Sequence record: SRR20825006_999 | Length of the DNA: 64,000 nucleotides | Strand: one strand, 5' to 3' | Part shown: positions 1 to 64,000 of the stretch, in pieces | Layout of the letters: every line of letters begins with the position of its first letter | Numbering within the stretch: the first letter of the stretch is position 1 | Made by a program: the position numbers and the translations under genes | Notes under the pieces: generated by a model | Seen by the model: only the letters and a program-made list of their open reading frames with translations | What the model was told of the DNA's origin: nothing | The model's database searches: none

Positions 1-58
1 TATAAAGTACTTTACACGATATAATTGAATTTACAGGAATAATTAACAAATATATAAA

Positions 59-598
59 ATGATTACAAGAGCAGAATCACTTTCGCTATTGAATAAATAT
101 ATACAAAATGAAAGTTTATTAAACCATTCTATAATGGTGGCAAAAGCTATTGAAGCTTATGCTATTAAACTAAGTAAAAACGAAAAAGAGATTGACCTAT
201 GGTGGACTACTGGGTTACTGCATGACCTTGACTGGGAAAAATATCCAGAAGAACATCCCAATAAAGCAATAAAGGAGATTTTACCAGAGTATAATCTTCC
301 AGATGAAATGCTTCAGGCTATTGCAGCTCATGCACCTGAGCGTACAGGTGAACAACCAGGTTCTGAATTAGATCGCTATTTATTTGCATGTGATGAGCTT
401 TCAGGATTCATACATGCTGTTTCTTTAATGCGACCAGAAGGCTACAAGGGAATGAGTGTAAAATCTGTCACAAAAAAACTAAAAACCATCAAATTTGCTG
501 AAAGCGTTCCTAGAGAGGATATTAAAAAAGGAGCCGAACTTATTCATACAGACTTAAATAATCATATAGGGTTTCTAATCAATGTGTTTAATGACTAA
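59..598 (+). CDS. HD-domain (HDIG-like) metal-dependent phosphohydrolase
   Basis: Motifs LLNHS, GLLHDLD, EEHP, AIAAH and ACDELSG. Confidence 0.85.
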   Translation: MITRAESLSLLNKYIQNESLLNHSIMVAKAIEAYAIKLSKNEKEIDLWWTTGLLHDLDWEKYPEEHPNKAIKEILPEYNLPDEMLQAIAAHAPERTGEQPGSELDRYLFACDELSGFIHAVSLMRPEGYKGMSVKSVTKKLKTIKFAESVPREDIKKGAELIHTDLNNHIGFLINVFND

Positions 599-740
599 TT
601 ACTCAACACATTAAAAAGCATTATCTTTGTTAAGAGACTATCTAATATCGCTTTGCTCGCTAAGTATTGATTAATAGTATTTTGAAAAAACATATTTAAT
701 TATTTAATTCGTTTAAATTTTAATTATTAGAGGTAATACT

Positions 741-1982
741 ATGAAGAACTTAGCTGTATTAGTTTTCAGTATATGTTTGTTTTCAGTAGCGCCGATAGCA
801 GCACAGAATGCTAAAACTGCTACTGATTACTCTAACCATATTCATAATGGCGTATCAAACAACCAATTTATTCATGATGAATATAGAGCAAATCAATTTG
901 TGCCATTTTCAAACTCTTTGAGATACAACAGAGTTGACGGGTTGTTCTTAGGTATAGGTTCAGATATAGCAGATGATGACTTTGGACCAATTCACATTGA
1001 AGGATTAACTATTAAAGGTCAACTTGGCTATTCAACAAACCTTAAACAATGGCAATACAGAGCAGGTGCATACAAGCAGCTAGGTAATGCTCTTAAGGTT
1101 GGGGCTCAAATAATTAACGTTTCTACTACAGATGATGGATGGAGAACTAATCAGATTGAAAACTCAGTTACTTCTTTGATTTCTGGGTACGATTACCACG
1201 ACTATTATAAAGCTGAGGGGTTTCAATTGGTTTCTGAACTCAATCTGGGAAGATATATTCAAGTTTCTGGAAGTTATAACGCCACATCATTTAGTTCATT
1301 GGTAAGTAACCAAGATTACTCTTTATTCAAAGGAGGGAACTTGGCGAGAATTAATCCAGCCATCGATAGCTCTACAGACAGTTTCTATCAGGATAATTTT
1401 GGTGCCAGTCTTACAATTAACAAAAGGCCTTCTTTCCTTAGAACATTTTCTACAAAGTTAGAACTTAAAACTGAATTGGCTGATATCGGCAAGCTTAAGA
1501 ATCCATTCAGCTATAATAAGTATCAAATCACCTCTACCAATTATCTAAAACTTGATAGGAGCACCGTTCTTAAAACAAGAACAATGGTCGGCTCAATAAC
1601 TGGATCGGCACCAGATTTTAAACAGTTTGCCTTAGGTGGTATTGGAACCATGCGAGCTAGTGGTTATAAATTTTACACTGGTAATAAGATGGTTTTAAAC
1701 AATACTGAGCTTATTTTTGGTAGGTTTAGTAGTCTAAGTATGAAGAATATAGAAACTGAAGGAGTTCATCTATCTATTTTCTTAGATTCTGGATGGACAA
1801 CCAACTATGCTTCAGCTGGAAAAGATCCTTTTTCTGGATTTGATACTTTCGCATTCAGCGAGTTATCGCACAATGTTGGTGCAGGTATTGGATTTGGAAT
1901 TCTAAGATTCGAATTAGCTACACCGATTGCTAATTCTCAAGGATATACATCTTTATGGGTTAGACTAAACCCTACTTTTTGA
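741..1982 (+). CDS. Outer-membrane beta-barrel protein, Omp85/BamA-TamA surface-antigen-like, no POTRA domains
   Basis: Signal peptide, YNRVDGLFLG start of barrel, FALGGIGTMR loop-6-like motif, FLDSG, amphipathic strands and C-terminal Phe. Confidence 0.65.
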   Translation: MKNLAVLVFSICLFSVAPIAAQNAKTATDYSNHIHNGVSNNQFIHDEYRANQFVPFSNSLRYNRVDGLFLGIGSDIADDDFGPIHIEGLTIKGQLGYSTNLKQWQYRAGAYKQLGNALKVGAQIINVSTTDDGWRTNQIENSVTSLISGYDYHDYYKAEGFQLVSELNLGRYIQVSGSYNATSFSSLVSNQDYSLFKGGNLARINPAIDSSTDSFYQDNFGASLTINKRPSFLRTFSTKLELKTELADIGKLKNPFSYNKYQITSTNYLKLDRSTVLKTRTMVGSITGSAPDFKQFALGGIGTMRASGYKFYTGNKMVLNNTELIFGRFSSLSMKNIETEGVHLSIFLDSGWTTNYASAGKDPFSGFDTFAFSELSHNVGAGIGFGILRFELATPIANSQGYTSLWVRLNPTF

Positions 1983-1999
1983 TTTTCATACTAAGCCAC

Positions 2000-2031
2000 A
2001 AGCCAGCTAATGAAACTAGCTGGCTTTTTTT
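2000..2031 (+). terminator. Rho-independent terminator
   Basis: AAGCCAGCTA-ATGAAAC-TAGCTGGCTT hairpin followed by a T-run, just after the 741..1982 stop. Confidence 0.85.
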
Positions 2032-2083
2032 ATATAAATAAACGAGACTCTAATTGTAAATAGAAACGGATAAAGCATTAAAA

Positions 2084-2091
2084 TATATTTG
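2084..2091 (+). promoter_or_regulatory. Putative Bacteroidota-type -7 promoter element (TAnnTTTG)
   Basis: TATATTTG about 45 nt upstream of the helicase ATG. Confidence 0.45.
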
Positions 2092-2135
2092 CACACATTA
2101 TTTTTACATATACTTTATGTTTGTTACTTTGGTGC

Positions 2136-4154
2136 ATGAAAAAATTCACTTTGGCCAAAGAACCGTTATTAGTTAGACCCGAGGATTTCAGTATTCCTTA
2201 CGGAGAATTACTCAATCCTCAGCAATATAAGGCTGTATTTCATCAAGATGGACCTGCCTTAGTTATTGCTGGAGCAGGAACGGGTAAAACCCGAACGCTT
2301 ATACATAGAGTGGCTAGATTAATCGAAAGCGGGGTAGATCCAACTCAAATTCTCCTTTTAACTTTTACTCGGCGAGCTGCAACTGAGATGTTAGAGAGAG
2401 CTAGCAAAGTATTGGATGATAGGTGTAAACAAGTAAAAGGAGGGACTTTTCACTTTTATTGTAGCCAAATATTACACCGATATGCCGAATATATTGGCTT
2501 TCCAAACAATTTCACCATAATTGACACTGCTGATGCCCTGGAAGTAATTCAATTCGTGAGAACAGGGTTTAAGCTTGGTAGAAAAATTAGATTTCCTAAC
2601 AAGAACACTCTTTTATCAATGATTAGTACCTCAATCAATAAAGATATTGATCTTAGTGTAGTTGTTATGGAGCAGTTCCCACAGTTTGCCGAAATTGTAG
2701 AAGCGATTGAAAAAATTGCCGAAGATTATGCTGACTATAAAGAGAAAAATTTTGTTATGGATTTTGATGACTTGCTTATAAAAACAAAGCAACTCCTTGA
2801 ACAGCATAAAGATATAAGTACTATAGTTTCCAATCAGCATAAATTTATAATGGTTGATGAGTATCAAGACACCAATAAATTGCAAGCCGAGCTTATCGAG
2901 CTTTTTTCTAAAGTACATCGAAATGTAATGGCCGTAGGTGATGATGCTCAGAGTATTTACTCCTTTAGGGGAGCTGATCATCAAAATATAATGGATTTCC
3001 CAAAGAGGTTTGAGAATACAGTTTTGATAAAGCTTGAAGAAAATTATCGATCCACTCCGCAAATCCTAGATGTTGCTAATGGTGTTTTAGGTCAGGCTAA
3101 CTTTAAGTTTAATAAGGAGCTTTATACTAGCAGAGAGGATGGGGAGTTAGTGGCACTGGTACAAGCACAAAGTGAACATGATCAAAGTAGGTTTATCTCT
3201 CAGGTTGTACTTAACCAAAGAGAGGAAGGAGTGGCGTTAAATGATCTAGCTGTATTATTTAGAAGTGGAAGAGATTCATATGACCTTGAGATCGAGTTGA
3301 AACGGAAAAATATACCATTCGTGAAATATGGGGGACAAAAATTCACAGAGGCCGCTCATGTAAAAGATGTATTGGCTCATATAAGAGTACTAGTTAATCC
3401 TATGGATATAATTGCTTGGAATAGGGTGCTTATGCTAATAGAAGGCGTTGGACCAAAAACTGCACAGGATATGTTTGAATGGATTAAGCTTTCTAAGAAT
3501 CCTTACCAGCTTGACTTAACAGATACAGTAAATAAAGCATATGTTTCGCAAATGAAAGAGTTGAGTATGCTTTTAGTTGAATTGAAAGAAGAAGTCTCAA
3601 CAGTTTCTCAAATTGTTTCGAAAGTAGTAGAATATTATCGAGTATTTTGTCAAAAAAGATATGATGATTATCCAAAGCGTATCAAAGACTTAGAAGCTTT
3701 TATTAACATTTCAGCGAACTTTTCTACTCTAGAAAAGATGTTAGAAGAACTAGCGCTAGATCCAATTACTGCAACAGTTGTGGATACAGAGTCTAAATTA
3801 AAAGATGAAGCCCCTATAGTGTTGAGTACTATACATTCTGCTAAAGGATTAGAATGGGATCAAGTCTTCCTTATTCAATGTCTAGATGGAATTATTCCTT
3901 CCGCATATTCTGTAGATGACATTGATAAAATTGATGAAGAGTTAAGGCTTTTTTATGTAGCCACAACAAGAGCCAAAAACATGTTATACTACTGTTATCC
4001 TACAATAGCTCAATCTTCGTACGGAGATTATTTTACCCAACCAAGTAGGTTTATTTCAGAAATTGAAAACAATATTTTAGAAGGGTGGGTGCTCGAAGAG
4101 GAACGCACATTATCACTTTCTGAAGAAAATATAGGTAAAGAACTAGGTGCGTAA
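2136..4154 (+). CDS. UvrD/PcrA/Rep family ATP-dependent DNA helicase
   Basis: AGAGTGKT Walker A, VDEYQD, VGDDAQSIYSFRGA, LEENYRS, STIHSAKGLE, RLFYVATTRA. ATG at 2136 preferred over TTG at 2121. Confidence 0.95.
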   Translation: MKKFTLAKEPLLVRPEDFSIPYGELLNPQQYKAVFHQDGPALVIAGAGTGKTRTLIHRVARLIESGVDPTQILLLTFTRRAATEMLERASKVLDDRCKQVKGGTFHFYCSQILHRYAEYIGFPNNFTIIDTADALEVIQFVRTGFKLGRKIRFPNKNTLLSMISTSINKDIDLSVVVMEQFPQFAEIVEAIEKIAEDYADYKEKNFVMDFDDLLIKTKQLLEQHKDISTIVSNQHKFIMVDEYQDTNKLQAELIELFSKVHRNVMAVGDDAQSIYSFRGADHQNIMDFPKRFENTVLIKLEENYRSTPQILDVANGVLGQANFKFNKELYTSREDGELVALVQAQSEHDQSRFISQVVLNQREEGVALNDLAVLFRSGRDSYDLEIELKRKNIPFVKYGGQKFTEAAHVKDVLAHIRVLVNPMDIIAWNRVLMLIEGVGPKTAQDMFEWIKLSKNPYQLDLTDTVNKAYVSQMKELSMLLVELKEEVSTVSQIVSKVVEYYRVFCQKRYDDYPKRIKDLEAFINISANFSTLEKMLEELALDPITATVVDTESKLKDEAPIVLSTIHSAKGLEWDQVFLIQCLDGIIPSAYSVDDIDKIDEELRLFYVATTRAKNMLYYCYPTIAQSSYGDYFTQPSRFISEIENNILEGWVLEEERTLSLSEENIGKELGA

Positions 4155-4400
4155 GTTATTTTTATTGTTCTTTAAAAATTTACGTTGCTCATTCATAACA
4201 AATATCATCCAGCAAATAGGGTAGGGTGGAAAAACCATTGAAACTACAATTTGCCATGTGGAACCTCTTGGTTTTCCACCATCTACAGGAAGTGTAATGC
4301 CCGCTATTCCGGCTATCCAGCATATAAAAAGAAGGAAGATAATTAAAGAAAAAAGAAGAGCTCCTACGAACCCCATATTTAAATAAAAGCTTTGAAGCAT
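4143..4400 (-). CDS. Small hypothetical membrane protein (2 TM)
   Basis: 85-aa ORF filling the gap, with two hydrophobic segments. Confidence 0.6.
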   Translation of the reverse strand: MLQSFYLNMGFVGALLFSLIIFLLFICWIAGIAGITLPVDGGKPRGSTWQIVVSMVFPPYPICWMIFVMNEQRKFLKNNKNNLRT

Positions 4401-4469
4401 AGCTGATAATAAGTGATAATAATTCCGTATTTTACTTTCTTATAGAAATCTAAGAATACAATTTATAAA

Positions 4470-5780
4470 ATGCTTCCGGTAGTTTCCATAGTTGGTAGGC
4501 CTAATGTAGGTAAATCCACAATATTTAATCGCCTTATCGGCAAAAGAAAAGCCATTGTTCATGATGAATATGGAGTAACTAGAGATCGTCATTATGGTCA
4601 GTCTTATTGGAATGGCGTGGATTTTAATGTTATTGATACAGGGGGCTATCTCCCTGATGATATGGATGTTATGGTTGTTGGTATTCGAGAGCAAGTTCAT
4701 ATTGCGTTAGAAGAGTCTGATGTAGTTTTGTTTGTTGTGGATACCGAGCTGGGTATTAATACTTTAGATAAATCTGTAGCAAAGCTTTTGCGTGAGCAGA
4801 AAAAACCTGTTTTACTTGTCGCTAATAAAGCTGATAATGAAATGAGAAGACTTGATGCTAATGAGTTTTACGAACTAGGATTCGATGAAATATTTCCTAT
4901 TTCAGGAATTAGTGGAACAGGAACTGGTGAGTTATTAGACAGAGTAGTTGAACTCTTTCCGGCATCAAAACCTGAAGCAGAAGAAGATGGATTTCCTAAA
5001 ATTGCATTTATTGGAAGACCAAATGTTGGAAAAAGCAGTCTTGTTAATGCTCTTTTGAATGATGAAAGATCTATAGTTACTGAAATTGCTGGTACCACTC
5101 GTGATGCAATCAACAGTAAATTTAACTATAACGGAAAAGACTATACTCTTGTTGATACTGCTGGTCTTAGAAAAAGAGCCAAGGTTAAAGAGAATATTGA
5201 GTTCTACAGTACGGTTAGAACTGCGCGTGCCATCCAAGAATGCGATGTTGCAGTGCTGATGTTAGATGCAATGCGTGGATTTGAAGATCAAGATAAGCGT
5301 GTTCTTAGAGAAGCTGAGAAGTTTAATAAAGCACTTATAATTTTGTTAAATAAGTGGGACTTAGTTACCGAGAAAGAAACCAATACGGTTAAACAGTTTG
5401 AGGAATACATTCATGAAGCTGTACCAATGCTTGATTACGTGCCCGTCTTAACAATTTCTGCACTTAATAAGCAAAGAGTTAATAAAGTAATGGATTTAGC
5501 TGAGCAAGTAATTCAAGAGCGCAAAAAAGAAATCTCAACTTCGGATTTTAATAATTTTTTAGAAGGAATACTAAATGCACGACCTTTACCAATGAAACGA
5601 GGTCGCCATCTTAAAATTCAATATGCAACTCAAGTAAAGAGTAATCCACCCGTTTTTAAGTTCTTTATGAACAGCCCTGAAGACTTGCCAGCAAATTATC
5701 GTCGTTATATTGAAAACAAAATTAGAGAACACTATGGCTTTGTTGGGGTTCCAATAACCATGGTTTTTAGACAGAAATAA
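4470..5780 (+). CDS. der: Ribosome biogenesis GTPase Der (EngA)
   Basis: Two GRPNVGKS G-domains, DTGG/DTAG, NKAD/NKWD and a KH-like C-terminus. Confidence 0.98.
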   Translation: MLPVVSIVGRPNVGKSTIFNRLIGKRKAIVHDEYGVTRDRHYGQSYWNGVDFNVIDTGGYLPDDMDVMVVGIREQVHIALEESDVVLFVVDTELGINTLDKSVAKLLREQKKPVLLVANKADNEMRRLDANEFYELGFDEIFPISGISGTGTGELLDRVVELFPASKPEAEEDGFPKIAFIGRPNVGKSSLVNALLNDERSIVTEIAGTTRDAINSKFNYNGKDYTLVDTAGLRKRAKVKENIEFYSTVRTARAIQECDVAVLMLDAMRGFEDQDKRVLREAEKFNKALIILLNKWDLVTEKETNTVKQFEEYIHEAVPMLDYVPVLTISALNKQRVNKVMDLAEQVIQERKKEISTSDFNNFLEGILNARPLPMKRGRHLKIQYATQVKSNPPVFKFFMNSPEDLPANYRRYIENKIREHYGFVGVPITMVFRQK

Positions 5781-5897
5781 GTTTATAAATTACTTTATTG
5801 AAAGTTCAGCATAACTTAATTTCATACCTAGATAAGAAGCGTCTCGCTAAAAAGCCTCACGCAATTAATTCAAATATTAAGCATTAAAAGTATTAAA

Positions 5898-6407
5898 GTG
5901 ATTACAAACGAGCAGATTTCAAGTCTAGTAAATGACGTTGCATATCTTGAGCACGAAGCTGAAGCTTTAAAGTATGTTATTGATACAGTTCCGTACATGG
6001 AAAAGCCTGCTAAAGACAGTAGTTCAATAGTAGAAACCTTGTTCTTTTTGGATCATGCTCAGCAGGAATACTACCGTAAAGTAGTAGAAAGTACTCTATT
6101 TAGTAATAGGCCTATTAATCTGAACGCTTATTTAGAGCCTTTAGAAACGTTTGAGATGGATAATGACAAGGCGAAAGATGTGCAAAAGGTTCTACATAAG
6201 ATAGCTAAACACCGTGCAGCAATTATTATGATGATTGAAAACCGTCCAATTGTAGATTGGGAAAGAACTATAGCGAAGGGTAGAGACTCTATTACTTTAT
6301 TCTCTTTTGTTCAATCAATGGTGCGAAAAGAACGGGTTATTCTTAAAGAAATCGCAGATCTTATTCTTTCTTTTCAGAATAAAAAATTCGAAAAGGAAGG
6401 TAATTAA
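5898..6407 (+). CDS. Hypothetical helical protein, possibly DinB-like fold
   Basis: 169-aa GTG-start ORF; SIVETLFFLDH and DWER patterns loosely resemble DinB_2. Confidence 0.45.
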   Translation: MITNEQISSLVNDVAYLEHEAEALKYVIDTVPYMEKPAKDSSSIVETLFFLDHAQQEYYRKVVESTLFSNRPINLNAYLEPLETFEMDNDKAKDVQKVLHKIAKHRAAIIMMIENRPIVDWERTIAKGRDSITLFSFVQSMVRKERVILKEIADLILSFQNKKFEKEGN

Positions 6408-6427
6408 CCGGGGTTTAAATTACTATA

Positions 6428-7006
6428 ATGCTAATTGATCAGTGGCTAGGTTTATACCTATCAATAATTACTCTTTATAGCCTATATATATTAATTCCGG
6501 CTGCTTTTAGATTTAAATCTCTTATGCTAAGCTTGTTTTCAATTTCAGCGCTTTCATTTTTTGTGAGCTCTATAATTGTAATATTCGAATTAGAAGGGAG
6601 GGAGTGGGCAAATCTTAGTTCAATAATATTTACTCTTTGTGGCCTTTTTGCTTTTATAAGAGACTCAAAGCCAATCTTTGCGCGCTTTCCAACGTACTTT
6701 AGTTTTCTCCCTTTAATAAGTTTTGTCTTCTATCCCATCATAATGAACTCTCAAGTGATAGAAAACCTTGTGATAGCCACATATCAGGGCGGAGCAATTA
6801 TAGTTGGCTTACTGATAGCATCATTACATCAAATTAAAAATAAATCGCGGTTTCTTTTATTTATTGGGATGGTATTGTTTTTGATTTCTTACCTGGTGTT
6901 TTGGTTTATTAATGGATATGAATCAATTTCTAGGCTAATGGTAGGTGTTTCTATTATTATAACCAGCTTAGGATTAATTCAAACTTTCAATAAGAATTTT
7001 AAATAG
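6428..7006 (+). CDS. Hypothetical integral membrane protein (about 7 TM)
   Basis: Almost entirely hydrophobic 192-aa ORF. Confidence 0.65.
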   Translation: MLIDQWLGLYLSIITLYSLYILIPAAFRFKSLMLSLFSISALSFFVSSIIVIFELEGREWANLSSIIFTLCGLFAFIRDSKPIFARFPTYFSFLPLISFVFYPIIMNSQVIENLVIATYQGGAIIVGLLIASLHQIKNKSRFLLFIGMVLFLISYLVFWFINGYESISRLMVGVSIIITSLGLIQTFNKNFK

Positions 7007-7010
7007 TACT

Positions 7011-7496
7011 ATGGAAAAAGAACAACTTAAAAAGGCGCCTAATTTTACACTAAAAAATACATTAGGTGAAAACGTAAGTTTGGATGGTTACAAGGGAAAT
7101 AAGAACGTTTTACTTCTTTTTTTCCCTTTAGCATTTACAAGTACCTGTACCAAAGAACTCTGTAGTGTAAGAGATAATCTTAAGATTTACGAGAGTCTAA
7201 ATGTTGAGGTAATAGGAATCAGTGTTGACTCATTCTTTGTTCTTAAAGAATATAAGCATGCTCAGAATCTAAACTTTCAATTATTAAGTGATTTCAATAA
7301 ATCAACAGCGTTGGGATATGAAGTTTTATACAAAGATTTTTTTGGTATGAAGGGTGTAGCAAAACGTTCGACTTTTTTAATCGACAAAGAAGGGCTTATT
7401 CGATACTCAGAGGTATTAGATGACGCAAATGACCTGCCAAATTTTAACGCATTACAAGATCATATTATAGAGCTGAATTTAAACAACTTTACATAA
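7011..7496 (+). CDS. Peroxiredoxin, AhpC/TSA family (AhpE/BCP-like)
   Basis: APNFTL, FFPLAFTSTCTKELC peroxidatic motif, GISVDS, LLSDFN and RSTFLID. Confidence 0.92.
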   Translation: MEKEQLKKAPNFTLKNTLGENVSLDGYKGNKNVLLLFFPLAFTSTCTKELCSVRDNLKIYESLNVEVIGISVDSFFVLKEYKHAQNLNFQLLSDFNKSTALGYEVLYKDFFGMKGVAKRSTFLIDKEGLIRYSEVLDDANDLPNFNALQDHIIELNLNNFT

Positions 7497-7613
7497 TATA
7501 TATTATACGACATTTATAATACACATCACCAAAACAAGGTGTTAGATATTAGTTCCATAATAAATGTGAAACCACCTTCAATTATCACTATCTTATAGGT
7601 AAAAGCCTAGTAT

Positions 7614-7973
7614 ATGAACATCCTTATTGTCGAAGACGACAAAGTATTATCCTTATTATTATCCAAAATGGTTGAAAGACTATCTCAAGTAGTTGTTGGC
7701 ACTGCTACTAAGGGAGAAACTGCGATTGCTCTAGCTAAGGAATTGAAGCCAGATCTTATTCTTATGGATATTATGCTAGAAGATAATATTGATGGTATTG
7801 AGGCAATTTTAGAGCTTCGCAAGCTTAATTATGATTATCCAGTGATATTTATAACTGGTAATTCTGATAATTACAACAAAACTAGAGCCGAAGCCACTAA
7901 TTACGTTGATTACTTAATTAAGCCAATTAACTTTGAGGAATTAAAATCCTCTTTTGATAAAGTAAAAATATAA
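7614..7973 (+). CDS. Single-domain response regulator (REC)
   Basis: ILIVEDD, LMDIML, IFITG and YLIKP. Confidence 0.92.
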   Translation: MNILIVEDDKVLSLLLSKMVERLSQVVVGTATKGETAIALAKELKPDLILMDIMLEDNIDGIEAILELRKLNYDYPVIFITGNSDNYNKTRAEATNYVDYLIKPINFEELKSSFDKVKI

Positions 7974-8004
7974 AGCAAGTTTTTCTGCATAACTTGCTTT
8001 ATAT
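7968..8004. terminator. Inverted repeat between convergent genes, probable terminator
   Basis: 14-bp perfect inverted repeat ATATAAAGCAAGTT / AACTTGCTTTATAT. Confidence 0.6.
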
Positions 8005-8025
8005 CTTATATGCTAATAGTGATAC

Positions 8026-8709
8026 TTAGCTATTACTTTTATTGATCTTGAATGAGATAGGTACTGTATATCTTACTGAAACAGGAACCCCTCTCTGGTA
8101 ACCTGGTCTAAATTTTGAAGCTTGTAATGCTCTTATAGCTTCTTCATCACATCCGCCACCAATTCCTCTCACTATTACTGGGTTTAGAATTGAACCTTGT
8201 TTGTCTATAACAAATTGAATTATAACTCGCCCTTCAATACCAGCTTTTAGAGCTAGCTCAGGATATATTATTTTCTTTTGAACACCTTGAATTCCTCCTA
8301 TTAGAACTGGGGGCTGTTCAACTACTACAAATATTTCTTCTTCTTCATCCTCTTTAGCATCATATTGAGGTGGTGCAGGTGGTAATTCTACCAACTCAGC
8401 CATATTTAATTCAGCATCGATATTTATAATTTCGTCCTCAATTACTTCATCATTTGGGACTTCTACAGGCACTACTGGTCTTGGTGGTGGTGGCGCCTTA
8501 ATTTCTTGTTTAGTCTGTACTACATCTTCTATTGCTACAACTTCTTGCGTTGAAACCATGTATACATCTTTAGTATCATTAGACTTAATATCTAATTTGA
8601 ATACAAAAAGAACGATTAATAGTGATGCAATAACTCCAAGTTCAAGACGAATTAGATAATCTTTATGATTATCGTTTGGGCGATCGATAATTTTTACTGG
8701 CTTTCTCAT
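8026..8709 (-). CDS. tonB: Energy transducer TonB
   Basis: N-terminal TM, Pro-rich linker, YPELALKAGIEGRV TonB_C domain. A GGAGG site precedes the ATG at 8709. Confidence 0.9.
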   Translation of the reverse strand: MRKPVKIIDRPNDNHKDYLIRLELGVIASLLIVLFVFKLDIKSNDTKDVYMVSTQEVVAIEDVVQTKQEIKAPPPPRPVVPVEVPNDEVIEDEIINIDAELNMAELVELPPAPPQYDAKEDEEEEIFVVVEQPPVLIGGIQGVQKKIIYPELALKAGIEGRVIIQFVIDKQGSILNPVIVRGIGGGCDEEAIRALQASKFRPGYQRGVPVSVRYTVPISFKINKSNS

Positions 8710-8777
8710 TTTAACCTCCATCATTATTTATTGATACAATACTATATCCAATAAAAATGAAGATTATATGAACATAT

Positions 8778-9659
8778 TTAAGCTACGATGGCCCGTATTT
8801 GTCTATCTAGCAAGGTTAATTCAACTTTTGTACCAATATGTATCAACTCCCCATCGCTGTGAGCTGTAGGAATACTTGGAAATGAAAGTTGTGCTTTTTG
8901 AACAGAAATGGATTTGTAATAGGTTGAATTAAGTTCTTTACCAAAACTAAGTTGGATAAATGCTAACCCTAATTTAATACGATTAAATGCAGGGAAAATA
9001 ACAAGCTCTACCCTTCCATCTGTGTTAATAGAATTTGGTGAAACTCTAAATTTACCACCTTCAATAGAGCCATTTGCTATAACTAGCATCCAGATATTTT
9101 CACTAAAGCCTATGTCTAGTGCTTGAATTGAAACAGAAAAAGGTTTTGCTACAAAAAAAGCTTTAATTCCTGCAATTGTATACCTTAACCCACCGGTAAT
9201 ACCTTTCATTTTCTGAGCATAACTATTTGTTAGCCCATCAAATCCGATTCCAACAGTGTTCAGAAATAACATATCATTTACAGATGGGAAATCAATTTCA
9301 GAAGTTTTACAGCGCTGTAGAATATTTAGATAGTAGTAAATATCTTTTCCACACTTTATCCCAATACTTTTAGCAAAATCATTGCCGCTACCTAAAGGTA
9401 TTACACCCAATATTTTACCTGCATGAAATACTTGCTTTGCAACTGATTGAATGGTGCCATCACCACCACAAGCCACTATAATATCAAATGAGTTTACTGC
9501 TTGCTCAATGATTTCATCCATTTCTGACAAGTGTTGAATGTAAAAGAAACTAGAGCTGTCAAACACAGTGTTAATAGCGGTTTCAGATTCACGTATAAAC
9601 GAACCCGCTCTAGAGGAGTTTGAAAACTCATTGATAACAAAACATATAGTTTCTTTCAA
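8778..9659 (-). CDS. Diacylglycerol/lipid kinase family protein (YegS/DAGK)
   Basis: ACGGDGT, IPLGSGNDFA, GIGFDG and DGE motifs. Confidence 0.92.
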   Translation of the reverse strand: MKETICFVINEFSNSSRAGSFIRESETAINTVFDSSSFFYIQHLSEMDEIIEQAVNSFDIIVACGGDGTIQSVAKQVFHAGKILGVIPLGSGNDFAKSIGIKCGKDIYYYLNILQRCKTSEIDFPSVNDMLFLNTVGIGFDGLTNSYAQKMKGITGGLRYTIAGIKAFFVAKPFSVSIQALDIGFSENIWMLVIANGSIEGGKFRVSPNSINTDGRVELVIFPAFNRIKLGLAFIQLSFGKELNSTYYKSISVQKAQLSFPSIPTAHSDGELIHIGTKVELTLLDRQIRAIVA

Positions 9660-9664
9660 ACTGA

Positions 9665-10012
9665 CTAATCGTAGTGCTTAATTGAAATCATAAATTTCCC
9701 TTTCTTATCTCTTGGTAATTGAATTTTTTCAATTATAGCATCTAAGCTTAAGCTACCGTATATAAGTGGATAAGAAACGGAAGCCACCTTTTCGTGTTTA
9801 ATGGGAACTTGAATCCTAAGAGGGTCAATTACAATAAGTAAAAGATCTTCTATAGATTCAAACTGGCTATTCGCATACGATTCAAGTTCTTTGTCAGGAA
9901 TACATCTAATAAATCCCTCTGTAGTAAGTGTTTCTGGGCTGTATTTTCCTGTACTAGTGTATGTTTTCCAGGAGCGTTTTGTAATTATGGTAAAAAGTAA
10001 ATCGTAATCCAA
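9665..10012 (-). CDS. DUF952-like protein
   Basis: EGFIRC, LLVIDP and YPLIYG match the DUF952 pattern EGFIH.S ... FPHIYG with the His residues substituted. Confidence 0.7.
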   Translation of the reverse strand: MDYDLLFTIITKRSWKTYTSTGKYSPETLTTEGFIRCIPDKELESYANSQFESIEDLLLIVIDPLRIQVPIKHEKVASVSYPLIYGSLSLDAIIEKIQLPRDKKGKFMISIKHYD

Positions 10013-10026
10013 TTATTCAGAAATAT

Positions 10027-10983
10027 TTAGTTATTGTATGCAAAATGAATAAGTGCGTCACCTTTGTGGACAACGGGGCTATAATTTAGCCCAATAATTT
10101 GTCCATCTCTTGGTGCTAGCACTTTAGTATGTAAGTCTCCATATGGGTCGTTAATATAACCCAATAAGCTCCTTTTAGCTATAATTTCGCCAAGTTTAGC
10201 TTTTGGTTGAAAAAGACCTGCATTCTTAGACCTAAGCCATGTAGACTTAGCGTAAGTTCTTATTATTCTATCAGGAGGTATTGCAATTGGCGAAACAGCG
10301 TTCATTCCAAGATACTTCATTAATCTAAGTGTCCCATTAATACCTTCAGTAATACCCAATTCATCAAAACGTAGAGACTCTCCTGCTTCGTATACTAGAA
10401 TTGGTTTACCTTTTTTCTGAGATGCACTTCTGAACGATTTAGAAATCAATGGAGAATCTAAAATAACCGGAGGGGCAAAAGCTTGAGCTAGTTTATGGGC
10501 TCTAGAACTATTAAATGATACTCTAATTTGAGGATAATTAGATCTACTAGCTCCACCTGTATGGAAGTCAACCCCACAGTCAATATGAGGAATAATATCT
10601 TTCATAAGGGTATAAGCCATAAGTTTAGCTAAGGAGCCATCTTTTAAACCAGGAAAACTTCTATTTATATCTTTACCATCCGGCAATCCTCTAACATTCT
10701 GAATGAATCCGTAAATATTTACAATTGGTATTGCAACTACAGTACCTTTTTCAGGGATAATTGTCTCTGTTTCAATCATTCTTCGAATGATCTCAACTCC
10801 GTTGATTTCGTCACCATGCAACCCCCCTGTTAATAATAACACTGGTCCATCAATTTTAGATCGGTAAATATGTACAGGTATATCTATACTTGTATAAGTT
10901 GGGAGTCTAGCAATATTAAAATTTACAGTAGCGTGTTCGCCTAACTCAACTCTCTGCTTGTTAATTGTAATTACATCAGGCAT
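10027..10983 (-). CDS. Succinylglutamate desuccinylase/aspartoacylase family metallopeptidase (M14-like)
   Basis: [23 protein letters not shown] and YEAGE. Confidence 0.92.
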
Positions 10984-11914
10984 TGCTTTTAATTTTACGC
11001 CTGCGTTTAGGTCGATTCCTTATTTCCTCAACGGCATTTATGACGTATTTGACTACGCTGCCAGCAATATCTTTTTCTGTTGTTTTTTCGATACCTTCTA
11101 AACCGGGTGATGAGTTTACTTCCAAGATTAAAGGCCCTCTGGCTGATTGTAACAGGTCAACTCCAGCGATTGGTAATCTCATAGCTTGAGCAGCAGTGAG
11201 AGCTGCTTCTCGTTCAGTTTTTGTAAGTTTAATTAAACTTCCAGAACCACCTTGGTGCAAATTAGATCGAAACTCACCTTCTTTGCCTTGCCTTTTCATT
11301 GCGCCTGCAACTTTACCATCTACAACAAATGCCCGAATATCGGCACCTTTACTTTCTTGTATAAATTCTTGAACAATAACTCGTGCTTTCATACTATGAA
11401 ATGCTTCAATAATAGATTGAGCTGCTTTTTTAGTTGGAGCTAGAACAACTCCGTACCCTTGAGTACCCTCTAATAATTTAATGATAAGTGGAGCTCCACC
11501 AACTGAATCAATTAAGCTGTTTACTTCTTTCGAATAATTAGTAAACACTGTTTTTGGCAAACCTACACCAGCACTAGCCAAAATCTGTAAACTTCTGAGT
11601 TTGTCACGAGAACGAACTAACGCTTGAGATTCAACAGCAGTGAATATACCCATCATTTCAAATTGACGAACAACAGCTGTGCCGTAAAAAGTCACAGAAG
11701 CCCCAATTCTTGGAATTACCGCATCTAAATGAGATAAACTCTCACCATTGAAGAAGATATCGGGTCTATCCTGCTCAATTATGATATCACATTTTAAATG
11801 ATCAATTACAAAAGCGTTATGACCACGACTCTCAATAGCTTCTACAAGTCTTTTAGTCGAATAAAGCGAAGAATTTCTTGATAATATGCCGATATTAATA
11901 GGTACGGTGTCCAT
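10976..11914 (-). CDS. rimK: RimK alpha-L-glutamate ligase (ATP-grasp)
   Basis: [42 protein letters not shown] and [12 protein letters not shown]. Confidence 0.96.
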
Positions 11915-12351
11915 TATTTTTTATTAGAAAGGTTGGTTTTTGATACATCTACAAGAAATTTTCTAGTGATAAAGTTTCTACCAATCAGTAGTGGATATTT
12001 CATTTCAGAGCGATCTGCCAAAGAAAGTTCGATTTTATAAGTTTTATTAAACATTGAGAGTGTTGTTTTTATAAATACTCGTTTCTCTGAGAGCCCATTA
12101 GAGCTTTTCACTTCCCTTACATCATGAACCGGGAGTTCAAAAAGCTTATCATTGTAAGCAGGGTGTTCTGGGTCTAATAAATTAAATCGAACTACATCGA
12201 CCCCATTTTTTTTAAACAACTCTATTTGATGGCAGTGTAAACTTGATGAATAAGCCCCAGTATCAATCTTGGCTTCAATTTCTTGAATATCCCACTCTGG
12301 TAAATCAATATACTCTAACCTGCCAATTATTTTTTTTGGGGAATCACTCAT
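11914..12351 (-). CDS. RimK-associated retropepsin-like protease (RimB-like)
   Basis: [17 protein letters not shown] and LLIGRNF; overlaps the rimK start. Confidence 0.9.
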
Positions 12352-12456
12352 TTTTAAAAATAACGCTTATTAAGTTCATCTTCATCATTTGATGCTATTA
12401 AATTCATTTTATTTGTGATGACTCAATGAATAGAGTATGAAATTTATATATTAGTA

Positions 12457-13575
12457 ATGATTCATAATATAAATCTCCGAAAAGTGCTTAGTATAACATC
12501 TCCTACTTTAGTGTTAAATGAGTCCATTATTGACGCAAACATCAAGCTGATGAAAGAAAAAGCTGAACAACTTAACGTTGAGTTTAGACCTCATTTTAAA
12601 ACCCACCAATCAAAGTATATTTCTGAATCATTTAAGCAGCAAGGAGTTACTGGTATTACCGTATCATCTGTTAAGATGGCTGAGTATTTTTCTGAACACG
12701 GATGGATGGATATTACCATCGCCTTTCCAATTAATATTCTAGAGATAGATAACCTAAATAAGCTACCCTCAGAGACTAAGCTTAATGTTTTAGTTGTGGA
12801 TGAGGAAGTTGTAATTTACTTGGATGAGAATATCAAAAATTCGATTCATGCTTACATCGAATTAGATCCAAGTTATGGAAGAAGTGGGATGTCTATGGAT
12901 AGTATTCCTGACATACAGCGCCTTAAGAACAAAATAGATGCTTCTTCGATTATCAATTTCGCCGGATTTTATTTACACGCTGGCCATACTTATAAATGCA
13001 AAGGAGCAGAAGAAGTGCGTGAAGTAGCGAATACTGTTTTAGATAAGATTTCAAAATTAAAACAGCATTTTAACTCTCCTGTTTGTTATGGAGATACACC
13101 CTCCTGCTCTGTTTTGGAAGATTTTAGAGATGTCACACAAATTAGCCCTGGCAATTTTGTTTTTTATGATTGGATGCAGGTTATGATTGGTAGTTGTAAA
13201 GTAGAAGATATAGCATTGGCTTTATACTGCCCTGTAGTAGCCAAATACAAAGAACGAAATGAGATACTGATTCATGGTGGTGCAGTTCATTTGTCTAAAG
13301 AGTTCTTATTGAACGATGCAAAAACTCCATATTACGGTGTAATAGCTGAAACAAAGGAAAATGGTTGGGGAAATGTTATTGAAAATTGTTTTGTGAAATC
13401 AATCTCTCAAGAACATGGTTTAATAGCTTGTTCGGATGATTTTTTTGATTCGATAAACATTGGAGATCTCGTTCCTATTCTCCCCATACATTCGTGTCTT
13501 ACTGCAGATTTAATGGGCTCATATCTCAACCTAGATGGAGTAAGAATTGATCATCTATCTTCATATCCCAAATAA
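12457..13575 (+). CDS. PLP-dependent alanine-racemase-fold enzyme (D-threonine aldolase/DSD1 family)
   Basis: RPHFKTH (PLP Lys), HAGH, PGNFVFYD, SQEHG and PIHSC. Confidence 0.88.
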   Translation: MIHNINLRKVLSITSPTLVLNESIIDANIKLMKEKAEQLNVEFRPHFKTHQSKYISESFKQQGVTGITVSSVKMAEYFSEHGWMDITIAFPINILEIDNLNKLPSETKLNVLVVDEEVVIYLDENIKNSIHAYIELDPSYGRSGMSMDSIPDIQRLKNKIDASSIINFAGFYLHAGHTYKCKGAEEVREVANTVLDKISKLKQHFNSPVCYGDTPSCSVLEDFRDVTQISPGNFVFYDWMQVMIGSCKVEDIALALYCPVVAKYKERNEILIHGGAVHLSKEFLLNDAKTPYYGVIAETKENGWGNVIENCFVKSISQEHGLIACSDDFFDSINIGDLVPILPIHSCLTADLMGSYLNLDGVRIDHLSSYPK

Positions 13576-13602
13576 AAAAGGCTCCATTTAGGAGCCTTCT
13601 TA
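13573..13602. terminator. Bidirectional terminator
   Basis: AAGGCTCC-ATTTA-GGAGCCTT with flanking A/T runs between convergent genes. Confidence 0.75.
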
Positions 13603-13605
13603 ACT

Positions 13606-16600
13606 TTATTTATTAACACCTGGAATTTTCATTTCTCCAGGATTAGGTGAATGCCAAGGAAAAGGTTTAGCTTTTTTCTTTTCAGGGTAAACTTGGTCTA
13701 AATTGTTAGCATCGTACAATCTACCATTCTTCATAACATATTTAATGGTGTTAGAATTACGCAAGTTTGTTAATGGATTGGAGTCCATAATAACCAAATC
13801 AGCTAGTTTACCAACTTCGATAGAACCTAAATCACCATCAAGGCCTAAAGATTCTGCCCCAATTATAGTAGCAACACGTAAAGCATTATGAGGAGTCATC
13901 CCTCCTGAGCCAATAGACCAAAGTTCCCAATGGTAGCCTAAGCCTTCAAGTTGACCATGGCTTCCTACTCCAGATAAACCACCAGCATCAACTAAATCAT
14001 TAATAAATTCAGCGTGCTTTTTAAACACATGTTCATCATCTCTAAACCAGCCCGGTCTTCTTCTAGATTTACTTGCAAGCTCTTCATAAGGCGTGAAATA
14101 GCTTAATTTTGGATTATCAAAAGGATTCTCACGAGAATAGTAATAGTTCTCAGCCCAAGGGCCACCATATGAAACAAGTAAGGTTGGCGTAACAGCCATT
14201 TTAACTTGAGAAACCGCAGAAACTATATCATTGTAGATTGGATAGATTGGAAAAGAGTGCTCATGGCCAGGATAACCATCAATCATTTGAGTTAGATTCA
14301 ATTTCCAATCTAAAGCGCCTTCTGTTGTTGGCATAATTCCTTGTTCACGAGCAGCCATCAATATCCATTGACGTTGCTTTCTATTTCCAGCCAAGTACAT
14401 TTTAATGTATTTAGTTTTATAGTACTTGCTGTACTGCATCATAGCATCTTTTGCTTCATCTAAGCTTTTAATATTATACCCCCAATAGCCTAGTCCTGGC
14501 CCCGTTGAATAAACGCGAGGTCCTTCCATCATTCCGGCTTCAACCATATCTGAATAGGTAAGAACATCCGTTGTTCCAGTTTGAGGATCACGAGTAGTGG
14601 TTACTCCATAGGCAAGGTTTGTAGCATAATTCCATACTCTTTGCTTATGAATCCCCCAAATTGGCCACATATGAGCATGAGTATCAACAAAGCCTGGAGT
14701 AATTGTTTTTCCAGATAAGTCTATAACTTCAGCTCCTTTTGGAGCCGTAATATTTGTTCCTACTTGAGCAATTCTGTTATTTTTGATTAGGATGTCTCCT
14801 CTTTCAATAACTTCCATACCCTTCATTGTTACAACACGAGCATTTTTCAAAAGAACGGTGCTTTCTGGAATATCTCGGGTATAGAACACCTCTATAGTTA
14901 GCTCTTGGGGCTCGTATCGAGGTTCTTTCTTGTCGTTTTTCTTTTCTTTAGAATCTTTATCAGAGTCTTCAGAGTTGTCACTATCTTGAGCTTCTTCTTT
15001 TTTAGACTCTTCAGATTTTTTCTTTTCAGCCTCTAATTTTTTTGCAATTTTAACAGAGTCATCAAATGCTTGAGCATCATCAAGATTGTAAATGAAATGA
15101 CCGTTACCGATTGACCAATGAACTTGCTTGGCATCGGAACTCCAGTAAGGAAACTGGCCTCCAATCTTAGTTAATTTTCTTGAAGGGAAGTTTGCACTCT
15201 CTGCTTTAGCCACAGATATCTTTGGAGTATCACCACCTGTAACAGGAACTGTAACTACATAAATATCATTATTAATATGAGCTAAAGCTTGGTCTCCACT
15301 AGGTGCCATAGTAATAGTTTCAGCTCGTGAAGCGGGATTATTCTCTTTTGCGTAATCTTCAGGGTGCAGAATATTTTGCATCACATCAGAATCGCTAGAA
15401 TGAGATTCCTCAACTGAGAAACCTCGAGTGGTGATACCAGTAATGCTAACGTGCTCTTTTTCGTCAGTTCCATCCCATCTTATCGAAACTAAAGTTCCTC
15501 TCTGATTTAAAAAGATTCTATCACTATTCTTTACGAAATGAGGGTTAGAACGACCATTAGACTTATCAATTAAGTTGTTATTACCACCTTTAGATGAAAC
15601 CCAAATCAGATCATCGGTAGACGCAAACGCACCAGGTCCTGTTGCTTCCTTGTATGTTCTTGAGGAGCCTCTAAAAGCTACAATCTTTTCACCATCATTC
15701 GACCATACAGGTGAGCTATAAATTCCTGTATCTTTTGTTAGTTTTGTTGGATTAAAACGCTTGCTAAATGGGTTTGCTTTATATATTCCTCCCCCATCTT
15801 CATCACTCCATCTTACAAAAGCTATTGTTTTACCATCTGGTGACCAAACTGGGTTCGCTTCAATTTCTGGACTTGAAGTTAGGCGCTTAGGCTTTCCTTC
15901 TGGAATACTCTGAATGTAAATATCGTTGAGTACAGTGAAAACCAAGGTTTTGCCATCTGGTGAAGGAACAGCGTCTCTGATTTGTGTTGCCAGAACTTCT
16001 TTATCATCTGAAATTGGATATTTAAAGAACACTTCAGGACCAACTTCAAGCTGTGTTTTAACTGAAAATGGAATCTCATTGGCACTACCGCCAGAAACGG
16101 GAATCTTATAAATTTTACCACCATAAGAAGCGATGAGTGTTTTACTATCTGGTGTAAATGACATGCCTGGTAACACTCCCATTGCAGCTTGTGATTCCTG
16201 GTCATCTCTTTGGACTGGATAAGCCAACCAGCGCTCCTCACCATTAGAAAGTTCTCTTATTACCAATCCTGTTTTGTCTTCGTATCTTGAGCCATAAACT
16301 AGCCATTTCCCATCATTTGATAATACTGGGGTAAAAGCAGAGCCATATCTAGAAGTTATAGATCTAACTTGACCTGTTTCTCTATCATAACGACCAACTT
16401 GGTACTGTGGAAGTTGTGCATTGTAGTTCCAGGAACCGTTTCTTCTAGAAAAATAAACGTAACGCCCGTCATGGCTTACAGCAGGGTCAATGGTCTTTAA
16501 ACTTGTTGGCTCTGATATCAATGCAGTTCCACTTCCTCCATCTTTATGATACATCCATAATTTGGGCATTCTAGTACCTTTAGAAGCAACAATATACTTT

Positions 16601-17115
16601 CCATCTGGTGTCCAGTCTGCGGCTGGGAATAAATCCTTATCGCCTTTTGAAACTTGAGTAATATCAGATGTGTCTTCTAGGTTGATATAGTAAAGATTAT
16701 CATTACCATCGGCATCTGAAGTATATAGAACGAATTTACCATCTGGACTATAGCGGGGATGCGTATCAAAGGCCATACCATCCGTAATTTGTGTAGCTTC
16801 GCCACCTTCAATAGACATTTGGTAAATATCACCTAGAAAATCGAATACAAGATGCTTTCCATCAGGACTTACATCTAAAGACATCCAGGTTGCCTCGGTA
16901 CTTTCAATATCGATAAGTCTGCCTGGATCTAGAGGCAATTTACTACTCTTTTTAGGAATTTTAGTGGTGTCAGCTCGTAGCTCTGTTGCTTGATAACTAC
17001 TTTGCTCCTGCTGTAAATTCTGTAGCGCAATTGCACCTGTAGCATTTATAGAAAACAGGGAAAAGAGGATTACAGCTAGGCAACTCCCCTTTTTTAGATA
17101 GTAAAATGAATTCAT
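13606..17115 (-). CDS. Secreted PD40/TolB-like beta-propeller plus amidohydrolase family protein
   Basis: Signal peptide, many SPDG repeats, charged linker, PGFVDTHAH and GSIEVGKLADLV. Confidence 0.9.
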   Translation of the reverse strand: MNSFYYLKKGSCLAVILFSLFSINATGAIALQNLQQEQSSYQATELRADTTKIPKKSSKLPLDPGRLIDIESTEATWMSLDVSPDGKHLVFDFLGDIYQMSIEGGEATQITDGMAFDTHPRYSPDGKFVLYTSDADGNDNLYYINLEDTSDITQVSKGDKDLFPAADWTPDGKYIVASKGTRMPKLWMYHKDGGSGTALISEPTSLKTIDPAVSHDGRYVYFSRRNGSWNYNAQLPQYQVGRYDRETGQVRSITSRYGSAFTPVLSNDGKWLVYGSRYEDKTGLVIRELSNGEERWLAYPVQRDDQESQAAMGVLPGMSFTPDSKTLIASYGGKIYKIPVSGGSANEIPFSVKTQLEVGPEVFFKYPISDDKEVLATQIRDAVPSPDGKTLVFTVLNDIYIQSIPEGKPKRLTSSPEIEANPVWSPDGKTIAFVRWSDEDGGGIYKANPFSKRFNPTKLTKDTGIYSSPVWSNDGEKIVAFRGSSRTYKEATGPGAFASTDDLIWVSSKGGNNNLIDKSNGRSNPHFVKNSDRIFLNQRGTLVSIRWDGTDEKEHVSITGITTRGFSVEESHSSDSDVMQNILHPEDYAKENNPASRAETITMAPSGDQALAHINNDIYVVTVPVTGGDTPKISVAKAESANFPSRKLTKIGGQFPYWSSDAKQVHWSIGNGHFIYNLDDAQAFDDSVKIAKKLEAEKKKSEESKKEEAQDSDNSEDSDKDSKEKKNDKKEPRYEPQELTIEVFYTRDIPESTVLLKNARVVTMKGMEVIERGDILIKNNRIAQVGTNITAPKGAEVIDLSGKTITPGFVDTHAHMWPIWGIHKQRVWNYATNLAYGVTTTRDPQTGTTDVLTYSDMVEAGMMEGPRVYSTGPGLGYWGYNIKSLDEAKDAMMQYSKYYKTKYIKMYLAGNRKQRQWILMAAREQGIMPTTEGALDWKLNLTQMIDGYPGHEHSFPIYPIYNDIVSAVSQVKMAVTPTLLVSYGGPWAENYYYSRENPFDNPKLSYFTPYEELASKSRRRPGWFRDDEHVFKKHAEFINDLVDAGGLSGVGSHGQLEGLGYHWELWSIGSGGMTPHNALRVATIIGAESLGLDGDLGSIEVGKLADLVIMDSNPLTNLRNSNTIKYVMKNGRLYDANNLDQVYPEKKKAKPFPWHSPNPGEMKIPGVNK

Positions 17116-17128
17116 ATAATTAAAGTTT

Positions 17129-17179
17129 AATTGAAAAATATCTCCGTTGGTCTAATAAACGGAAATTATTTCAATTCAT
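17129..17179 (-). terminator. Imperfect inverted repeat, probable terminator of the LD-carboxypeptidase gene
   Basis: TCCGTT...AACGGA core with extended AT-rich arms. Confidence 0.4.
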
Positions 17180-17192
17180 CATTAAACTTTAA

Positions 17193-18218
17193 TCAAATAA
17201 CTGACGATTGATTAATTGAAAAGCTCATAGAATTAGCATCCATTTCTGCATTCATTCCCACTGGAATAGTCACGTTTTTAGCTTCATGGCTAATCATAGC
17301 TCCATAATATGCAGGGATTCCAAGTGGTTTAATGTGGTCGTCTAAAATCTGATTAAGGCTTAGGCTATTCTCGCCACCTTTACAATCTGTACACTGTCCA
17401 AAAATAAACCCGCTAATATCGTCTAGAACACCAGCTAATTTCAGTTGAGTGAGCATTCTATCAATTCTATATACACTTTCACCAACATCTTCTAGGAATA
17501 AAATTGAGCCTCTAAAGTCTGGCAAATAATCAGAGCCAATCATTGCAGTAAGAACAGTTAAGTTACCACCATATATAGGACCAGTGGCTTTACCAGAACG
17601 GATTGTGTATGCATTATATAAATCTTCTTCAGGGACTTTATATTCTTCAGGAACACCATTAATAAGCACATTGTCGAAACTAGCTTGAGTAAATTCATTC
17701 CAGTCAGAAGTCCCTACTGGCCCATGAAAGCTTACCAAACCTGTTTTTGCTGCAATAGACATGTGTAGTGTTGTGATGTCACTGAAGCCAATTAGCGGTT
17801 TAGGATTATTTTTAATTACATCGAAATCAATAAAATCTAAAATACGGTTACAGCCCCAACCTCCTCGTACACAAAGAATTGCATCTACATTTGAATCTTT
17901 GAACATACTCATTAAATCGGCAGCTCTGTCTTTATCAGTTCCCGCTAAAAAACCACGGCGATCTCTAACATGCTTTCCAAGCTTAAGTGTGTAACCTTGA
18001 TTCTTTAGAGTAATTAGCATCTCATCAAAGTCACTTTTATTATAAACAGGGCTTGCTGGAGCAATCAAACCTATTGTCGAAGTTCGAGAAATACGATTTG
18101 GCTTTATAAGTGATTTACTAGAGTTTTCAGAGGAATTCAAAGATTTTCCGGCACCACCTAGAATTGCAAAAGCACTAAGTCCCGTTAGTTTTAGAAAATT
18201 CTTTCTAGAATAAGCCAT
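17193..18218 (-). CDS. LD-carboxypeptidase (peptidase S66) with Tat-like signal
   Basis: RGGWG, GFSDIT (Ser), LFLEDV (Glu), ISH (His); N-terminal SRKNFLK. Confidence 0.92.
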   Translation of the reverse strand: MAYSRKNFLKLTGLSAFAILGGAGKSLNSSENSSKSLIKPNRISRTSTIGLIAPASPVYNKSDFDEMLITLKNQGYTLKLGKHVRDRRGFLAGTDKDRAADLMSMFKDSNVDAILCVRGGWGCNRILDFIDFDVIKNNPKPLIGFSDITTLHMSIAAKTGLVSFHGPVGTSDWNEFTQASFDNVLINGVPEEYKVPEEDLYNAYTIRSGKATGPIYGGNLTVLTAMIGSDYLPDFRGSILFLEDVGESVYRIDRMLTQLKLAGVLDDISGFIFGQCTDCKGGENSLSLNQILDDHIKPLGIPAYYGAMISHEAKNVTIPVGMNAEMDANSMSFSINQSSVI

Positions 18219-18236
18219 AATCTTACTTCTCCGTAA

Positions 18237-18815
18237 TTATTTATATAAATGTTCTTTAACGATTAGTTCGAGTACCTCTGGCGGTACAAGGGTTTTAACA
18301 TCATTTCCTTTTGCAACTGCTGTCCGTATCTCTGATGAGGAAATTGGTACGGGTAAATGAGAAACAAATGTAGTTTGTGATAATATTTCTGGCAACACTT
18401 TTTTATGTTCGTTACCAGGACGTTTTGCAACTAAAAGATCTGCTTCTTCTAAAATTTCTTTAAAAAATTTCCAAGTATGAAATTGAGCTAAACTATCCTC
18501 TCCCATACAGAAGTAGAACACATTGTTAGAGTACTCTTTTTTTAAATAGCGTATTGTTTGGAAAGTGTAAGAAGGTTTAGGTAGGTCATTTTCGATGGTT
18601 AATATTGAAACATCAATGCCTTCAAATGCTTTTTTAAGCATGGAAAGTCTAGTAGTATATTTTACCTGATCCCCATCTATTTTATGAGGAGGATTTGGAG
18701 TTAAAAGAATCCAGAGTTCTTCTATATTTCCTGAGTCGATAAATGACCGAGCAATGGAAATATGTCCGTTATGAACAGGATCAAAAGTGCCGCCGAATAA
18801 ACCTACTTTCTTCAA
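18237..18815 (-). CDS. nadD: Nicotinate-nucleotide adenylyltransferase
   Basis: GGTFDPVHNGH, PPHK, SYT, MGEDS and ISSSEIR. Confidence 0.95.
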   Translation of the reverse strand: MKKVGLFGGTFDPVHNGHISIARSFIDSGNIEELWILLTPNPPHKIDGDQVKYTTRLSMLKKAFEGIDVSILTIENDLPKPSYTFQTIRYLKKEYSNNVFYFCMGEDSLAQFHTWKFFKEILEEADLLVAKRPGNEHKKVLPEILSQTTFVSHLPVPISSSEIRTAVAKGNDVKTLVPPEVLELIVKEHLYK

Positions 18816-18821
18816 AAGTTA

Positions 18822-19649
18822 TTAGCTTGTAGACGATATATTCTCTTCAGAAACTGAAGGAGAGTCTTTTAAACCAATTTCAGCTTCATCTCTAAATTTC
18901 TCAGCATCACCGCGTAACTCACTAGATGGGAAAAGTTGTATGAATTTCTCGTAAGAAGAAATTGCGTTTAAATAACGCTCAGCTTTTTTAGAATCAACAC
19001 TTAAAGATGCATATCTATTGTAAGTTTTGATTTGTTTAACTAAAGCCTCTTCAGCCCATTTAGATTCAGGGAATTGATCGATAGTTAAGTCGTAATAGAT
19101 AATTGCGGCTTTAAACATATCAATACGAGCGTAAAATTCAGCTGATTTCAAATATTTTAAAGCTAGTTTGTTTCTAAGGTCATCAATTTTTGAGGCAGCC
19201 TCTGTAACACGATCTGAACTAGGGTAATTATTTATAAATAATTGGAATAATTCGATAGCTCTTCCAGTTGGTCTTTGATCTAAACGATATCGTGGGCTTT
19301 GCTCAAAAAAGCTAAGTGCTCTTTTATAATCAACCTCTTCCCTTCTTTCATCTCTTGGGTAATAACTTATAAATCGTTCGTATTCTGAGGCAGCTAATAG
19401 AAACCTTTCATCTTTAAAATAACTTTCAGCTAAATAAAATTGAGCGTTCTGCGCATAATTTGTGCCTCTTCCAAGTCGTGTCACAGTTTCAAAAGCTTGA
19501 GCTGCATCGTTGTATTTGCCTTTTTCATAGAGGTTCATTGCTTTATCATAAGAGACATTAATAGCTTCACCTGGACGAATTAAAGACTTGTTATTACAAG
19601 CGGTTCCAATGATAATAAGCGGTAGTAACAGAAAGAAAATATTCTTCAT
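18822..19649 (-). CDS. bamD: Outer membrane protein assembly factor BamD (TPR lipoprotein)
   Basis: Lipobox IGTAC, TPR repeats, SPRYRLDQ and FINNYP. The second ATG (19649) is the likely start. Confidence 0.88.
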   Translation of the reverse strand: MKNIFFLLLPLIIIGTACNNKSLIRPGEAINVSYDKAMNLYEKGKYNDAAQAFETVTRLGRGTNYAQNAQFYLAESYFKDERFLLAASEYERFISYYPRDERREEVDYKRALSFFEQSPRYRLDQRPTGRAIELFQLFINNYPSSDRVTEAASKIDDLRNKLALKYLKSAEFYARIDMFKAAIIYYDLTIDQFPESKWAEEALVKQIKTYNRYASLSVDSKKAERYLNAISSYEKFIQLFPSSELRGDAEKFRDEAEIGLKDSPSVSEENISSTS

Positions 19650-19673
19650 ATAAATTGTAGAGTGATAATTCAT

Positions 19674-20669
19674 TTAGTGATCACGATTTTGTAAGAAGAT
19701 AAGAAGTTTTTTTAGCTCTTGTTTGAATTTAGAGTCTTTAAATTCATCCAATAAACTATACGTTTTGTAGTAATGATTCTGTATCTCAATCTTAATATCT
19801 TCGATCACGTTTAACGTTAAATATAAATTCAAGACCTCTTGAACATCCACATCCGTAGCTTTTTCTTTATCTAAAGTTGCTAAAATTGAATTCTTTTGGT
19901 CTGCATTTGCACGCTGTAACGCAAGTAAAGTAAGATATGTTTTCTTGCCTTCATAAATATCTCCTCCAGCCTTCTTACCGAATTTTTCTGGATCGGCAAT
20001 AGCATCAAGCAAATCATCTTGAATTTGGAAAGCTTTGCCCATTTCAGATCCAAGTTGAGCTAACTTATCACATTGTTCTTGTGTAGCATGCGCTGATATT
20101 GCTCCCATCTGAAGGGCACCAACAATGAGTGCAGAAGTTTTACCTTCAATCATTTGAATATAATCTGATAGTAGAACCGTTTCTCTATCAACAAATTCCA
20201 TATCTAACGCTTGCCCTTCGCAAACAGTGATGGTGGACTTGATAAAGGCATTGTTGATTGCAGCGTATTCCTGCTTTGTGTAAGCATCTGAACTACCGTA
20301 AAATGAAAGCTGTTTAAATGCATCGGCAAACATCACATCGCCTGTTAAAATAGCTACATGATCATTCCATTTGCTAAAAACACTTGGTTTTCCTCTACGT
20401 GTTTCAGCACAGTCCATAATATCATCGTGAACAAGTGTAAAGTTATGAAGAATCTCGATGGCTAGTGCAGCTGGCAGAGCTTCTTTGATATTTCCGCCAC
20501 AAAGCCCGTTAGCAAGTAAGGTTAGAAAGGGACGAATCCTTTTCCCTCCTACATTAAGGGCGTAAGTATAGGGCTCGTATAAAGTATGCGGAGACTCCGG
20601 AATTGGAAGGTCTGACAAAGCTTTGCTGATGAGCAGTTGTAACTCTTTTTGTAATGCGGTAGAACTCAA
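19674..20669 (-). CDS. Polyprenyl diphosphate synthase (GGPP/FPP synthase family)
   Basis: GGKRIRP, LVHDDIMD..RRG, GQALD, KT and FQIQDDLLD. Confidence 0.95.
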   Translation of the reverse strand: MSSTALQKELQLLISKALSDLPIPESPHTLYEPYTYALNVGGKRIRPFLTLLANGLCGGNIKEALPAALAIEILHNFTLVHDDIMDCAETRRGKPSVFSKWNDHVAILTGDVMFADAFKQLSFYGSSDAYTKQEYAAINNAFIKSTITVCEGQALDMEFVDRETVLLSDYIQMIEGKTSALIVGALQMGAISAHATQEQCDKLAQLGSEMGKAFQIQDDLLDAIADPEKFGKKAGGDIYEGKKTYLTLLALQRANADQKNSILATLDKEKATDVDVQEVLNLYLTLNVIEDIKIEIQNHYYKTYSLLDEFKDSKFKQELKKLLIFLQNRDH

Positions 20670-20720
20670 TTCTTTTTTTGATGAATGATAATTGTGAAAT
20701 ATACGGATTCTATCAATGCA

Positions 20721-21752
20721 TTAAAGGTCTGTTTTTATGCGTAGATGACTTTTATTTAGTTGATCCGGAGAAGTACAACCCAATAGCGTTAAAGCAATTT
20801 TAAGACTATTTTTCCATGCTAAGAATACTTCATCCAAACCTTTGTACCCATTTTTGTTAATTGCTTGGATAACAGGTTGTGCTGTTGCCGAAAATGAAGC
20901 CCCAAGGCAAATAGCTTTTGCGATATCAAGTGATGAGCGAATTCCACCTGAAGCAACTACTTCAAAGCTTCTCTCCCACTGTAATGAGGTAATGTCTAGA
21001 AGACAATCCGTGGTAGAAATACCCCATTCATTAAATAAATGATTTTCTTTCAGATGATTGACTCTAGCGTTTTCAACCTTAGCCCAACTAGTTCCTCCTG
21101 CCCCAGCAACATCAAGAACCGACACTCCCGTATTAAGAAGTCTCTTGGCCGTGTATTTAGAAATTCCTGCTCCAGTTTCCTTCACAATAATTGGAACTGA
21201 AGAGTTCTCTACTAATGATTGAATGCCATCGATTATGCCTTTGAAATTTCTGTCGCCTTCTGGCTGCATCAATTCTTGAAGAGGATTCAAGTGAACAATT
21301 ACGGCGTTCGCTTCAATGCTTTCAATAAGAAGTTGGACTTTATCCTTTGGCAAGCCCCCAATTAATTGAGCACCACCAATATTAGAGCATATAAAAGCTG
21401 TTGGTGCTTTTTTGCGTACAATAGAAAACGTTTCTGTTAAAGACTCATCCTCTAACATTGCACGTTGGCTTCCTACACCAAAAGGAAGGTTATGGTCTTC
21501 GCAAAACTCTGCTATTATAGCATTAATAGGTTCTGCATCAGCGTAACCGCCCGTCATTGATGAAATAAATAGCGGAAATGAGAACGTTCGACCTAAGAAA
21601 GTCGCTTCAGTAGAAACTTCATTAAAATTAATCTCTGGAAGAGCATTATGATTGAATTCATAATTATCAAACCCAGAATTCTTCTCATATTGAGTAGCCC
21701 CAGTGCTAGTTAATTCTATGTGATCTTTTTTTCTTTGCTGAATTTTACTCAT
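20721..21752 (-). CDS. fni: Type 2 isopentenyl-diphosphate delta-isomerase
   Basis: RKKDHI, SSMTGG, GVGSQR, HLNPLQE..QPEGD, KETG and GAGGTSW. Confidence 0.96.
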   Translation of the reverse strand: MSKIQQRKKDHIELTSTGATQYEKNSGFDNYEFNHNALPEINFNEVSTEATFLGRTFSFPLFISSMTGGYADAEPINAIIAEFCEDHNLPFGVGSQRAMLEDESLTETFSIVRKKAPTAFICSNIGGAQLIGGLPKDKVQLLIESIEANAVIVHLNPLQELMQPEGDRNFKGIIDGIQSLVENSSVPIIVKETGAGISKYTAKRLLNTGVSVLDVAGAGGTSWAKVENARVNHLKENHLFNEWGISTTDCLLDITSLQWERSFEVVASGGIRSSLDIAKAICLGASFSATAQPVIQAINKNGYKGLDEVFLAWKNSLKIALTLLGCTSPDQLNKSHLRIKTDL

Positions 21753-21846
21753 TCTTAAAGTTGCTACTTAATCTTGAAAACACAAAATCAAATTCATCAT
21801 AAACTTTAATAATTAATAACCAGAACTGGGCGTATAATTAACAAGA

Positions 21847-22356
21847 CTAGCCTTTCCAAACAGGTACAAAGCTACAAGCTTCACCGTACATTACTTTTTT
21901 TGCTGATTCCATTAACTTATTGGTAGCCAATAAATAAATGGAATCAGGTACGTGAATATCACCACAGCCTTTTAGCAGAACAAACTTATTTTGGTATCTG
22001 CTCCAATCGTACATTTCAAGATTTCGGCGATACAACTCATGTGCTATTTCTTTAGGGGAAAGATGGAAAACTTCTTTAGCAAATGAACTTGCGTGTGAGG
22101 TTATTAGCATCCAGGCCCAAGGTGCAATTATTGCATCTGTAGTACAATCCACAGAAAGGTATTTACCCGAAAACTGAGCCCAATCGAAAAGATCTAATTT
22201 CTCTCGAAAGTCTTTTTCTTTCAACAAAAGCTCCATATGCAAGAAGTCTTTAATATCCAAAGTAGCAATTGGGGTAGCATCGTAAAATAATTTTGCCAAA
22301 TCTAGGGTAACTAGCTTTGTATTGCCTTTAACTTTATTGACAATCTGTTCTTGCAT
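21847..22356 (-). CDS. DUF2480 family protein
   Basis: IVNKV, LKEKDFR, DAIIAPWA, KGC and MYGEACSFVP. Start at MQEQ (22356) avoids overlap with the upstream gene. Confidence 0.8.
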   Translation of the reverse strand: MQEQIVNKVKGNTKLVTLDLAKLFYDATPIATLDIKDFLHMELLLKEKDFREKLDLFDWAQFSGKYLSVDCTTDAIIAPWAWMLITSHASSFAKEVFHLSPKEIAHELYRRNLEMYDWSRYQNKFVLLKGCGDIHVPDSIYLLATNKLMESAKKVMYGEACSFVPVWKG

Positions 22357-22394
22357 TGGTTGGGATATATAAATGGTTTTGCAAAGAGTTTCTC

Positions 22395-22730
22395 TTAAAC
22401 AGAAAAACTCTCTCCACAAGAACAGGTACGTGAAGCATTAGGATTATGAAAATGAAACCCCTGCCCCTCCAAACCTGTTGTGTAATCAAGTTCAGTTCCT
22501 GCTAAATAGAGAAAGCTACGCATGTCAATGAGCACATTAATATCAGCGAGATTAAAGACTTTATCACTTTCTGTTGGAGTAACATCATTTTTAAAATCGA
22601 GGTCGTAAGTAAGACCAGAACAGCCTCCACTTACCACACCGATTTTAAGATATGCTTCTTTGGAGACGCCTTTTTCAAGTCGAATGATTTCTAGACGCTT
22701 TAAAGCACGTTCGCTGATGCTAATTTCCAT
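22395..22730 (-). CDS. A-type Fe-S carrier (HesB/IscA/SufA family)
   Basis: GGCSGLTY and CSCGESF. Confidence 0.95.
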   Translation of the reverse strand: MEISISERALKRLEIIRLEKGVSKEAYLKIGVVSGGCSGLTYDLDFKNDVTPTESDKVFNLADINVLIDMRSFLYLAGTELDYTTGLEGQGFHFHNPNASRTCSCGESFSV

Positions 22731-22733
22731 TAT

Positions 22734-23285
22734 TTAAACTGAAAGAACTTGAATTTCGGGGTCTATTCTTCGCACCATACTTTCGATAGCATAAAGCGTT
22801 CCTGTGCTAGCTGTTGGGCAAGTACCACAAGCACCTTGATAATGAACTTTAAGGCGATTTCCTTCTAAACCGAGTACTTTTAATCCACCACCATCTGCTA
22901 AAAGATATGGCCGCACTTGTTCGTCTAGCATTCTATTTATTTCAACAAGACGTGGGTCATCAGAATCACGAGCTTCTTTACTTACATGAACCTCATCATC
23001 TTCAACAATATTAGCTTGTGCTTCAGCTTCTCGTATTGGTGGCGCTAGCTTTCTGAGAAGCTCAGACCAAACTGCTTTTCCATCTTGAGTAACTGTGATG
23101 TATTTATCTACGTAATAAACGTTTATAACATTATCTATTGCAAATAATGCAGAAGCAAGTTGGTCGCCCTCAGCCTCTCCACTATTCTCAAAAGAACGAG
23201 TTACTCCATTTGTAAGCGGCTCGTTTAATACAAAGCGCATTGCATCCGGATTAGGGGTTCTTTCTATTTCTTTAATTTTAGCCAT
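22734..23285 (-). CDS. NifU/Nfu family Fe-S carrier (Nfu_N plus NifU_C)
   Basis: TPNPDAMRF, VRPYLLADGG and GACGTCP. Confidence 0.92.
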   Translation of the reverse strand: MAKIKEIERTPNPDAMRFVLNEPLTNGVTRSFENSGEAEGDQLASALFAIDNVINVYYVDKYITVTQDGKAVWSELLRKLAPPIREAEAQANIVEDDEVHVSKEARDSDDPRLVEINRMLDEQVRPYLLADGGGLKVLGLEGNRLKVHYQGACGTCPTASTGTLYAIESMVRRIDPEIQVLSV

Positions 23286-23297
23286 GTTTTCTCCTTG

Positions 23298-24545
23298 TTA
23301 TCCAAAAAATTCTTTTACTAACTCAATTCCTTCTACTAAAGCATCAATATCACTTTCGTTATTATAAAATGAAAGTGAAGCACGAACCGTTCCTGGTATG
23401 CCATAATGTTGCATAATAGGTTGTGCACAATGGTGCCCCGTTCTAACGGCAATGCCTTCTTGATCTAAAATAGTACCAGCATCACTAGGATGAATATCAC
23501 CGATTAAGAAAGAAATTACGGATGCTTTGTTAGTAGCAGCACCAATAATTCTCACGCTATCAATAGTATTCAATTTTTCTGTTGCGTACTCCAGAAGTTC
23601 AAGTTCTCTGGCCGCAATATTATCCATGCCAATTTCAGTGAGATAATCAATGCTTGTAGCAAATCCTATACCAGCTGAAATTGGAGGTGTGCCCGCTTCA
23701 AACTTAAAAGGAAGGTCATTCCATGTAGTTTTTTCGAAGGTCACTTTATCAATCATATCACCGCCACCACGATAAGGTGGCATTTTCTCTAAAAGATCTT
23801 TCTTGCCGTATAAAATGCCAAACCCCGTTGGTCCACACATCTTATGGGCAGAAAAAGCATAGAAATCAGCATCGAGATCTTGAACATCTACTTTCGCATG
23901 AGGAACTGCTTGAGCTCCATCAATCAAAACAGGAATATTCTTTGCATGTGCCGCTTCAATAATCTCTTTAACCGGATTAATGGTTCCTAAAGCATTTGAA
24001 ACGTGCGTAACAGCAACCATTTTTGTCTTATCTGATAATTGGTTGTAGAACTGCTCTAAAACCAATTCTCCATTATCTAGCATCGGGATGACTTTAATAA
24101 CAGAACCTGTTTGTTCTGCTATCATTTGCCAAGGCACTATATTAGCATGATGTTCCATTTCTGAAACTAGAATTTCATCTCCAGTTTTAAAATGAGCTCT
24201 GCCATAGCATTGAGCTACAAGATTAATAGAGTCTGTAGTTCCTGTAGTGAAAATGACTTCTTCTAAACTACCGGCATTAATTAAATTCTTAACTTTAGTC
24301 CGGGTAGCTTCATAAGCATCTGTTGCATTCTGGCTAAGTGAATGAATACCACGATGTACATTTGCATGTTCATTTTTGTGATAAGCATCTATCCTATCGC
24401 TAACTATTCTCGGCATTTCGCTAGATGCACCATTATCAAGATATACCAATTTTTTACCATTGATAGTTCTAGAAAGAATGGGGAAATCGGAACGGACTTT
24501 GTTCCAATCTATCTTAGTTATAATGTCGGTTGTCGTTGTTTTCAT
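23298..24545 (-). CDS. sufS: Cysteine desulfurase SufS
   Basis: YLDNGAS, HHANIVPWQ, FSAHKMCGP, FEAGTP and RTGHHCAQP. Confidence 0.96.
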   Translation of the reverse strand: MKTTTTDIITKIDWNKVRSDFPILSRTINGKKLVYLDNGASSEMPRIVSDRIDAYHKNEHANVHRGIHSLSQNATDAYEATRTKVKNLINAGSLEEVIFTTGTTDSINLVAQCYGRAHFKTGDEILVSEMEHHANIVPWQMIAEQTGSVIKVIPMLDNGELVLEQFYNQLSDKTKMVAVTHVSNALGTINPVKEIIEAAHAKNIPVLIDGAQAVPHAKVDVQDLDADFYAFSAHKMCGPTGFGILYGKKDLLEKMPPYRGGGDMIDKVTFEKTTWNDLPFKFEAGTPPISAGIGFATSIDYLTEIGMDNIAARELELLEYATEKLNTIDSVRIIGAATNKASVISFLIGDIHPSDAGTILDQEGIAVRTGHHCAQPIMQHYGIPGTVRASLSFYNNESDIDALVEGIELVKEFFG

Positions 24546-24599
24546 GCTAATTATTGAAGTTGGTTAAGGAGCAATCCTAAACAATTTCAATTTTAATAA

Positions 24600-25910
24600 T
24601 TATTTATTATCTCTATTGGTATATCTAATTACTTCATCATGAAGTAATTTTTCTACCGATTTAACGGCCATACTTTCAACACTTTCTAGAGCGAAAGCAT
24701 ATACAAGTAATTCTCTAGATTTTTGTTCGGTTAAACCACGACTTTGAAGATAAAACACTTCTTCGTCCTGCAGTTGACCAATTGTTGCACCGTGAGAGCA
24801 AAGTACGTCGTCAGCAAAAATCTCTAACTGAGGTTTTGTATGTACAGTTCCACTATCAGAAAGTAGTAAATTTCTATTTTCTTGAAAGGAATCGATTTTT
24901 TGAGCGTCTTTTGCTACAAAAATCTTACCGTTAAAAATAGAGTGTGCCGAATCGTCTACTACAACTTTATGGAGTTGATGGCTATTCCCATGAGGGAAAC
25001 GATGATCCATTATGGAATGTGTATCTGCTATTTGATCGCCATCAATTAGTACGAGTCCATCAACAGTAAAATCTACTTCTTCTGCATTTTGAATAACTCT
25101 AGGATCGTTTCTAAACAATTTTGCCCCAAGACAAATTGTATATGAATGATATGCTGAGTTTTTCTCTAAAGTTGCTACAGGTCTAGAAATATGAGAAGCC
25201 TTTTTGCTATCTCGTTGCATTCTTGCATGATGTACATGCGCACCTGTATATAACTTAAATTCCGTAACCGGAACGTTAAGGTACACGTTGTCTGCTAAGC
25301 CAATGTGCTCTTCAATAATCGTCGCTTTAGAAAACATTTCACCCACAAAAAGAAGTCGTGGAGTAGCATAAAAAGCTTTTTCAGCATCTGTAAAAACATT
25401 AAGGATGTGAATTGGACTTTCAACAACTGTTTCTTCTGGTAAATAGATAAAAGCACCATCAGAGAATGTAGCATCGTTCAACGCAGCGAATACATCGTCT
25501 TCGTAATTAGTAATGGTTCCTAGAAAAGATTTTACTGCGTCGTGGTTTGCGTTATCAGCTAAATTTCCAACAACAACGCCATTCGGCAATGCATCAATCG
25601 AAGATAATTCTTCAACATAATCTCCATTCACAAATACCAAACGCGATTTTAGCGCTTCTGGTAGATAATGCTCTGAAATATCGCCAATACTTTTTGCATT
25701 CGCTTCACTTACAGGGCAGAATGTATTCTTTGTGATAGATTTTAAATTCGTAAATCTCCATTCCTCATGTTTTCGGGTAGGGAATGCAGTGTTATTTAGC
25801 TCTTCTCTTCCACGCTCATTAATAGCGCGAATTGAGATACTCTGACTACTGCTTTCAACAGAACCAGAAAGATAGCTTAACATGGTGTCTTTCTGTAATA
25901 CTTCACTCAT
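24600..25910 (-). CDS. sufD: Fe-S cluster assembly protein SufD
   Basis: EEWRFT, PQLEIFADDVLCSHGATIG and FYLQSRG; operon context. Confidence 0.95.
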   Translation of the reverse strand: MSEVLQKDTMLSYLSGSVESSSQSISIRAINERGREELNNTAFPTRKHEEWRFTNLKSITKNTFCPVSEANAKSIGDISEHYLPEALKSRLVFVNGDYVEELSSIDALPNGVVVGNLADNANHDAVKSFLGTITNYEDDVFAALNDATFSDGAFIYLPEETVVESPIHILNVFTDAEKAFYATPRLLFVGEMFSKATIIEEHIGLADNVYLNVPVTEFKLYTGAHVHHARMQRDSKKASHISRPVATLEKNSAYHSYTICLGAKLFRNDPRVIQNAEEVDFTVDGLVLIDGDQIADTHSIMDHRFPHGNSHQLHKVVVDDSAHSIFNGKIFVAKDAQKIDSFQENRNLLLSDSGTVHTKPQLEIFADDVLCSHGATIGQLQDEEVFYLQSRGLTEQKSRELLVYAFALESVESMAVKSVEKLLHDEVIRYTNRDNK

Positions 25911-26683
25911 TACTGAGCCTCGCCTTTTAGTGCTAATTCTTTTTCGTATTGCTCGTAACCATTTGCCTCTAATTCTACAGCAAGAGAAATATCACCAGAC
26001 TTAATAATTTTGCCATCAAGCATAATGTGAACAAATCCTGGCTTAATGTAGTTCAGTAATCTTTGGTAATGGGTAATCATTACAATAGCGTTTTCGCTAT
26101 TTGCGATTTTGTTTACACCATCAGAAACTACTTTAAGAGCATCAATATCTAGACCAGAGTCAGTTTCATCTAAGAAAGATAGAACTGGATTCAGTACTGC
26201 CATTTGGAAGATTTCGTTCTTCTTTTTCTCACCACCAGAAAACCCAGTGTTAATACTTCTTTCAAGAAATTCGTTCTTCATTTCGATTACATCTAGTTTA
26301 CTAACAATGTAATCTTCAAACTCAATCGGATCGAGCTCTTCTCTATCGTTCGCACGAGCAATGGTATTATAAGCTTCGCGAAGAAGAGTTTTGTTGGTAA
26401 TACCTGGAACTTCAACCGGGTACTGAAAAGCAAGGAAAAGTCCTAAATGAGCTCTTTCGTCTGCATCAAGTTCGGTAATGTCTTGTCCGTTAAAAAGGAT
26501 TTGTCCTTCTGTAACTTCATATTCAGGATGCCCAGCCACAACTTTAGAAAGGGTACTTTTACCACTTCCATTAGGTCCCATTATGGCATGAATTTCGCCT
26601 GCGTTTACTTTAAGGTTTACACCTTTTAAAATTGAAATGTCTTCGCCGTCAACTTTGGCGTGTAGGTTTTTGATTTCTAACAC
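25910..26683 (-). CDS. sufC: Fe-S cluster assembly ATPase SufC
   Basis: [27 protein letters not shown] and [13 protein letters not shown]. Confidence 0.97.
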
Positions 26684-26742
26684 GTTTCTACTTTTTAACT
26701 ATTTTGATTTTTAATTTCTTGTGAATTGATGAATCAATTCTT

Positions 26743-28185
26743 TTAACCAACACTACCTTCGAGCTTAATATCGAGGAGTTTATTGGCTTCAACAGCAAAT
26801 TCAAGGGGCAATTCTTTCAATACTTCTTTAACAAAACCATTTATAATCATGGAGATTGCATCTTGTTCACTAATACCACGCTGCATGAGATAGAAGATTT
26901 GCTCTTCCCCTACTCGCGATGTTGTTGCTTCGTGCTCCACACTACTATTTGAATTTTCCGATGAAATGTACGGGAAAGTGTGAGCTCCACATTCTTGGCC
27001 AATTAGCATCGAATCACAAACCGAATAGTTTCGTGCACCAGATGCGTTTTTGCCTATTCTAACTTCACCACGATAGCTATTGTTAGATTGCCCAGCAGAA
27101 ATACCTTTTGAAATGATTGTACTCTTAGTGTTTTTACCTAGGTGAATCATCTTCGTGCCAGTATCGGCTTGCTGTTTGTTTGTAGTAACAGCTACAGAGT
27201 AAAATTCACCAACCGAATTATCACCCTGAAGAATCACACTTGGGTATTTTAAAGTAACAGCAGAGCCAGTTTCTAACTGAGTCCATGAAATCTTGGAGTT
27301 TCTACCCTTGCAAATTCCACGTTTGGTTACAAAGTTGTAAATACCACCTTTACCTTCTTTATCACCAGAATACCAATTCTGAATGGTAGAATACTTTACT
27401 TCAGCGTCATCTAAGGCTACAATTTCTACAACCGCAGCGTGAAGTTGATTGGTATCATACATTGGAGCAGTACAACCTTCTAAATAGCTTACGCTAGAGC
27501 CTTCTTCAGCTACAATAAGCGTACGCTCGAACTGTCCTGATTCCATGTTATTAATACGGAAATAGGTGGAAAGTTCCATTGGGCATTTCGTATTCTTTGG
27601 GATATAACAAAACGACCCATCTGAAAATACAGCAGCATTTAACGCTGAATAAAAATTATCGCGAGCAGGAACAACGGAACCTAGATATTTTTTGATTAGT
27701 TCAGGATGCTCCTGAATGGCTTCAGAAATAGAGCAAAATATTACACCAGCCTCTGCCAACTTTTCTTTAAAAGATGTGAATATAGAAACACTGTCAAAAA
27801 CAGCATCTACAGCAACACCAGCCAGCGCTTTTTGTTCACTCAGCGGAATTCCTAACTTTTCATACGTTTCACGAATGTTTGGATCAACATCATCCATACT
27901 ATCCAATTGTGGCTTTTTCTTAGGCGCTGAATAGTAAAGAAGATTTACGAAATCTGGTTTATTATAAGTTGCATTAAACCAGGTTGGCTCAGTCATTTCA
28001 ATCCAAGCACGATAGGCTTTCAATCGATATTCGGTCATCCATTCAGGCTCGTTTTTTCTAGCCGATAGTTCTCTTACTATATCTTCGCTAATACCTTTAG
28101 GAAAGTCTTCGTATTCAACGTCGGTGGTAAAGCCATACTTGTACTCTTCACCAATCATCGACTCTAACGCTTTTGTCTCGCTCAT
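26743..28185 (-). CDS. sufB: Fe-S cluster assembly protein SufB
   Basis: [31 protein letters not shown] and HEATTS. Confidence 0.98.
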
Positions 28186-28266
28186 CAGATTCTTTTAGTC
28201 TTAAAATTATTCGTTGGATTGCATTTTGAACTGTTCTTATGCTAGTTCAGGCCAACGATTATGGTC

Positions 28267-28289
28267 TATTTAGATTTCGTCCAAATATA
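28267..28289 (-). promoter_or_regulatory. Palindromic operator overlapping the putative suf promoter
   Basis: TATTTAGA-N5-TCCAAATA (7 of 8 palindromic) overlapping a minus-strand TATATTTG at 28282-28289. Confidence 0.5.
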
Positions 28290-28385
28290 CATAATTTAGC
28301 TATCAGAAATAAATAAGAACTTATTGAGAATCTCTATCCATCTTATAAATTAATTCATGGTAAATGCACTCTGAAAGCTATGATA

Positions 28386-29369
28386 CTATGGAATAGTAAC
28401 TTCGAGTAGCTTAGTTTTTACAGTAGCCTTTATATCCACTTTAGAAATTGCATTAGGAACGAGTATACTATCACCTAATTTATAATCGATACTACCCTCT
28501 TTAAATTCTAATGTGCCACTTCCTTCAAGGCACATAAGAATTACACAGGAATCTACCTCGGAATAATCCCTACTTTCTTTTACTTCTACAATCAAGCGCT
28601 TTGTAGCAAAGTATTGGCAGTCTTCCAAATCACTTTCAGTAGCTGAAGAGTCGTATTTTGTTTTATAATCGTCATAAAAATCAAAATCAATAGCTCCTAA
28701 AGCTTCCTCTACGTGCAATTCCCGTTTGTTTCCGTCTGCGTCTACTCGATCAAAGTCATAAATTCTGTAGGTAATATCCGATGTTTGCTGAATTTCTGCT
28801 ATTAGTAGCCCTTTTCCGATTGTATGAACTCGTCCTGCTGGTAAAAAGAATACGTCATCATTATTGGCGACTTCTTTATTTAGAATTTCATTAACTCGTC
28901 CATCTTCAAAAATCTTTACATACTCATCTTTATCTGTTTTACGATTGAAACCTGAAATTAGCGTGGCTCCTTCTTCTGCATTAACTACATACCACATTTC
29001 AGTTTTACCGAATGAGTTATGCCGTTTTTGAGCTAGAGTATCATCGGGATGAACTTGAATGGATAAATCATCATTAGCATCGATGAACTTAATGAGGAGT
29101 GGGAATTTATTGCCAAATTTCTGATATATATGCTCACCAATTAAATCACCTTTATATTCATCTATCAGTTCGGTGAGTAGTTTTCCTTTTAAGTCACCCT
29201 CACTAACTTCAGAAATATTATTAGGTACCCCTGATATTTCCCAAGATTCTCCACAAATTTTACTGTCGCCTGTTTGTTTGTCTAGAATTTCTGATAATTT
29301 TGTTCCACCCCATATTTTGTCTTTCAGAATGGGAGTAAATTTCAGAGGATAAAGATTTAATTGGGACAT
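28386..29369 (-). CDS. manA: Mannose-6-phosphate isomerase, class I
   Basis: KIWGG, GESWE, LSIQVHPD, KTEMWY, GRVH and EIQQTSD. Confidence 0.92.
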   Translation of the reverse strand: MSQLNLYPLKFTPILKDKIWGGTKLSEILDKQTGDSKICGESWEISGVPNNISEVSEGDLKGKLLTELIDEYKGDLIGEHIYQKFGNKFPLLIKFIDANDDLSIQVHPDDTLAQKRHNSFGKTEMWYVVNAEEGATLISGFNRKTDKDEYVKIFEDGRVNEILNKEVANNDDVFFLPAGRVHTIGKGLLIAEIQQTSDITYRIYDFDRVDADGNKRELHVEEALGAIDFDFYDDYKTKYDSSATESDLEDCQYFATKRLIVEVKESRDYSEVDSCVILMCLEGSGTLEFKEGSIDYKLGDSILVPNAISKVDIKATVKTKLLEVTIP

Positions 29370-29386
29370 TATTCTAAAATATAGAT

Positions 29387-30349
29387 TTAGTAGTTATTGT
29401 CGCTCATTAGAGCGCAAACACATGCTGTATTAACAATATCAGTTGAGCTACAACCACGTGAAAGATCCATTATAGGTTTAGCAAGACCTTGAATAATAGG
29501 ACCCGTAGCTGTTGCTCCGGCTAGTCTTTCGGTTATTTTATAAGCAATATTTCCAGCATCTAAGTTAGGAAAGATGAACACATTAGCTTTTCCTGCTACA
29601 GTAGAGTTTGGTGCTTTTGTTTTGCCAATAGCAGGAATTAAAGCAGCGTCAAATTGTAGTTCACCATCAATAGAAAGACGGATATTCTTACTTTTAGCGA
29701 TCTCAAGTGCCTTGGTGACGAGCTCTATACCTTCAAATTTGGAGCTTCCTTTTGTTGAGAAGGAAAGTAAAGCAACATGAGCTTCTTCACCAACCAATTT
29801 AGAATGCGTTGTGGCCGAGTCTTGAGCAATTGTAGCCAATTGCTCTGCGTTTGGATATGGTACAACCGCACAATCACCGTAGGTAAATACTCTTCCATCT
29901 GGAAAGCTCATTAGAAAAGTACTAGAAACAACATTAGAGCCTTTTTTTAAACCAACTGTTTGAAGGGCTGCTCTTAGAACATCTCCGGTTGTGGAGATGG
30001 AACCTGCCACACATCCGTCGGCATCTCCCTCAGCAACCATTGAAGTAGCAAAATAAAGTGGATCTTGAACAATTTGGTAAGCTTCTTCTTCTGTAATGCC
30101 TTTATGTTTTCTCTTATTGAAGTAAGATTCAGCATACGTGTCCAGCTTTTGATCAGTGGCGGAGTTTATAAGTTCTATTTCTTTAGGGTAATCTGTAACT
30201 CCTGGGTTGGTAAGGAGAACAACTTCACATAAAGAGTTTTTATGCAAATAAGTAGCAGCTTCAATTATTCTTTTATCCGATGATCTTGGTAAAACTATTC
30301 TTCTAAGCTGCTGTTTAGCTTTCTCATGAATGCTCTTGATAATATCCAT
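29387..30349 (-). CDS. pta: Phosphate acetyltransferase
   Basis: DCAVVP.P, LSFSTKGS, DGELQFDAA, FPNLDAGNIAYK and DLSRGCS. Confidence 0.95.
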   Translation of the reverse strand: MDIIKSIHEKAKQQLRRIVLPRSSDKRIIEAATYLHKNSLCEVVLLTNPGVTDYPKEIELINSATDQKLDTYAESYFNKRKHKGITEEEAYQIVQDPLYFATSMVAEGDADGCVAGSISTTGDVLRAALQTVGLKKGSNVVSSTFLMSFPDGRVFTYGDCAVVPYPNAEQLATIAQDSATTHSKLVGEEAHVALLSFSTKGSSKFEGIELVTKALEIAKSKNIRLSIDGELQFDAALIPAIGKTKAPNSTVAGKANVFIFPNLDAGNIAYKITERLAGATATGPIIQGLAKPIMDLSRGCSSTDIVNTACVCALMSDNNY

Positions 30350-30482
30350 TACTCTATTAATTCAATTAAATTTATAGTGCTGTTGTTAATACTGATACCT
30401 ATTTAAAAGGTATGTGTTCTCTCAAATCTCATATTATCCTATTTAAACTAAAAAATAATATAAACTAGACGGTTTGGCTCGT

Positions 30483-32216
30483 TTAATAATTCAAATCGAG
30501 TGAAAGGTTACCAAAAAATTGAATGTCTTGAGGCTGGTTATATAAGCTTCTTGACGTAAACGAAACATTTCTTTGCAAGTGTTTCACAATTGCTCCCCAG
30601 TTTGAATATCTATTCTTAAATGCATCAGCAACAAAATAGGTGAATATACTATGTCTTTTCTGTACTCCGTTTGGAGTGGAATATATTAACGATGTTTGGT
30701 CTGTATCAGCAGAAAAAACAATCGCAGATTCTTTAATATTCGATGTAATCAAACTCGCTAAATCTTCTAAAGCATCGTTATTTTTAGTTTGATTGATAAA
30801 CTCAAGGTCTGCAATAACAGAAATCTTGGTTAGAGGTAATTGAGCAATACCATCAAATAATGAATTAAGACTAACTTCGTTTTGAGAGGAGGTGTCATTT
30901 ACTGTGCCAAGAAAAAATATTTCTTTTGAGGTCTCATCTACCCTAGCGTAACCTGACAGATAAACAACTAGCTCACTAGGACTATTATTGATTCCTGAAA
31001 CCAACCGATTGAAAGAGTTTCTGATAGGCTGAGAGCCATGCTGATCTTCAAAAGACAGGATATTGTCGGCAGGAACACCAAGAGTTTTATTAAAGTACTC
31101 GTTCATCAAACGAGCGTCTCTTTTGGCGTAGTTACGTTCGCTCAATATCCCTGTATATGAACCATTAGATATCATATAGGCCCATCTATTTTTTGATTCA
31201 GAGACTAGGCTCGGGAAATTCCGCTCAATATCAATACTTCCAAAAGGAACATTTGGGATAGCAACAACAGAAAGCTGATGTGAAAACTCTGAGGGTCGCC
31301 ATATAGTTACAACGTCACTTGCTGCTACCCAAGTTTCAGAAATTCCATATAATGCTTTAAACCAATCTCCTTGGCGTTCAACTAGTTTGAGTTGGCTTCC
31401 CTTAGCTAAATCTGTTAGAACGTTATTTCTATTAACTTCGGGTTTATTTCTTAATGCAGAAACATTTGAAGTAACTACAACAAACGATTCAAATATACTG
31501 CTTACTGGAATTGAATAATTATAGGTGCTATCCTGGAAATAGATATTTAAGTTGATATTGATATCTCTATTCTCAGGTAAAGATTCAGGTGCGATTTCCT
31601 CTGCAAGATTTATTTCAATTATATTATCTCTAAAAGACCGCTTTGTTTTAGGAATGATAACCTCATTGTTAAAAAGGATCTCATATTCTGGAATTGTAGC
31701 AAACTCAGAACTGGTGTCTAGAGTATCAACTTCTACTCTTTTTCCTGTTCTTCTTAAGAGTTTACTTTCACCTGTAGCAGTTGGCTCTCCAACTGGCTTC
31801 ATATTTAAAAAGGAAATACCAGTAAGCGCAGTACCAGCACCAATTAACGCTATTTTTTGGGTCTGATTCTGTTCATTTACTATATCATTAGAAAAAGCGG
31901 CATAACCAGCAATTCCAGCACTTGCAAGACCAAATAATACATAACCTAGCCTTGGTCTATAAGTTTGGATATATCGATCGGTTCTTATTCGTTCAGCAAA
32001 TTCTATCGTATTAGCTGTTTTTAGTTTAAATCTAACTAAAGGCTCTTCTGGCCTAATACGATCAATCCTGTTTAAGAATAACTTTGAATCTAGAAGCTTA
32101 AAATCATTTCTATCTATAGTCTCTTGACTTTCAACAACCCAGCGAGTGCTTGAACATCCTGTAAAAAGGAATAAAGTTGATAAGAAATAAGAAATAAATT
32201 TAAGCTTTAAGCCCAT
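30483..32216 (-). CDS. Lipoprotein with SH3b domain and degenerate caspase-like (C14) domain
   Basis: Lipobox LFTGC, SH3-like ALRNKP...GDWFK...TWV, and a C-terminal caspase-like pattern (MISNGSY, AKRDA, YLSGYA, IADL, HSIFTYF, QPQ). Confidence 0.6.
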   Translation of the reverse strand: MGLKLKFISYFLSTLFLFTGCSSTRWVVESQETIDRNDFKLLDSKLFLNRIDRIRPEEPLVRFKLKTANTIEFAERIRTDRYIQTYRPRLGYVLFGLASAGIAGYAAFSNDIVNEQNQTQKIALIGAGTALTGISFLNMKPVGEPTATGESKLLRRTGKRVEVDTLDTSSEFATIPEYEILFNNEVIIPKTKRSFRDNIIEINLAEEIAPESLPENRDININLNIYFQDSTYNYSIPVSSIFESFVVVTSNVSALRNKPEVNRNNVLTDLAKGSQLKLVERQGDWFKALYGISETWVAASDVVTIWRPSEFSHQLSVVAIPNVPFGSIDIERNFPSLVSESKNRWAYMISNGSYTGILSERNYAKRDARLMNEYFNKTLGVPADNILSFEDQHGSQPIRNSFNRLVSGINNSPSELVVYLSGYARVDETSKEIFFLGTVNDTSSQNEVSLNSLFDGIAQLPLTKISVIADLEFINQTKNNDALEDLASLITSNIKESAIVFSADTDQTSLIYSTPNGVQKRHSIFTYFVADAFKNRYSNWGAIVKHLQRNVSFTSRSLYNQPQDIQFFGNLSLDLNY

Positions 32217-33424
32217 GGCGTTTGTTTGGAAGCCAATGCAATTTTGGCTGCATCGATAGCAATTACAAGTTCTTCATTTGTAGGGATAACTCTAACATCA
32301 ACTTTAGAGTGTTTACTGCTAATTTTTAAATCCTCAGGAATATTTAAGTTTGCTTCAGAATCAAGTTCGATACCAAGTCCTTCCATTTCAGCAAGAATAT
32401 TGGCTCTAATTTGATGTGCATTTTCTCCGATTCCACCGGTAAAAATAATCGCATCTACCCCATTTAACGAGGCAATGTAAGAACCTATATACTTCTTAGC
32501 TCTATAACAAAACACGTCAATAGCTTCGTTGCATCGCCGATCCCCTTTTTCTGCTTCTTCCAAAAGGTCTCTCATATCAGCAGCGTATCCACTTAATCCA
32601 AGCAGCCCACTATGTTTATTCAGTAAAGCATGTACATTTGCAAGTGAGAGTTCCTCTTTTTCAATTAAATAAAAGAGAATTGATGGATCAATATCGCCTG
32701 ATCGCGTTCCCATAACTAAGCCTTCTAAGGGAGTAAATCCCATACTTGTATCGTAAGATTTGCCATCTTTAATTGCAGTTATAGACCCTCCATTTCCAAG
32801 GTGGCAGGTTATAATTCTAGAACCTTCTTTCTCACATCCTGAGATTTTGAAATACTGGCGACTTACATAATAATGGGATGTGCCATGAAAACCATATCTT
32901 CTTATTTTATATCGACGATAAAGTCTGTTTGGTATTCCATATAGATATGCATGTTGTGGTAAAGAATGATGGAATGCAGTATCAAAAACAGCTACATGAG
33001 GAACATTAGGTAGGTGTTTTTTTGCTGCTTTAATACCTTGTAAGTTTGGAGGATTATGTAAAGGTGCAATATCAAAAGCTTGTTCTATAGCGTCCTCTAC
33101 GTCCTCATCAATGAGTACAGAGTCTTTAAATGTTTCGCCGCCATGAACTACACGATGACCCACTGCTTCTATCTCAGAGAGATTGTGAAGATGGTCGTTG
33201 TCAGCTTCTAAAAGCAAATCCATAATTGTTTTTAAAGCTACTGTATGATTTTCTAACACCAACGACTTTTTAACTTCTTTCTCACCCTTCCATTCTTGCC
33301 GAATAATAGAAGCGACAGCGCCAATCCTCTCAATTAAACCTTTGCAAAGGCATTCTTGCAATTCAGTGTTAATTAGTTGGTATTTTATAGATGAGCTACC
33401 ACAGTTAAGAACTAAAATCTTCAT
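32207..33424 (-). CDS. ackA: Acetate kinase
   Basis: NCGSSSIKY, GHRVVHGG, APLHNP, RRYGFHGTSH, TPLEGL and PTNEE. Confidence 0.98.
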   Translation of the reverse strand: MKILVLNCGSSSIKYQLINTELQECLCKGLIERIGAVASIIRQEWKGEKEVKKSLVLENHTVALKTIMDLLLEADNDHLHNLSEIEAVGHRVVHGGETFKDSVLIDEDVEDAIEQAFDIAPLHNPPNLQGIKAAKKHLPNVPHVAVFDTAFHHSLPQHAYLYGIPNRLYRRYKIRRYGFHGTSHYYVSRQYFKISGCEKEGSRIITCHLGNGGSITAIKDGKSYDTSMGFTPLEGLVMGTRSGDIDPSILFYLIEKEELSLANVHALLNKHSGLLGLSGYAADMRDLLEEAEKGDRRCNEAIDVFCYRAKKYIGSYIASLNGVDAIIFTGGIGENAHQIRANILAEMEGLGIELDSEANLNIPEDLKISSKHSKVDVRVIPTNEELVIAIDAAKIALASKQTPWA

Positions 33425-33433
33425 ATAATTATC

Positions 33434-34678
33434 CTAAAAAGAGAATATTGCCCCAATTCCTATAACTTGACGATAAGAAAAATTCCTTGAATTTGTATCA
33501 GGTTTTGATATCCAGAAAGGTACGTCGTATCTAATAAAAATTCCTCGATCTTTTCCTAAATAATCTGGAATATTAATAGAAAATTGGCTCCCAATTCCAG
33601 CATCAAAAAGTGCAAGTATATCTTTCAGAGGATCTATAGTACCACTTGGTAATTTCTTTGTTCCTTTCCCAAAATCAAAAAAGCCATAGGTTCTAAATTC
33701 AACCAACTCACCAATTATTGAGATATTTTTAATTACTGAATTTATAGGATTTGGAAACTCAAATTCAGTATTTATTGCCCATGCGGTGTTGTAAGTTGGG
33801 CTTAGTCCTGCTTTTAATAGCTTAGCATCTTGTTCTAAATATCCACGAAGGTTGCCTCCGCCAGCAAATTGAATCAAGCCAGATTCTAACCAGTTGCTTG
33901 GAATGGTTCCTTTAGCTCGTGAAACTCCATTATTAAGCCAACCATTGGGTTGTCTAAAACTGAGGCCAAAAAGATGTTCTGTCGCAGTATTCTCAGTTGC
34001 GTGGCCAACAAAGCCTCTAAAACGTAATGCAGAACTTGAGCCTAATTTAATCTTCTGGAATACTTCTACTTTAAATACTGTGAATGCAGATGAGTTTGAA
34101 TTCACATTCTGTATCAGTTCAGAGTTAATAAAAAACTGTCCCAATCCATTAATGCTAGAATTTATAAACCCAAGCTCAATTAACGACTTCCATTCCTTTT
34201 GCCAGAGTTGAGGAAATGGACGGTATTCGATATCGGTTAATTTTTCTTGCGATATCGAAGCTCTTAATTCAGAATATCGTAGTTCTTCAAACCCCAATTG
34301 CCAACGCTTGTTAAAACCAATTTTTTGTTGGGTAAAACCAGTCCTATATGATGATATCAACTGAATACTTCCTTCATTACCATAAGAAGTGATGGAAGGA
34401 ATTGTTTCTATAAAAGAGATGTAGTATGAAACAGGTGTCTTTGGTAACCAAGTATGTACCCAAAAACCAGCGTCTAAACGATGAGGCCCATCTTTAAAGG
34501 AGTCTTCCATTTCTCCCAATACTCTAACGCCAAGTCTAATTCCGTCTACATCGTTATACCAAATGTCTGGCGCTGGTGTAAACCGATATTTTGCTTCTTC
34601 CTGAGCTTTTAATTCGCTCAACGAAGAAATGATAATGAGTAAAAAAAAGGTGGCTACTATTCTGACTCGATAATCCAC
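33434..34678 (-). CDS. Outer-membrane beta-barrel protein, Omp85-like, no POTRA
   Basis: Signal peptide, WYNDVDGIRLG, GGGNLRGY, FFDFG, DAGIG, RYDVPFW and C-terminal Phe. Confidence 0.6.
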   Translation of the reverse strand: MDYRVRIVATFFLLIIISSLSELKAQEEAKYRFTPAPDIWYNDVDGIRLGVRVLGEMEDSFKDGPHRLDAGFWVHTWLPKTPVSYYISFIETIPSITSYGNEGSIQLISSYRTGFTQQKIGFNKRWQLGFEELRYSELRASISQEKLTDIEYRPFPQLWQKEWKSLIELGFINSSINGLGQFFINSELIQNVNSNSSAFTVFKVEVFQKIKLGSSSALRFRGFVGHATENTATEHLFGLSFRQPNGWLNNGVSRAKGTIPSNWLESGLIQFAGGGNLRGYLEQDAKLLKAGLSPTYNTAWAINTEFEFPNPINSVIKNISIIGELVEFRTYGFFDFGKGTKKLPSGTIDPLKDILALFDAGIGSQFSINIPDYLGKDRGIFIRYDVPFWISKPDTNSRNFSYRQVIGIGAIFSF

Positions 34679-35118
34679 TCAGGTAGGATTTGATTATTAA
34701 CAATTATATCAGTTGCAGTTCTAATAAGACGTTTTTGTTCCGGCCATGCTAAAAATTCGTCAAGTTGACCTATTGAAACCCAGGTGAAATGAGTGTGTTC
34801 TGCGTCCAATTCCGGTTCATCATTTAAACTAACTTCAGCTGCAAATGCTGGTATCTGATGGATTTGATCCGTTTTAGCTTCATAAAACGTATTAACTGAC
34901 GGTATAACCCAAAAAGAAACGGGATTAAATCCCGTTTCTTCTTTCAACTCTCTTTGCGCAGCTTCCCAATAAGCCTCTCCTTCCTCTACTTTACCACCAA
35001 CCATGCGCCATTGATTAGCGTAAATTTTATTGGTAGCTCGTTTTAAAAGCAGAAACTCAGGGACCGTTGCTTTGATTCTATAGATATATACATCAATAAG
35101 CTTTTTCATAAAAGCCAA
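34657..35118 (-). CDS. NUDIX hydrolase (NudB/dihydroneopterin triphosphate pyrophosphatase-like)
   Basis: GGKVEEGE...AAQRELKEETG Nudix box and EHT.F.W. Confidence 0.88.
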   Translation of the reverse strand: MAFMKKLIDVYIYRIKATVPEFLLLKRATNKIYANQWRMVGGKVEEGEAYWEAAQRELKEETGFNPVSFWVIPSVNTFYEAKTDQIHQIPAFAAEVSLNDEPELDAEHTHFTWVSIGQLDEFLAWPEQKRLIRTATDIIVNNQILPEWIIESE

Positions 35119-35129
35119 ACTTGGGTTGA

Positions 35130-35603
35130 TTAGATTTCTATTTTCTTAATTTCTAATTTAATAATACCAGCTGGTACTGTTACTTCCACAACATCACCAA
35201 CTTTCTTACCTACCAAGCCTTGGCCAATAGGTGAATCTATAGAAATTTTACCTTTTGCAAAGTCAGCTTCATTTGGAGATACTAACATATACTGTACCTC
35301 TTTATTTACTTTCATATTCAGTATAGTAACTTTTGTTAATACACGAACTTGTGAAAGATCTAAATCTTTTGCATCAAGAACACGAGAGTTGGCAAGAATA
35401 TCTTCTAATCTTGTAATTCTATCCTCCATATGACCTTGAGCCTCTTTGGCAGCGTCATATTCAGCGTTCTCACTTAAATCACCTTTTGCTCTAGCTTCGG
35501 CGATATCTGCAGCTACATCTTTGCGACCTCGAGTTTTTAAATCTTTCAACTCGGCATCAAGCTTGTCATAGCCCTCTTGGGATAAATAATGGATTTTACT
35601 CAT
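35130..35603 (-). CDS. greA: Transcription elongation factor GreA
   Basis: GDLSENAEYDAAK and ISIDSPIG. Confidence 0.97.
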   Translation of the reverse strand: MSKIHYLSQEGYDKLDAELKDLKTRGRKDVAADIAEARAKGDLSENAEYDAAKEAQGHMEDRITRLEDILANSRVLDAKDLDLSQVRVLTKVTILNMKVNKEVQYMLVSPNEADFAKGKISIDSPIGQGLVGKKVGDVVEVTVPAGIIKLEIKKIEI

Positions 35604-35628
35604 TCTATTCTTATTTATTCAATTTCCT

Positions 35629-35673
35629 AAAAATAAAAAGAAGAGCATATCGCTAGACAGCCCTTCTTTTTTT
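35629..35673 (-). terminator. Terminator-like hairpin in the greA 5' leader
   Basis: Minus strand AAAAAGAAGGGC-TGTCTAGCGATAT-GCTCTTCTTTTT-ATTTTT, about 30 nt before the greA ATG. Confidence 0.7.
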
Positions 35674-35964
35674 GTTTCTAATAACAACTTACAACATAAG
35701 ATTAAGTAAACTGTTTGTCTAATTAAACCTTAAAAATTTATTTTTAAAGAGCCATTAATTGCTTAAAAGTGGTTTGGTTACGTTAGCGCTAATAAATTCA
35801 GATATTCTTTGGGATGAAACAAAGCCTCACCCCTTCAGAATAAGACGCTATTCAAACTGTATCATGTCAGAATCGTCACCTTCATCAGCTTATTATAAAG
35901 ATGAGGCCCAATATCACTTCTTACAGTATAATCAATAATAGCCTTAATACTATTAACTTTAGGA

Positions 35965-37209
35965 TTAGTCTGATTTGTGAGATTTCAAACTAGGTGAAGT
36001 TACGTTTTTGAGAGCTCTTGATGCTAAAATCAGTGCAGCTAAAATTAACATAGCACCTGTAAAGAAAGACACCCCAGGAAAAGAGATTGGGGCGTTTGCT
36101 GATGTAAAATAACCGAAGAGATTAGCCATAATTGGTGGACCAAAAATAGAAGTAAAACTAATCAAGCTTGTAAGTGCACCCTGCAGCTCTCCTTGTTGAT
36201 TTGAAGGTACTTTGTTTGAAATCAGTCCCTGCAATGCCGGCCCTGCAAAACCACCTAAAGAATACGGTACAATTACGATGAGCATAATTAACCCCGTTGG
36301 TGAGAACGCGAACCCTAAGAAACCTAGAAAGTAAGCAGTTAAACCAACATAGATTGATTTTACTTCTCCGATTTTTGGGATAACTATTCGTGTTAAACCA
36401 CCTTGCACAATGGCAATAAAAAACCCAACTACACCCAAGGAGATGCCAACCATACGAGTATCCCAAGAAAACTTCTCCATCGTATAATAGGTCCAAGTAG
36501 TTTGAGTTGCATGGTTTGCTAGGTATAAAAGGAAAAAGATACCTACTAAACCCAGAATGCTGGGAAATTTTTTAATCTGTTTAAGCGAACCTAATGGATT
36601 AGCTCTTTTCCATTCAAATTCACGTCTATTTTCTTTTGGTAAAGATTCTGGAAGTACAAAATATCCATACAGAAAGTTTATTGCTGTAAGCCCTGCTGCT
36701 GCAAAAAATGGAACCCTAGAGCCGTAATGACCAAGTAAGCCACCCAAAACGGGCCCAATTATAAAGCCTAAACCAAAAGCAGCGCCAATAAGCCCAAAAT
36801 TTTGCGCTCTTTTCTCGGGTTCACTGATATCAGCGATATACGCACTTGCCGTGGTAAAGCTAGCTCCCGTTATCCCTGCAACAATCCGAGCTCCAAAAAG
36901 CCACACAATAGTGGGCGCAAAACCAAGAATTATATAATCAATTGTAAAGCCCAACATTGAAAGTAGTAGGACTGGGCGGCGACCAAAACGGTCACTAAGG
37001 CCACCAATTACTGGAGAGAATAGAAATTGTATAAATGCATACGAAAACATCAACCATCCACCGTAAAGAGCCGCAGAGCTAATTCCTTCGCCAGTGAGTT
37101 CCATAATGAGGTCGGGAATAACAGGTATTATAATACCTAGCCCGATAACATCGATTAGTACAGTAATAAAAATAAAAGCAAGAGCTGCTTTACGGGGTTT
37201 TCTAGCCAT
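35965..37209 (-). CDS. TCR/Tet family (DHA1) MFS transporter
   Basis: [24 protein letters not shown] motif [11 protein letters not shown] motif C, PESL and QGELQG. Confidence 0.92.
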
Positions 37210-37306
37210 CTTTAAAAATATTGCCAATGATACCGTTAATCTGTGAATGAATGAAGCTAAAATTCACAAATTGATGAATGATTCACTATTTTCGAGTAAC
37301 TAAATA

Positions 37307-37846
37307 ATGATAGGTTTGATTAAGAAACTCACTACACAGCAAATTCTCGAAGAGAATCTAGCCCAGAAAGCACCAGGTAAACTAAGTTCTGCCAAAGTAG
37401 TTCTACATAATATAAGAAGCTTACACAACGTGGGCTCTGTATTCCGGTCTTCAGATGCTTTTGGAATCTCAGAAATTTTAATTTCTGGTTACACTCCCAC
37501 ACCTCCACGACCTGAAATAACCAAAACAGCTATTGGAGCAGAGGAATTTGTGAAATGGACTTATTGGGATAACACCTCTAAGTTAATTTCTACACTAAAG
37601 AAAGATGGCTACACCATTATCGGCTTGGAGCAAACCGACAATAGTGTTCCTTTAACAAAACTAGATTTAAAGTCTTATGATAAAATTTGTTTAGTTATGG
37701 GGAATGAGGTCACTGGCATCGATGAGGATTTTCTACCACATGTAGATTGTTTTGTAAATATCCCACAGTTCGGAAAAAAACATTCGCTTAATGTTTCAGT
37801 AGCTGCCGCAGTAACTTTATATGCCATGTTAGAAAAGCTTTCTTAG
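37307..37846 (+). CDS. TrmH/SpoU family RNA methyltransferase
   Basis: NIRSLHNVGSVFR, MGNEVTG and IPQFGKKHSLNVSVA. Confidence 0.92.
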   Translation: MIGLIKKLTTQQILEENLAQKAPGKLSSAKVVLHNIRSLHNVGSVFRSSDAFGISEILISGYTPTPPRPEITKTAIGAEEFVKWTYWDNTSKLISTLKKDGYTIIGLEQTDNSVPLTKLDLKSYDKICLVMGNEVTGIDEDFLPHVDCFVNIPQFGKKHSLNVSVAAAVTLYAMLEKLS

Positions 37847-37939
37847 ATTATTATTATACAAAAATATCTAAAATCCATCTGTACAATTCAGTAATTCATT
37901 CTTTATCTTCGTTGATTGTAAACCGTATTGATCTAATTT

Positions 37940-39973
37940 ATGCCTAATCAAAAACGAATTTTAGTTACTTCTGCCCTCCCGTATGCAAATGGACCTCTCC
38001 ATTTAGGTCACCTTGCTGGAGCTTATTTAACCGCTGATTTTTATGTACGCTATAAGCGCCTCACTGGTGCTGATATAGCTTTTATTTGTGGGTCAGATGA
38101 ACACGGTGTTCCTATTACTATTGCCGCCGAAAAGGAAGGCGTTTCACCTCAAGATATTGTAGATCGATATCACGAAGGCAATAAAAAGGTATTTGATCAA
38201 TTTGGTATTTCCTTCGATTATTATGGAAGAACTAGTTCTAAAGTTCACCGTGAAACATCCCAAGAGTTTTTTACCAATTTGTATGAGAAAGGATTCTTTA
38301 AAAAGAAAACCGAAAAACAATTGTATGATGCAAAATCAGATATGTTTTTGCCAGATCGATATGTTAAAGGGACATGTCCTAACTGTGGGTTTGAAGAAGC
38401 TTATGGCGACCAATGCGAGAGTTGTGGAACCTCTCTCTCTCCTACAGAGCTCATTAATCCATTAAGTGCTTTATCTGGTGAAAAGCCTGAATTAAAAGAA
38501 ACAGAACACTGGTACATGCCATTAGGAGATGCTCAACCAAAGCTTGAGAAATGGCTTGAAACCCGTGAAAATTGGAAGCCCAATGTAATGGGACAGGTTA
38601 AGAGTTGGTTGAATGATGGATTGGCTGATAGAGCTGCTACTCGTGATTTAAGCTGGGGCGTACCTGTTCCGTTAGCCGAAGCGGAGGGAAAAGTACTTTA
38701 TGTTTGGTTCGATGCTCCTATCGGTTACATTTCTGCCACTAAAGAATGGTCGTTACAAAATGGAACTCCAGAAAGTTGGAAAGATTATTGGCAAAATGAA
38801 AATACAGAACTTTACCATTTTATTGGTAAAGACAATATAGTTTTCCATTGTATTATGTTTCCCATTATGCTTATGGAACATGGAGACTATGTTCTCCCAA
38901 AAAATGTTCCTGCAAATGAATTCCTAAACTTAGAAGGTAGAAAACTCTCCACATCAAGAGGTTGGGCGGTTTGGCTATATGAGTATTTAGAAGATTTTAA
39001 GCCTGATTTACTTCGATATGCCCTAGGTGCCACGCTTCCAGAAAGTAAAGATTCTGATTTTTCTTGGAAGGATTTCCAAGCCCGCGTTAACAATGAACTA
39101 GCAGCTATTCTTGGGAATTTTGTATTTAGGACTCTCTCCTTCACTTCAAAATTTGCTAACTCTGTGGTTCCTGAGTTAGTTAATCCAACACAGATTGATT
39201 TAGATGCTTTAGAGTCCATTAATGTTCAAAAGCTGAAAGTCACGGAAGCTTATGAGTCGTTCAAATTTAAAGAAGCTTTACAAGAGAGCATTAATTTAGC
39301 CAGAGCAGGTAACAAGTACTTTACTGAAACTGAGCCATGGAAAACAAGAAATAACCAGCCTCAAGCTTGCGCAAACTCATTATATGTAAGTTTACAAATA
39401 TGTTCAGCTCTGTCAATATTGATGGAACCTATTTTGCCAGAAGCAATGCGAAACCTTCGTATCCAACTTGGTTATTCTGGTGCTATTAATTGGGATGCTG
39501 TAAATAACAACATGTTGCCTCAAGGAACTACTATCAACCCTGGTGAAGTACTCTTTACAAAAGTTGAGGATGAGGAAATTGATGCTCAAATAAAAAGACT
39601 TGAAGAAAGAGCAGGAGCAAATTCTCCAAAGTTGAATGTGCCCCCTCTCAAAGAGAATATCGGCTTTGATGATTTTATGAAGCTTGATATACGAGCAGGA
39701 GAAATTCTAGCGGTGGAGAAGGTTGAAAAATCTAGCAAGCTTTTAAAACTTCAAGTAAATTTAGGTTTTGAAAAAAGAACCATTGTCTCTGGAATTGCAA
39801 AACATGTTGATGTAGCTAAGCTTAAAGGACAGAAAGTTTGCGTTGTAGCGAATTTAGCGCCTAAAAAATTAATGGGTATTGAAAGCCAAGGAATGATTCT
39901 TATGGCTGAAGACAGTGAAGGCAACCTTATGTTTACCGAAACTGAAGCAGAACCAGGCAGCTCTATAACTTAA
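37940..39973 (+). CDS. metG: Methionine--tRNA ligase
   Basis: ALPYANGPLHLGH, Zn knuckle CPNC/CESC, YVWFDA, KLSTS and a C-terminal tRNA-binding domain. Confidence 0.98.
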   Translation: MPNQKRILVTSALPYANGPLHLGHLAGAYLTADFYVRYKRLTGADIAFICGSDEHGVPITIAAEKEGVSPQDIVDRYHEGNKKVFDQFGISFDYYGRTSSKVHRETSQEFFTNLYEKGFFKKKTEKQLYDAKSDMFLPDRYVKGTCPNCGFEEAYGDQCESCGTSLSPTELINPLSALSGEKPELKETEHWYMPLGDAQPKLEKWLETRENWKPNVMGQVKSWLNDGLADRAATRDLSWGVPVPLAEAEGKVLYVWFDAPIGYISATKEWSLQNGTPESWKDYWQNENTELYHFIGKDNIVFHCIMFPIMLMEHGDYVLPKNVPANEFLNLEGRKLSTSRGWAVWLYEYLEDFKPDLLRYALGATLPESKDSDFSWKDFQARVNNELAAILGNFVFRTLSFTSKFANSVVPELVNPTQIDLDALESINVQKLKVTEAYESFKFKEALQESINLARAGNKYFTETEPWKTRNNQPQACANSLYVSLQICSALSILMEPILPEAMRNLRIQLGYSGAINWDAVNNNMLPQGTTINPGEVLFTKVEDEEIDAQIKRLEERAGANSPKLNVPPLKENIGFDDFMKLDIRAGEILAVEKVEKSSKLLKLQVNLGFEKRTIVSGIAKHVDVAKLKGQKVCVVANLAPKKLMGIESQGMILMAEDSEGNLMFTETEAEPGSSIT

Positions 39974-39974
39974 T

Positions 39975-42005
39975 ATGTCTGATTCTGATACTTTAGATTA
40001 TCTAGCTTCAGTGGATATTAATGAGCTTCCTATGGGTTCATCAATTAAAGCCGAGGCAACTTTTTTCAAGGTTTATTCTCCTAACGCTACTGCCATCGAG
40101 GTTTTTATTTTCGAGAACTATCAAAGTGATAGTTACATGAATCTACATCTTCAGAAACATGATGATGGGAATTGGGTTGGCTCTATAAGAGAGAACTTAA
40201 TTGGTAAGCTTTATGCCTATAAAATTACGCCTCCGGCTGAGCCTACAGAATTCTTTATGGAGACACCTTACTTAATTGCAGACCCTTGGAGTAAACATGT
40301 AACTTCAGTTAATAACTACCTACAGCTCCCAAAAACAAAGATTGTAGGTGATTCAGATTTTGATTGGGAAGATGACACTTTTGCTACCCCTGTGGATCCG
40401 AGAGATCTTATTATTTACGAAACACATATTAAAGATATGGTGGCTCATCCCTCCGCTCGAACATATGTGAATGGGGTTTACAATGACTTTAGAGAAGCTA
40501 TAATTGGTGGTATTAGTCATCTTAAAAGATTGGGTGTCAATGCAGTAGAGTTTTTACCGTTGCATAAATTTGGATACTTCGAACCTCATTTTAATCAACA
40601 TACTCCAGAAGGAATAAAGAATACATGGAACCCTTACTCTAGGAACTATTGGGGATACATGACCTCCTTCTTTCATGCTCCAGAAACCATCTACGCTTCT
40701 GATGCAAGTCTAGAACAAGGAGCAACCATTGGCAAGTCATTAGCTGCCGAAAAAGAGCTTAAAAGCTTAGTGAAAGCTCTCCATAAAGAAAAGATATCGG
40801 TGATAATGGACGTTGTTTATAATCACGCATCCCACTACGATTTAAATCCACTTAAATTTCTAGCTAAAGATCACTACTTCAAACTTGATGAGATTGGTGG
40901 ATTTATTAATGATAGTTGGACGGGTAATGACATCAACACTAGTGCTGAATACTCTCGTAAACTTATAGTAGAGTCTATTCTACATTGGATGAAGGAATAT
41001 CATATTGATGGGTTTAGATTCGACTTAGCTGGCATTATTGATTGGGAAACCATTGAATTAATTAAAACAGAAGCTCAGAAAATTAACCCAAACGTTATCT
41101 TAATTGCGGAACCATGGGGTGGTGATTATAAACCGACAGGCTTTTCTGAAAGGGATTGGCTTTCTTGGAATGATAGGCTCAGAAATGGGTTTAAAGGCTA
41201 CGATCCTATCAATGACAAAGGATTTATTTTTGGTAAATGGAGTAATGGTTCCACACGTTTTGGTATAGAGAATTTCATTCGCGGCACGCTACTAGGCAAT
41301 GACCACGGGTTATTCAGGAGTTCTAAACATTCCGTCAATTATATAGAAAGCCATGATGGGTATACCTTAGGTGATTTTATAAGAATTGCTCTGAACCCTC
41401 ATAAAGCGTCGGAACCCGTTGCTTCAAAAACGAATGCTGTAAAACTAAATAAGCAAGAGTTATCCATTGCAAAGTTTGGTGCTTTAGCCCTCTTTGTTAG
41501 TCAGGGTGTTACAATGATTCACGCTGGTCAAGAGTGGGCTCGATCTAAAATTATAGCCGATAAATCTGGTTTAGACCCTAAAAATGGAATGCTCGATCAC
41601 GACAGCTACAACAAGGATAATGAGACAAATTGGTTAAACTTTAATAACCTAGAGCAGAATAAATCACTATTTAATTATTATAAAGGATTAATTCAACTTA
41701 GATTAAATTCACCAGGTTTAAGAAAAGCAAAACCTCAAGAAATACAGTTTAAAGTATATAAAGACCCTTTGCATATCACTTTTTCAATTTTATGTGATAT
41801 AAATGAAGAACCTTACGAGTATTTTATCTCATTAAATGGTAATCTAAAAAATAAAAACGCAATCGTTCTCCCAGATGGCTTCTGGGAAGTGGTTGTTGAT
41901 TCTGAATCAGCATCTAAATACACCAATTTAAGTGTTGAAAAAACATATATTTTACCACCCATTTCGGGTGTTGTATTAAGAAGGTTGCGAGTAATGCAGT
42001 CTTAA
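39975..42005 (+). CDS. GH13 pullulanase/debranching enzyme with CBM48
   Basis: IYETH, NYWGY, MDVVYNH, DGFRFDLA, AEPW and ESHDG. Confidence 0.9.
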   Translation: MSDSDTLDYLASVDINELPMGSSIKAEATFFKVYSPNATAIEVFIFENYQSDSYMNLHLQKHDDGNWVGSIRENLIGKLYAYKITPPAEPTEFFMETPYLIADPWSKHVTSVNNYLQLPKTKIVGDSDFDWEDDTFATPVDPRDLIIYETHIKDMVAHPSARTYVNGVYNDFREAIIGGISHLKRLGVNAVEFLPLHKFGYFEPHFNQHTPEGIKNTWNPYSRNYWGYMTSFFHAPETIYASDASLEQGATIGKSLAAEKELKSLVKALHKEKISVIMDVVYNHASHYDLNPLKFLAKDHYFKLDEIGGFINDSWTGNDINTSAEYSRKLIVESILHWMKEYHIDGFRFDLAGIIDWETIELIKTEAQKINPNVILIAEPWGGDYKPTGFSERDWLSWNDRLRNGFKGYDPINDKGFIFGKWSNGSTRFGIENFIRGTLLGNDHGLFRSSKHSVNYIESHDGYTLGDFIRIALNPHKASEPVASKTNAVKLNKQELSIAKFGALALFVSQGVTMIHAGQEWARSKIIADKSGLDPKNGMLDHDSYNKDNETNWLNFNNLEQNKSLFNYYKGLIQLRLNSPGLRKAKPQEIQFKVYKDPLHITFSILCDINEEPYEYFISLNGNLKNKNAIVLPDGFWEVVVDSESASKYTNLSVEKTYILPPISGVVLRRLRVMQS

Positions 42006-42041
42006 AATATTTTAATTCGTCAATAAAATTTTAATATCCTA

Positions 42042-43403
42042 TTGGAGGAACATCTTTTGGCAGGTACATCAACAACCGATCGTGGTTCATGGAATTCGAA
42101 ACTAGGCTTTGTATTAGCCGCAGCTGGCTCAGCAGTTGGGCTAGGTAATATTTGGGCATTTCCAACTAAAGTAGCAACAGAAGGCGGCGGTGCCTATCTA
42201 ATAGTTTATTTGATTTGCACTTTTTTGATAGGATTTCCAGTAATGGTAGCTGAATTAGCTATTGGTAGAAAGTCAGGGAAAAATCCAGTTGGGGCTTTTA
42301 AAGCACTCTCAAATAACAAATTTTTCCCTCTAGTAGGTTTATGGGGTGTTATATGCGGGGTAATGATTCTTTCCTTTTATACAGTAATTGCAGGCTGGGC
42401 GTTTGGATTTGCCTTCGAAGAGATATTCTTCTTTTTCGGTTGGGATACTGCAGCTAACTGGCTTACAGATACCAATGATGGATTTCGCAATGCTATTGTA
42501 GCTTCCGCTTTTATGTTTGGTACCATTAAGATTATTACCGGTGGTATTAGCGGTGGAATTGAAAGAGCTACCAAACTTATGATGCCACTATTGATAAGTA
42601 TTATAGTGATCATGATTATCTATGTTTTAACACAACCAGGTGCATCAGAAGGCGTTCGAGAATACTTATTACCTGATTTTTCTAAGATCAATACAAAGCT
42701 GATATTTTCAGCGATGGGACAAGCATTTTTCTCTCTTTCATTGGGAATGGGCGCTTTAATTACGTATGGTTCATACTTAAACAAAAAAGAGAATATCCCG
42801 CAAGCTGCTGCTTTTGTAACATTAGCTGATGTTGGTATTGCTTTTTTAGCTGGTCTTTTAATTCTTCCAGCTATGTATGTAGCAAAAAATGCTGGTATTG
42901 ATATCTTTGTTGGTGATAAACTAGCATCTAGTACAGACCTCGTTTTCCAAATTCTACCGGCTTTATTTCACTCTATTGGTGGAGCTGTAGGTCTTATTTT
43001 GGGAGTTGTATTCTTCCTTCTTCTTAGTATTGCTGCTTTAACTTCAACAATTTCCCTACTTGAAGTTCCTGTATCTTTTGCGATCGATGAATACAAAATT
43101 CCAAGAAAAAAAGCTGCTTGGGGTGTAGGTCTTGGTGTATTAGTTATTTCAGTAATTGTGTCTTTCAACACGCATCTTATTGGAACTTTCGATTACATCT
43201 TTAGCAATCTAGGCTTGCCTATTGGCGGCTTACTTACTTGTGTTTTTGTAGCTTTTGTTTGGAAAACGGACTCTGCACTTACAGAAATGGAGTTTGGATT
43301 CGCAGGAATTCGCCAAACCTTATTTTCTAAAGTTTGGCCGATGTTTATTTATATAGTTTGCCCTTTAGCAATTATGTATAACATCATTACCAATTTTCTT
43401 TAA
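42042..43403 (+). CDS. Sodium-dependent transporter (NSS/SNF family)
   Basis: AAGSAVGLGNIWAFP and GQAFFSLSLGMG. Confidence 0.95.
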   Translation: MEEHLLAGTSTTDRGSWNSKLGFVLAAAGSAVGLGNIWAFPTKVATEGGGAYLIVYLICTFLIGFPVMVAELAIGRKSGKNPVGAFKALSNNKFFPLVGLWGVICGVMILSFYTVIAGWAFGFAFEEIFFFFGWDTAANWLTDTNDGFRNAIVASAFMFGTIKIITGGISGGIERATKLMMPLLISIIVIMIIYVLTQPGASEGVREYLLPDFSKINTKLIFSAMGQAFFSLSLGMGALITYGSYLNKKENIPQAAAFVTLADVGIAFLAGLLILPAMYVAKNAGIDIFVGDKLASSTDLVFQILPALFHSIGGAVGLILGVVFFLLLSIAALTSTISLLEVPVSFAIDEYKIPRKKAAWGVGLGVLVISVIVSFNTHLIGTFDYIFSNLGLPIGGLLTCVFVAFVWKTDSALTEMEFGFAGIRQTLFSKVWPMFIYIVCPLAIMYNIITNFL

Positions 43404-43432
43404 TTAAGCTTGTTATCGAAAGAGGCAGGTGG

Positions 43433-43440
43433 TATTTTTG
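43433..43440 (+). promoter_or_regulatory. Putative -7 promoter element (TAnnTTTG) of the efp operon
   Basis: TATTTTTG 28 nt upstream of the efp ATG. Confidence 0.45.
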
Positions 43441-43468
43441 ACTAACTAAAAAACAGAGATTAAAATAT

Positions 43469-44038
43469 ATGTCAAAAGTTTCTACATCAGATTTCAGAAA
43501 TGGACTTGTTCTGAATATGGATGGTGATTTGTACTCAATTACTGAGTTTCAACATGTAAAGCCTGGAAAAGGGCCTGCATTTGTACGAACTAAACTAAAA
43601 GGTATTGTAAACGGCAAGAATATAGATAAAACATGGCGTTCTGGTGAGAATACTGAATCTGTCCGTGTTGAAACTCGCGAATATCAGTATTTATATAATG
43701 ACGCTGATATGTACTATTTTATGAATAATGAAACCTTTGAACAAATTCCTATCATGCCCGCTCAAGTTGAGCGTGAAGATTTTTTAGTCGAAGGTCAAAA
43801 CTGTTTAGTTGTTTTTAATGCTGATGATGAGAGGGTACTATACGCTCAGCCACCTGACCAATTAGTTTTAACAATAAGTCAGACAGACCCCGGGTTTAAG
43901 GGCGATACTGCTCAGGGCGGTACTAAGCCCGCAACATTAGAGTCTGGTGCTATAATAAATGTCCCTCTTTTTATAACTCAGGGCGAAAAAATTAAAGTTG
44001 ATACAAGAACACGTACTTATCTAGAACGAGCTAAATAA
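43469..44038 (+). CDS. efp: Elongation factor P
   Basis: HVKPGKGPAFVR, PGFKGDT, KPATLESG and VPLFI. Confidence 0.97.
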   Translation: MSKVSTSDFRNGLVLNMDGDLYSITEFQHVKPGKGPAFVRTKLKGIVNGKNIDKTWRSGENTESVRVETREYQYLYNDADMYYFMNNETFEQIPIMPAQVEREDFLVEGQNCLVVFNADDERVLYAQPPDQLVLTISQTDPGFKGDTAQGGTKPATLESGAIINVPLFITQGEKIKVDTRTRTYLERAK

Positions 44039-44044
44039 CTTATC

Positions 44045-44518
44045 ATGGATTTAAAACTCATAAAGAATATTCTTACTCTCATCTCAGAAAGCGAAGTTGA
44101 TGAGGTTTCAATTGAAGAAGGCGACTTTAAAATTAAAGTTAAAAAAACTGGCACTATAGAGCAGATTACTTACGCACAGCCTGTTCAGCAGGGTAATTAT
44201 CCTATTCAACCAACTGCACCTCAAGCACCAGCTGCTCCTTCTGTAGCTACAGAAGAAGCACCGAGCGTTGCTCCTATTGGCGAAACTGTAAAATCTCCTA
44301 TCGTTGGTACTTACTATAAATCACCATCCCCGGATTCAGATCCATTTATTCAAGTTGGCGACAAAGTAAGCAAAGGACAAACACTCTGTATTATTGAGGC
44401 GATGAAGATAATGAATGAGATTGAGGCAGACTTTGCTGGTACTCTCGTAGATATAATAGTATCAGACGGCCAAGCTGTAGAATACGATCAACCATTATTT
44501 GTCATCAAAAAAGACTAA
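44045..44518 (+). CDS. accB: Acetyl-CoA carboxylase biotin carboxyl carrier protein
   Basis: [17 protein letters not shown] and a Pro/Ala linker. Confidence 0.96.
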
Positions 44519-44527
44519 CACTTAGTT

Positions 44528-45880
44528 ATGTTCAAAAAGATTCTAATTGCTAATCGTGGTGAAATCGCCTTACGAATTATCCGTACATGTAGAGAGATGG
44601 GTATTAGTACTGTTGCCGTTTATTCCACCGCAGACGCAGAAAGCCTTCATGTAAAATTCGCTGATGAAGCCGTTTGCATTGGCCCCCCTTCTAGTAAAGA
44701 AAGTTATTTAAAGATTCCGAGTATTCTTGCTGCAGCAGAAATTACTAATGCGGAAGCAATTCATCCTGGTTATGGTTTCTTAGCTGAGAATGCTGAGTTT
44801 TCTAGAATTTGTGCTGAACACGATATTAAGTTTATTGGACCTTCTCCTGAAGCTATTAATTCCATGGGAGATAAAGCTGTAGCAAAGGCAACAATGATCA
44901 ACAACAAAGTACCAGTTGTACCTGGAAGTGATGGCGTTGTTGAAAGTTATGATCAAGCAAAAATAGTTTGTGATGAGATTGGCTTTCCTGTTATCATCAA
45001 AGCTTCTGCTGGCGGCGGCGGCCGTGGGATGCGTGTAGTTCTTAATGGCGAAGAGTTAAAGAAGAACTACGAAATGTGTAGAAGTGAAGCTGAAACTGCT
45101 TTTAATAACGCAGCTGTTTATATAGAGCGCTTTGTTAAAGATCCTCATCACGTTGAGATTCAAGTTTTGGCAGACCAACACGGAAATGCAGTACATCTTG
45201 GTGAACGAGACTGCTCTCTTCAGCGTAGACATCAGAAAGTTTTAGAAGAAGCTCCTTCCCCACTTATGACGACTGAACTTCGTGAAAGAATGGGAACGGC
45301 AGCCGTTAACGCTGCAAAGTCTGTTAACTACGAAGGAGCAGGTACCGTAGAATTTTTGGTAGATGACCAAAAGAACTTCTACTTCATGGAAATGAATACT
45401 CGTATTCAAGTTGAGCATCCAGTAACCGAAGAAGTAACTGGGTTTGACCTTATTGAGCAGCAAATTCGTATCGCAAATGGCGAGGTAATCTCGAATATAA
45501 ATGCTGAAGTAACTGGCCATTCTATTGAGTGTAGAATAAATGCTGAAGACCCAGCTCACAATTTTCGCCCATCAGCTGGTGTAATTACAGTTTTTCATCC
45601 TCCAGGTGGACACGGTGTTCGCTTAGATACTCATGCTTATGCTGGTTATAGAATTCCTTCTAACTATGATTCTATGATTGCAAAACTAATTGTAAAAGCT
45701 CCAACCCGAGCCGCTGCTATTAGTAAAATGAAACGATCGCTTAAGGAATTCATTATCGAAGGTGTAAAAACAACGATACCTTATCATATTCAACTAATGG
45801 ACGATCCCAATTTTATTAAGGGTGAGTTCACCACAAAATATCTTGAAAATAGCTTCAAATTTATACCGGGGGAAAACTAA
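44528..45880 (+). CDS. accC: Acetyl-CoA carboxylase biotin carboxylase subunit
   Basis: [37 protein letters not shown] and [10 protein letters not shown]. Confidence 0.97.
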
Positions 45881-46260
45881 TGAATACACCAGCAGATCTA
45901 AAATACACTAAAGAACACGAGTGGATTAAAGATAACGGAGATGGCTCTGTTACCGTTGGTATCACTGAGTTTGCACAAAGCGAATTAGGCGATATTGTTT
46001 TTGTTGAACTAGAAGATACTGGTTTCGAATTTTCTGCAGATGATATTTTTGGTACTGTAGAAGCCGTTAAAACCGTTTCCGAATTGTTTGCTCCTATTGA
46101 CGGAGAAATTATAGAAGTTAATGAAGCTCTTGAAGATAACCCTGAGCTTGTTAATCAAGACCCTTATGGTGGAGGTTGGATGGTTAAAATGAAAGTATCC
46201 GACGCCTCTCAAATTGAAGCACTACTAAGTGCCGACGAATATTCAGAAATTACAGCTTAA
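45880..46260 (+). CDS. gcvH: Glycine cleavage system H protein
   Basis: [27 protein letters not shown] (lipoyl Lys) and PYGGGW. Confidence 0.97.
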
Positions 46261-46277
46261 TCATTTTATAAAATTTA

Positions 46278-47825
46278 ATGAGTCGACATAACGAATGGAT
46301 TTTAATCCTTGACTACGGTTCACAATTCACTCAATTAATTGCTCGCCGTTTACGTGAGTTTAATATTTATTGTGAAATTCATTCCTATAATGTTGAGCTG
46401 GATTTAGTTTCAAGCCCAAAACCTATGGGAGTTATACTTGCGGGAAGTCCCAAAAGTGTAAATGATAACGATGCACCTCACTTTCAGACAGATATATTTG
46501 AATGGGATGTCCCTATTTTGGGTGTATGCTATGGGCTTCAACTTCTAGCGCACCTAGAGATACCTGGTAGTGTAGAAAAAGCAGAAAAACGTGAATACGG
46601 GCGAGCTCATCTAATTGTAGATAATAGCCAAGACTTACTAAAAGGTGTAGCTAACGACTCTACCGTATGGATGAGTCACGGAGATCACATCCAAAAGCTC
46701 TCTCCTTCTTATGAAGTGATTGCTCACACCAACAATGCGCATGTAGCAGCTGTTAAACATACTAATAAGTCTATTTATGGGGTTCAATTTCATCCTGAAG
46801 TAGCTCATACGGAATGTGGTAAGCAGATTCTCCAAAACTTTGCATTCAATATTTGTGGCTTAGCTGGCGATTGGACGGCTACATCTTTTATTGATGAGCA
46901 AATCGAAGCTATAAGAACTCAAGTTGGAAGCGACAAGGTTCTTTGTGCATTATCTGGCGGTGTAGACTCTACTGTAGTTGCAACTTTAATTCATAAAGCT
47001 ATTGGTGACCAGCTAGAATGTGTTTTCGTAGACAATGGTTTACTTCGTAAAAATGAATTTGAAGATGTTCTTCATTTATACACAAGAGATCTTAACCTTC
47101 CTGTTCGTGGAGTTGATGCTTCGGAGTTATTTCTTTCTAGACTAACTGGAAAATCTGACCCCGAGGAAAAACGTAAGATTATTGGAAATACATTTATTGA
47201 CGTTTTTGAGGAAGAGATTGGAGATAATTCTGATTTCAAATTCTTAGCACAGGGTACTTTATATCCTGACGTTATTGAAAGTGTATCTTTTAAAGGTCCT
47301 TCGGCTACAATAAAATCTCATCATAATGTTGGTGGATTGCCTGAAAAGATGAAATTAGCTCTAATTGAGCCTGTTAGAGAGCTTTTTAAAGATGAAGTTA
47401 GAGAAGTTGGTCGAGCATTGGGAATTCCGGAACATTTTATAGCCCGACACCCCTTCCCAGGGCCTGGATTAGGAATCCGTGTTATTGGTGAATTGAGTAA
47501 AGAACGCTTTGATTTACTTCGGAATGCTGATGAAATCTTCATTGAAGAGCTGAAAGCTCAAAATCTATACAACGAAGTTTGGCAAGCTCTTGCTATCCTT
47601 CTACCAGTACAGAGTGTAGGTGTAATGGGTGATGAAAGAACTTATGAATTTACCATAGCTTTACGTGCAGTAACTAGTGTTGATGGGATGACCGCTGATT
47701 GGGCGAAACTCCCATATGATTTCTTGGCCCACGTCTCAGGTCGAATTATCAATGAAGTTAAAGGAATTAATAGAGTGGTTTACGATATTAGTTCTAAACC
47801 ACCCGCTACCATAGAGTGGGAATAG
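46278..47825 (+). CDS. guaA: GMP synthase (glutamine-hydrolysing)
   Basis: [34 protein letters not shown] and KPPATIEWE. Confidence 0.98.
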
Positions 47826-47885
47826 TTACGAGAACATTTAGCTCACTTTTTAGTTAAACTTTCCGAACCCAAATTCCAGTTTATC

Positions 47886-49592
47886 ATGAATCGTATATCA
47901 GCTTTAGTACTTTCTTTATTTTTGTTATTTCCACTCGGTCTTGTCGCTCAGAATTTAGAGATTGGACGCACCCTATTTCAAAATGGTGATTACGAACGAG
48001 CCGCAAGATTCTTTGATCAAATGGAATCCCCTGAAGCAAATCTATATTCAGGCAAAAGCTACTTTTCTTTGGGTCAGCTACTGAAGGCTAAGCATTATTT
48101 AAATCAAGCAAATATTAATGCTAGCTCTGTAAATGTTAAACAAGAAGCTCAGTATACACTTGCACTTGTTTACTTTCAACTTGATGATTTTTATGCATCT
48201 TTAGAAAATTTGTATGCCTTAAAACAAAGTAATTCCGCTTCGGTTTTTAATACAAAGGCAGAATTGCTATATAATCAGATACTCAACTACGTAAGTATAT
48301 CACAGCTATACGAGATATTCAACAGATCTAACAATGACAACATCCGATTTGATTTATTATCAGCATCAATTGGAAGATTTGAATATTCAACAGCTAAAAC
48401 AGTATTTGAGAAGTTTAAAAATAACGTTGTTAATTTTAACGAGAATCGACTTTTCCAAATTGAGGAAGATTTAAGTGACTCCTTAATCTATCGTCAAAAA
48501 TACACTGAAAAGAAATATCCTTCTGCTCCGAGTGGAATTCTCTACAAAATAGGCGTAGCTCTCCCCCATTTCGAGTTTGATTCGGATGAATATGAAATAT
48601 CTCAACATTTATATTTTGGAATACAAATTGCTATTGAGGAGTACAATGCATCTAACACAGATAAAAAGGTATTTTTAAAATATAGAGATACCAATATTAA
48701 TGTTAACAGCCCAGCTGAAGCTTTAAACAAGCTAGTTTGGGATGACGATGTGGATGTAATTATTGGTCCTTTATTTTCTGAAGTAGCACAAAAATTTTCG
48801 AAATTATCAGAAGAGTATGAAGTTCCAGTGCTTACTCCATTAGCTAATTCCGATTCATTAAATATTGATGACAATTTTCTTTTTCAGCTTAACCCAACTT
48901 TCGCTGTTCGTGGAATAAAAATGGCTCAATACGCGGTAAATGTTCTAAAACTAGATACACTAGCCGTACTTGCTGAAAAAAACTCCCTTGGGGAAGCATC
49001 AGCGTATGGATTTTTAAATGAAGCTCAACGACTTGGAGCTGTTGTTCAACATTTCTTTGTAGAAGACTTAGAAAGTGATGGCTATTCTATTTTGCAATAC
49101 ACTCAAAAATTTTCGAAATCTGATACTCTTGATCAATCACCTGGCTTAAAAGCCATTTATGCGCCTTTTACAGGCGCTGTTTCTTCATCTCTCATACAAT
49201 CACTTATTACTGATTTGGAAGCCTCTAGAAGCGATTACATACTTTTAGGCTCGGAAGAATGGAGAGACATCGAGCTTTCTGGCCGACGATTGCCAGGAAC
49301 TAGCATTTATTACTCTCAGAGTTTTAATACTTCTGAAACAACTTCAAAAGAAGCCGAAAATTTCAAAAGCGCTTTTCGTCTTCGTTTCCAGATTGAGGCT
49401 AATCAATTTGCATTTATCGGTTATGACGCGGCTAGTCTAATTCTTAAAATTCTCGATGAAGTTGAAAATCCCGATTATTTGAAAGAGGGCCTAAGAAATC
49501 TTAACTACTATAAAGGTTTGAGCACAAAAGTGAGTTTCTCTGGTAACCATATTAACCAGAATGTAGAAGTGAATTCCATAACACAGTTCTAG
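47886..49592 (+). CDS. TPR plus periplasmic-binding-protein type 1 fold protein (LpoA/LppC-like)
   Basis: Signal peptide, N-terminal TPRs, KIGVALP, IIGPLFS and GYDAA. Confidence 0.7.
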   Translation: MNRISALVLSLFLLFPLGLVAQNLEIGRTLFQNGDYERAARFFDQMESPEANLYSGKSYFSLGQLLKAKHYLNQANINASSVNVKQEAQYTLALVYFQLDDFYASLENLYALKQSNSASVFNTKAELLYNQILNYVSISQLYEIFNRSNNDNIRFDLLSASIGRFEYSTAKTVFEKFKNNVVNFNENRLFQIEEDLSDSLIYRQKYTEKKYPSAPSGILYKIGVALPHFEFDSDEYEISQHLYFGIQIAIEEYNASNTDKKVFLKYRDTNINVNSPAEALNKLVWDDDVDVIIGPLFSEVAQKFSKLSEEYEVPVLTPLANSDSLNIDDNFLFQLNPTFAVRGIKMAQYAVNVLKLDTLAVLAEKNSLGEASAYGFLNEAQRLGAVVQHFFVEDLESDGYSILQYTQKFSKSDTLDQSPGLKAIYAPFTGAVSSSLIQSLITDLEASRSDYILLGSEEWRDIELSGRRLPGTSIYYSQSFNTSETTSKEAENFKSAFRLRFQIEANQFAFIGYDAASLILKILDEVENPDYLKEGLRNLNYYKGLSTKVSFSGNHINQNVEVNSITQF

Positions 49593-49599
49593 AGTTTAC

Positions 49600-50679
49600 T
49601 TATTGAGAAGCTGAAGTAGAATCCTCGGATTCTCTTTGCCGTTTGATTCTATATTGCCTTTGTAACCACTTTCTCCACTTTTCACTTTCTATTTGGTGCT
49701 CCTTAAATGTTCGAGTAAAAACATGCCCCCCCTCAGGATTTGCAACCATATATATATAATTATGTTGTTCTGGGAATAGTGTTGCCTCTATAGTATTTAA
49801 ACTCGGATTTGTGATAGCTCCTGGTGGTAATCCTATATTAACGTAGGTGTTAAAGGGATGATTGAATGAATAATCTTTAAAAAGTAACCGTCTTCTTTGT
49901 CCTAAAGCAAAGTTCACTGTGGGATCGGCCTGTAGATACATTCTCTTTTTAATTCTATTCCAATAAAGACCACTTATGATTGGTTTTTCTTCTACTATAC
50001 TAGCTTCCCATTCAACAATAGATGCCATAGCTACAACTTCATCTATACTATAACCTAATTCAGTAGCTCTTTCGTTATATGGCTTCGAAACTCGTTCATT
50101 AAACTCATCAAGTATTTTTCTTAAAACGCTCTCAGGTGATGTAGTCCAATACATACTGTAAGTGTCAGGAAGCATTCTACCAAATAACTGTTCTTTATTT
50201 AGTTTCAGTTTATACAAAAAAGTTGAATCACTCAGCTGGGCCATTACTTGGGTGCTATCTATGTTTAACGAATTAGACAAACTATTTGCGAATCGACCTG
50301 CATTAATACCCGGTAAAATCGTCACATTTACTGGATCTTGAATACCAAGTGCAATCTTAGAGAATAACTCTTCATACGGATATGTTCCTTTCAAATAATA
50401 ATGTCCTTGCTGGAAAGAACGCCAGCCTAGTAAACGGCTTGCCCATCGAAAAGCTTCCTCATCAAAGTTAGCGTCTTCATTTTTAAGATGATCTATTAAT
50501 CCATCAAGCCCAGTATTTGATTCAAGATAAACATGTATACCTTCTTCAAAATTAATAGCATATGAAGACTCAAGACGTGAATATCTTGAAACGAAAACAA
50601 GTACAAAAAAAACAGTTATAAGTAAAGCACCCGCTAGAGCTTCCTTTTTTGAAACACCAATATATTGTTCAATATCCAT
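49600..50679 (-). CDS. mltG: Endolytic transglycosylase MltG (YceG)
   Basis: PDTY, ASIVEWEA, NRIKKRMYLQADPT, FNTY...GLPPGAI.NP and H.FTRTFKEH. Confidence 0.93.
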   Translation of the reverse strand: MDIEQYIGVSKKEALAGALLITVFFVLVFVSRYSRLESSYAINFEEGIHVYLESNTGLDGLIDHLKNEDANFDEEAFRWASRLLGWRSFQQGHYYLKGTYPYEELFSKIALGIQDPVNVTILPGINAGRFANSLSNSLNIDSTQVMAQLSDSTFLYKLKLNKEQLFGRMLPDTYSMYWTTSPESVLRKILDEFNERVSKPYNERATELGYSIDEVVAMASIVEWEASIVEEKPIISGLYWNRIKKRMYLQADPTVNFALGQRRRLLFKDYSFNHPFNTYVNIGLPPGAITNPSLNTIEATLFPEQHNYIYMVANPEGGHVFTRTFKEHQIESEKWRKWLQRQYRIKRQRESEDSTSASQ

Positions 50680-50762
50680 AAATAAATATACACACAGTAA
50701 ACTTTAAACCCATTATAAAAGACCTTAAAAGAATAAAAAAACAAAAAGTGAAACTCTATATC

Positions 50763-50878
50763 TAAGCCCACGTAATTAAGGCCTGAATTTCATCCGAGCT
50801 TTTGGATGCTTCATAGGCACCAAATGCCCTAAAGAAAAAACCCGGGCTTTGAACGGCTCGGGTTTCTTTTTAAGCCCA
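50763..50878 (+). ncRNA. Candidate structured sRNA or attenuator (hairpins plus intrinsic terminator)
   Basis: GC-richer island in an AT-rich gap: hairpin at 50781-50818 and terminator stem at 50838-50865 followed by CTTTTT. G-U pairs favour the + strand. Confidence 0.45.
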
Positions 50879-51030
50879 TCTCTTGGAATCTTTTTTCTTT
50901 AATTAGTTTATAGTGAAATATTTTAATATTTAATGATATTGTTACTTATTTACGTTAAAACCAATCTTATTTAGAAACGTTTGCGTATTTAAAATCGAAG
51001 CTCTATAAACTCTAGTCCTAAATATATTTT

Positions 51031-51429
51031 ATGTTAAGAAATCTTTCCATTCTAACTCTACTAACTCTACCATTTATAGCTTGTGTAAATAATGTAGAAG
51101 CACAAGAAGAAATTACAGAGTCAATTAGTTATTCTACAAGTATCCAAACGGTTTTTAATCAAAGCTGTGGAGGTAGTGCTTGCCATACTAACGGTGGTAA
51201 GGCGAATGGTATTAGTTTAGCTTCCTACAATGCAGCTATTTCTAGTATGGGCACAAGCTATAGTGGTAAAACAATCATTCCTGGCAATGCTGGTTCAAGT
51301 CCTTTAATTGAAAAAATACGACCTAATCCAACCAAGGGTAGCCAAATGCCCTTAACGGGTTCCAAACTGGATGCCAAACAAGTTGCCATAATCGAGGCTT
51401 GGATTAACCAGGGCGCCCTAAACAACTAG
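51031..51429 (+). CDS. Putative c-type cytochrome lipoprotein (Planctomycete cytochrome C-like)
   Basis: Lipobox FIAC, CGGSACH (CX4CH), PGNAGSS.L, QMP and WINQGA. Confidence 0.7.
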   Translation: MLRNLSILTLLTLPFIACVNNVEAQEEITESISYSTSIQTVFNQSCGGSACHTNGGKANGISLASYNAAISSMGTSYSGKTIIPGNAGSSPLIEKIRPNPTKGSQMPLTGSKLDAKQVAIIEAWINQGALNN

Positions 51430-51435
51430 ATTATA

Positions 51436-51981
51436 ATGATAAAATTTACTCTACTATTTTGCACTTTTGTAGCTATAAGTGTTGTAACACAAGCCCAAGT
51501 ATATAAAACGGATTTTGGTACTGCAGTATTTATTTCAAAAGTTCCTCTGCATAGTTTTGATGGTAAATCTAATTACCTGAACGGTGCAATCAATCTAAGT
51601 TCGAAAACTGTAGATTTTTATATCGACTTGGAAACTCTTGATACAGGAAATGGAAAAAGAGATAAAGACATGCGACTTACCCTTGAGACTAAAACATTTC
51701 CGTTTGCTGAATTTTATGGGAAATTGGTCTCCAACTTTGACTCCACATCTAACAAAGAACAACCAGTGAAAGTTGAAGGTTTTTTCAAAATTCATGGTAA
51801 AGAAAAAGAAGTTACTATTGAAGGAAGTCTGCAGAAGGTAGATAAGAACCTGGCTTTAAAAGCGAATTGGATTTTAAATTTAATCGATTACGATATTATT
51901 CCTCCAAGCCTCCTCATCCTAAAAGTTGATGAGGAACAAGAGATTAATATCTCTGCGATACTTACAAAACAATCAAATTGA
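51436..51981 (+). CDS. YceI family protein
   Basis: Signal peptide, LDTGNGKRDKDM, FP.A.F and IHG.EK. Confidence 0.88.
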   Translation: MIKFTLLFCTFVAISVVTQAQVYKTDFGTAVFISKVPLHSFDGKSNYLNGAINLSSKTVDFYIDLETLDTGNGKRDKDMRLTLETKTFPFAEFYGKLVSNFDSTSNKEQPVKVEGFFKIHGKEKEVTIEGSLQKVDKNLALKANWILNLIDYDIIPPSLLILKVDEEQEINISAILTKQSN

Positions 51982-51986
51982 CAAGT

Positions 51987-52850
51987 ATGAAATTATTGAC
52001 ACAAGCCAGTTTTATTGCATTCATTTTTCTCATCATCCCTCAATTTGCAAATGCACAGATGGAGCGAAAAAGGGCATTCTCGGATAGACCTATTAATGAT
52101 ATATTTCTAGGAACAAGATTAGCAGGGACAAGTACTGTTTCGATGATGGAAAAAGGTGATTTGAACTACATGATTATGCACAATTTTGGGGAGATCAGTT
52201 CAGGAATTGATAATTTTTATGGGATTGATAGTGGTGCTAATGTTAGAATGGCTTTTGATTATGGACTAACTGATAGATTGAATATTGGGATTGGACGCAC
52301 GAGTGTAGATGATAATGTAGATATAACAGCAAAAATTGCGTTGTTACAGCAGATGGAGTCAAATCGAATACCACTGAGTGTAGTTTTAAAAGGTAATATT
52401 GGCATTACAACTGAGAAGTCTTACGATATTTCGTTTACAGAACGCCTAAATTTTCTCACCTCAATGATGATAGCTCGAAAATTCTCAGATATGTTCAGTT
52501 TCCAAATTGCTCCTATGTTCTCTCACTTTAACACAGTATTCCCCATTTCTAATGAGAAACAATACAATACAAATTTTGGTCTTGGTTTGAATACTCGTTT
52601 TAAGATGAATGAAAGAAAATCACTTTCTTTTGAATATTTACCAATAATAGGGAATAAAAACTCAGGTGTTGAAAATCATCTTGCTGTAGCTTACGAAATT
52701 GAAACGGGGGGGCATATATTCCAAATCTTTTTAATGTCTGGAAGGATGTTTACAGAACAACATCTGTTAGCGAGAAATAAGGTGGGTTTCTTTAAAGGTG
52801 ACTTCAGGCTTGGTTTTAATATTAATCGAGTATTTGGACTTGGTAAATAA
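51987..52850 (+). CDS. DUF5777 family outer-membrane beta-barrel protein
   Basis: HNFG, FYGIDSGA, DYGLTD, GIGRT, IETGGHIFQ and GFNINRVF. Confidence 0.8.
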   Translation: MKLLTQASFIAFIFLIIPQFANAQMERKRAFSDRPINDIFLGTRLAGTSTVSMMEKGDLNYMIMHNFGEISSGIDNFYGIDSGANVRMAFDYGLTDRLNIGIGRTSVDDNVDITAKIALLQQMESNRIPLSVVLKGNIGITTEKSYDISFTERLNFLTSMMIARKFSDMFSFQIAPMFSHFNTVFPISNEKQYNTNFGLGLNTRFKMNERKSLSFEYLPIIGNKNSGVENHLAVAYEIETGGHIFQIFLMSGRMFTEQHLLARNKVGFFKGDFRLGFNINRVFGLGK

Positions 52851-52873
52851 AAAAAGGGAGCTTCCTCCCTTTT
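52849..52873. terminator. Bidirectional terminator
   Basis: AAAAGGGAG-CTTC-CTCCCTTTT between convergent genes. Confidence 0.8.
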
Positions 52874-52887
52874 CAGTCAAGCTTACT

Positions 52888-53229
52888 TTAAACAAGTAAT
52901 TTTAATTCTTGAGCTACCTTGCGATTGTACTGGAAGGTTAAATCTTTATAGTTTATTAAATCTACTATTATTCCAATAAAGCAAAGCCCAGCAGTTAATA
53001 TGTATAAAATTCCCATTCCTATTTGATTGAGGATGAAACGATGAACACCTGCAACACCAATAAAGCCAAGTAAACATAATAGCAGAATTGTTTGAGGATC
53101 TTTTCTCCTAGCTCTGTAAACATTCGCAAATTTAACACTTTGTTCGGGAGTAAGATCAGATAATAGCCTATCGAGATATAACGCTTCGTCCCCCTCTGCC
53201 TCTGGTATTAGATCAATAATTTTTGACAT
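52888..53229 (-). CDS. TM2 domain-containing protein
   Basis: LGFIGVAGVHRF...GILYILTAGLCFIGIIVDL. Confidence 0.88.
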   Translation of the reverse strand: MSKIIDLIPEAEGDEALYLDRLLSDLTPEQSVKFANVYRARRKDPQTILLLCLLGFIGVAGVHRFILNQIGMGILYILTAGLCFIGIIVDLINYKDLTFQYNRKVAQELKLLV

Positions 53230-53533
53230 CACTTTCTCCGTAGATATTATTATGTGTTTTATTTTTAAAAAGATTTATCCAAATACTGATAATCCGAAAA
53301 CTCAAAATCAGTACGGTTAATATCCCTAAAAGATTCGAATTTATGGAATGTTTAAATTCTCCTCTAAAAAGAAATGCAATAGAATGACCTAAACCATTTC
53401 CGGGGCAAAAAGTTATTCCCGCACGTTCAAGTAAACAAAAAGTTTCACCTGTTTCATATGGGTTCATTGTCGCCATTAGGATTAATCCTATTAGGAAGAC
53501 TACCCATTCTATATGTGGCTTTAATTTTTTCAC
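53213..53533 (-). CDS. DUF2752 domain membrane protein
   Basis: FCLL...G..FCPGNGLGHS matches the CPGCG-type pattern; adjacent to a TM2 gene. Confidence 0.75.
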   Translation of the reverse strand: MKKLKPHIEWVVFLIGLILMATMNPYETGETFCLLERAGITFCPGNGLGHSIAFLFRGEFKHSINSNLLGILTVLILSFRIISIWINLFKNKTHNNIYGESDVKNY

Positions 53534-53565
53534 ACAAATAATTACGAAGCTAATTTCATAATGTT

Positions 53566-56500
53566 CTACTTTATAAAATTTTTCTTTCTAAAGTAGTGTG
53601 ATATTGTAAAGAACAAACTATTAGACCTATAGAGCTTGCTGGTGGAAAAATCTGTGCCAACCTTAAACTGCCAATAGTTAGTAAATTTGTGCTCTAATGT
53701 CGCCCTTCCGGTAAAGAAAACACCATCTTTTTGTTCATGCTTTCCCATAACTTCAACGTCAATCAGGGTCTTGTATTCATAATCATTTGGTTTTCTAAAC
53801 CTGAAATCCAGCCCTACACCTTGAACAAATAGGTTATCAGGCGTATAGAAAGGAGTTCCTGATGTGAAAGTCTTAGAAGCGTCAGCAAATGCAAGTTCTG
53901 TAATCAATCTACCCCTATAGGTTTTATTCCAAGGTTGTAAATAAGCTCTTCCAACACCATCATACTCAAACACATTATTGGTGTAATATTTTGCTGAACC
54001 AGAAACTGAAGTAACTATCAAATCTCCAAACCAGAAGTCTTCACGATATATTTCAGCTTGAGCTTTATAAATATCTTGGGAAAGCGAGTTCTGCGTTAAT
54101 ACTGGAGCAAGTGTCAATTTACCAATAGTGAAGGTAGAGTCTATGTTATACGATAGTGAGGTAAAAACTTCGCCAATAATTTTAGAATCACCAAAAAATG
54201 TGGATGCACCTGCTTGGAAACCCCATATATAATCCGATGATCGATTATCAAATAAATAACCTAAACCATAAAAATTTGAGCTTCTAGTAGTGTCTCTATT
54301 TGTTGTTGCAGTAAATAAATCTTCGGCTGTAATTGTATGTGTTATATTTCGTCTGTTCCCAAGTTCTACTGAAATACCGCCACGGCCTGAAGAGTTATTA
54401 AAGTTGTCGGTTTGATAATCTCCAAATACGGACACTTTAGGCCCTTCCGTCCAACGATAATCAGAGTATAATCTATTAATTTCGTTAGCTGAGAAAAATG
54501 CGGGGTATTTTGAATAAAATTTCTTTCGATCTGGCAAAGTTTTAAACTGAATATCTTCACTAATTAGAGTATCCGATGAAGTATTATATGCACGACTATT
54601 AACGAAAAGCGGGTATAGAATTTCATAAGCTTGTTCCTGTCTACCTTCATAAAATAAGGTATTCCCAGAAAATATTCTTAGACTATCATAACTTGGTCTT
54701 TCTTCTAAACTCAACTTTGATTGAGTATAAAATTTATCGAAATTTCGAGTTTGGGCAATCCATTCCAATTTTGTGAGAGGGCTAAATCCCACAGCAAAAC
54801 CCGCCCAATACAAAGCTTTTGTATAATTTAGCTGCTCATAACCATATAAATTAGCAAGTATATTAGCAAATTGAACTAATTGAGGATGACTGCTAGATGG
54901 GAAATTATCAACAAGAGCTAATGTACTGTCTGCGCTTTCGTAATAGAACGATCTTTGTAAAGTAAAGGCATAAAGACTGTCGGAGTTTGGTTTGGACTTA
55001 ATTAAAGCTAATAACCCTTTTTTCTGAACAGGCCAATTTTCTTGATTTTCAATGCTGGATAAATAGTTTATCGCAAGGTTCGCGTTGCTAGGCTCTAATT
55101 CCAGTTCTCTTTCTAACCATCTAGATTCAAAAGCTTCACTGTAAAGCCCTAAAGCTACTACAAACTTATTTTTTAATTCTATCACTTGCATATTGTGATA
55201 TTTATCCCACAAATCTTCTAGGTAATCCTCTGCCCTTTTAAATTCCGATTCCCAACCATAGAACATGATAAGTCTGTTAATATCATTTCTAGTCCAAACA
55301 GGGTTTCTATATAGTCTTGTTTCAAGAATCTGTAAAGCACGTAATACTTGTTGAAATTCTACGCTTAAGGCAATGAGTTGCTCTTGTGCAACTAAACTAT
55401 TCGGACTTCTCTCGTATCGCCATATTGCATCTCTTAATCTATTATCTGGGGTGTTAGCATCATCAGTATTGAACTCATCATCAGCATCTAAATTATAATT
55501 AGAAAATTCAGCTAATACTTTATTTTCCAATGCTTTTTTGAACTGCGGGTCGAAATAAAGTCTGTTATCTAGGTTAGGGAAGTTCAGAGTATCTTTAGAG
55601 GAGTAAAACTGATACAGATAACCATCCCAAATTTTTGTGAATGCAAAGCCATCTACTTCTTCATTCATAAACTCTTCTACATCGGCACGCCTAGTGCTTG
55701 GCACATACATAAACCAATGATTTTCTGTACTCAGGTTTGACTTTACAGTATAATTCGAAGGGTACCTAGTTGTTAACAGATACGAATTTCCTTGCTCCTT
55801 GTATGACGCTTCTTTCTTACGCCAGTCTTGCGCTACCCTAGCTCCGCGTTCTGCTGTAACCATCCGTATAAAAGGGTATGATTTTCTTGTGTACTGTACT
55901 CTATCTTTAAACACATGATATAAACCATAGCCATGTTCTTTACTACCTTTCCAGCCTAATCCCAATGGGTTACGACTTTCAAATTCATCTTCTTTTCTTT
56001 GTGAAACCTGGAACACATCATCTGGGTGAATAAAATGAGTCCAGATTCCTGTAAGTAGTTGAAGACTGTGTTGATCAAATAATGAGTTATCTCCCATAGT
56101 GTACCCACTTGTTATTCGTGGATAATCAAAAATCTTAGAGTTGTATGGTTCATTACCGAATTCCCGCTCACCACCATCTTCTTTATAACCCAAATACAAT
56201 GAACTTAGAACTTTTATAGACGGCATTCCGCGTGTAATTGCTTGTACACCTACTGAGTCGATGTAATTAGTTGGTGGTACATAAGTTCTAGGCAGGTCTC
56301 CTAAACGGTCAATTCTCCATCTTTTACGAGAAGATTGCAAAGAGGCGGCCATAAAGTTCATATTATCCCAATCAGCTAACCAAAGCGAAAAGTGATTGTA
56401 GCCATGAAAAGCTAATTCATGTCTCGATTCAGCAACATCTTTTGCAAGATAAATACTTGCCTCAACATCTTTACCTTCTATTGAAATACGGCTAGACTGC

Positions 56501-57453
56501 CACTCTTCAAAATCGAAAGGTGGAGTAATATTAGCATTATAGTTGAATGCTGTCATTGCAGAGTAGTCAATGTTAAATGTATCAGCGAAAGCCTTAGTAT
56601 CTGGCCACCAGATTTTAGAAACAAATGTTGCTTGGTCTACTCCATATTCGCTAGCAATAGGTTCTATTTTCTCATTATATAATGGAGATGGAAAATCATC
56701 CAAAAATATTGTACCAACGTTTGCAACACTATATGGAATTCCACCTAAACCTTTAAGAATAGTAGAAAAAAGGACACCTCTATAATCTTTCTGGACAGGC
56801 GTATTACTATTAATTGTAATTACCTCGCCTAACCCTATCTTATTTCCTATTATTACAGGAAAGGTTGTATCATTTTTAGCAGATGCATAAACAATTATAT
56901 CATCCTTGAATTGAGACCTCGCGAAACCATCATGTGTTATACTAAAATCGGTTCCATAATCACGACCTTGGAAATTAGAAAATAAGTTTCTATCAAAATG
57001 AAAGCCTTTAGTATTTTTCTGTATCAAAAAATCTGATTGTGGCTTAATTCCTTGTAAAAAGGAGAAATTATCATAACTAAGTGGCGATGTAAATAGTAAG
57101 CTTCCACCATTAACTACAAAACGAATTATCTTTTCGTTATCTGAATCGGAAATTTCATTTATTAAATAAGATGTATTTATTATTAAACGAATGCTTTTAG
57201 GAATCTCTACACCCTCAGAAATAAGGCCTAAATCTAAAGTTTTGTACGGAACTTTAGTATAGTCTAAAGCTCGCGTTACTTGTAAAGATATTTCTTCCCC
57301 AACTTCATCTTTTCTATTTTTTATAATTAGAACTACAGGGTCAGACTTAACAAATTGAATGTCAGGAGTAAATAAACTTCCATCTTGACAAGAGATTAAG
57401 CTTGCAACTACCAAAACAGGAATTATAATTCTATTTAAATATCGTAGAAGCAC
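53566..57453 (-). CDS. DUF2194-type polysaccharide deacetylase fused to a TPR-like region and a C-terminal beta-barrel
   Basis: Lipobox LISC; FLDDFPSP, ELAFHGYNH, YVPPTN and THFIHPDD; helical middle; amphipathic beta-strands in the last about 290 aa. Confidence 0.7.
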   Translation of the reverse strand: MLLRYLNRIIIPVLVVASLISCQDGSLFTPDIQFVKSDPVVLIIKNRKDEVGEEISLQVTRALDYTKVPYKTLDLGLISEGVEIPKSIRLIINTSYLINEISDSDNEKIIRFVVNGGSLLFTSPLSYDNFSFLQGIKPQSDFLIQKNTKGFHFDRNLFSNFQGRDYGTDFSITHDGFARSQFKDDIIVYASAKNDTTFPVIIGNKIGLGEVITINSNTPVQKDYRGVLFSTILKGLGGIPYSVANVGTIFLDDFPSPLYNEKIEPIASEYGVDQATFVSKIWWPDTKAFADTFNIDYSAMTAFNYNANITPPFDFEEWQSSRISIEGKDVEASIYLAKDVAESRHELAFHGYNHFSLWLADWDNMNFMAASLQSSRKRWRIDRLGDLPRTYVPPTNYIDSVGVQAITRGMPSIKVLSSLYLGYKEDGGEREFGNEPYNSKIFDYPRITSGYTMGDNSLFDQHSLQLLTGIWTHFIHPDDVFQVSQRKEDEFESRNPLGLGWKGSKEHGYGLYHVFKDRVQYTRKSYPFIRMVTAERGARVAQDWRKKEASYKEQGNSYLLTTRYPSNYTVKSNLSTENHWFMYVPSTRRADVEEFMNEEVDGFAFTKIWDGYLYQFYSSKDTLNFPNLDNRLYFDPQFKKALENKVLAEFSNYNLDADDEFNTDDANTPDNRLRDAIWRYERSPNSLVAQEQLIALSVEFQQVLRALQILETRLYRNPVWTRNDINRLIMFYGWESEFKRAEDYLEDLWDKYHNMQVIELKNKFVVALGLYSEAFESRWLERELELEPSNANLAINYLSSIENQENWPVQKKGLLALIKSKPNSDSLYAFTLQRSFYYESADSTLALVDNFPSSSHPQLVQFANILANLYGYEQLNYTKALYWAGFAVGFSPLTKLEWIAQTRNFDKFYTQSKLSLEERPSYDSLRIFSGNTLFYEGRQEQAYEILYPLFVNSRAYNTSSDTLISEDIQFKTLPDRKKFYSKYPAFFSANEINRLYSDYRWTEGPKVSVFGDYQTDNFNNSSGRGGISVELGNRRNITHTITAEDLFTATTNRDTTRSSNFYGLGYLFDNRSSDYIWGFQAGASTFFGDSKIIGEVFTSLSYNIDSTFTIGKLTLAPVLTQNSLSQDIYKAQAEIYREDFWFGDLIVTSVSGSAKYYTNNVFEYDGVGRAYLQPWNKTYRGRLITELAFADASKTFTSGTPFYTPDNLFVQGVGLDFRFRKPNDYEYKTLIDVEVMGKHEQKDGVFFTGRATLEHKFTNYWQFKVGTDFSTSKLYRSNSLFFTISHYFRKKNFIK

Positions 57454-59488
57454 GACTCTCCTTTTTCGGATAGATATTTAAAAGTACATCTCCTAGTTTA
57501 GATTCATTCTCACGGTTAGTTATCTCATAAATTACAGCGTCTTCAGACTCAAAATATATACTCAATTTTCTATTCTCTAAAGTAGAAAACGTTGCAATCC
57601 ATTGCTCTAAATCTCGCATAACTATTGGGGCATCATACAGTATACCTTGTTGAATTGATCCGTAAGGAGCTTTTTCAAGAAATAGAAAGATACTAGCTGG
57701 TGGAACCGCTTCAACTTTTCTCAATTCTAAAGGCACTGTTAAATATTTCTGATACAACGAGTCAATCTCTCCATAACTTCTAAGAAAGTAATCATAATTC
57801 ATAAAATAGTGCCTGTTTCTTGATAATGCTCTATCTATCTCGGGACCAACAGTGGCATAAGAATATGCTAATCGTTCGTTTATTATTTTATAATAGGCAT
57901 CAAAAAAACCATTAGGAAGAGTTTTAGGAAGAGATTTATTAGTGTTAATACCACCTGTAACTGTAATTACAGTAGCGAAAAATGAAACTACTAAAAACAT
58001 CTGAATGGCTTCTGGAAACCTTTTCTTAAGCCTCAAGACGAAAGACATAAAACGAACTCCTGAATGGAAGACTAACCCCGCCATAATTGAGATTAGCAAG
58101 CTATAAAGTATAGTTAGCTGATCAGGGTCTACTATTAGTGAATCAGTTTGGAAATAAGGTGTAAACAAAAAAGAAACGCCTATAAAGAAAATAGAAAAAA
58201 TGATATCGTCGCCAACTTTCTTCTGCTTTGTTACTTTAAAATGAATTAAAAAAGCTAGCAAGAGGACAAGTGCTAAACCTAGATATACAATACTTAAAAT
58301 ATCTAGATCCATAATCAAGTTAGGGTAATAGCTAAAAACTAAAGTACTAAATAACTGTAATTCGAAAAATTGAATGACATCAATACCATTCAATAATAAA
58401 TAAAAAATATAGGGAGCAAGCGTACTTACAAGAACCACAAAAAGATAGAAGCTAACTTTAGATAAAGAACTAAAATATCTGCGCTTTGGTAAAAATAATA
58501 GGCCTAATACGAGCAATGGATAAAGTATAATAAGTAATACGAATAAGTTTATTAACCCAGTAGCTATAATCCCAATAGTAACATAAGACCAAGGTGCTTT
58601 TTCAATGGAGCGCAAATTTCTTAAGAACAACACCGCTGTAGGTAAAGCAAAACATATTGCTAACGACAATGAGCTCGTAGCTCCTTCAATATCTAGAGAA
58701 ACTGGCAATACAAGCGTTGGTATCAATGCATAAACACTCATTCCAAAAAGTGCCGCAATAGGATTTTTGCCTCGAGTTAAATCTCTAATCATCCAAAAGA
58801 TGAGCATTGCCAGAAAAAATGATATTAGACTACCCAATATCTTTAATATCATTTCGGGACTTACTTGTGTTAATGTGCTAAAAACCTGGACTAAAGAATG
58901 CATTCCCTTTGGATTTGGTATATCTCCAAAATAGTTTTGTAGAGGAATATTTTTAATAGAATTTAACTCGAAATACCAACTTCTGCTGTAAGGTGCAGAA
59001 TTTTTAAATACTGGGATCAAACGAATTATTGCAGCAGTTATCCCTATAAATACTGCGGTAATAGTAAACTTATTGTCTAGAATTGAAAATTTTGGAAGCT
59101 CGGAAACTCGATCTCTTATTGTTTTCTTTTTCTTTGTAGTTAAAGTTTCAATGAACTCAACATGAATTTTTAGAACTCTATTCTCTATTACTCTAACTAC
59201 TGAGCTAAGTTTTACTCCATTTCTAACCTCTTTATATATATATGCAAGAATTGGAAAAAGTAATAGACAAGCCAAAAGACTTATGAAATCGTATAAGTGA
59301 AGATTCGCGAGTACCATAACATCGATAAGAATCAACCCTCCTACAGCTACAAAAGTATATATAAGTTTATCAATACCTCGTAAAGTTCTAGCGTGAGGTA
59401 GGAATTTAGGGCCGACCCACCCAAATAATACGACGAAGCAAAGTATAACTCGAAAAACAGAGAATAAAACTAGTAACGAATATGGCAT
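57431..59488 (-). CDS. Polytopic membrane protein, possible GT-C-fold glycosyl/modifier transferase
   Basis: About 13-15 hydrophobic segments, a periplasmic loop with PKGMH and a soluble C-terminal domain; lies in the EPS operon. Confidence 0.5.
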   Translation of the reverse strand: MPYSLLVLFSVFRVILCFVVLFGWVGPKFLPHARTLRGIDKLIYTFVAVGGLILIDVMVLANLHLYDFISLLACLLLFPILAYIYKEVRNGVKLSSVVRVIENRVLKIHVEFIETLTTKKKKTIRDRVSELPKFSILDNKFTITAVFIGITAAIIRLIPVFKNSAPYSRSWYFELNSIKNIPLQNYFGDIPNPKGMHSLVQVFSTLTQVSPEMILKILGSLISFFLAMLIFWMIRDLTRGKNPIAALFGMSVYALIPTLVLPVSLDIEGATSSLSLAICFALPTAVLFLRNLRSIEKAPWSYVTIGIIATGLINLFVLLIILYPLLVLGLLFLPKRRYFSSLSKVSFYLFVVLVSTLAPYIFYLLLNGIDVIQFFELQLFSTLVFSYYPNLIMDLDILSIVYLGLALVLLLAFLIHFKVTKQKKVGDDIIFSIFFIGVSFLFTPYFQTDSLIVDPDQLTILYSLLISIMAGLVFHSGVRFMSFVLRLKKRFPEAIQMFLVVSFFATVITVTGGINTNKSLPKTLPNGFFDAYYKIINERLAYSYATVGPEIDRALSRNRHYFMNYDYFLRSYGEIDSLYQKYLTVPLELRKVEAVPPASIFLFLEKAPYGSIQQGILYDAPIVMRDLEQWIATFSTLENRKLSIYFESEDAVIYEITNRENESKLGDVLLNIYPKKESRASTIFK

Positions 59489-59491
59489 ACG

Positions 59492-60346
59492 TTATTGTTC
59501 TTTCAAGTTAGTAATTATTGTTGGATTAGCTGGAAGCGTATTCAAAGATATATTGCTAATAAAATACGGAAAACCTTCAGGCCGCAGTCGATTTGAAGCT
59601 GCTAAAATTGTTTCTGGTGTTATAGCAAAATCAATAATTAAAAAAGGTAACCCACTCTGCTTTGAATGAGTTCTAATGAGGGCCAATCTATCTTCATACT
59701 CGTCATCAGTAACTATTTTATATTCTTTGGTATCAAAATTATACATAGTGGCTACATCTTCTATAGCAACTGCATCTACAATATCTTTTGTTTCTTCAAG
59801 AAGGAATAACCCAGCGTTCTGAATAATCACGATATTAGGATATCGTTCTCTAATTCCTCTAATTAGTTCGAGCATATACGGTGCCAAGTGATTCCTACTT
59901 GTATAGGGAGATACGGCATCAACAGTATCCAAGAACAGTCCATCTACGCCTTTTTCTATAATTCGGGGAATTACTTTATCCAGAATCAATTTACGAGTTT
60001 CAGGATCTTCTAAATCCAAAAAGGGACTATCCCAGTTCTCATTAATTCCTAGAAAACCAATCTCTTCTAAATCTGGATAATACCACCTGTACTTATCTAC
60101 TTCGCCAAGTGTAACGTATGCAATAACAGACGGACCTTGCTGCTTGAATTTGTGTATATCGGCTGGTGTATAGAAATCAGGCTCGATAATAATCATATTA
60201 TACTTAGCTACTTCCGAAGGGTCTACCCTTGCATAACTAATACCAAATGGTGCAATACTTTTTTTATTTATAGTATGTAACTCCGTTGTTTTGCACTGCA
60301 CAATAAACCCAATAAAGATATATAGAAAAAGTTTTTTTAATATCAT
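59492..60346 (-). CDS. Endo-alpha-1,4-polygalactosaminidase (PelA hydrolase/GH114-GH166-like), probable lipoprotein
   Basis: IIIEP, IAYVTLGE, NENW, GVDGLFLDTVD, IIQNAG and VAIED; Cys after the hydrophobic N-terminus. Confidence 0.85.
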   Translation of the reverse strand: MILKKLFLYIFIGFIVQCKTTELHTINKKSIAPFGISYARVDPSEVAKYNMIIIEPDFYTPADIHKFKQQGPSVIAYVTLGEVDKYRWYYPDLEEIGFLGINENWDSPFLDLEDPETRKLILDKVIPRIIEKGVDGLFLDTVDAVSPYTSRNHLAPYMLELIRGIRERYPNIVIIQNAGLFLLEETKDIVDAVAIEDVATMYNFDTKEYKIVTDDEYEDRLALIRTHSKQSGLPFLIIDFAITPETILAASNRLRPEGFPYFISNISLNTLPANPTIITNLKEQ

Positions 60347-61980
60347 TATAGCCCTTCATTTACACCTAAAGCTAAACAGTTTTGCCAGCCTAACATTTGA
60401 ATAAGTTGAATTACAGTAGGAATTAAAACCATATCGAATTGACGATCAGCTCTTTCTATAAGATTTTTACTAAGCAATTCTATGAGTTCATCGTCTGTTT
60501 TACCATCCGCCTCAAGATTAGACTCAATAAAATCTACTACATATTCAAAAACACAAATTATTTTACCAGTCCAAGGTATTCGATCAGCTTCAAGCCCTTG
60601 AGGGCTTCCCTTACCATTTACCCATTCATGATGGGTTTTAATACCCTCTATTACATCATTAGAAATAGGCAATTGTGCAACCATAGTGGCTCCGGAAATA
60701 GGATGAGAAAGCTCGGACTCTATGCTTGCAATGTTGCTTAAGCCTGCGGCTCCTACGTAACCAATATCATGGAGCTTTGCGGTAAGTTTGATGATTTCTG
60801 TTTCATCATCTTCTAAGCCAAAAAGCATTGCAAATCTTTCTACAAAGGCTATTAGCCGAGGTGAATGGAATTGAGTTTTAGGTCTTTGAGATTCTATCTC
60901 GCGTAATATTGCGTAATAAGTATCAATCAATTCAAACGAAAATGTATGATTGTCTTCACGGTATGATAACAAACTACCAAGCATCGTCGATATCGTTTTA
61001 ATTATACCTTCTGCACGCTTTGAATGATCACCCTCTTCTTTTAATACCAACCACAAAAACCCATGTGTGTATTCACCTTTAATTGGAAATATAAACGGGA
61101 TAGTAGACTTCTTCTTAAATGAAAATGAACCACTATTTGATAATTCATAGTTGCCATTATCATAACTATAAAAAGCTTCAGAACTAGTAGATAGCAGACC
61201 AGCCCTAAATTCATCAGAGAGATTTTTTTGAGTAACTAGTACCGGCTTGCTACCAGCATACTCAACAACTGCACCTTGCTCTGCCTTAAGTGAATTAATT
61301 ATATAGAGTAATACTAATTGTGCTAAGCCTTGTGTGTTAAGAGCACCTGAACCTAAATTCTCAACAAGACTAGTAATTCGCGCTGTGTATTCTTTCTGTG
61401 ACTTCTTTTCTTTTTTGTCCAATTTTATAAGCCATTCAGAAAGTATTCTTCCTACAATCGATAACTTTGGCTCTACGCTATCGGGACTTTTTGTGTGTGG
61501 GCCAACTACATAAATGCCCCAAATCTCTCCTTGTTTGTTATAAATAGGAATGTGTTCACAATTACCAATAGTGTGAGATGATATTCCGTGTCCCCTAAAC
61601 TCATCGTCCCATTGTCTCTTTTTTTCTAGATTCTGTATTTGATTTTCAAAAACTTGAATCGATTCTTTTTCTTGTAGTGTGTATTTTTTTGATTCTGACT
61701 CATTTTTATCCTTTTTGAGCAAATTTTCTACAAACATATGCCTTCTTGCAAGAAGCAGAGACTCACCTTCTTTCTTATAGACAAAATGTAAAGGTGCTCT
61801 ATATAGAATATCAATCCAACTTGCTATATCAGAGAAAGAAGGTAATTCTTTCCTAGACATATGTTCAGCAGAGAGGGACCAGAATTCTAGTTCATCTTCA
61901 ATTCCAAATGTTTCCATTGCAAAAGCCTTACCTAGGCGAGAGCTAACGGTATTTAAATAATCCTTTACATCTTTAATCAT
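60346..61980 (-). CDS. GAF-like plus degenerate HD-GYP domain protein
   Basis: TQFHSPR, LHDIG, HPISG, HHEWVNGKGSPQGL, IPWTGKII and QFD. Confidence 0.75.
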   Translation of the reverse strand: MIKDVKDYLNTVSSRLGKAFAMETFGIEDELEFWSLSAEHMSRKELPSFSDIASWIDILYRAPLHFVYKKEGESLLLARRHMFVENLLKKDKNESESKKYTLQEKESIQVFENQIQNLEKKRQWDDEFRGHGISSHTIGNCEHIPIYNKQGEIWGIYVVGPHTKSPDSVEPKLSIVGRILSEWLIKLDKKEKKSQKEYTARITSLVENLGSGALNTQGLAQLVLLYIINSLKAEQGAVVEYAGSKPVLVTQKNLSDEFRAGLLSTSSEAFYSYDNGNYELSNSGSFSFKKKSTIPFIFPIKGEYTHGFLWLVLKEEGDHSKRAEGIIKTISTMLGSLLSYREDNHTFSFELIDTYYAILREIESQRPKTQFHSPRLIAFVERFAMLFGLEDDETEIIKLTAKLHDIGYVGAAGLSNIASIESELSHPISGATMVAQLPISNDVIEGIKTHHEWVNGKGSPQGLEADRIPWTGKIICVFEYVVDFIESNLEADGKTDDELIELLSKNLIERADRQFDMVLIPTVIQLIQMLGWQNCLALGVNEGL

Positions 61981-61989
61981 AACAAAGCC

Positions 61990-63621
61990 TCAATAAGCAG
62001 AGTAGTAAAAATAATCCAGATGCTTAAAAAATTTCTTAGCTAATAAGCCAGAAATTAAAGCAAAAGTAATTGAACCAAAAATTAAACCCACCGTTGCGTA
62101 TTCAAATGAAAATACACGGCTACATATAAAGCCTACAATTAGGTTAACTCCTAGTGATGGAATCATTGAATACAGTACAAATTCAGGACGATTCATCGTA
62201 AAAAAGAACAATGAATTTAAAAGTCCATAAATTAGAAATACATATCCAAAACTTGCCATCCAAAAAACTTTAAAAGTAATCGGGTTGGCGAAAAAATCTT
62301 TTATTTCGGGCACTTTATCTTCAAATACTCTAAGAGAGAGTACGCCATAGTACGTCACGATAATAGAAATAATGCTTATAACAAGAAGCAAAACTATTTG
62401 AGTGATATAAAACCGTTTGAAATACCTATTAAAGTACTTAATTCCACTGAGTTTGGCTTTCTTTTGAACTGGTATAATATTCTTGGAGAATAACTGGATA
62501 CTAAATTCTAGCATTGCAACAGTTAAAACCAGAGTTATTAAAGCCCAATCCATTCCCAATTCATAGGGTGTATTGAACCAAATTATATACGGTGGAATAA
62601 TTTCTCCAGTAGACCATGCTAGTAACCTATCTACGAAAAGGAAACTAAAATAAGAGAAGCCATACACAAAATATCGGTAGTTATTGTAATAGCTTACTTC
62701 AGTATTTGGTAAAGATTGCTTAAATAATTGTTGCCTTAAAGAGCGAATTTTAAATTGGTAGTAAACAATAAAGTAAACTGTTAGAACTACTGTGGATGCA
62801 ATGATTCCAATCCATTGTGATATATATATACCAAAGTTTAGTACTTCCATACCAAATATTACTACTGCTGTACCTACTAAAACGCTAACAAGTATCACTG
62901 CTCGTTGTTCACTAGCGTATAACACCGCTGCAGCAAGCATCATAAATGAGATTAAAATTAAGTAGGTCATCGAAAGAAATACCATTTTTAATGGATAAAA
63001 TGGTAAGATGACATTCAAACCAATTAGCAATAATACTGAAAGTAGAATTACAGGAATTGCTAGCTTAAGCACCCCTTTAATGGCCTTATAAGCTAAAAAA
63101 TAGTTCTCTTCGCCTTTATATTTAGAAACTAAACGCCCTAAAACCTGAATAAAACCACCAGTTAAAACAAATGCGGCAATGGTTCCAAAAGCAATAACAG
63201 AAGCTTGAGCTTCATTAAAATACAACCAGGCCCAAAGTGCATATTGAAAAATAATAATGGCTACGATTTGTGATATCATTGGCAGTGAGAACAAAAGGCC
63301 TGCGCTATAATATTTCAAGAACATTGTTACGCTATCACTGAAATTACCAAGCTTTATATGCTCCTCTTCCTCAACTTGATCCTGTTTAGAATAGCGTTTC
63401 TTTATTTTTGTATAAACGTCTTCAGCTAATTCAAAAACAGTTGGATAATTAAAATCGCTTATAGCATCAACATCTCTAATTCCAATAGACTCAATGGTAG
63501 CCGCCACAGCCCAGCTACTAACAGGATTACCAACAAGTTCTTCTACTTTATTAACTATGTCATTGAATCGATCTTCTGGTGTAAACTCAACTTCAGGAAG
63601 AATATCAGTGTGCGTACTCAT
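61990..63621 (-). CDS. Divergent PelG-like exopolysaccharide exporter
   Basis: About 12 TM segments, FVDRLLAW and YELGMD; directly downstream of the PelF-like GT4. Confidence 0.65.
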   Translation of the reverse strand: MSTHTDILPEVEFTPEDRFNDIVNKVEELVGNPVSSWAVAATIESIGIRDVDAISDFNYPTVFELAEDVYTKIKKRYSKQDQVEEEEHIKLGNFSDSVTMFLKYYSAGLLFSLPMISQIVAIIIFQYALWAWLYFNEAQASVIAFGTIAAFVLTGGFIQVLGRLVSKYKGEENYFLAYKAIKGVLKLAIPVILLSVLLLIGLNVILPFYPLKMVFLSMTYLILISFMMLAAAVLYASEQRAVILVSVLVGTAVVIFGMEVLNFGIYISQWIGIIASTVVLTVYFIVYYQFKIRSLRQQLFKQSLPNTEVSYYNNYRYFVYGFSYFSFLFVDRLLAWSTGEIIPPYIIWFNTPYELGMDWALITLVLTVAMLEFSIQLFSKNIIPVQKKAKLSGIKYFNRYFKRFYITQIVLLLVISIISIIVTYYGVLSLRVFEDKVPEIKDFFANPITFKVFWMASFGYVFLIYGLLNSLFFFTMNRPEFVLYSMIPSLGVNLIVGFICSRVFSFEYATVGLIFGSITFALISGLLAKKFFKHLDYFYYSAY

Positions 63622-64000
63622 ATTCCCTCCTTTTTAGATACTCAACAAGCTCTAATACCGATTCTACACTTACATTATTCTTTAATATTTCTTTATCATT
63701 GTTTAGCAGCTTCTGATAACTCTCGTAATATGCATTAACAGATTTATCGGTAGTAAAATTAAGGAGAACTTTTTCTCTAGCCTTAATCCCTAGCTCAATT
63801 CGGAGCCTGTCATCTTGTAATAATTTTACTACACCATTTGCAATTTCTTGTGGCTCCCGTGGTTTACACATAATACCACAGCCTTCAAGAGCATCTTTAA
63901 TACCCCCAACATCAGTAGCAACTACTGGCCTTTGACAACTCATAGACTCAATAACGGTGTAAGGAAACCCTTCAGATATGGATGTAAGGATAGAGATGTC
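63605..64000 (-). CDS. pelF: PelF-like GT4 glycosyltransferase (C-terminal part, truncated by the window edge)
   Basis: The frame is open to 64000 and reads DISILTSISEGFPYTVIESMSCQRPVVATDVGG, a GT4 EX7E motif in a PelF-like LTSISEG context. Confidence 0.7.
   Translation of the reverse strand, partial: DISILTSISEGFPYTVIESMSCQRPVVATDVGGIKDALEGCGIMCKPREPQEIANGVVKLLQDDRLRIELGIKAREKVLLNFTTDKSVNAYYESYQKLLNNDKEILKNNVSVESVLELVEYLKRREYEYAH

Follow-up and report, generated by a model that had tools for sequence, protein, structure and literature searches.

A conserved fusion of a PelA_DA-type deacetylase with a putative TPR-porin module closes a predicted pel-like operon in Balneola

The closest described relative of the enzyme considered here is PelA_DA of Bacillus cereus ATCC 10987, the founding member of CAZy families CE26 and CBM114 (PDB 9ZAU; PMC13254593), which deacetylates alpha-1,4-GalNAc oligomers and relies on the catalytic residues D262, D263, HxxxH, R458, H488 and D491 (PMC13254593). 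This protein of about 610 aa has a transmembrane helix at its N-terminus as anchor and does not extend beyond its beta-rich domain (PMC7890745, PMC13254593), its gene belonging to a pel operon together with those for PelF and PelG. In Pseudomonas aeruginosa, the Pel deacetylase acts beside a TPR-plus-barrel porin as a separate polypeptide: PelA, which is itself a hydrolase-deacetylase fusion, binds residues 332-436 of the TPR part of PelB, and the PelB barrel is 16-stranded, as in PgaA and BcsC (both according to the available part of PMC12141448). The deacetylase domain of PelA was placed in CE4 in PMC7890745 and in CE21 in PMC13254593. PelB additionally depends on PelC, twelve copies of which form a lipoprotein ring. 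E. coli divides the work in the same way, two genes encoding the TPR-porin PgaA and its partner, the lipoprotein deacetylase PgaB, a CE4-type enzyme unrelated to that of Balneola and acting on beta-1,6-GlcNAc.

In the window (the whole stretch of 64,000 nucleotides analysed), which derives from a marine Balneola bacterium, one unbroken ORF of 1295 codons combines features of both partners (Table 1). It starts with GTG located 5 nt 3' of a Shine-Dalgarno-like AAGGAG site. The initial annotation had described this frame as a lipoprotein deacetylase joined to helical repeats and a beta-rich C-terminus, and the features it quoted are all in place: the lipobox VASLISC (aa 16-22), the metal motifs LDDFP (251-255), HGYNH (350-354), YVPPTN (391-396) and HFIHPDD (473-479), the acidic linker and the terminal FTISHYF (1282-1288). 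Of the 77 homologous ORFs whose 5' end is complete, 61 have a lipobox-like motif. The surroundings of the linker (residues 640-672) contain nine D+E and three K+R, and its columns are weakly conserved in alignments A1 and A2.

Table 1. Features of the fused gene and its neighbours in the window
Feature	Position	Strand	Remarks
Whole ORF, 1295 aa	53566..57453	-	lipoprotein signal, PelA_DA-type deacetylase, linker, helical repeats, beta-rich C-terminus
Signal peptide with lipobox	57388..57453	-	aa 1-22; L-I-S-C, Cys22; read from sequence
DUF2194 match	55780..57336	-	aa 40-558; CBM114-like and CE26 deacetylase domains, PelA_DA type
Segment between DUF2194 match and linker	55534..55779	-	aa 559-640
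Acidic linker DADDEFNTDDANT	55450..55488	-	aa 656-668
Helical TPR-like region	54457..55437	-	aa ~673-999
Beta-rich C-terminal region	53569..54456	-	aa 1000-1295; probable outer-membrane barrel of PgaA/PelB/BcsC type
685-aa multi-pass membrane protein (TM685)	57431..59488	-	family not recognised; directly upstream of the fused gene
284-aa lipoprotein-like glycoside hydrolase, PelA-hydrolase-related	59492..60346	-	Pfam GH114, E 7e-16
544-aa protein with HD-GYP-type HD domain	60346..61980	-	regulator candidate; Pfam HD_5, E 1.4e-13
543-aa multi-pass membrane protein, PelG-like	61990..63621	-	orthologues match Pfam PelG PF16933
GT4 glycosyltransferase (PelF), 3' end	63605..64000	-	cut by window edge
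DUF2752 and TM2-domain genes	52851..53533	-	co-oriented, downstream; syntenic in only 9/80 loci
Terminator-like hairpin after DUF2752 and TM2 genes	52851-52874		probable end of the transcription unit

By homology, the N-terminal half is predicted to be a metal-dependent polysaccharide deacetylase, and its active site is intact. It matches Pfam DUF2194 (PF09960) with E 1.1e-69 (235.8 bits at a cut-off of 30.4) and the 9ZAU structure over aa 44-533 with E 1.8e-39, and D252/D253, H350/H354, R446, H476 and D479 align with the published catalytic residues of PelA_DA, each of these seven positions being retained in 80-81 of 81 relatives. Thus the expectation of a metal-dependent deacetylase held, while its attribution to a CE4-like, PelA/PgaB-like family has to be replaced: the sequence assigns the enzyme to the "Gram-positive" PelA_DA type, in which DUF2194 comprises CBM114 and CE26. 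Residues 559-640 probably correspond to the third, beta-rich domain, given the three-domain description of 9ZAU (PMC13254593) and the conservation of this segment in alignment A2. The presumable substrate is an alpha-1,4-GalNAc/GalN-like polymer. The Balneola protein differs from its B. cereus counterpart in belonging to a diderm, in having a lipobox instead of the membrane helix, and in carrying about 640 additional aa of helical repeats and putative barrel.

As judged from gene content, the fused gene closes a pel-like operon, with genes for PelF, a PelG-like protein, a PelA-hydrolase-like lipoprotein and TM685 lying upstream, an order retained in 62-71 of 80 related loci. TM685, which gave zero matches in Pfam, NCBIfam and PDB and is syntenic in 71/80 loci, runs at its 3' end 23 nt into the fused gene. 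The 284-aa hydrolase, two genes upstream of the fusion and present in 67/80 loci, is homologous to the hydrolase domain of P. aeruginosa PelA (PDB 5TCB, E 2.6e-18), so that the activity forming part of PelA in Pseudomonas is split off in Balneola. PF16933 matches 10 of 17 aligned orthologues of the PelG-like protein (best E 2.9e-11), whose gene accompanies 66/80 loci; the window's own copy is below detection by this model at E<=1. The identity of PelF is supported by a full-length orthologue scoring 151.2 bits with the NCBIfam PelF model NF038011 (cut-off 100). The gene for the HD-domain protein occurs in only 16/80 loci. In contrast to P. aeruginosa, no PelC-, PelD- or PelE-like genes were recognised within the locus.

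Assignment of the C-terminal module was approached by several comparisons. In the window's copy its 641 aa match zero Pfam families, TPR models included, and zero PDB sequences at E<=1, and among 40 family members TPR_19 and TPR_14 are detected in nine and seven, respectively. Hydrophobic-moment profiles of the family alignment reveal alpha-type periodicity in 13/17 blocks over aa 656-995 followed by beta-type periodicity in 13/15 blocks over aa 996-1295, that is, the order claimed in the initial annotation, with the transition at aa ~1000 (nt ~54456) close to the proposed nt ~54445; for E. coli PgaA, the same profile gives beta blocks in 12/14 cases within the barrel and 9/24 in the TPR part. 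By hhalign the helical region aligns with the TPR parts of both PgaA and BcsC (BcsC Prob 36%), and the strongest profile-profile match to the module as a whole is PgaA: family A1 against PgaA family A6 yielded Prob 90.7% and E 1.3e-6 for a collinear alignment that begins in the last TPRs and covers most of the barrel (aa ~861-1251 versus PgaA 351-766), compared with 90.8% for the known relatives PgaA and BcsC and 0.05% for an unrelated control. This value is alignment-dependent, since the TPR-plus-barrel profile from a 74-sequence locus-derived alignment reached Prob 17.7% with full PgaA; against single sequences, 2.4% (PgaA) and 5.8% (BcsC) were obtained. Language-model (Atlas) neighbours of the beta-rich region are PgaA_barrel (0.94), BcsC_C and the PelB barrel, with PgaA_barrel nearest, though scores of at least 0.9 arise by chance in 4-10 cases out of 100 under a calibration that excludes parts of proteins. 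Pfam PgaA_barrel stays below significance on the Balneola-type family, and the barrel models PF21197, PF24604 and PF05420, the PelB barrel model of Pfam among those without a match in Balneola, gave zero matches in three genomes of the genus. Altogether, this indirect but concordant evidence suggests with moderate confidence that predicted TPR-like helices are followed here by a PgaA/PelB/BcsC-type barrel.

Even if the barrel is real, it may serve merely as an outer-membrane anchor, the polymer exiting by another, so far unrecognised route or remaining periplasmic or cell-bound. Such a role would agree with the net charge of the beta-rich region, +2, whereas a strongly anionic composition is reported for PelB (in the available part of PMC12141448), and with the weak resemblance of the barrel alone to that of PgaA (hhalign Prob 55% with the A1-derived and 27% with the 74-sequence alignment). 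We nevertheless regard it as unlikely for three reasons. A search of three Balneola genomes, each 99% complete, gave no separate PgaA, PelB or BcsC barrel, leaving them without another recognisable synthase-type porin. The proteins nearest in features and profile are exporters in which, as here, TPRs come before the barrel. Finally, at ~290 aa the region matches in length the part of PgaA compared as its barrel (aa 513-807).

The lack of barrel-family matches by HMM leaves room for a soluble beta domain, for instance a carbohydrate-binding or beta-sandwich array, in which case the protein would be a large lipoprotein enzyme of the periplasm or cell surface that carries accessory modules. A crude scan detects 14 strand-like amphipathic segments in the beta-rich region versus 16 in the 16-stranded PgaA barrel and also ten in the soluble N-terminal domain, so it is not membrane-barrel-specific; in some homologues the beta-rich region is followed by a SPOR (peptidoglycan-binding) or a transthyretin-like domain, of which the first is consistent with a barrel having both ends on the periplasmic side. 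That the domain is soluble appears improbable in view of its dyad amphipathic periodicity, equal to that of the PgaA barrel, the exclusively outer-membrane-barrel neighbours in Atlas, the collinear match to PgaA against hhalign controls of at most 0.2% for the barrel alone, and the aromatic, beta-signal-like motifs at the C-terminus of many homologues.

Some lipidated autotransporters likewise pair an N-terminal lipid with a barrel at the C-terminus, and acidic residues after the lipobox cysteine, at least two D/E within eight residues in 38/61 homologues, recall the surface-export signal of Bacteroidota lipoproteins. One might therefore suppose a Slam-like or type-V-like self-exporter delivering its own lipidated deacetylase, with the polymer being modified at the surface after export, and Slam (SlipAM) barrels do appear among the Atlas neighbours (ranks 27-28, score 0.92). 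They account, however, for two of the best 30 clusters against 13 for PgaA_barrel, with BcsC and PelB barrels also ranking above them; the PgaA profile match spans TPR and then barrel in order, neither Autotransporter nor SlipAM occurs among the matches listed (25 of 35 Pfam families, E<=1), and the operon would be left without a polymer channel, making self-export a very unlikely explanation.

The covalent linkage itself follows from the single ORF, and this fused form is native and conserved across Bacteroidota and Balneolota, where hundreds of genomes carry it. Of 23 genomes searched of the genus Balneola, 21 have an open frame of 1283-1312 aa; all 40 over-cut-off (true) DUF2194 genes in a 401-genome phylum sample are fused, as are 73 of 81 related ORFs from Balneolaceae, Flavobacteriaceae and Roseivirgaceae (80 named genome records), the isolates Flavobacterium columnare ATCC 23463 and Fodinibius salsisoli being among the genomes with the fused ORF. 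The full 3888 bp also occur, free of indels, on contigs from two independent studies, the copy in run X1 differing by 9 substitutions and that in run X3 by 16, and dN/dS of 0.05-0.10 for each of the three regions (versus three orthologues, one dS being saturated) indicates that the frame is coding throughout and all its domains undergo purifying selection. Although the architecture is unusual and some short database entries comprise only the C-terminal part, of which P0003, P0007 and P0053 retain the DUF2194 tail and P0013 and P0050 have no signal peptide and hence look like fragments, an assembly or annotation artefact merging two genes was rejected as practically inconceivable given the recurrent fused frame, the independent contigs and the selection pattern.

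We found no published description of a deacetylase-porin fusion of this kind. The idea is nonetheless less unprecedented than was implied at first, since a natural fusion of a polymer-modifying enzyme with an outer-membrane pore has been published for a synthase-dependent exopolysaccharide system, namely BcsZC of Zymomonas, in which a periplasmic cellulase is joined to the BcsC porin (Bundalovic-Torma et al. 2020, PMC7112194, as far as available), even though BcsZC belongs to the cellulose pathway and another phylum and contains a hydrolase instead of a deacetylase. In its available part, the survey lists rearrangement, fission and loss as events affecting pel genes, but no PelA-PelB fusion.

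Thus, the original reading as a deacetylase-TPR-porin fusion is partly supported, and with a probability of roughly 0.7 we favour the interpretation that this lipoprotein supplies that half of a Pel-type exopolysaccharide pathway which lies in the periplasm and outer membrane, with deacetylase fused to export pore. After signal-peptide cleavage and putative lipidation at Cys22, residues ~23-640 would fold as a PelA_DA-type module in which a sugar-binding domain similar to CBM114 is combined with a zinc-dependent de-N-acetylase of family CE26 and a beta-rich domain. The alpha-1,4-GalNAc/GalN-like polymer would be synthesised by PelF, pass the inner membrane via the PelG-like protein and be partly deacetylated by this module while nascent. 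Beyond the acidic linker, the ~330 aa of TPR-like helices may guide the chain, cationic after deacetylation, towards the ~290-aa C-terminal beta-barrel, the presumed outer-membrane exit pore related to the PgaA, PelB and BcsC porins. Covalent joining would lock enzyme and channel at a 1:1 ratio and keep them adjacent, where Pseudomonas uses non-covalent PelA-PelB docking, so that one polypeptide here would combine two jobs that well-studied bacteria split between separate proteins.

The fused gene is delineated as a single unbroken ORF of 1295 codons on the minus strand (53566-57453), beginning with GTG located 5 nt downstream of an AAGGAG site and sharing 23 nt with the end of the gene upstream of it, stop codon included. 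When its translation was checked, all motifs quoted in the initial annotation turned up in the 1295-aa product exactly where they had been placed, and they are listed in the table together with neighboring features. Comparison with three orthologues (one dS value being saturated) gave dN/dS of 0.05-0.10 for each of the three regions (N-terminal, helical and beta), and, as judged from the sequence, the frame is a true coding sequence over its entire length.

Features of the fused protein and of its genomic neighborhood (aa, residues of the fused protein; other positions, nucleotides of the window)
Feature	Position	Strand	Remark
VASLISC	aa 16-22		includes lipobox; read in sequence
LDDFP	from aa 251		read in sequence
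HGYNH	from aa 350		read in sequence
YVPPTN	from aa 391		read in sequence
HFIHPDD	from aa 473		read in sequence
Acidic linker	aa 656-668		read in sequence
FTISHYF	aa 1282-1288		read in sequence
TM685, multi-pass protein, 685 aa	57431-59488	-	23-nt overlap with fused gene
HD-GYP-type protein, 544 aa	60346-61980	-	HD domain; place of GYP taken by G-S-P (HHEWVNGKGSPQG)
Small DUF2752 and TM2-domain genes	52888-53533	-	after fused gene, same direction
Terminator-like hairpin	52851-52874		ends the DUF2752/TM2 stretch

The N-terminal half matches PF09960 (DUF2194) over aa 40-558 with 235.8 bits against the cut-off of 30.4 (E 1.1e-69), and the sole PDB match of aa 44-533 is 9ZAU (phmmer E 1.8e-39, chain residues 40-503), the 2026 structure of PelA_DA from Bacillus cereus. 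According to the accessible text of its description (PMC13254593), this three-domain enzyme, folded into an alpha/beta/alpha CBM, a CE domain and a beta-rich domain, is the founder of CBM114 and CE26, carries out zinc-dependent de-N-acetylation of alpha-1,4-GalNAc oligomers and is needed for Pel-dependent formation of biofilms; D262, D263, HxxxH, P405, R458, H488 and D491 are the residues named there. In the fused protein D252/D253 (MT1), H350/H354 (MT2) and P393-P394 (proline of MT3) align with D262/D263, HxxxH and P405, while R446 (base-activating Arg), H476 (catalytic His) and D479 (the following Asp) align with R458, H488 and D491; at the sequence level, alignment to 9ZAU spans the first two domains of PelA_DA. 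Of 81 related ORFs, 79-81 retain these catalytic and metal positions, and the deacetylase alignment (A2) shows little or no variation there. Thus the metal motifs originally taken as CE4-like are real and the active site is intact, but their class has to be revised to CE26, since they align with the catalytic residues of PelA_DA and are conserved in relatives. The deacetylase module is most likely active.

The lipobox proposed earlier also holds: a signal peptide with basic n-region (R4, R8) and hydrophobic core ends with L-I-S-C (aa 19-22), lipidation of its Cys being predicted, and a lipobox-like motif is present in 61 of the 77 homologues with complete 5' ends. At least two Asp/Glu are found among the first eight residues past the lipobox Cys in 38 of these 61 (loci L011-L090), and such acidic residues resemble the surface-export signal of Bacteroidota lipoproteins. 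PelA_DA of Gram-positive bacteria possesses an N-terminal transmembrane helix (PMC7890745), whereas in the fused protein its place is taken by the lipoprotein signal.

Assignment of the C-terminal half required comparison of families, and aa 655-1295 taken alone gave zero matches to PDB sequences, as did the C-terminal part of the window's copy with Pfam families (both at E<=1). Pfam TPR_19 and TPR_14 are detected in 9 and 7 of 40 family members, respectively, whereas the window's copy matches neither. The family profile demonstrates alpha-type periodicity in 13 of 17 blocks over aa 656-995 and beta-type periodicity in 13 of 15 blocks over aa 996-1295; by the same measure, 12 of 14 blocks of the PgaA barrel are of beta type, and the TPR part of PgaA scores 9 of 24. 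A crude dyad scan outlined 14 amphipathic strand-like segments (aa 1005-1288) and 16 such segments in the 16-stranded PgaA barrel; it is nonspecific, since a portion of the soluble N-terminal domain gave another 10. Profile comparison with hhalign of the C-terminal family alignment (A1) and the 16-sequence PgaA family (A6) gave Prob 90.7% and E 1.3e-6 over 362 columns (17.7% with a second, locus-derived alignment), and this collinear match starts in the last TPRs and takes in most of the barrel (aa ~861-1251 versus PgaA 351-766). PgaA versus BcsC, used for calibration, reached 90.8% with TPR parts alone aligning, and the negative controls stayed at 0.05% (unrelated membrane-protein profile), 0.1-0.2% (cross-region pairs) and 0.1% (reversed alignments). 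Restricted to the barrels, comparison with PgaA gave 55% (27% with the second, locus-derived alignment; controls <=0.2%); the TPR region gave 24% with TPRs of PgaA and 36% with BcsC, whose profile (A7) is shallow, its homologues being at least 80% identical among the 120 matches listed. Against single sequences of PgaA and BcsC, A1 reached an uninformative 2.4% and 5.8%, respectively. The curated barrel models PF21197, PF24604 and PF05420 speak against the assignment: they are absent from the matches listed (25 of 35 families, E<=1) for 40 family members and gave zero matches above cut-off in G001, G012 and G013 (G001 being the proxy for the window's genome, with 86% of sampled words shared). 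Among the 30 nearest ESM-Atlas clusters of aa 1000-1295, 13 are PgaA_barrel (best score 0.94), followed by BcsC_C, PelB barrel and Slam barrels, and an aromatic beta-signal-like motif closes the C-terminal end of many homologues, which fits a barrel. We attribute the C-terminal half to predicted TPRs followed by a predicted outer-membrane barrel with a probability of about 0.8.

Some Balneolaceae-type homologues (P0008, P0011, P0012, P0016 and P0019 among database proteins; 2802-7724 in locus L023) extend to 1580-1820 aa by means of extra domains past the beta region. These are transthyretin-like or CarboxypepD_reg domains in some of the long proteins and SPOR in P0008 (E 4.9e-21); in L023, P0011 and P0019 the SPOR match does not reach the Pfam cut-off. 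A SPOR domain behind the beta region agrees with a barrel that ends on the periplasmic side.

Three other readings of the C-terminal half were weighed. The beta region might be a soluble beta domain instead of a barrel; the lack of PDB and Pfam matches for the window's copy and the nonspecific strand count leave room for it, the collinear match to PgaA and the Atlas neighbors speak for membrane insertion, and we consider it unlikely. It is likewise improbable that the barrel serves merely as an anchor: the resemblance to PgaA concerns the barrel together with its last TPRs, and no separate PgaA-, PelB- or BcsC-type barrel turned up in G001, G012 and G013, three members of the genus whose genomes are 99% complete. 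In the third reading the enzyme would export itself to the cell surface in a Slam-like or autotransporter-like manner; Slam barrels do occur among the Atlas neighbors, but they rank behind PgaA_barrel there, and we consider this reading very improbable.

Covalent linkage of the deacetylase with the predicted TPR-barrel half, claimed by the initial annotation, is borne out by the distribution of the long frame. Within the genus, DUF2194 matches lie in an open frame of 1283-1312 aa in 21 of 23 genomes searched, and 18 genomes of other genera from the same order contain none. In the phylum sample of 401 genomes, all 40 genomes with a match above cut-off have it in stop-free frames of 1184-1641 aa. 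With the C-terminal half as a query, 62 of 1.84 billion representative proteins were matched, including 34 of 1068-1820 aa with the match at residues ~600-1370; the other 28 comprise one 7220-aa protein with a weak multi-stretch match and 27 shorter ones. Pfam analysis of 39 of the 62 found DUF2194 in 34/34 long proteins, and the five proteins devoid of it (657-785 aa) look like fragments. GTDB representatives encode at least 582 DUF2194 genes. Relatives from named records were collected with the A2 alignment, and the 80 best of them supplied 81 ORFs, of which 73 are long-form (Flavobacteriaceae, 47; Balneolaceae, 14; unclassified Bacteroidota, 5; Roseivirgaceae, 3; other Flavobacteriia, 2; a Comamonadaceae-labelled MAG, 1; other, 1), three are truncated at contig ends (<1000 aa) and five, from Kryptoniota-like and Caldilineaceae records, are unfused (620-852 aa). 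The full-length profile aligns over the whole extent of almost every long form, and in the unrooted FastTree phylogeny of the deacetylase domain (81 rows, five unfused) one change explains the fused and unfused states. From these sequence comparisons the fusion is concluded to be a native and conserved form. That the long ORF is an assembly artefact, with homologues being in reality two genes, is rejected: all 3888 bp are present in contigs of two independent studies with 9 and 16 substitutions and zero indels. In runs X6 and X7 the gene is covered in pieces only.

Several deviating loci deserve separate mention. The 297-aa ORF following the unfused deacetylase of the Kryptoniota-like locus L083 was considered as a split-off barrel and discarded, being a multi-pass inner-membrane protein. 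In the Caldilineaceae MAG locus L082 (4756-9466, plus strand) two unfused DUF2194 genes stand in tandem; their products, 719 and 852 aa long, lack lipoboxes. A MAG labelled Variovorax paradoxus (L039) contains an entire cluster of the Flavobacterium type, fused gene included; this contig is probably mis-binned and does not represent a proteobacterial occurrence.

In the window, the fused gene is a late member of the codirected cluster PelF / PelG-like / HD-GYP / hydrolase / TM685 / fused gene, and the arrangement PelF / PelG-like / hydrolase / TM685 / fused gene recurs in 62-71 of 80 related loci. The window edge leaves the last 131 aa of the GT4 gene (PelF), scoring 28.3 bits on NF038011; its orthologue in L012, where the fused gene is 91% identical to that of the window, scores 151.2 bits (cut-off 100). 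In this near-identical relative (127-3846, plus strand, lying upstream of where the window ends) the operon opens with a response regulator carrying a GAF-like domain, followed by a 398-aa PelF-like paralogue (89 bits against the PelF cut-off of 100) and then by the full PelF. The 543-aa membrane protein is designated PelG-like: PF16933 (PelG) matches 10 of 17 aligned orthologues (best E 2.9e-11) and, at E<=1, neither the window's copy nor, with the family profile as a query, any PDB sequence gave a match. The 284-aa lipoprotein-like hydrolase is a homologue of the PelA hydrolase domain (5TCB, E 2.6e-18) and matches GH114 of Pfam (E 7e-16). General Pfam and NCBIfam scans revealed no PelC, PelD or PelE family on any locus ORF. 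In Flavobacterium davisii (L064, ~5561, plus strand) the PelG-like and hydrolase matches share one stop-to-stop frame and the locus gives no TM685 match; another gene fusion, or else a rearrangement, may have taken place in this fish-pathogen lineage.

TM685 and the fused gene are translationally coupled, and synteny of TM685 is retained in 71 of the 80 related loci. It has zero matches in Pfam and NCBIfam, and its profile gives none among PDB sequences at E<=1; its Atlas neighbors are clusters without names, from Bacteroidota and Bacillota, and point weakly to GT-C-like "RgtA/B/C/D-like" proteins or DUF6541. TM685 may represent a core component of the pel variant that has so far escaped description. 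The HD-GYP gene is confined to 16 of 80 loci (Balneolaceae and Kryptoniota-like records), and its absence from flavobacterial loci suggests different regulation. The DUF2752 and TM2 genes are syntenic in just 9 of 80, all close relatives.

For this gene set, the following path of the polymer may be proposed. PelF would polymerize the sugar and the PelG-like protein would move the chain across the inner membrane; the lipid-anchored CBM114-CE26 module would bind it and deacetylate a part of it; the TPR-like helices might then conduct the cationic chain to the C-terminal barrel, releasing it outside the cell, while the separate PelA_H-like hydrolase would trim or clear the polymer. The covalent link would stand in for docking of PelA on the TPRs of PelB known for Pseudomonas (PMC7890745; accessible text of PMC12141448), and the protein's own lipid anchor may cover part of the job of PelC lipoproteins. 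A bolder version postulates a single-chain trans-envelope conduit, whose lipid anchor would remain next to the PelG-like exporter in the inner membrane and whose barrel would lie in the outer one, replacing PelA, PelB and PelC. This topology is drawn by analogy with Bacillus cereus PelA_DA, whose transmembrane helix was modelled against PelG, and we regard it as rather doubtful. If true, one chain comprising sugar-binding domain, deacetylase, TPR rail and pore would span the periplasm and pass the polymer on from the synthase to the surface of the cell with no free intermediate.

Homologues are named in databases as "DUF2194 domain-containing protein" or "hypothetical protein", and full-text literature search found neither a PelA_DA-TPR-porin fusion nor a flavobacterial or Balneolaceae pel locus; overlap is possible with the epsSMASH preprint, which in its accessible part mentions pel-like clusters from classes in which pel operons had not been known. 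The 2020 operon survey, as far as its accessible text goes, contains the cellulose hydrolase-porin fusion BcsZC and reports no Pel fusion (PMC7112194). In the accessible text of PMC13254593 the terms "TPR" and "outer membrane" are absent, "Gram-negative" is applied to Pseudomonas alone, no diderm form is described, and how the inner-membrane Pel machinery connects with PelA and PelB/PelC is called unclear. The fusion is therefore an apparently unreported variant, not a new kind of system, of interest for the field of exopolysaccharide secretion. How Gram-negative bacteria couple deacetylation with export in their Pel, PNAG and alginate systems remains an open question, and a conserved natural 1:1 covalent fusion offers a ready-made model of it: stoichiometry is fixed, an order of domains along the polymer path is suggested, and, by a cut at the linker, it becomes testable whether proximity alone is sufficient. 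The deacetylase of PelA_DA type, so far described for Gram-positive pel operons only, is used by diderms as well, and Flavobacteriia, Balneolaceae and Roseivirgaceae commonly carry pel-like loci, including Flavobacterium and Tenacibaculum, genera containing fish pathogens. Since most of these loci are devoid of the neighboring HD-GYP, response-regulator and GAF genes found in Balneolaceae, control of the polymer there is probably different.
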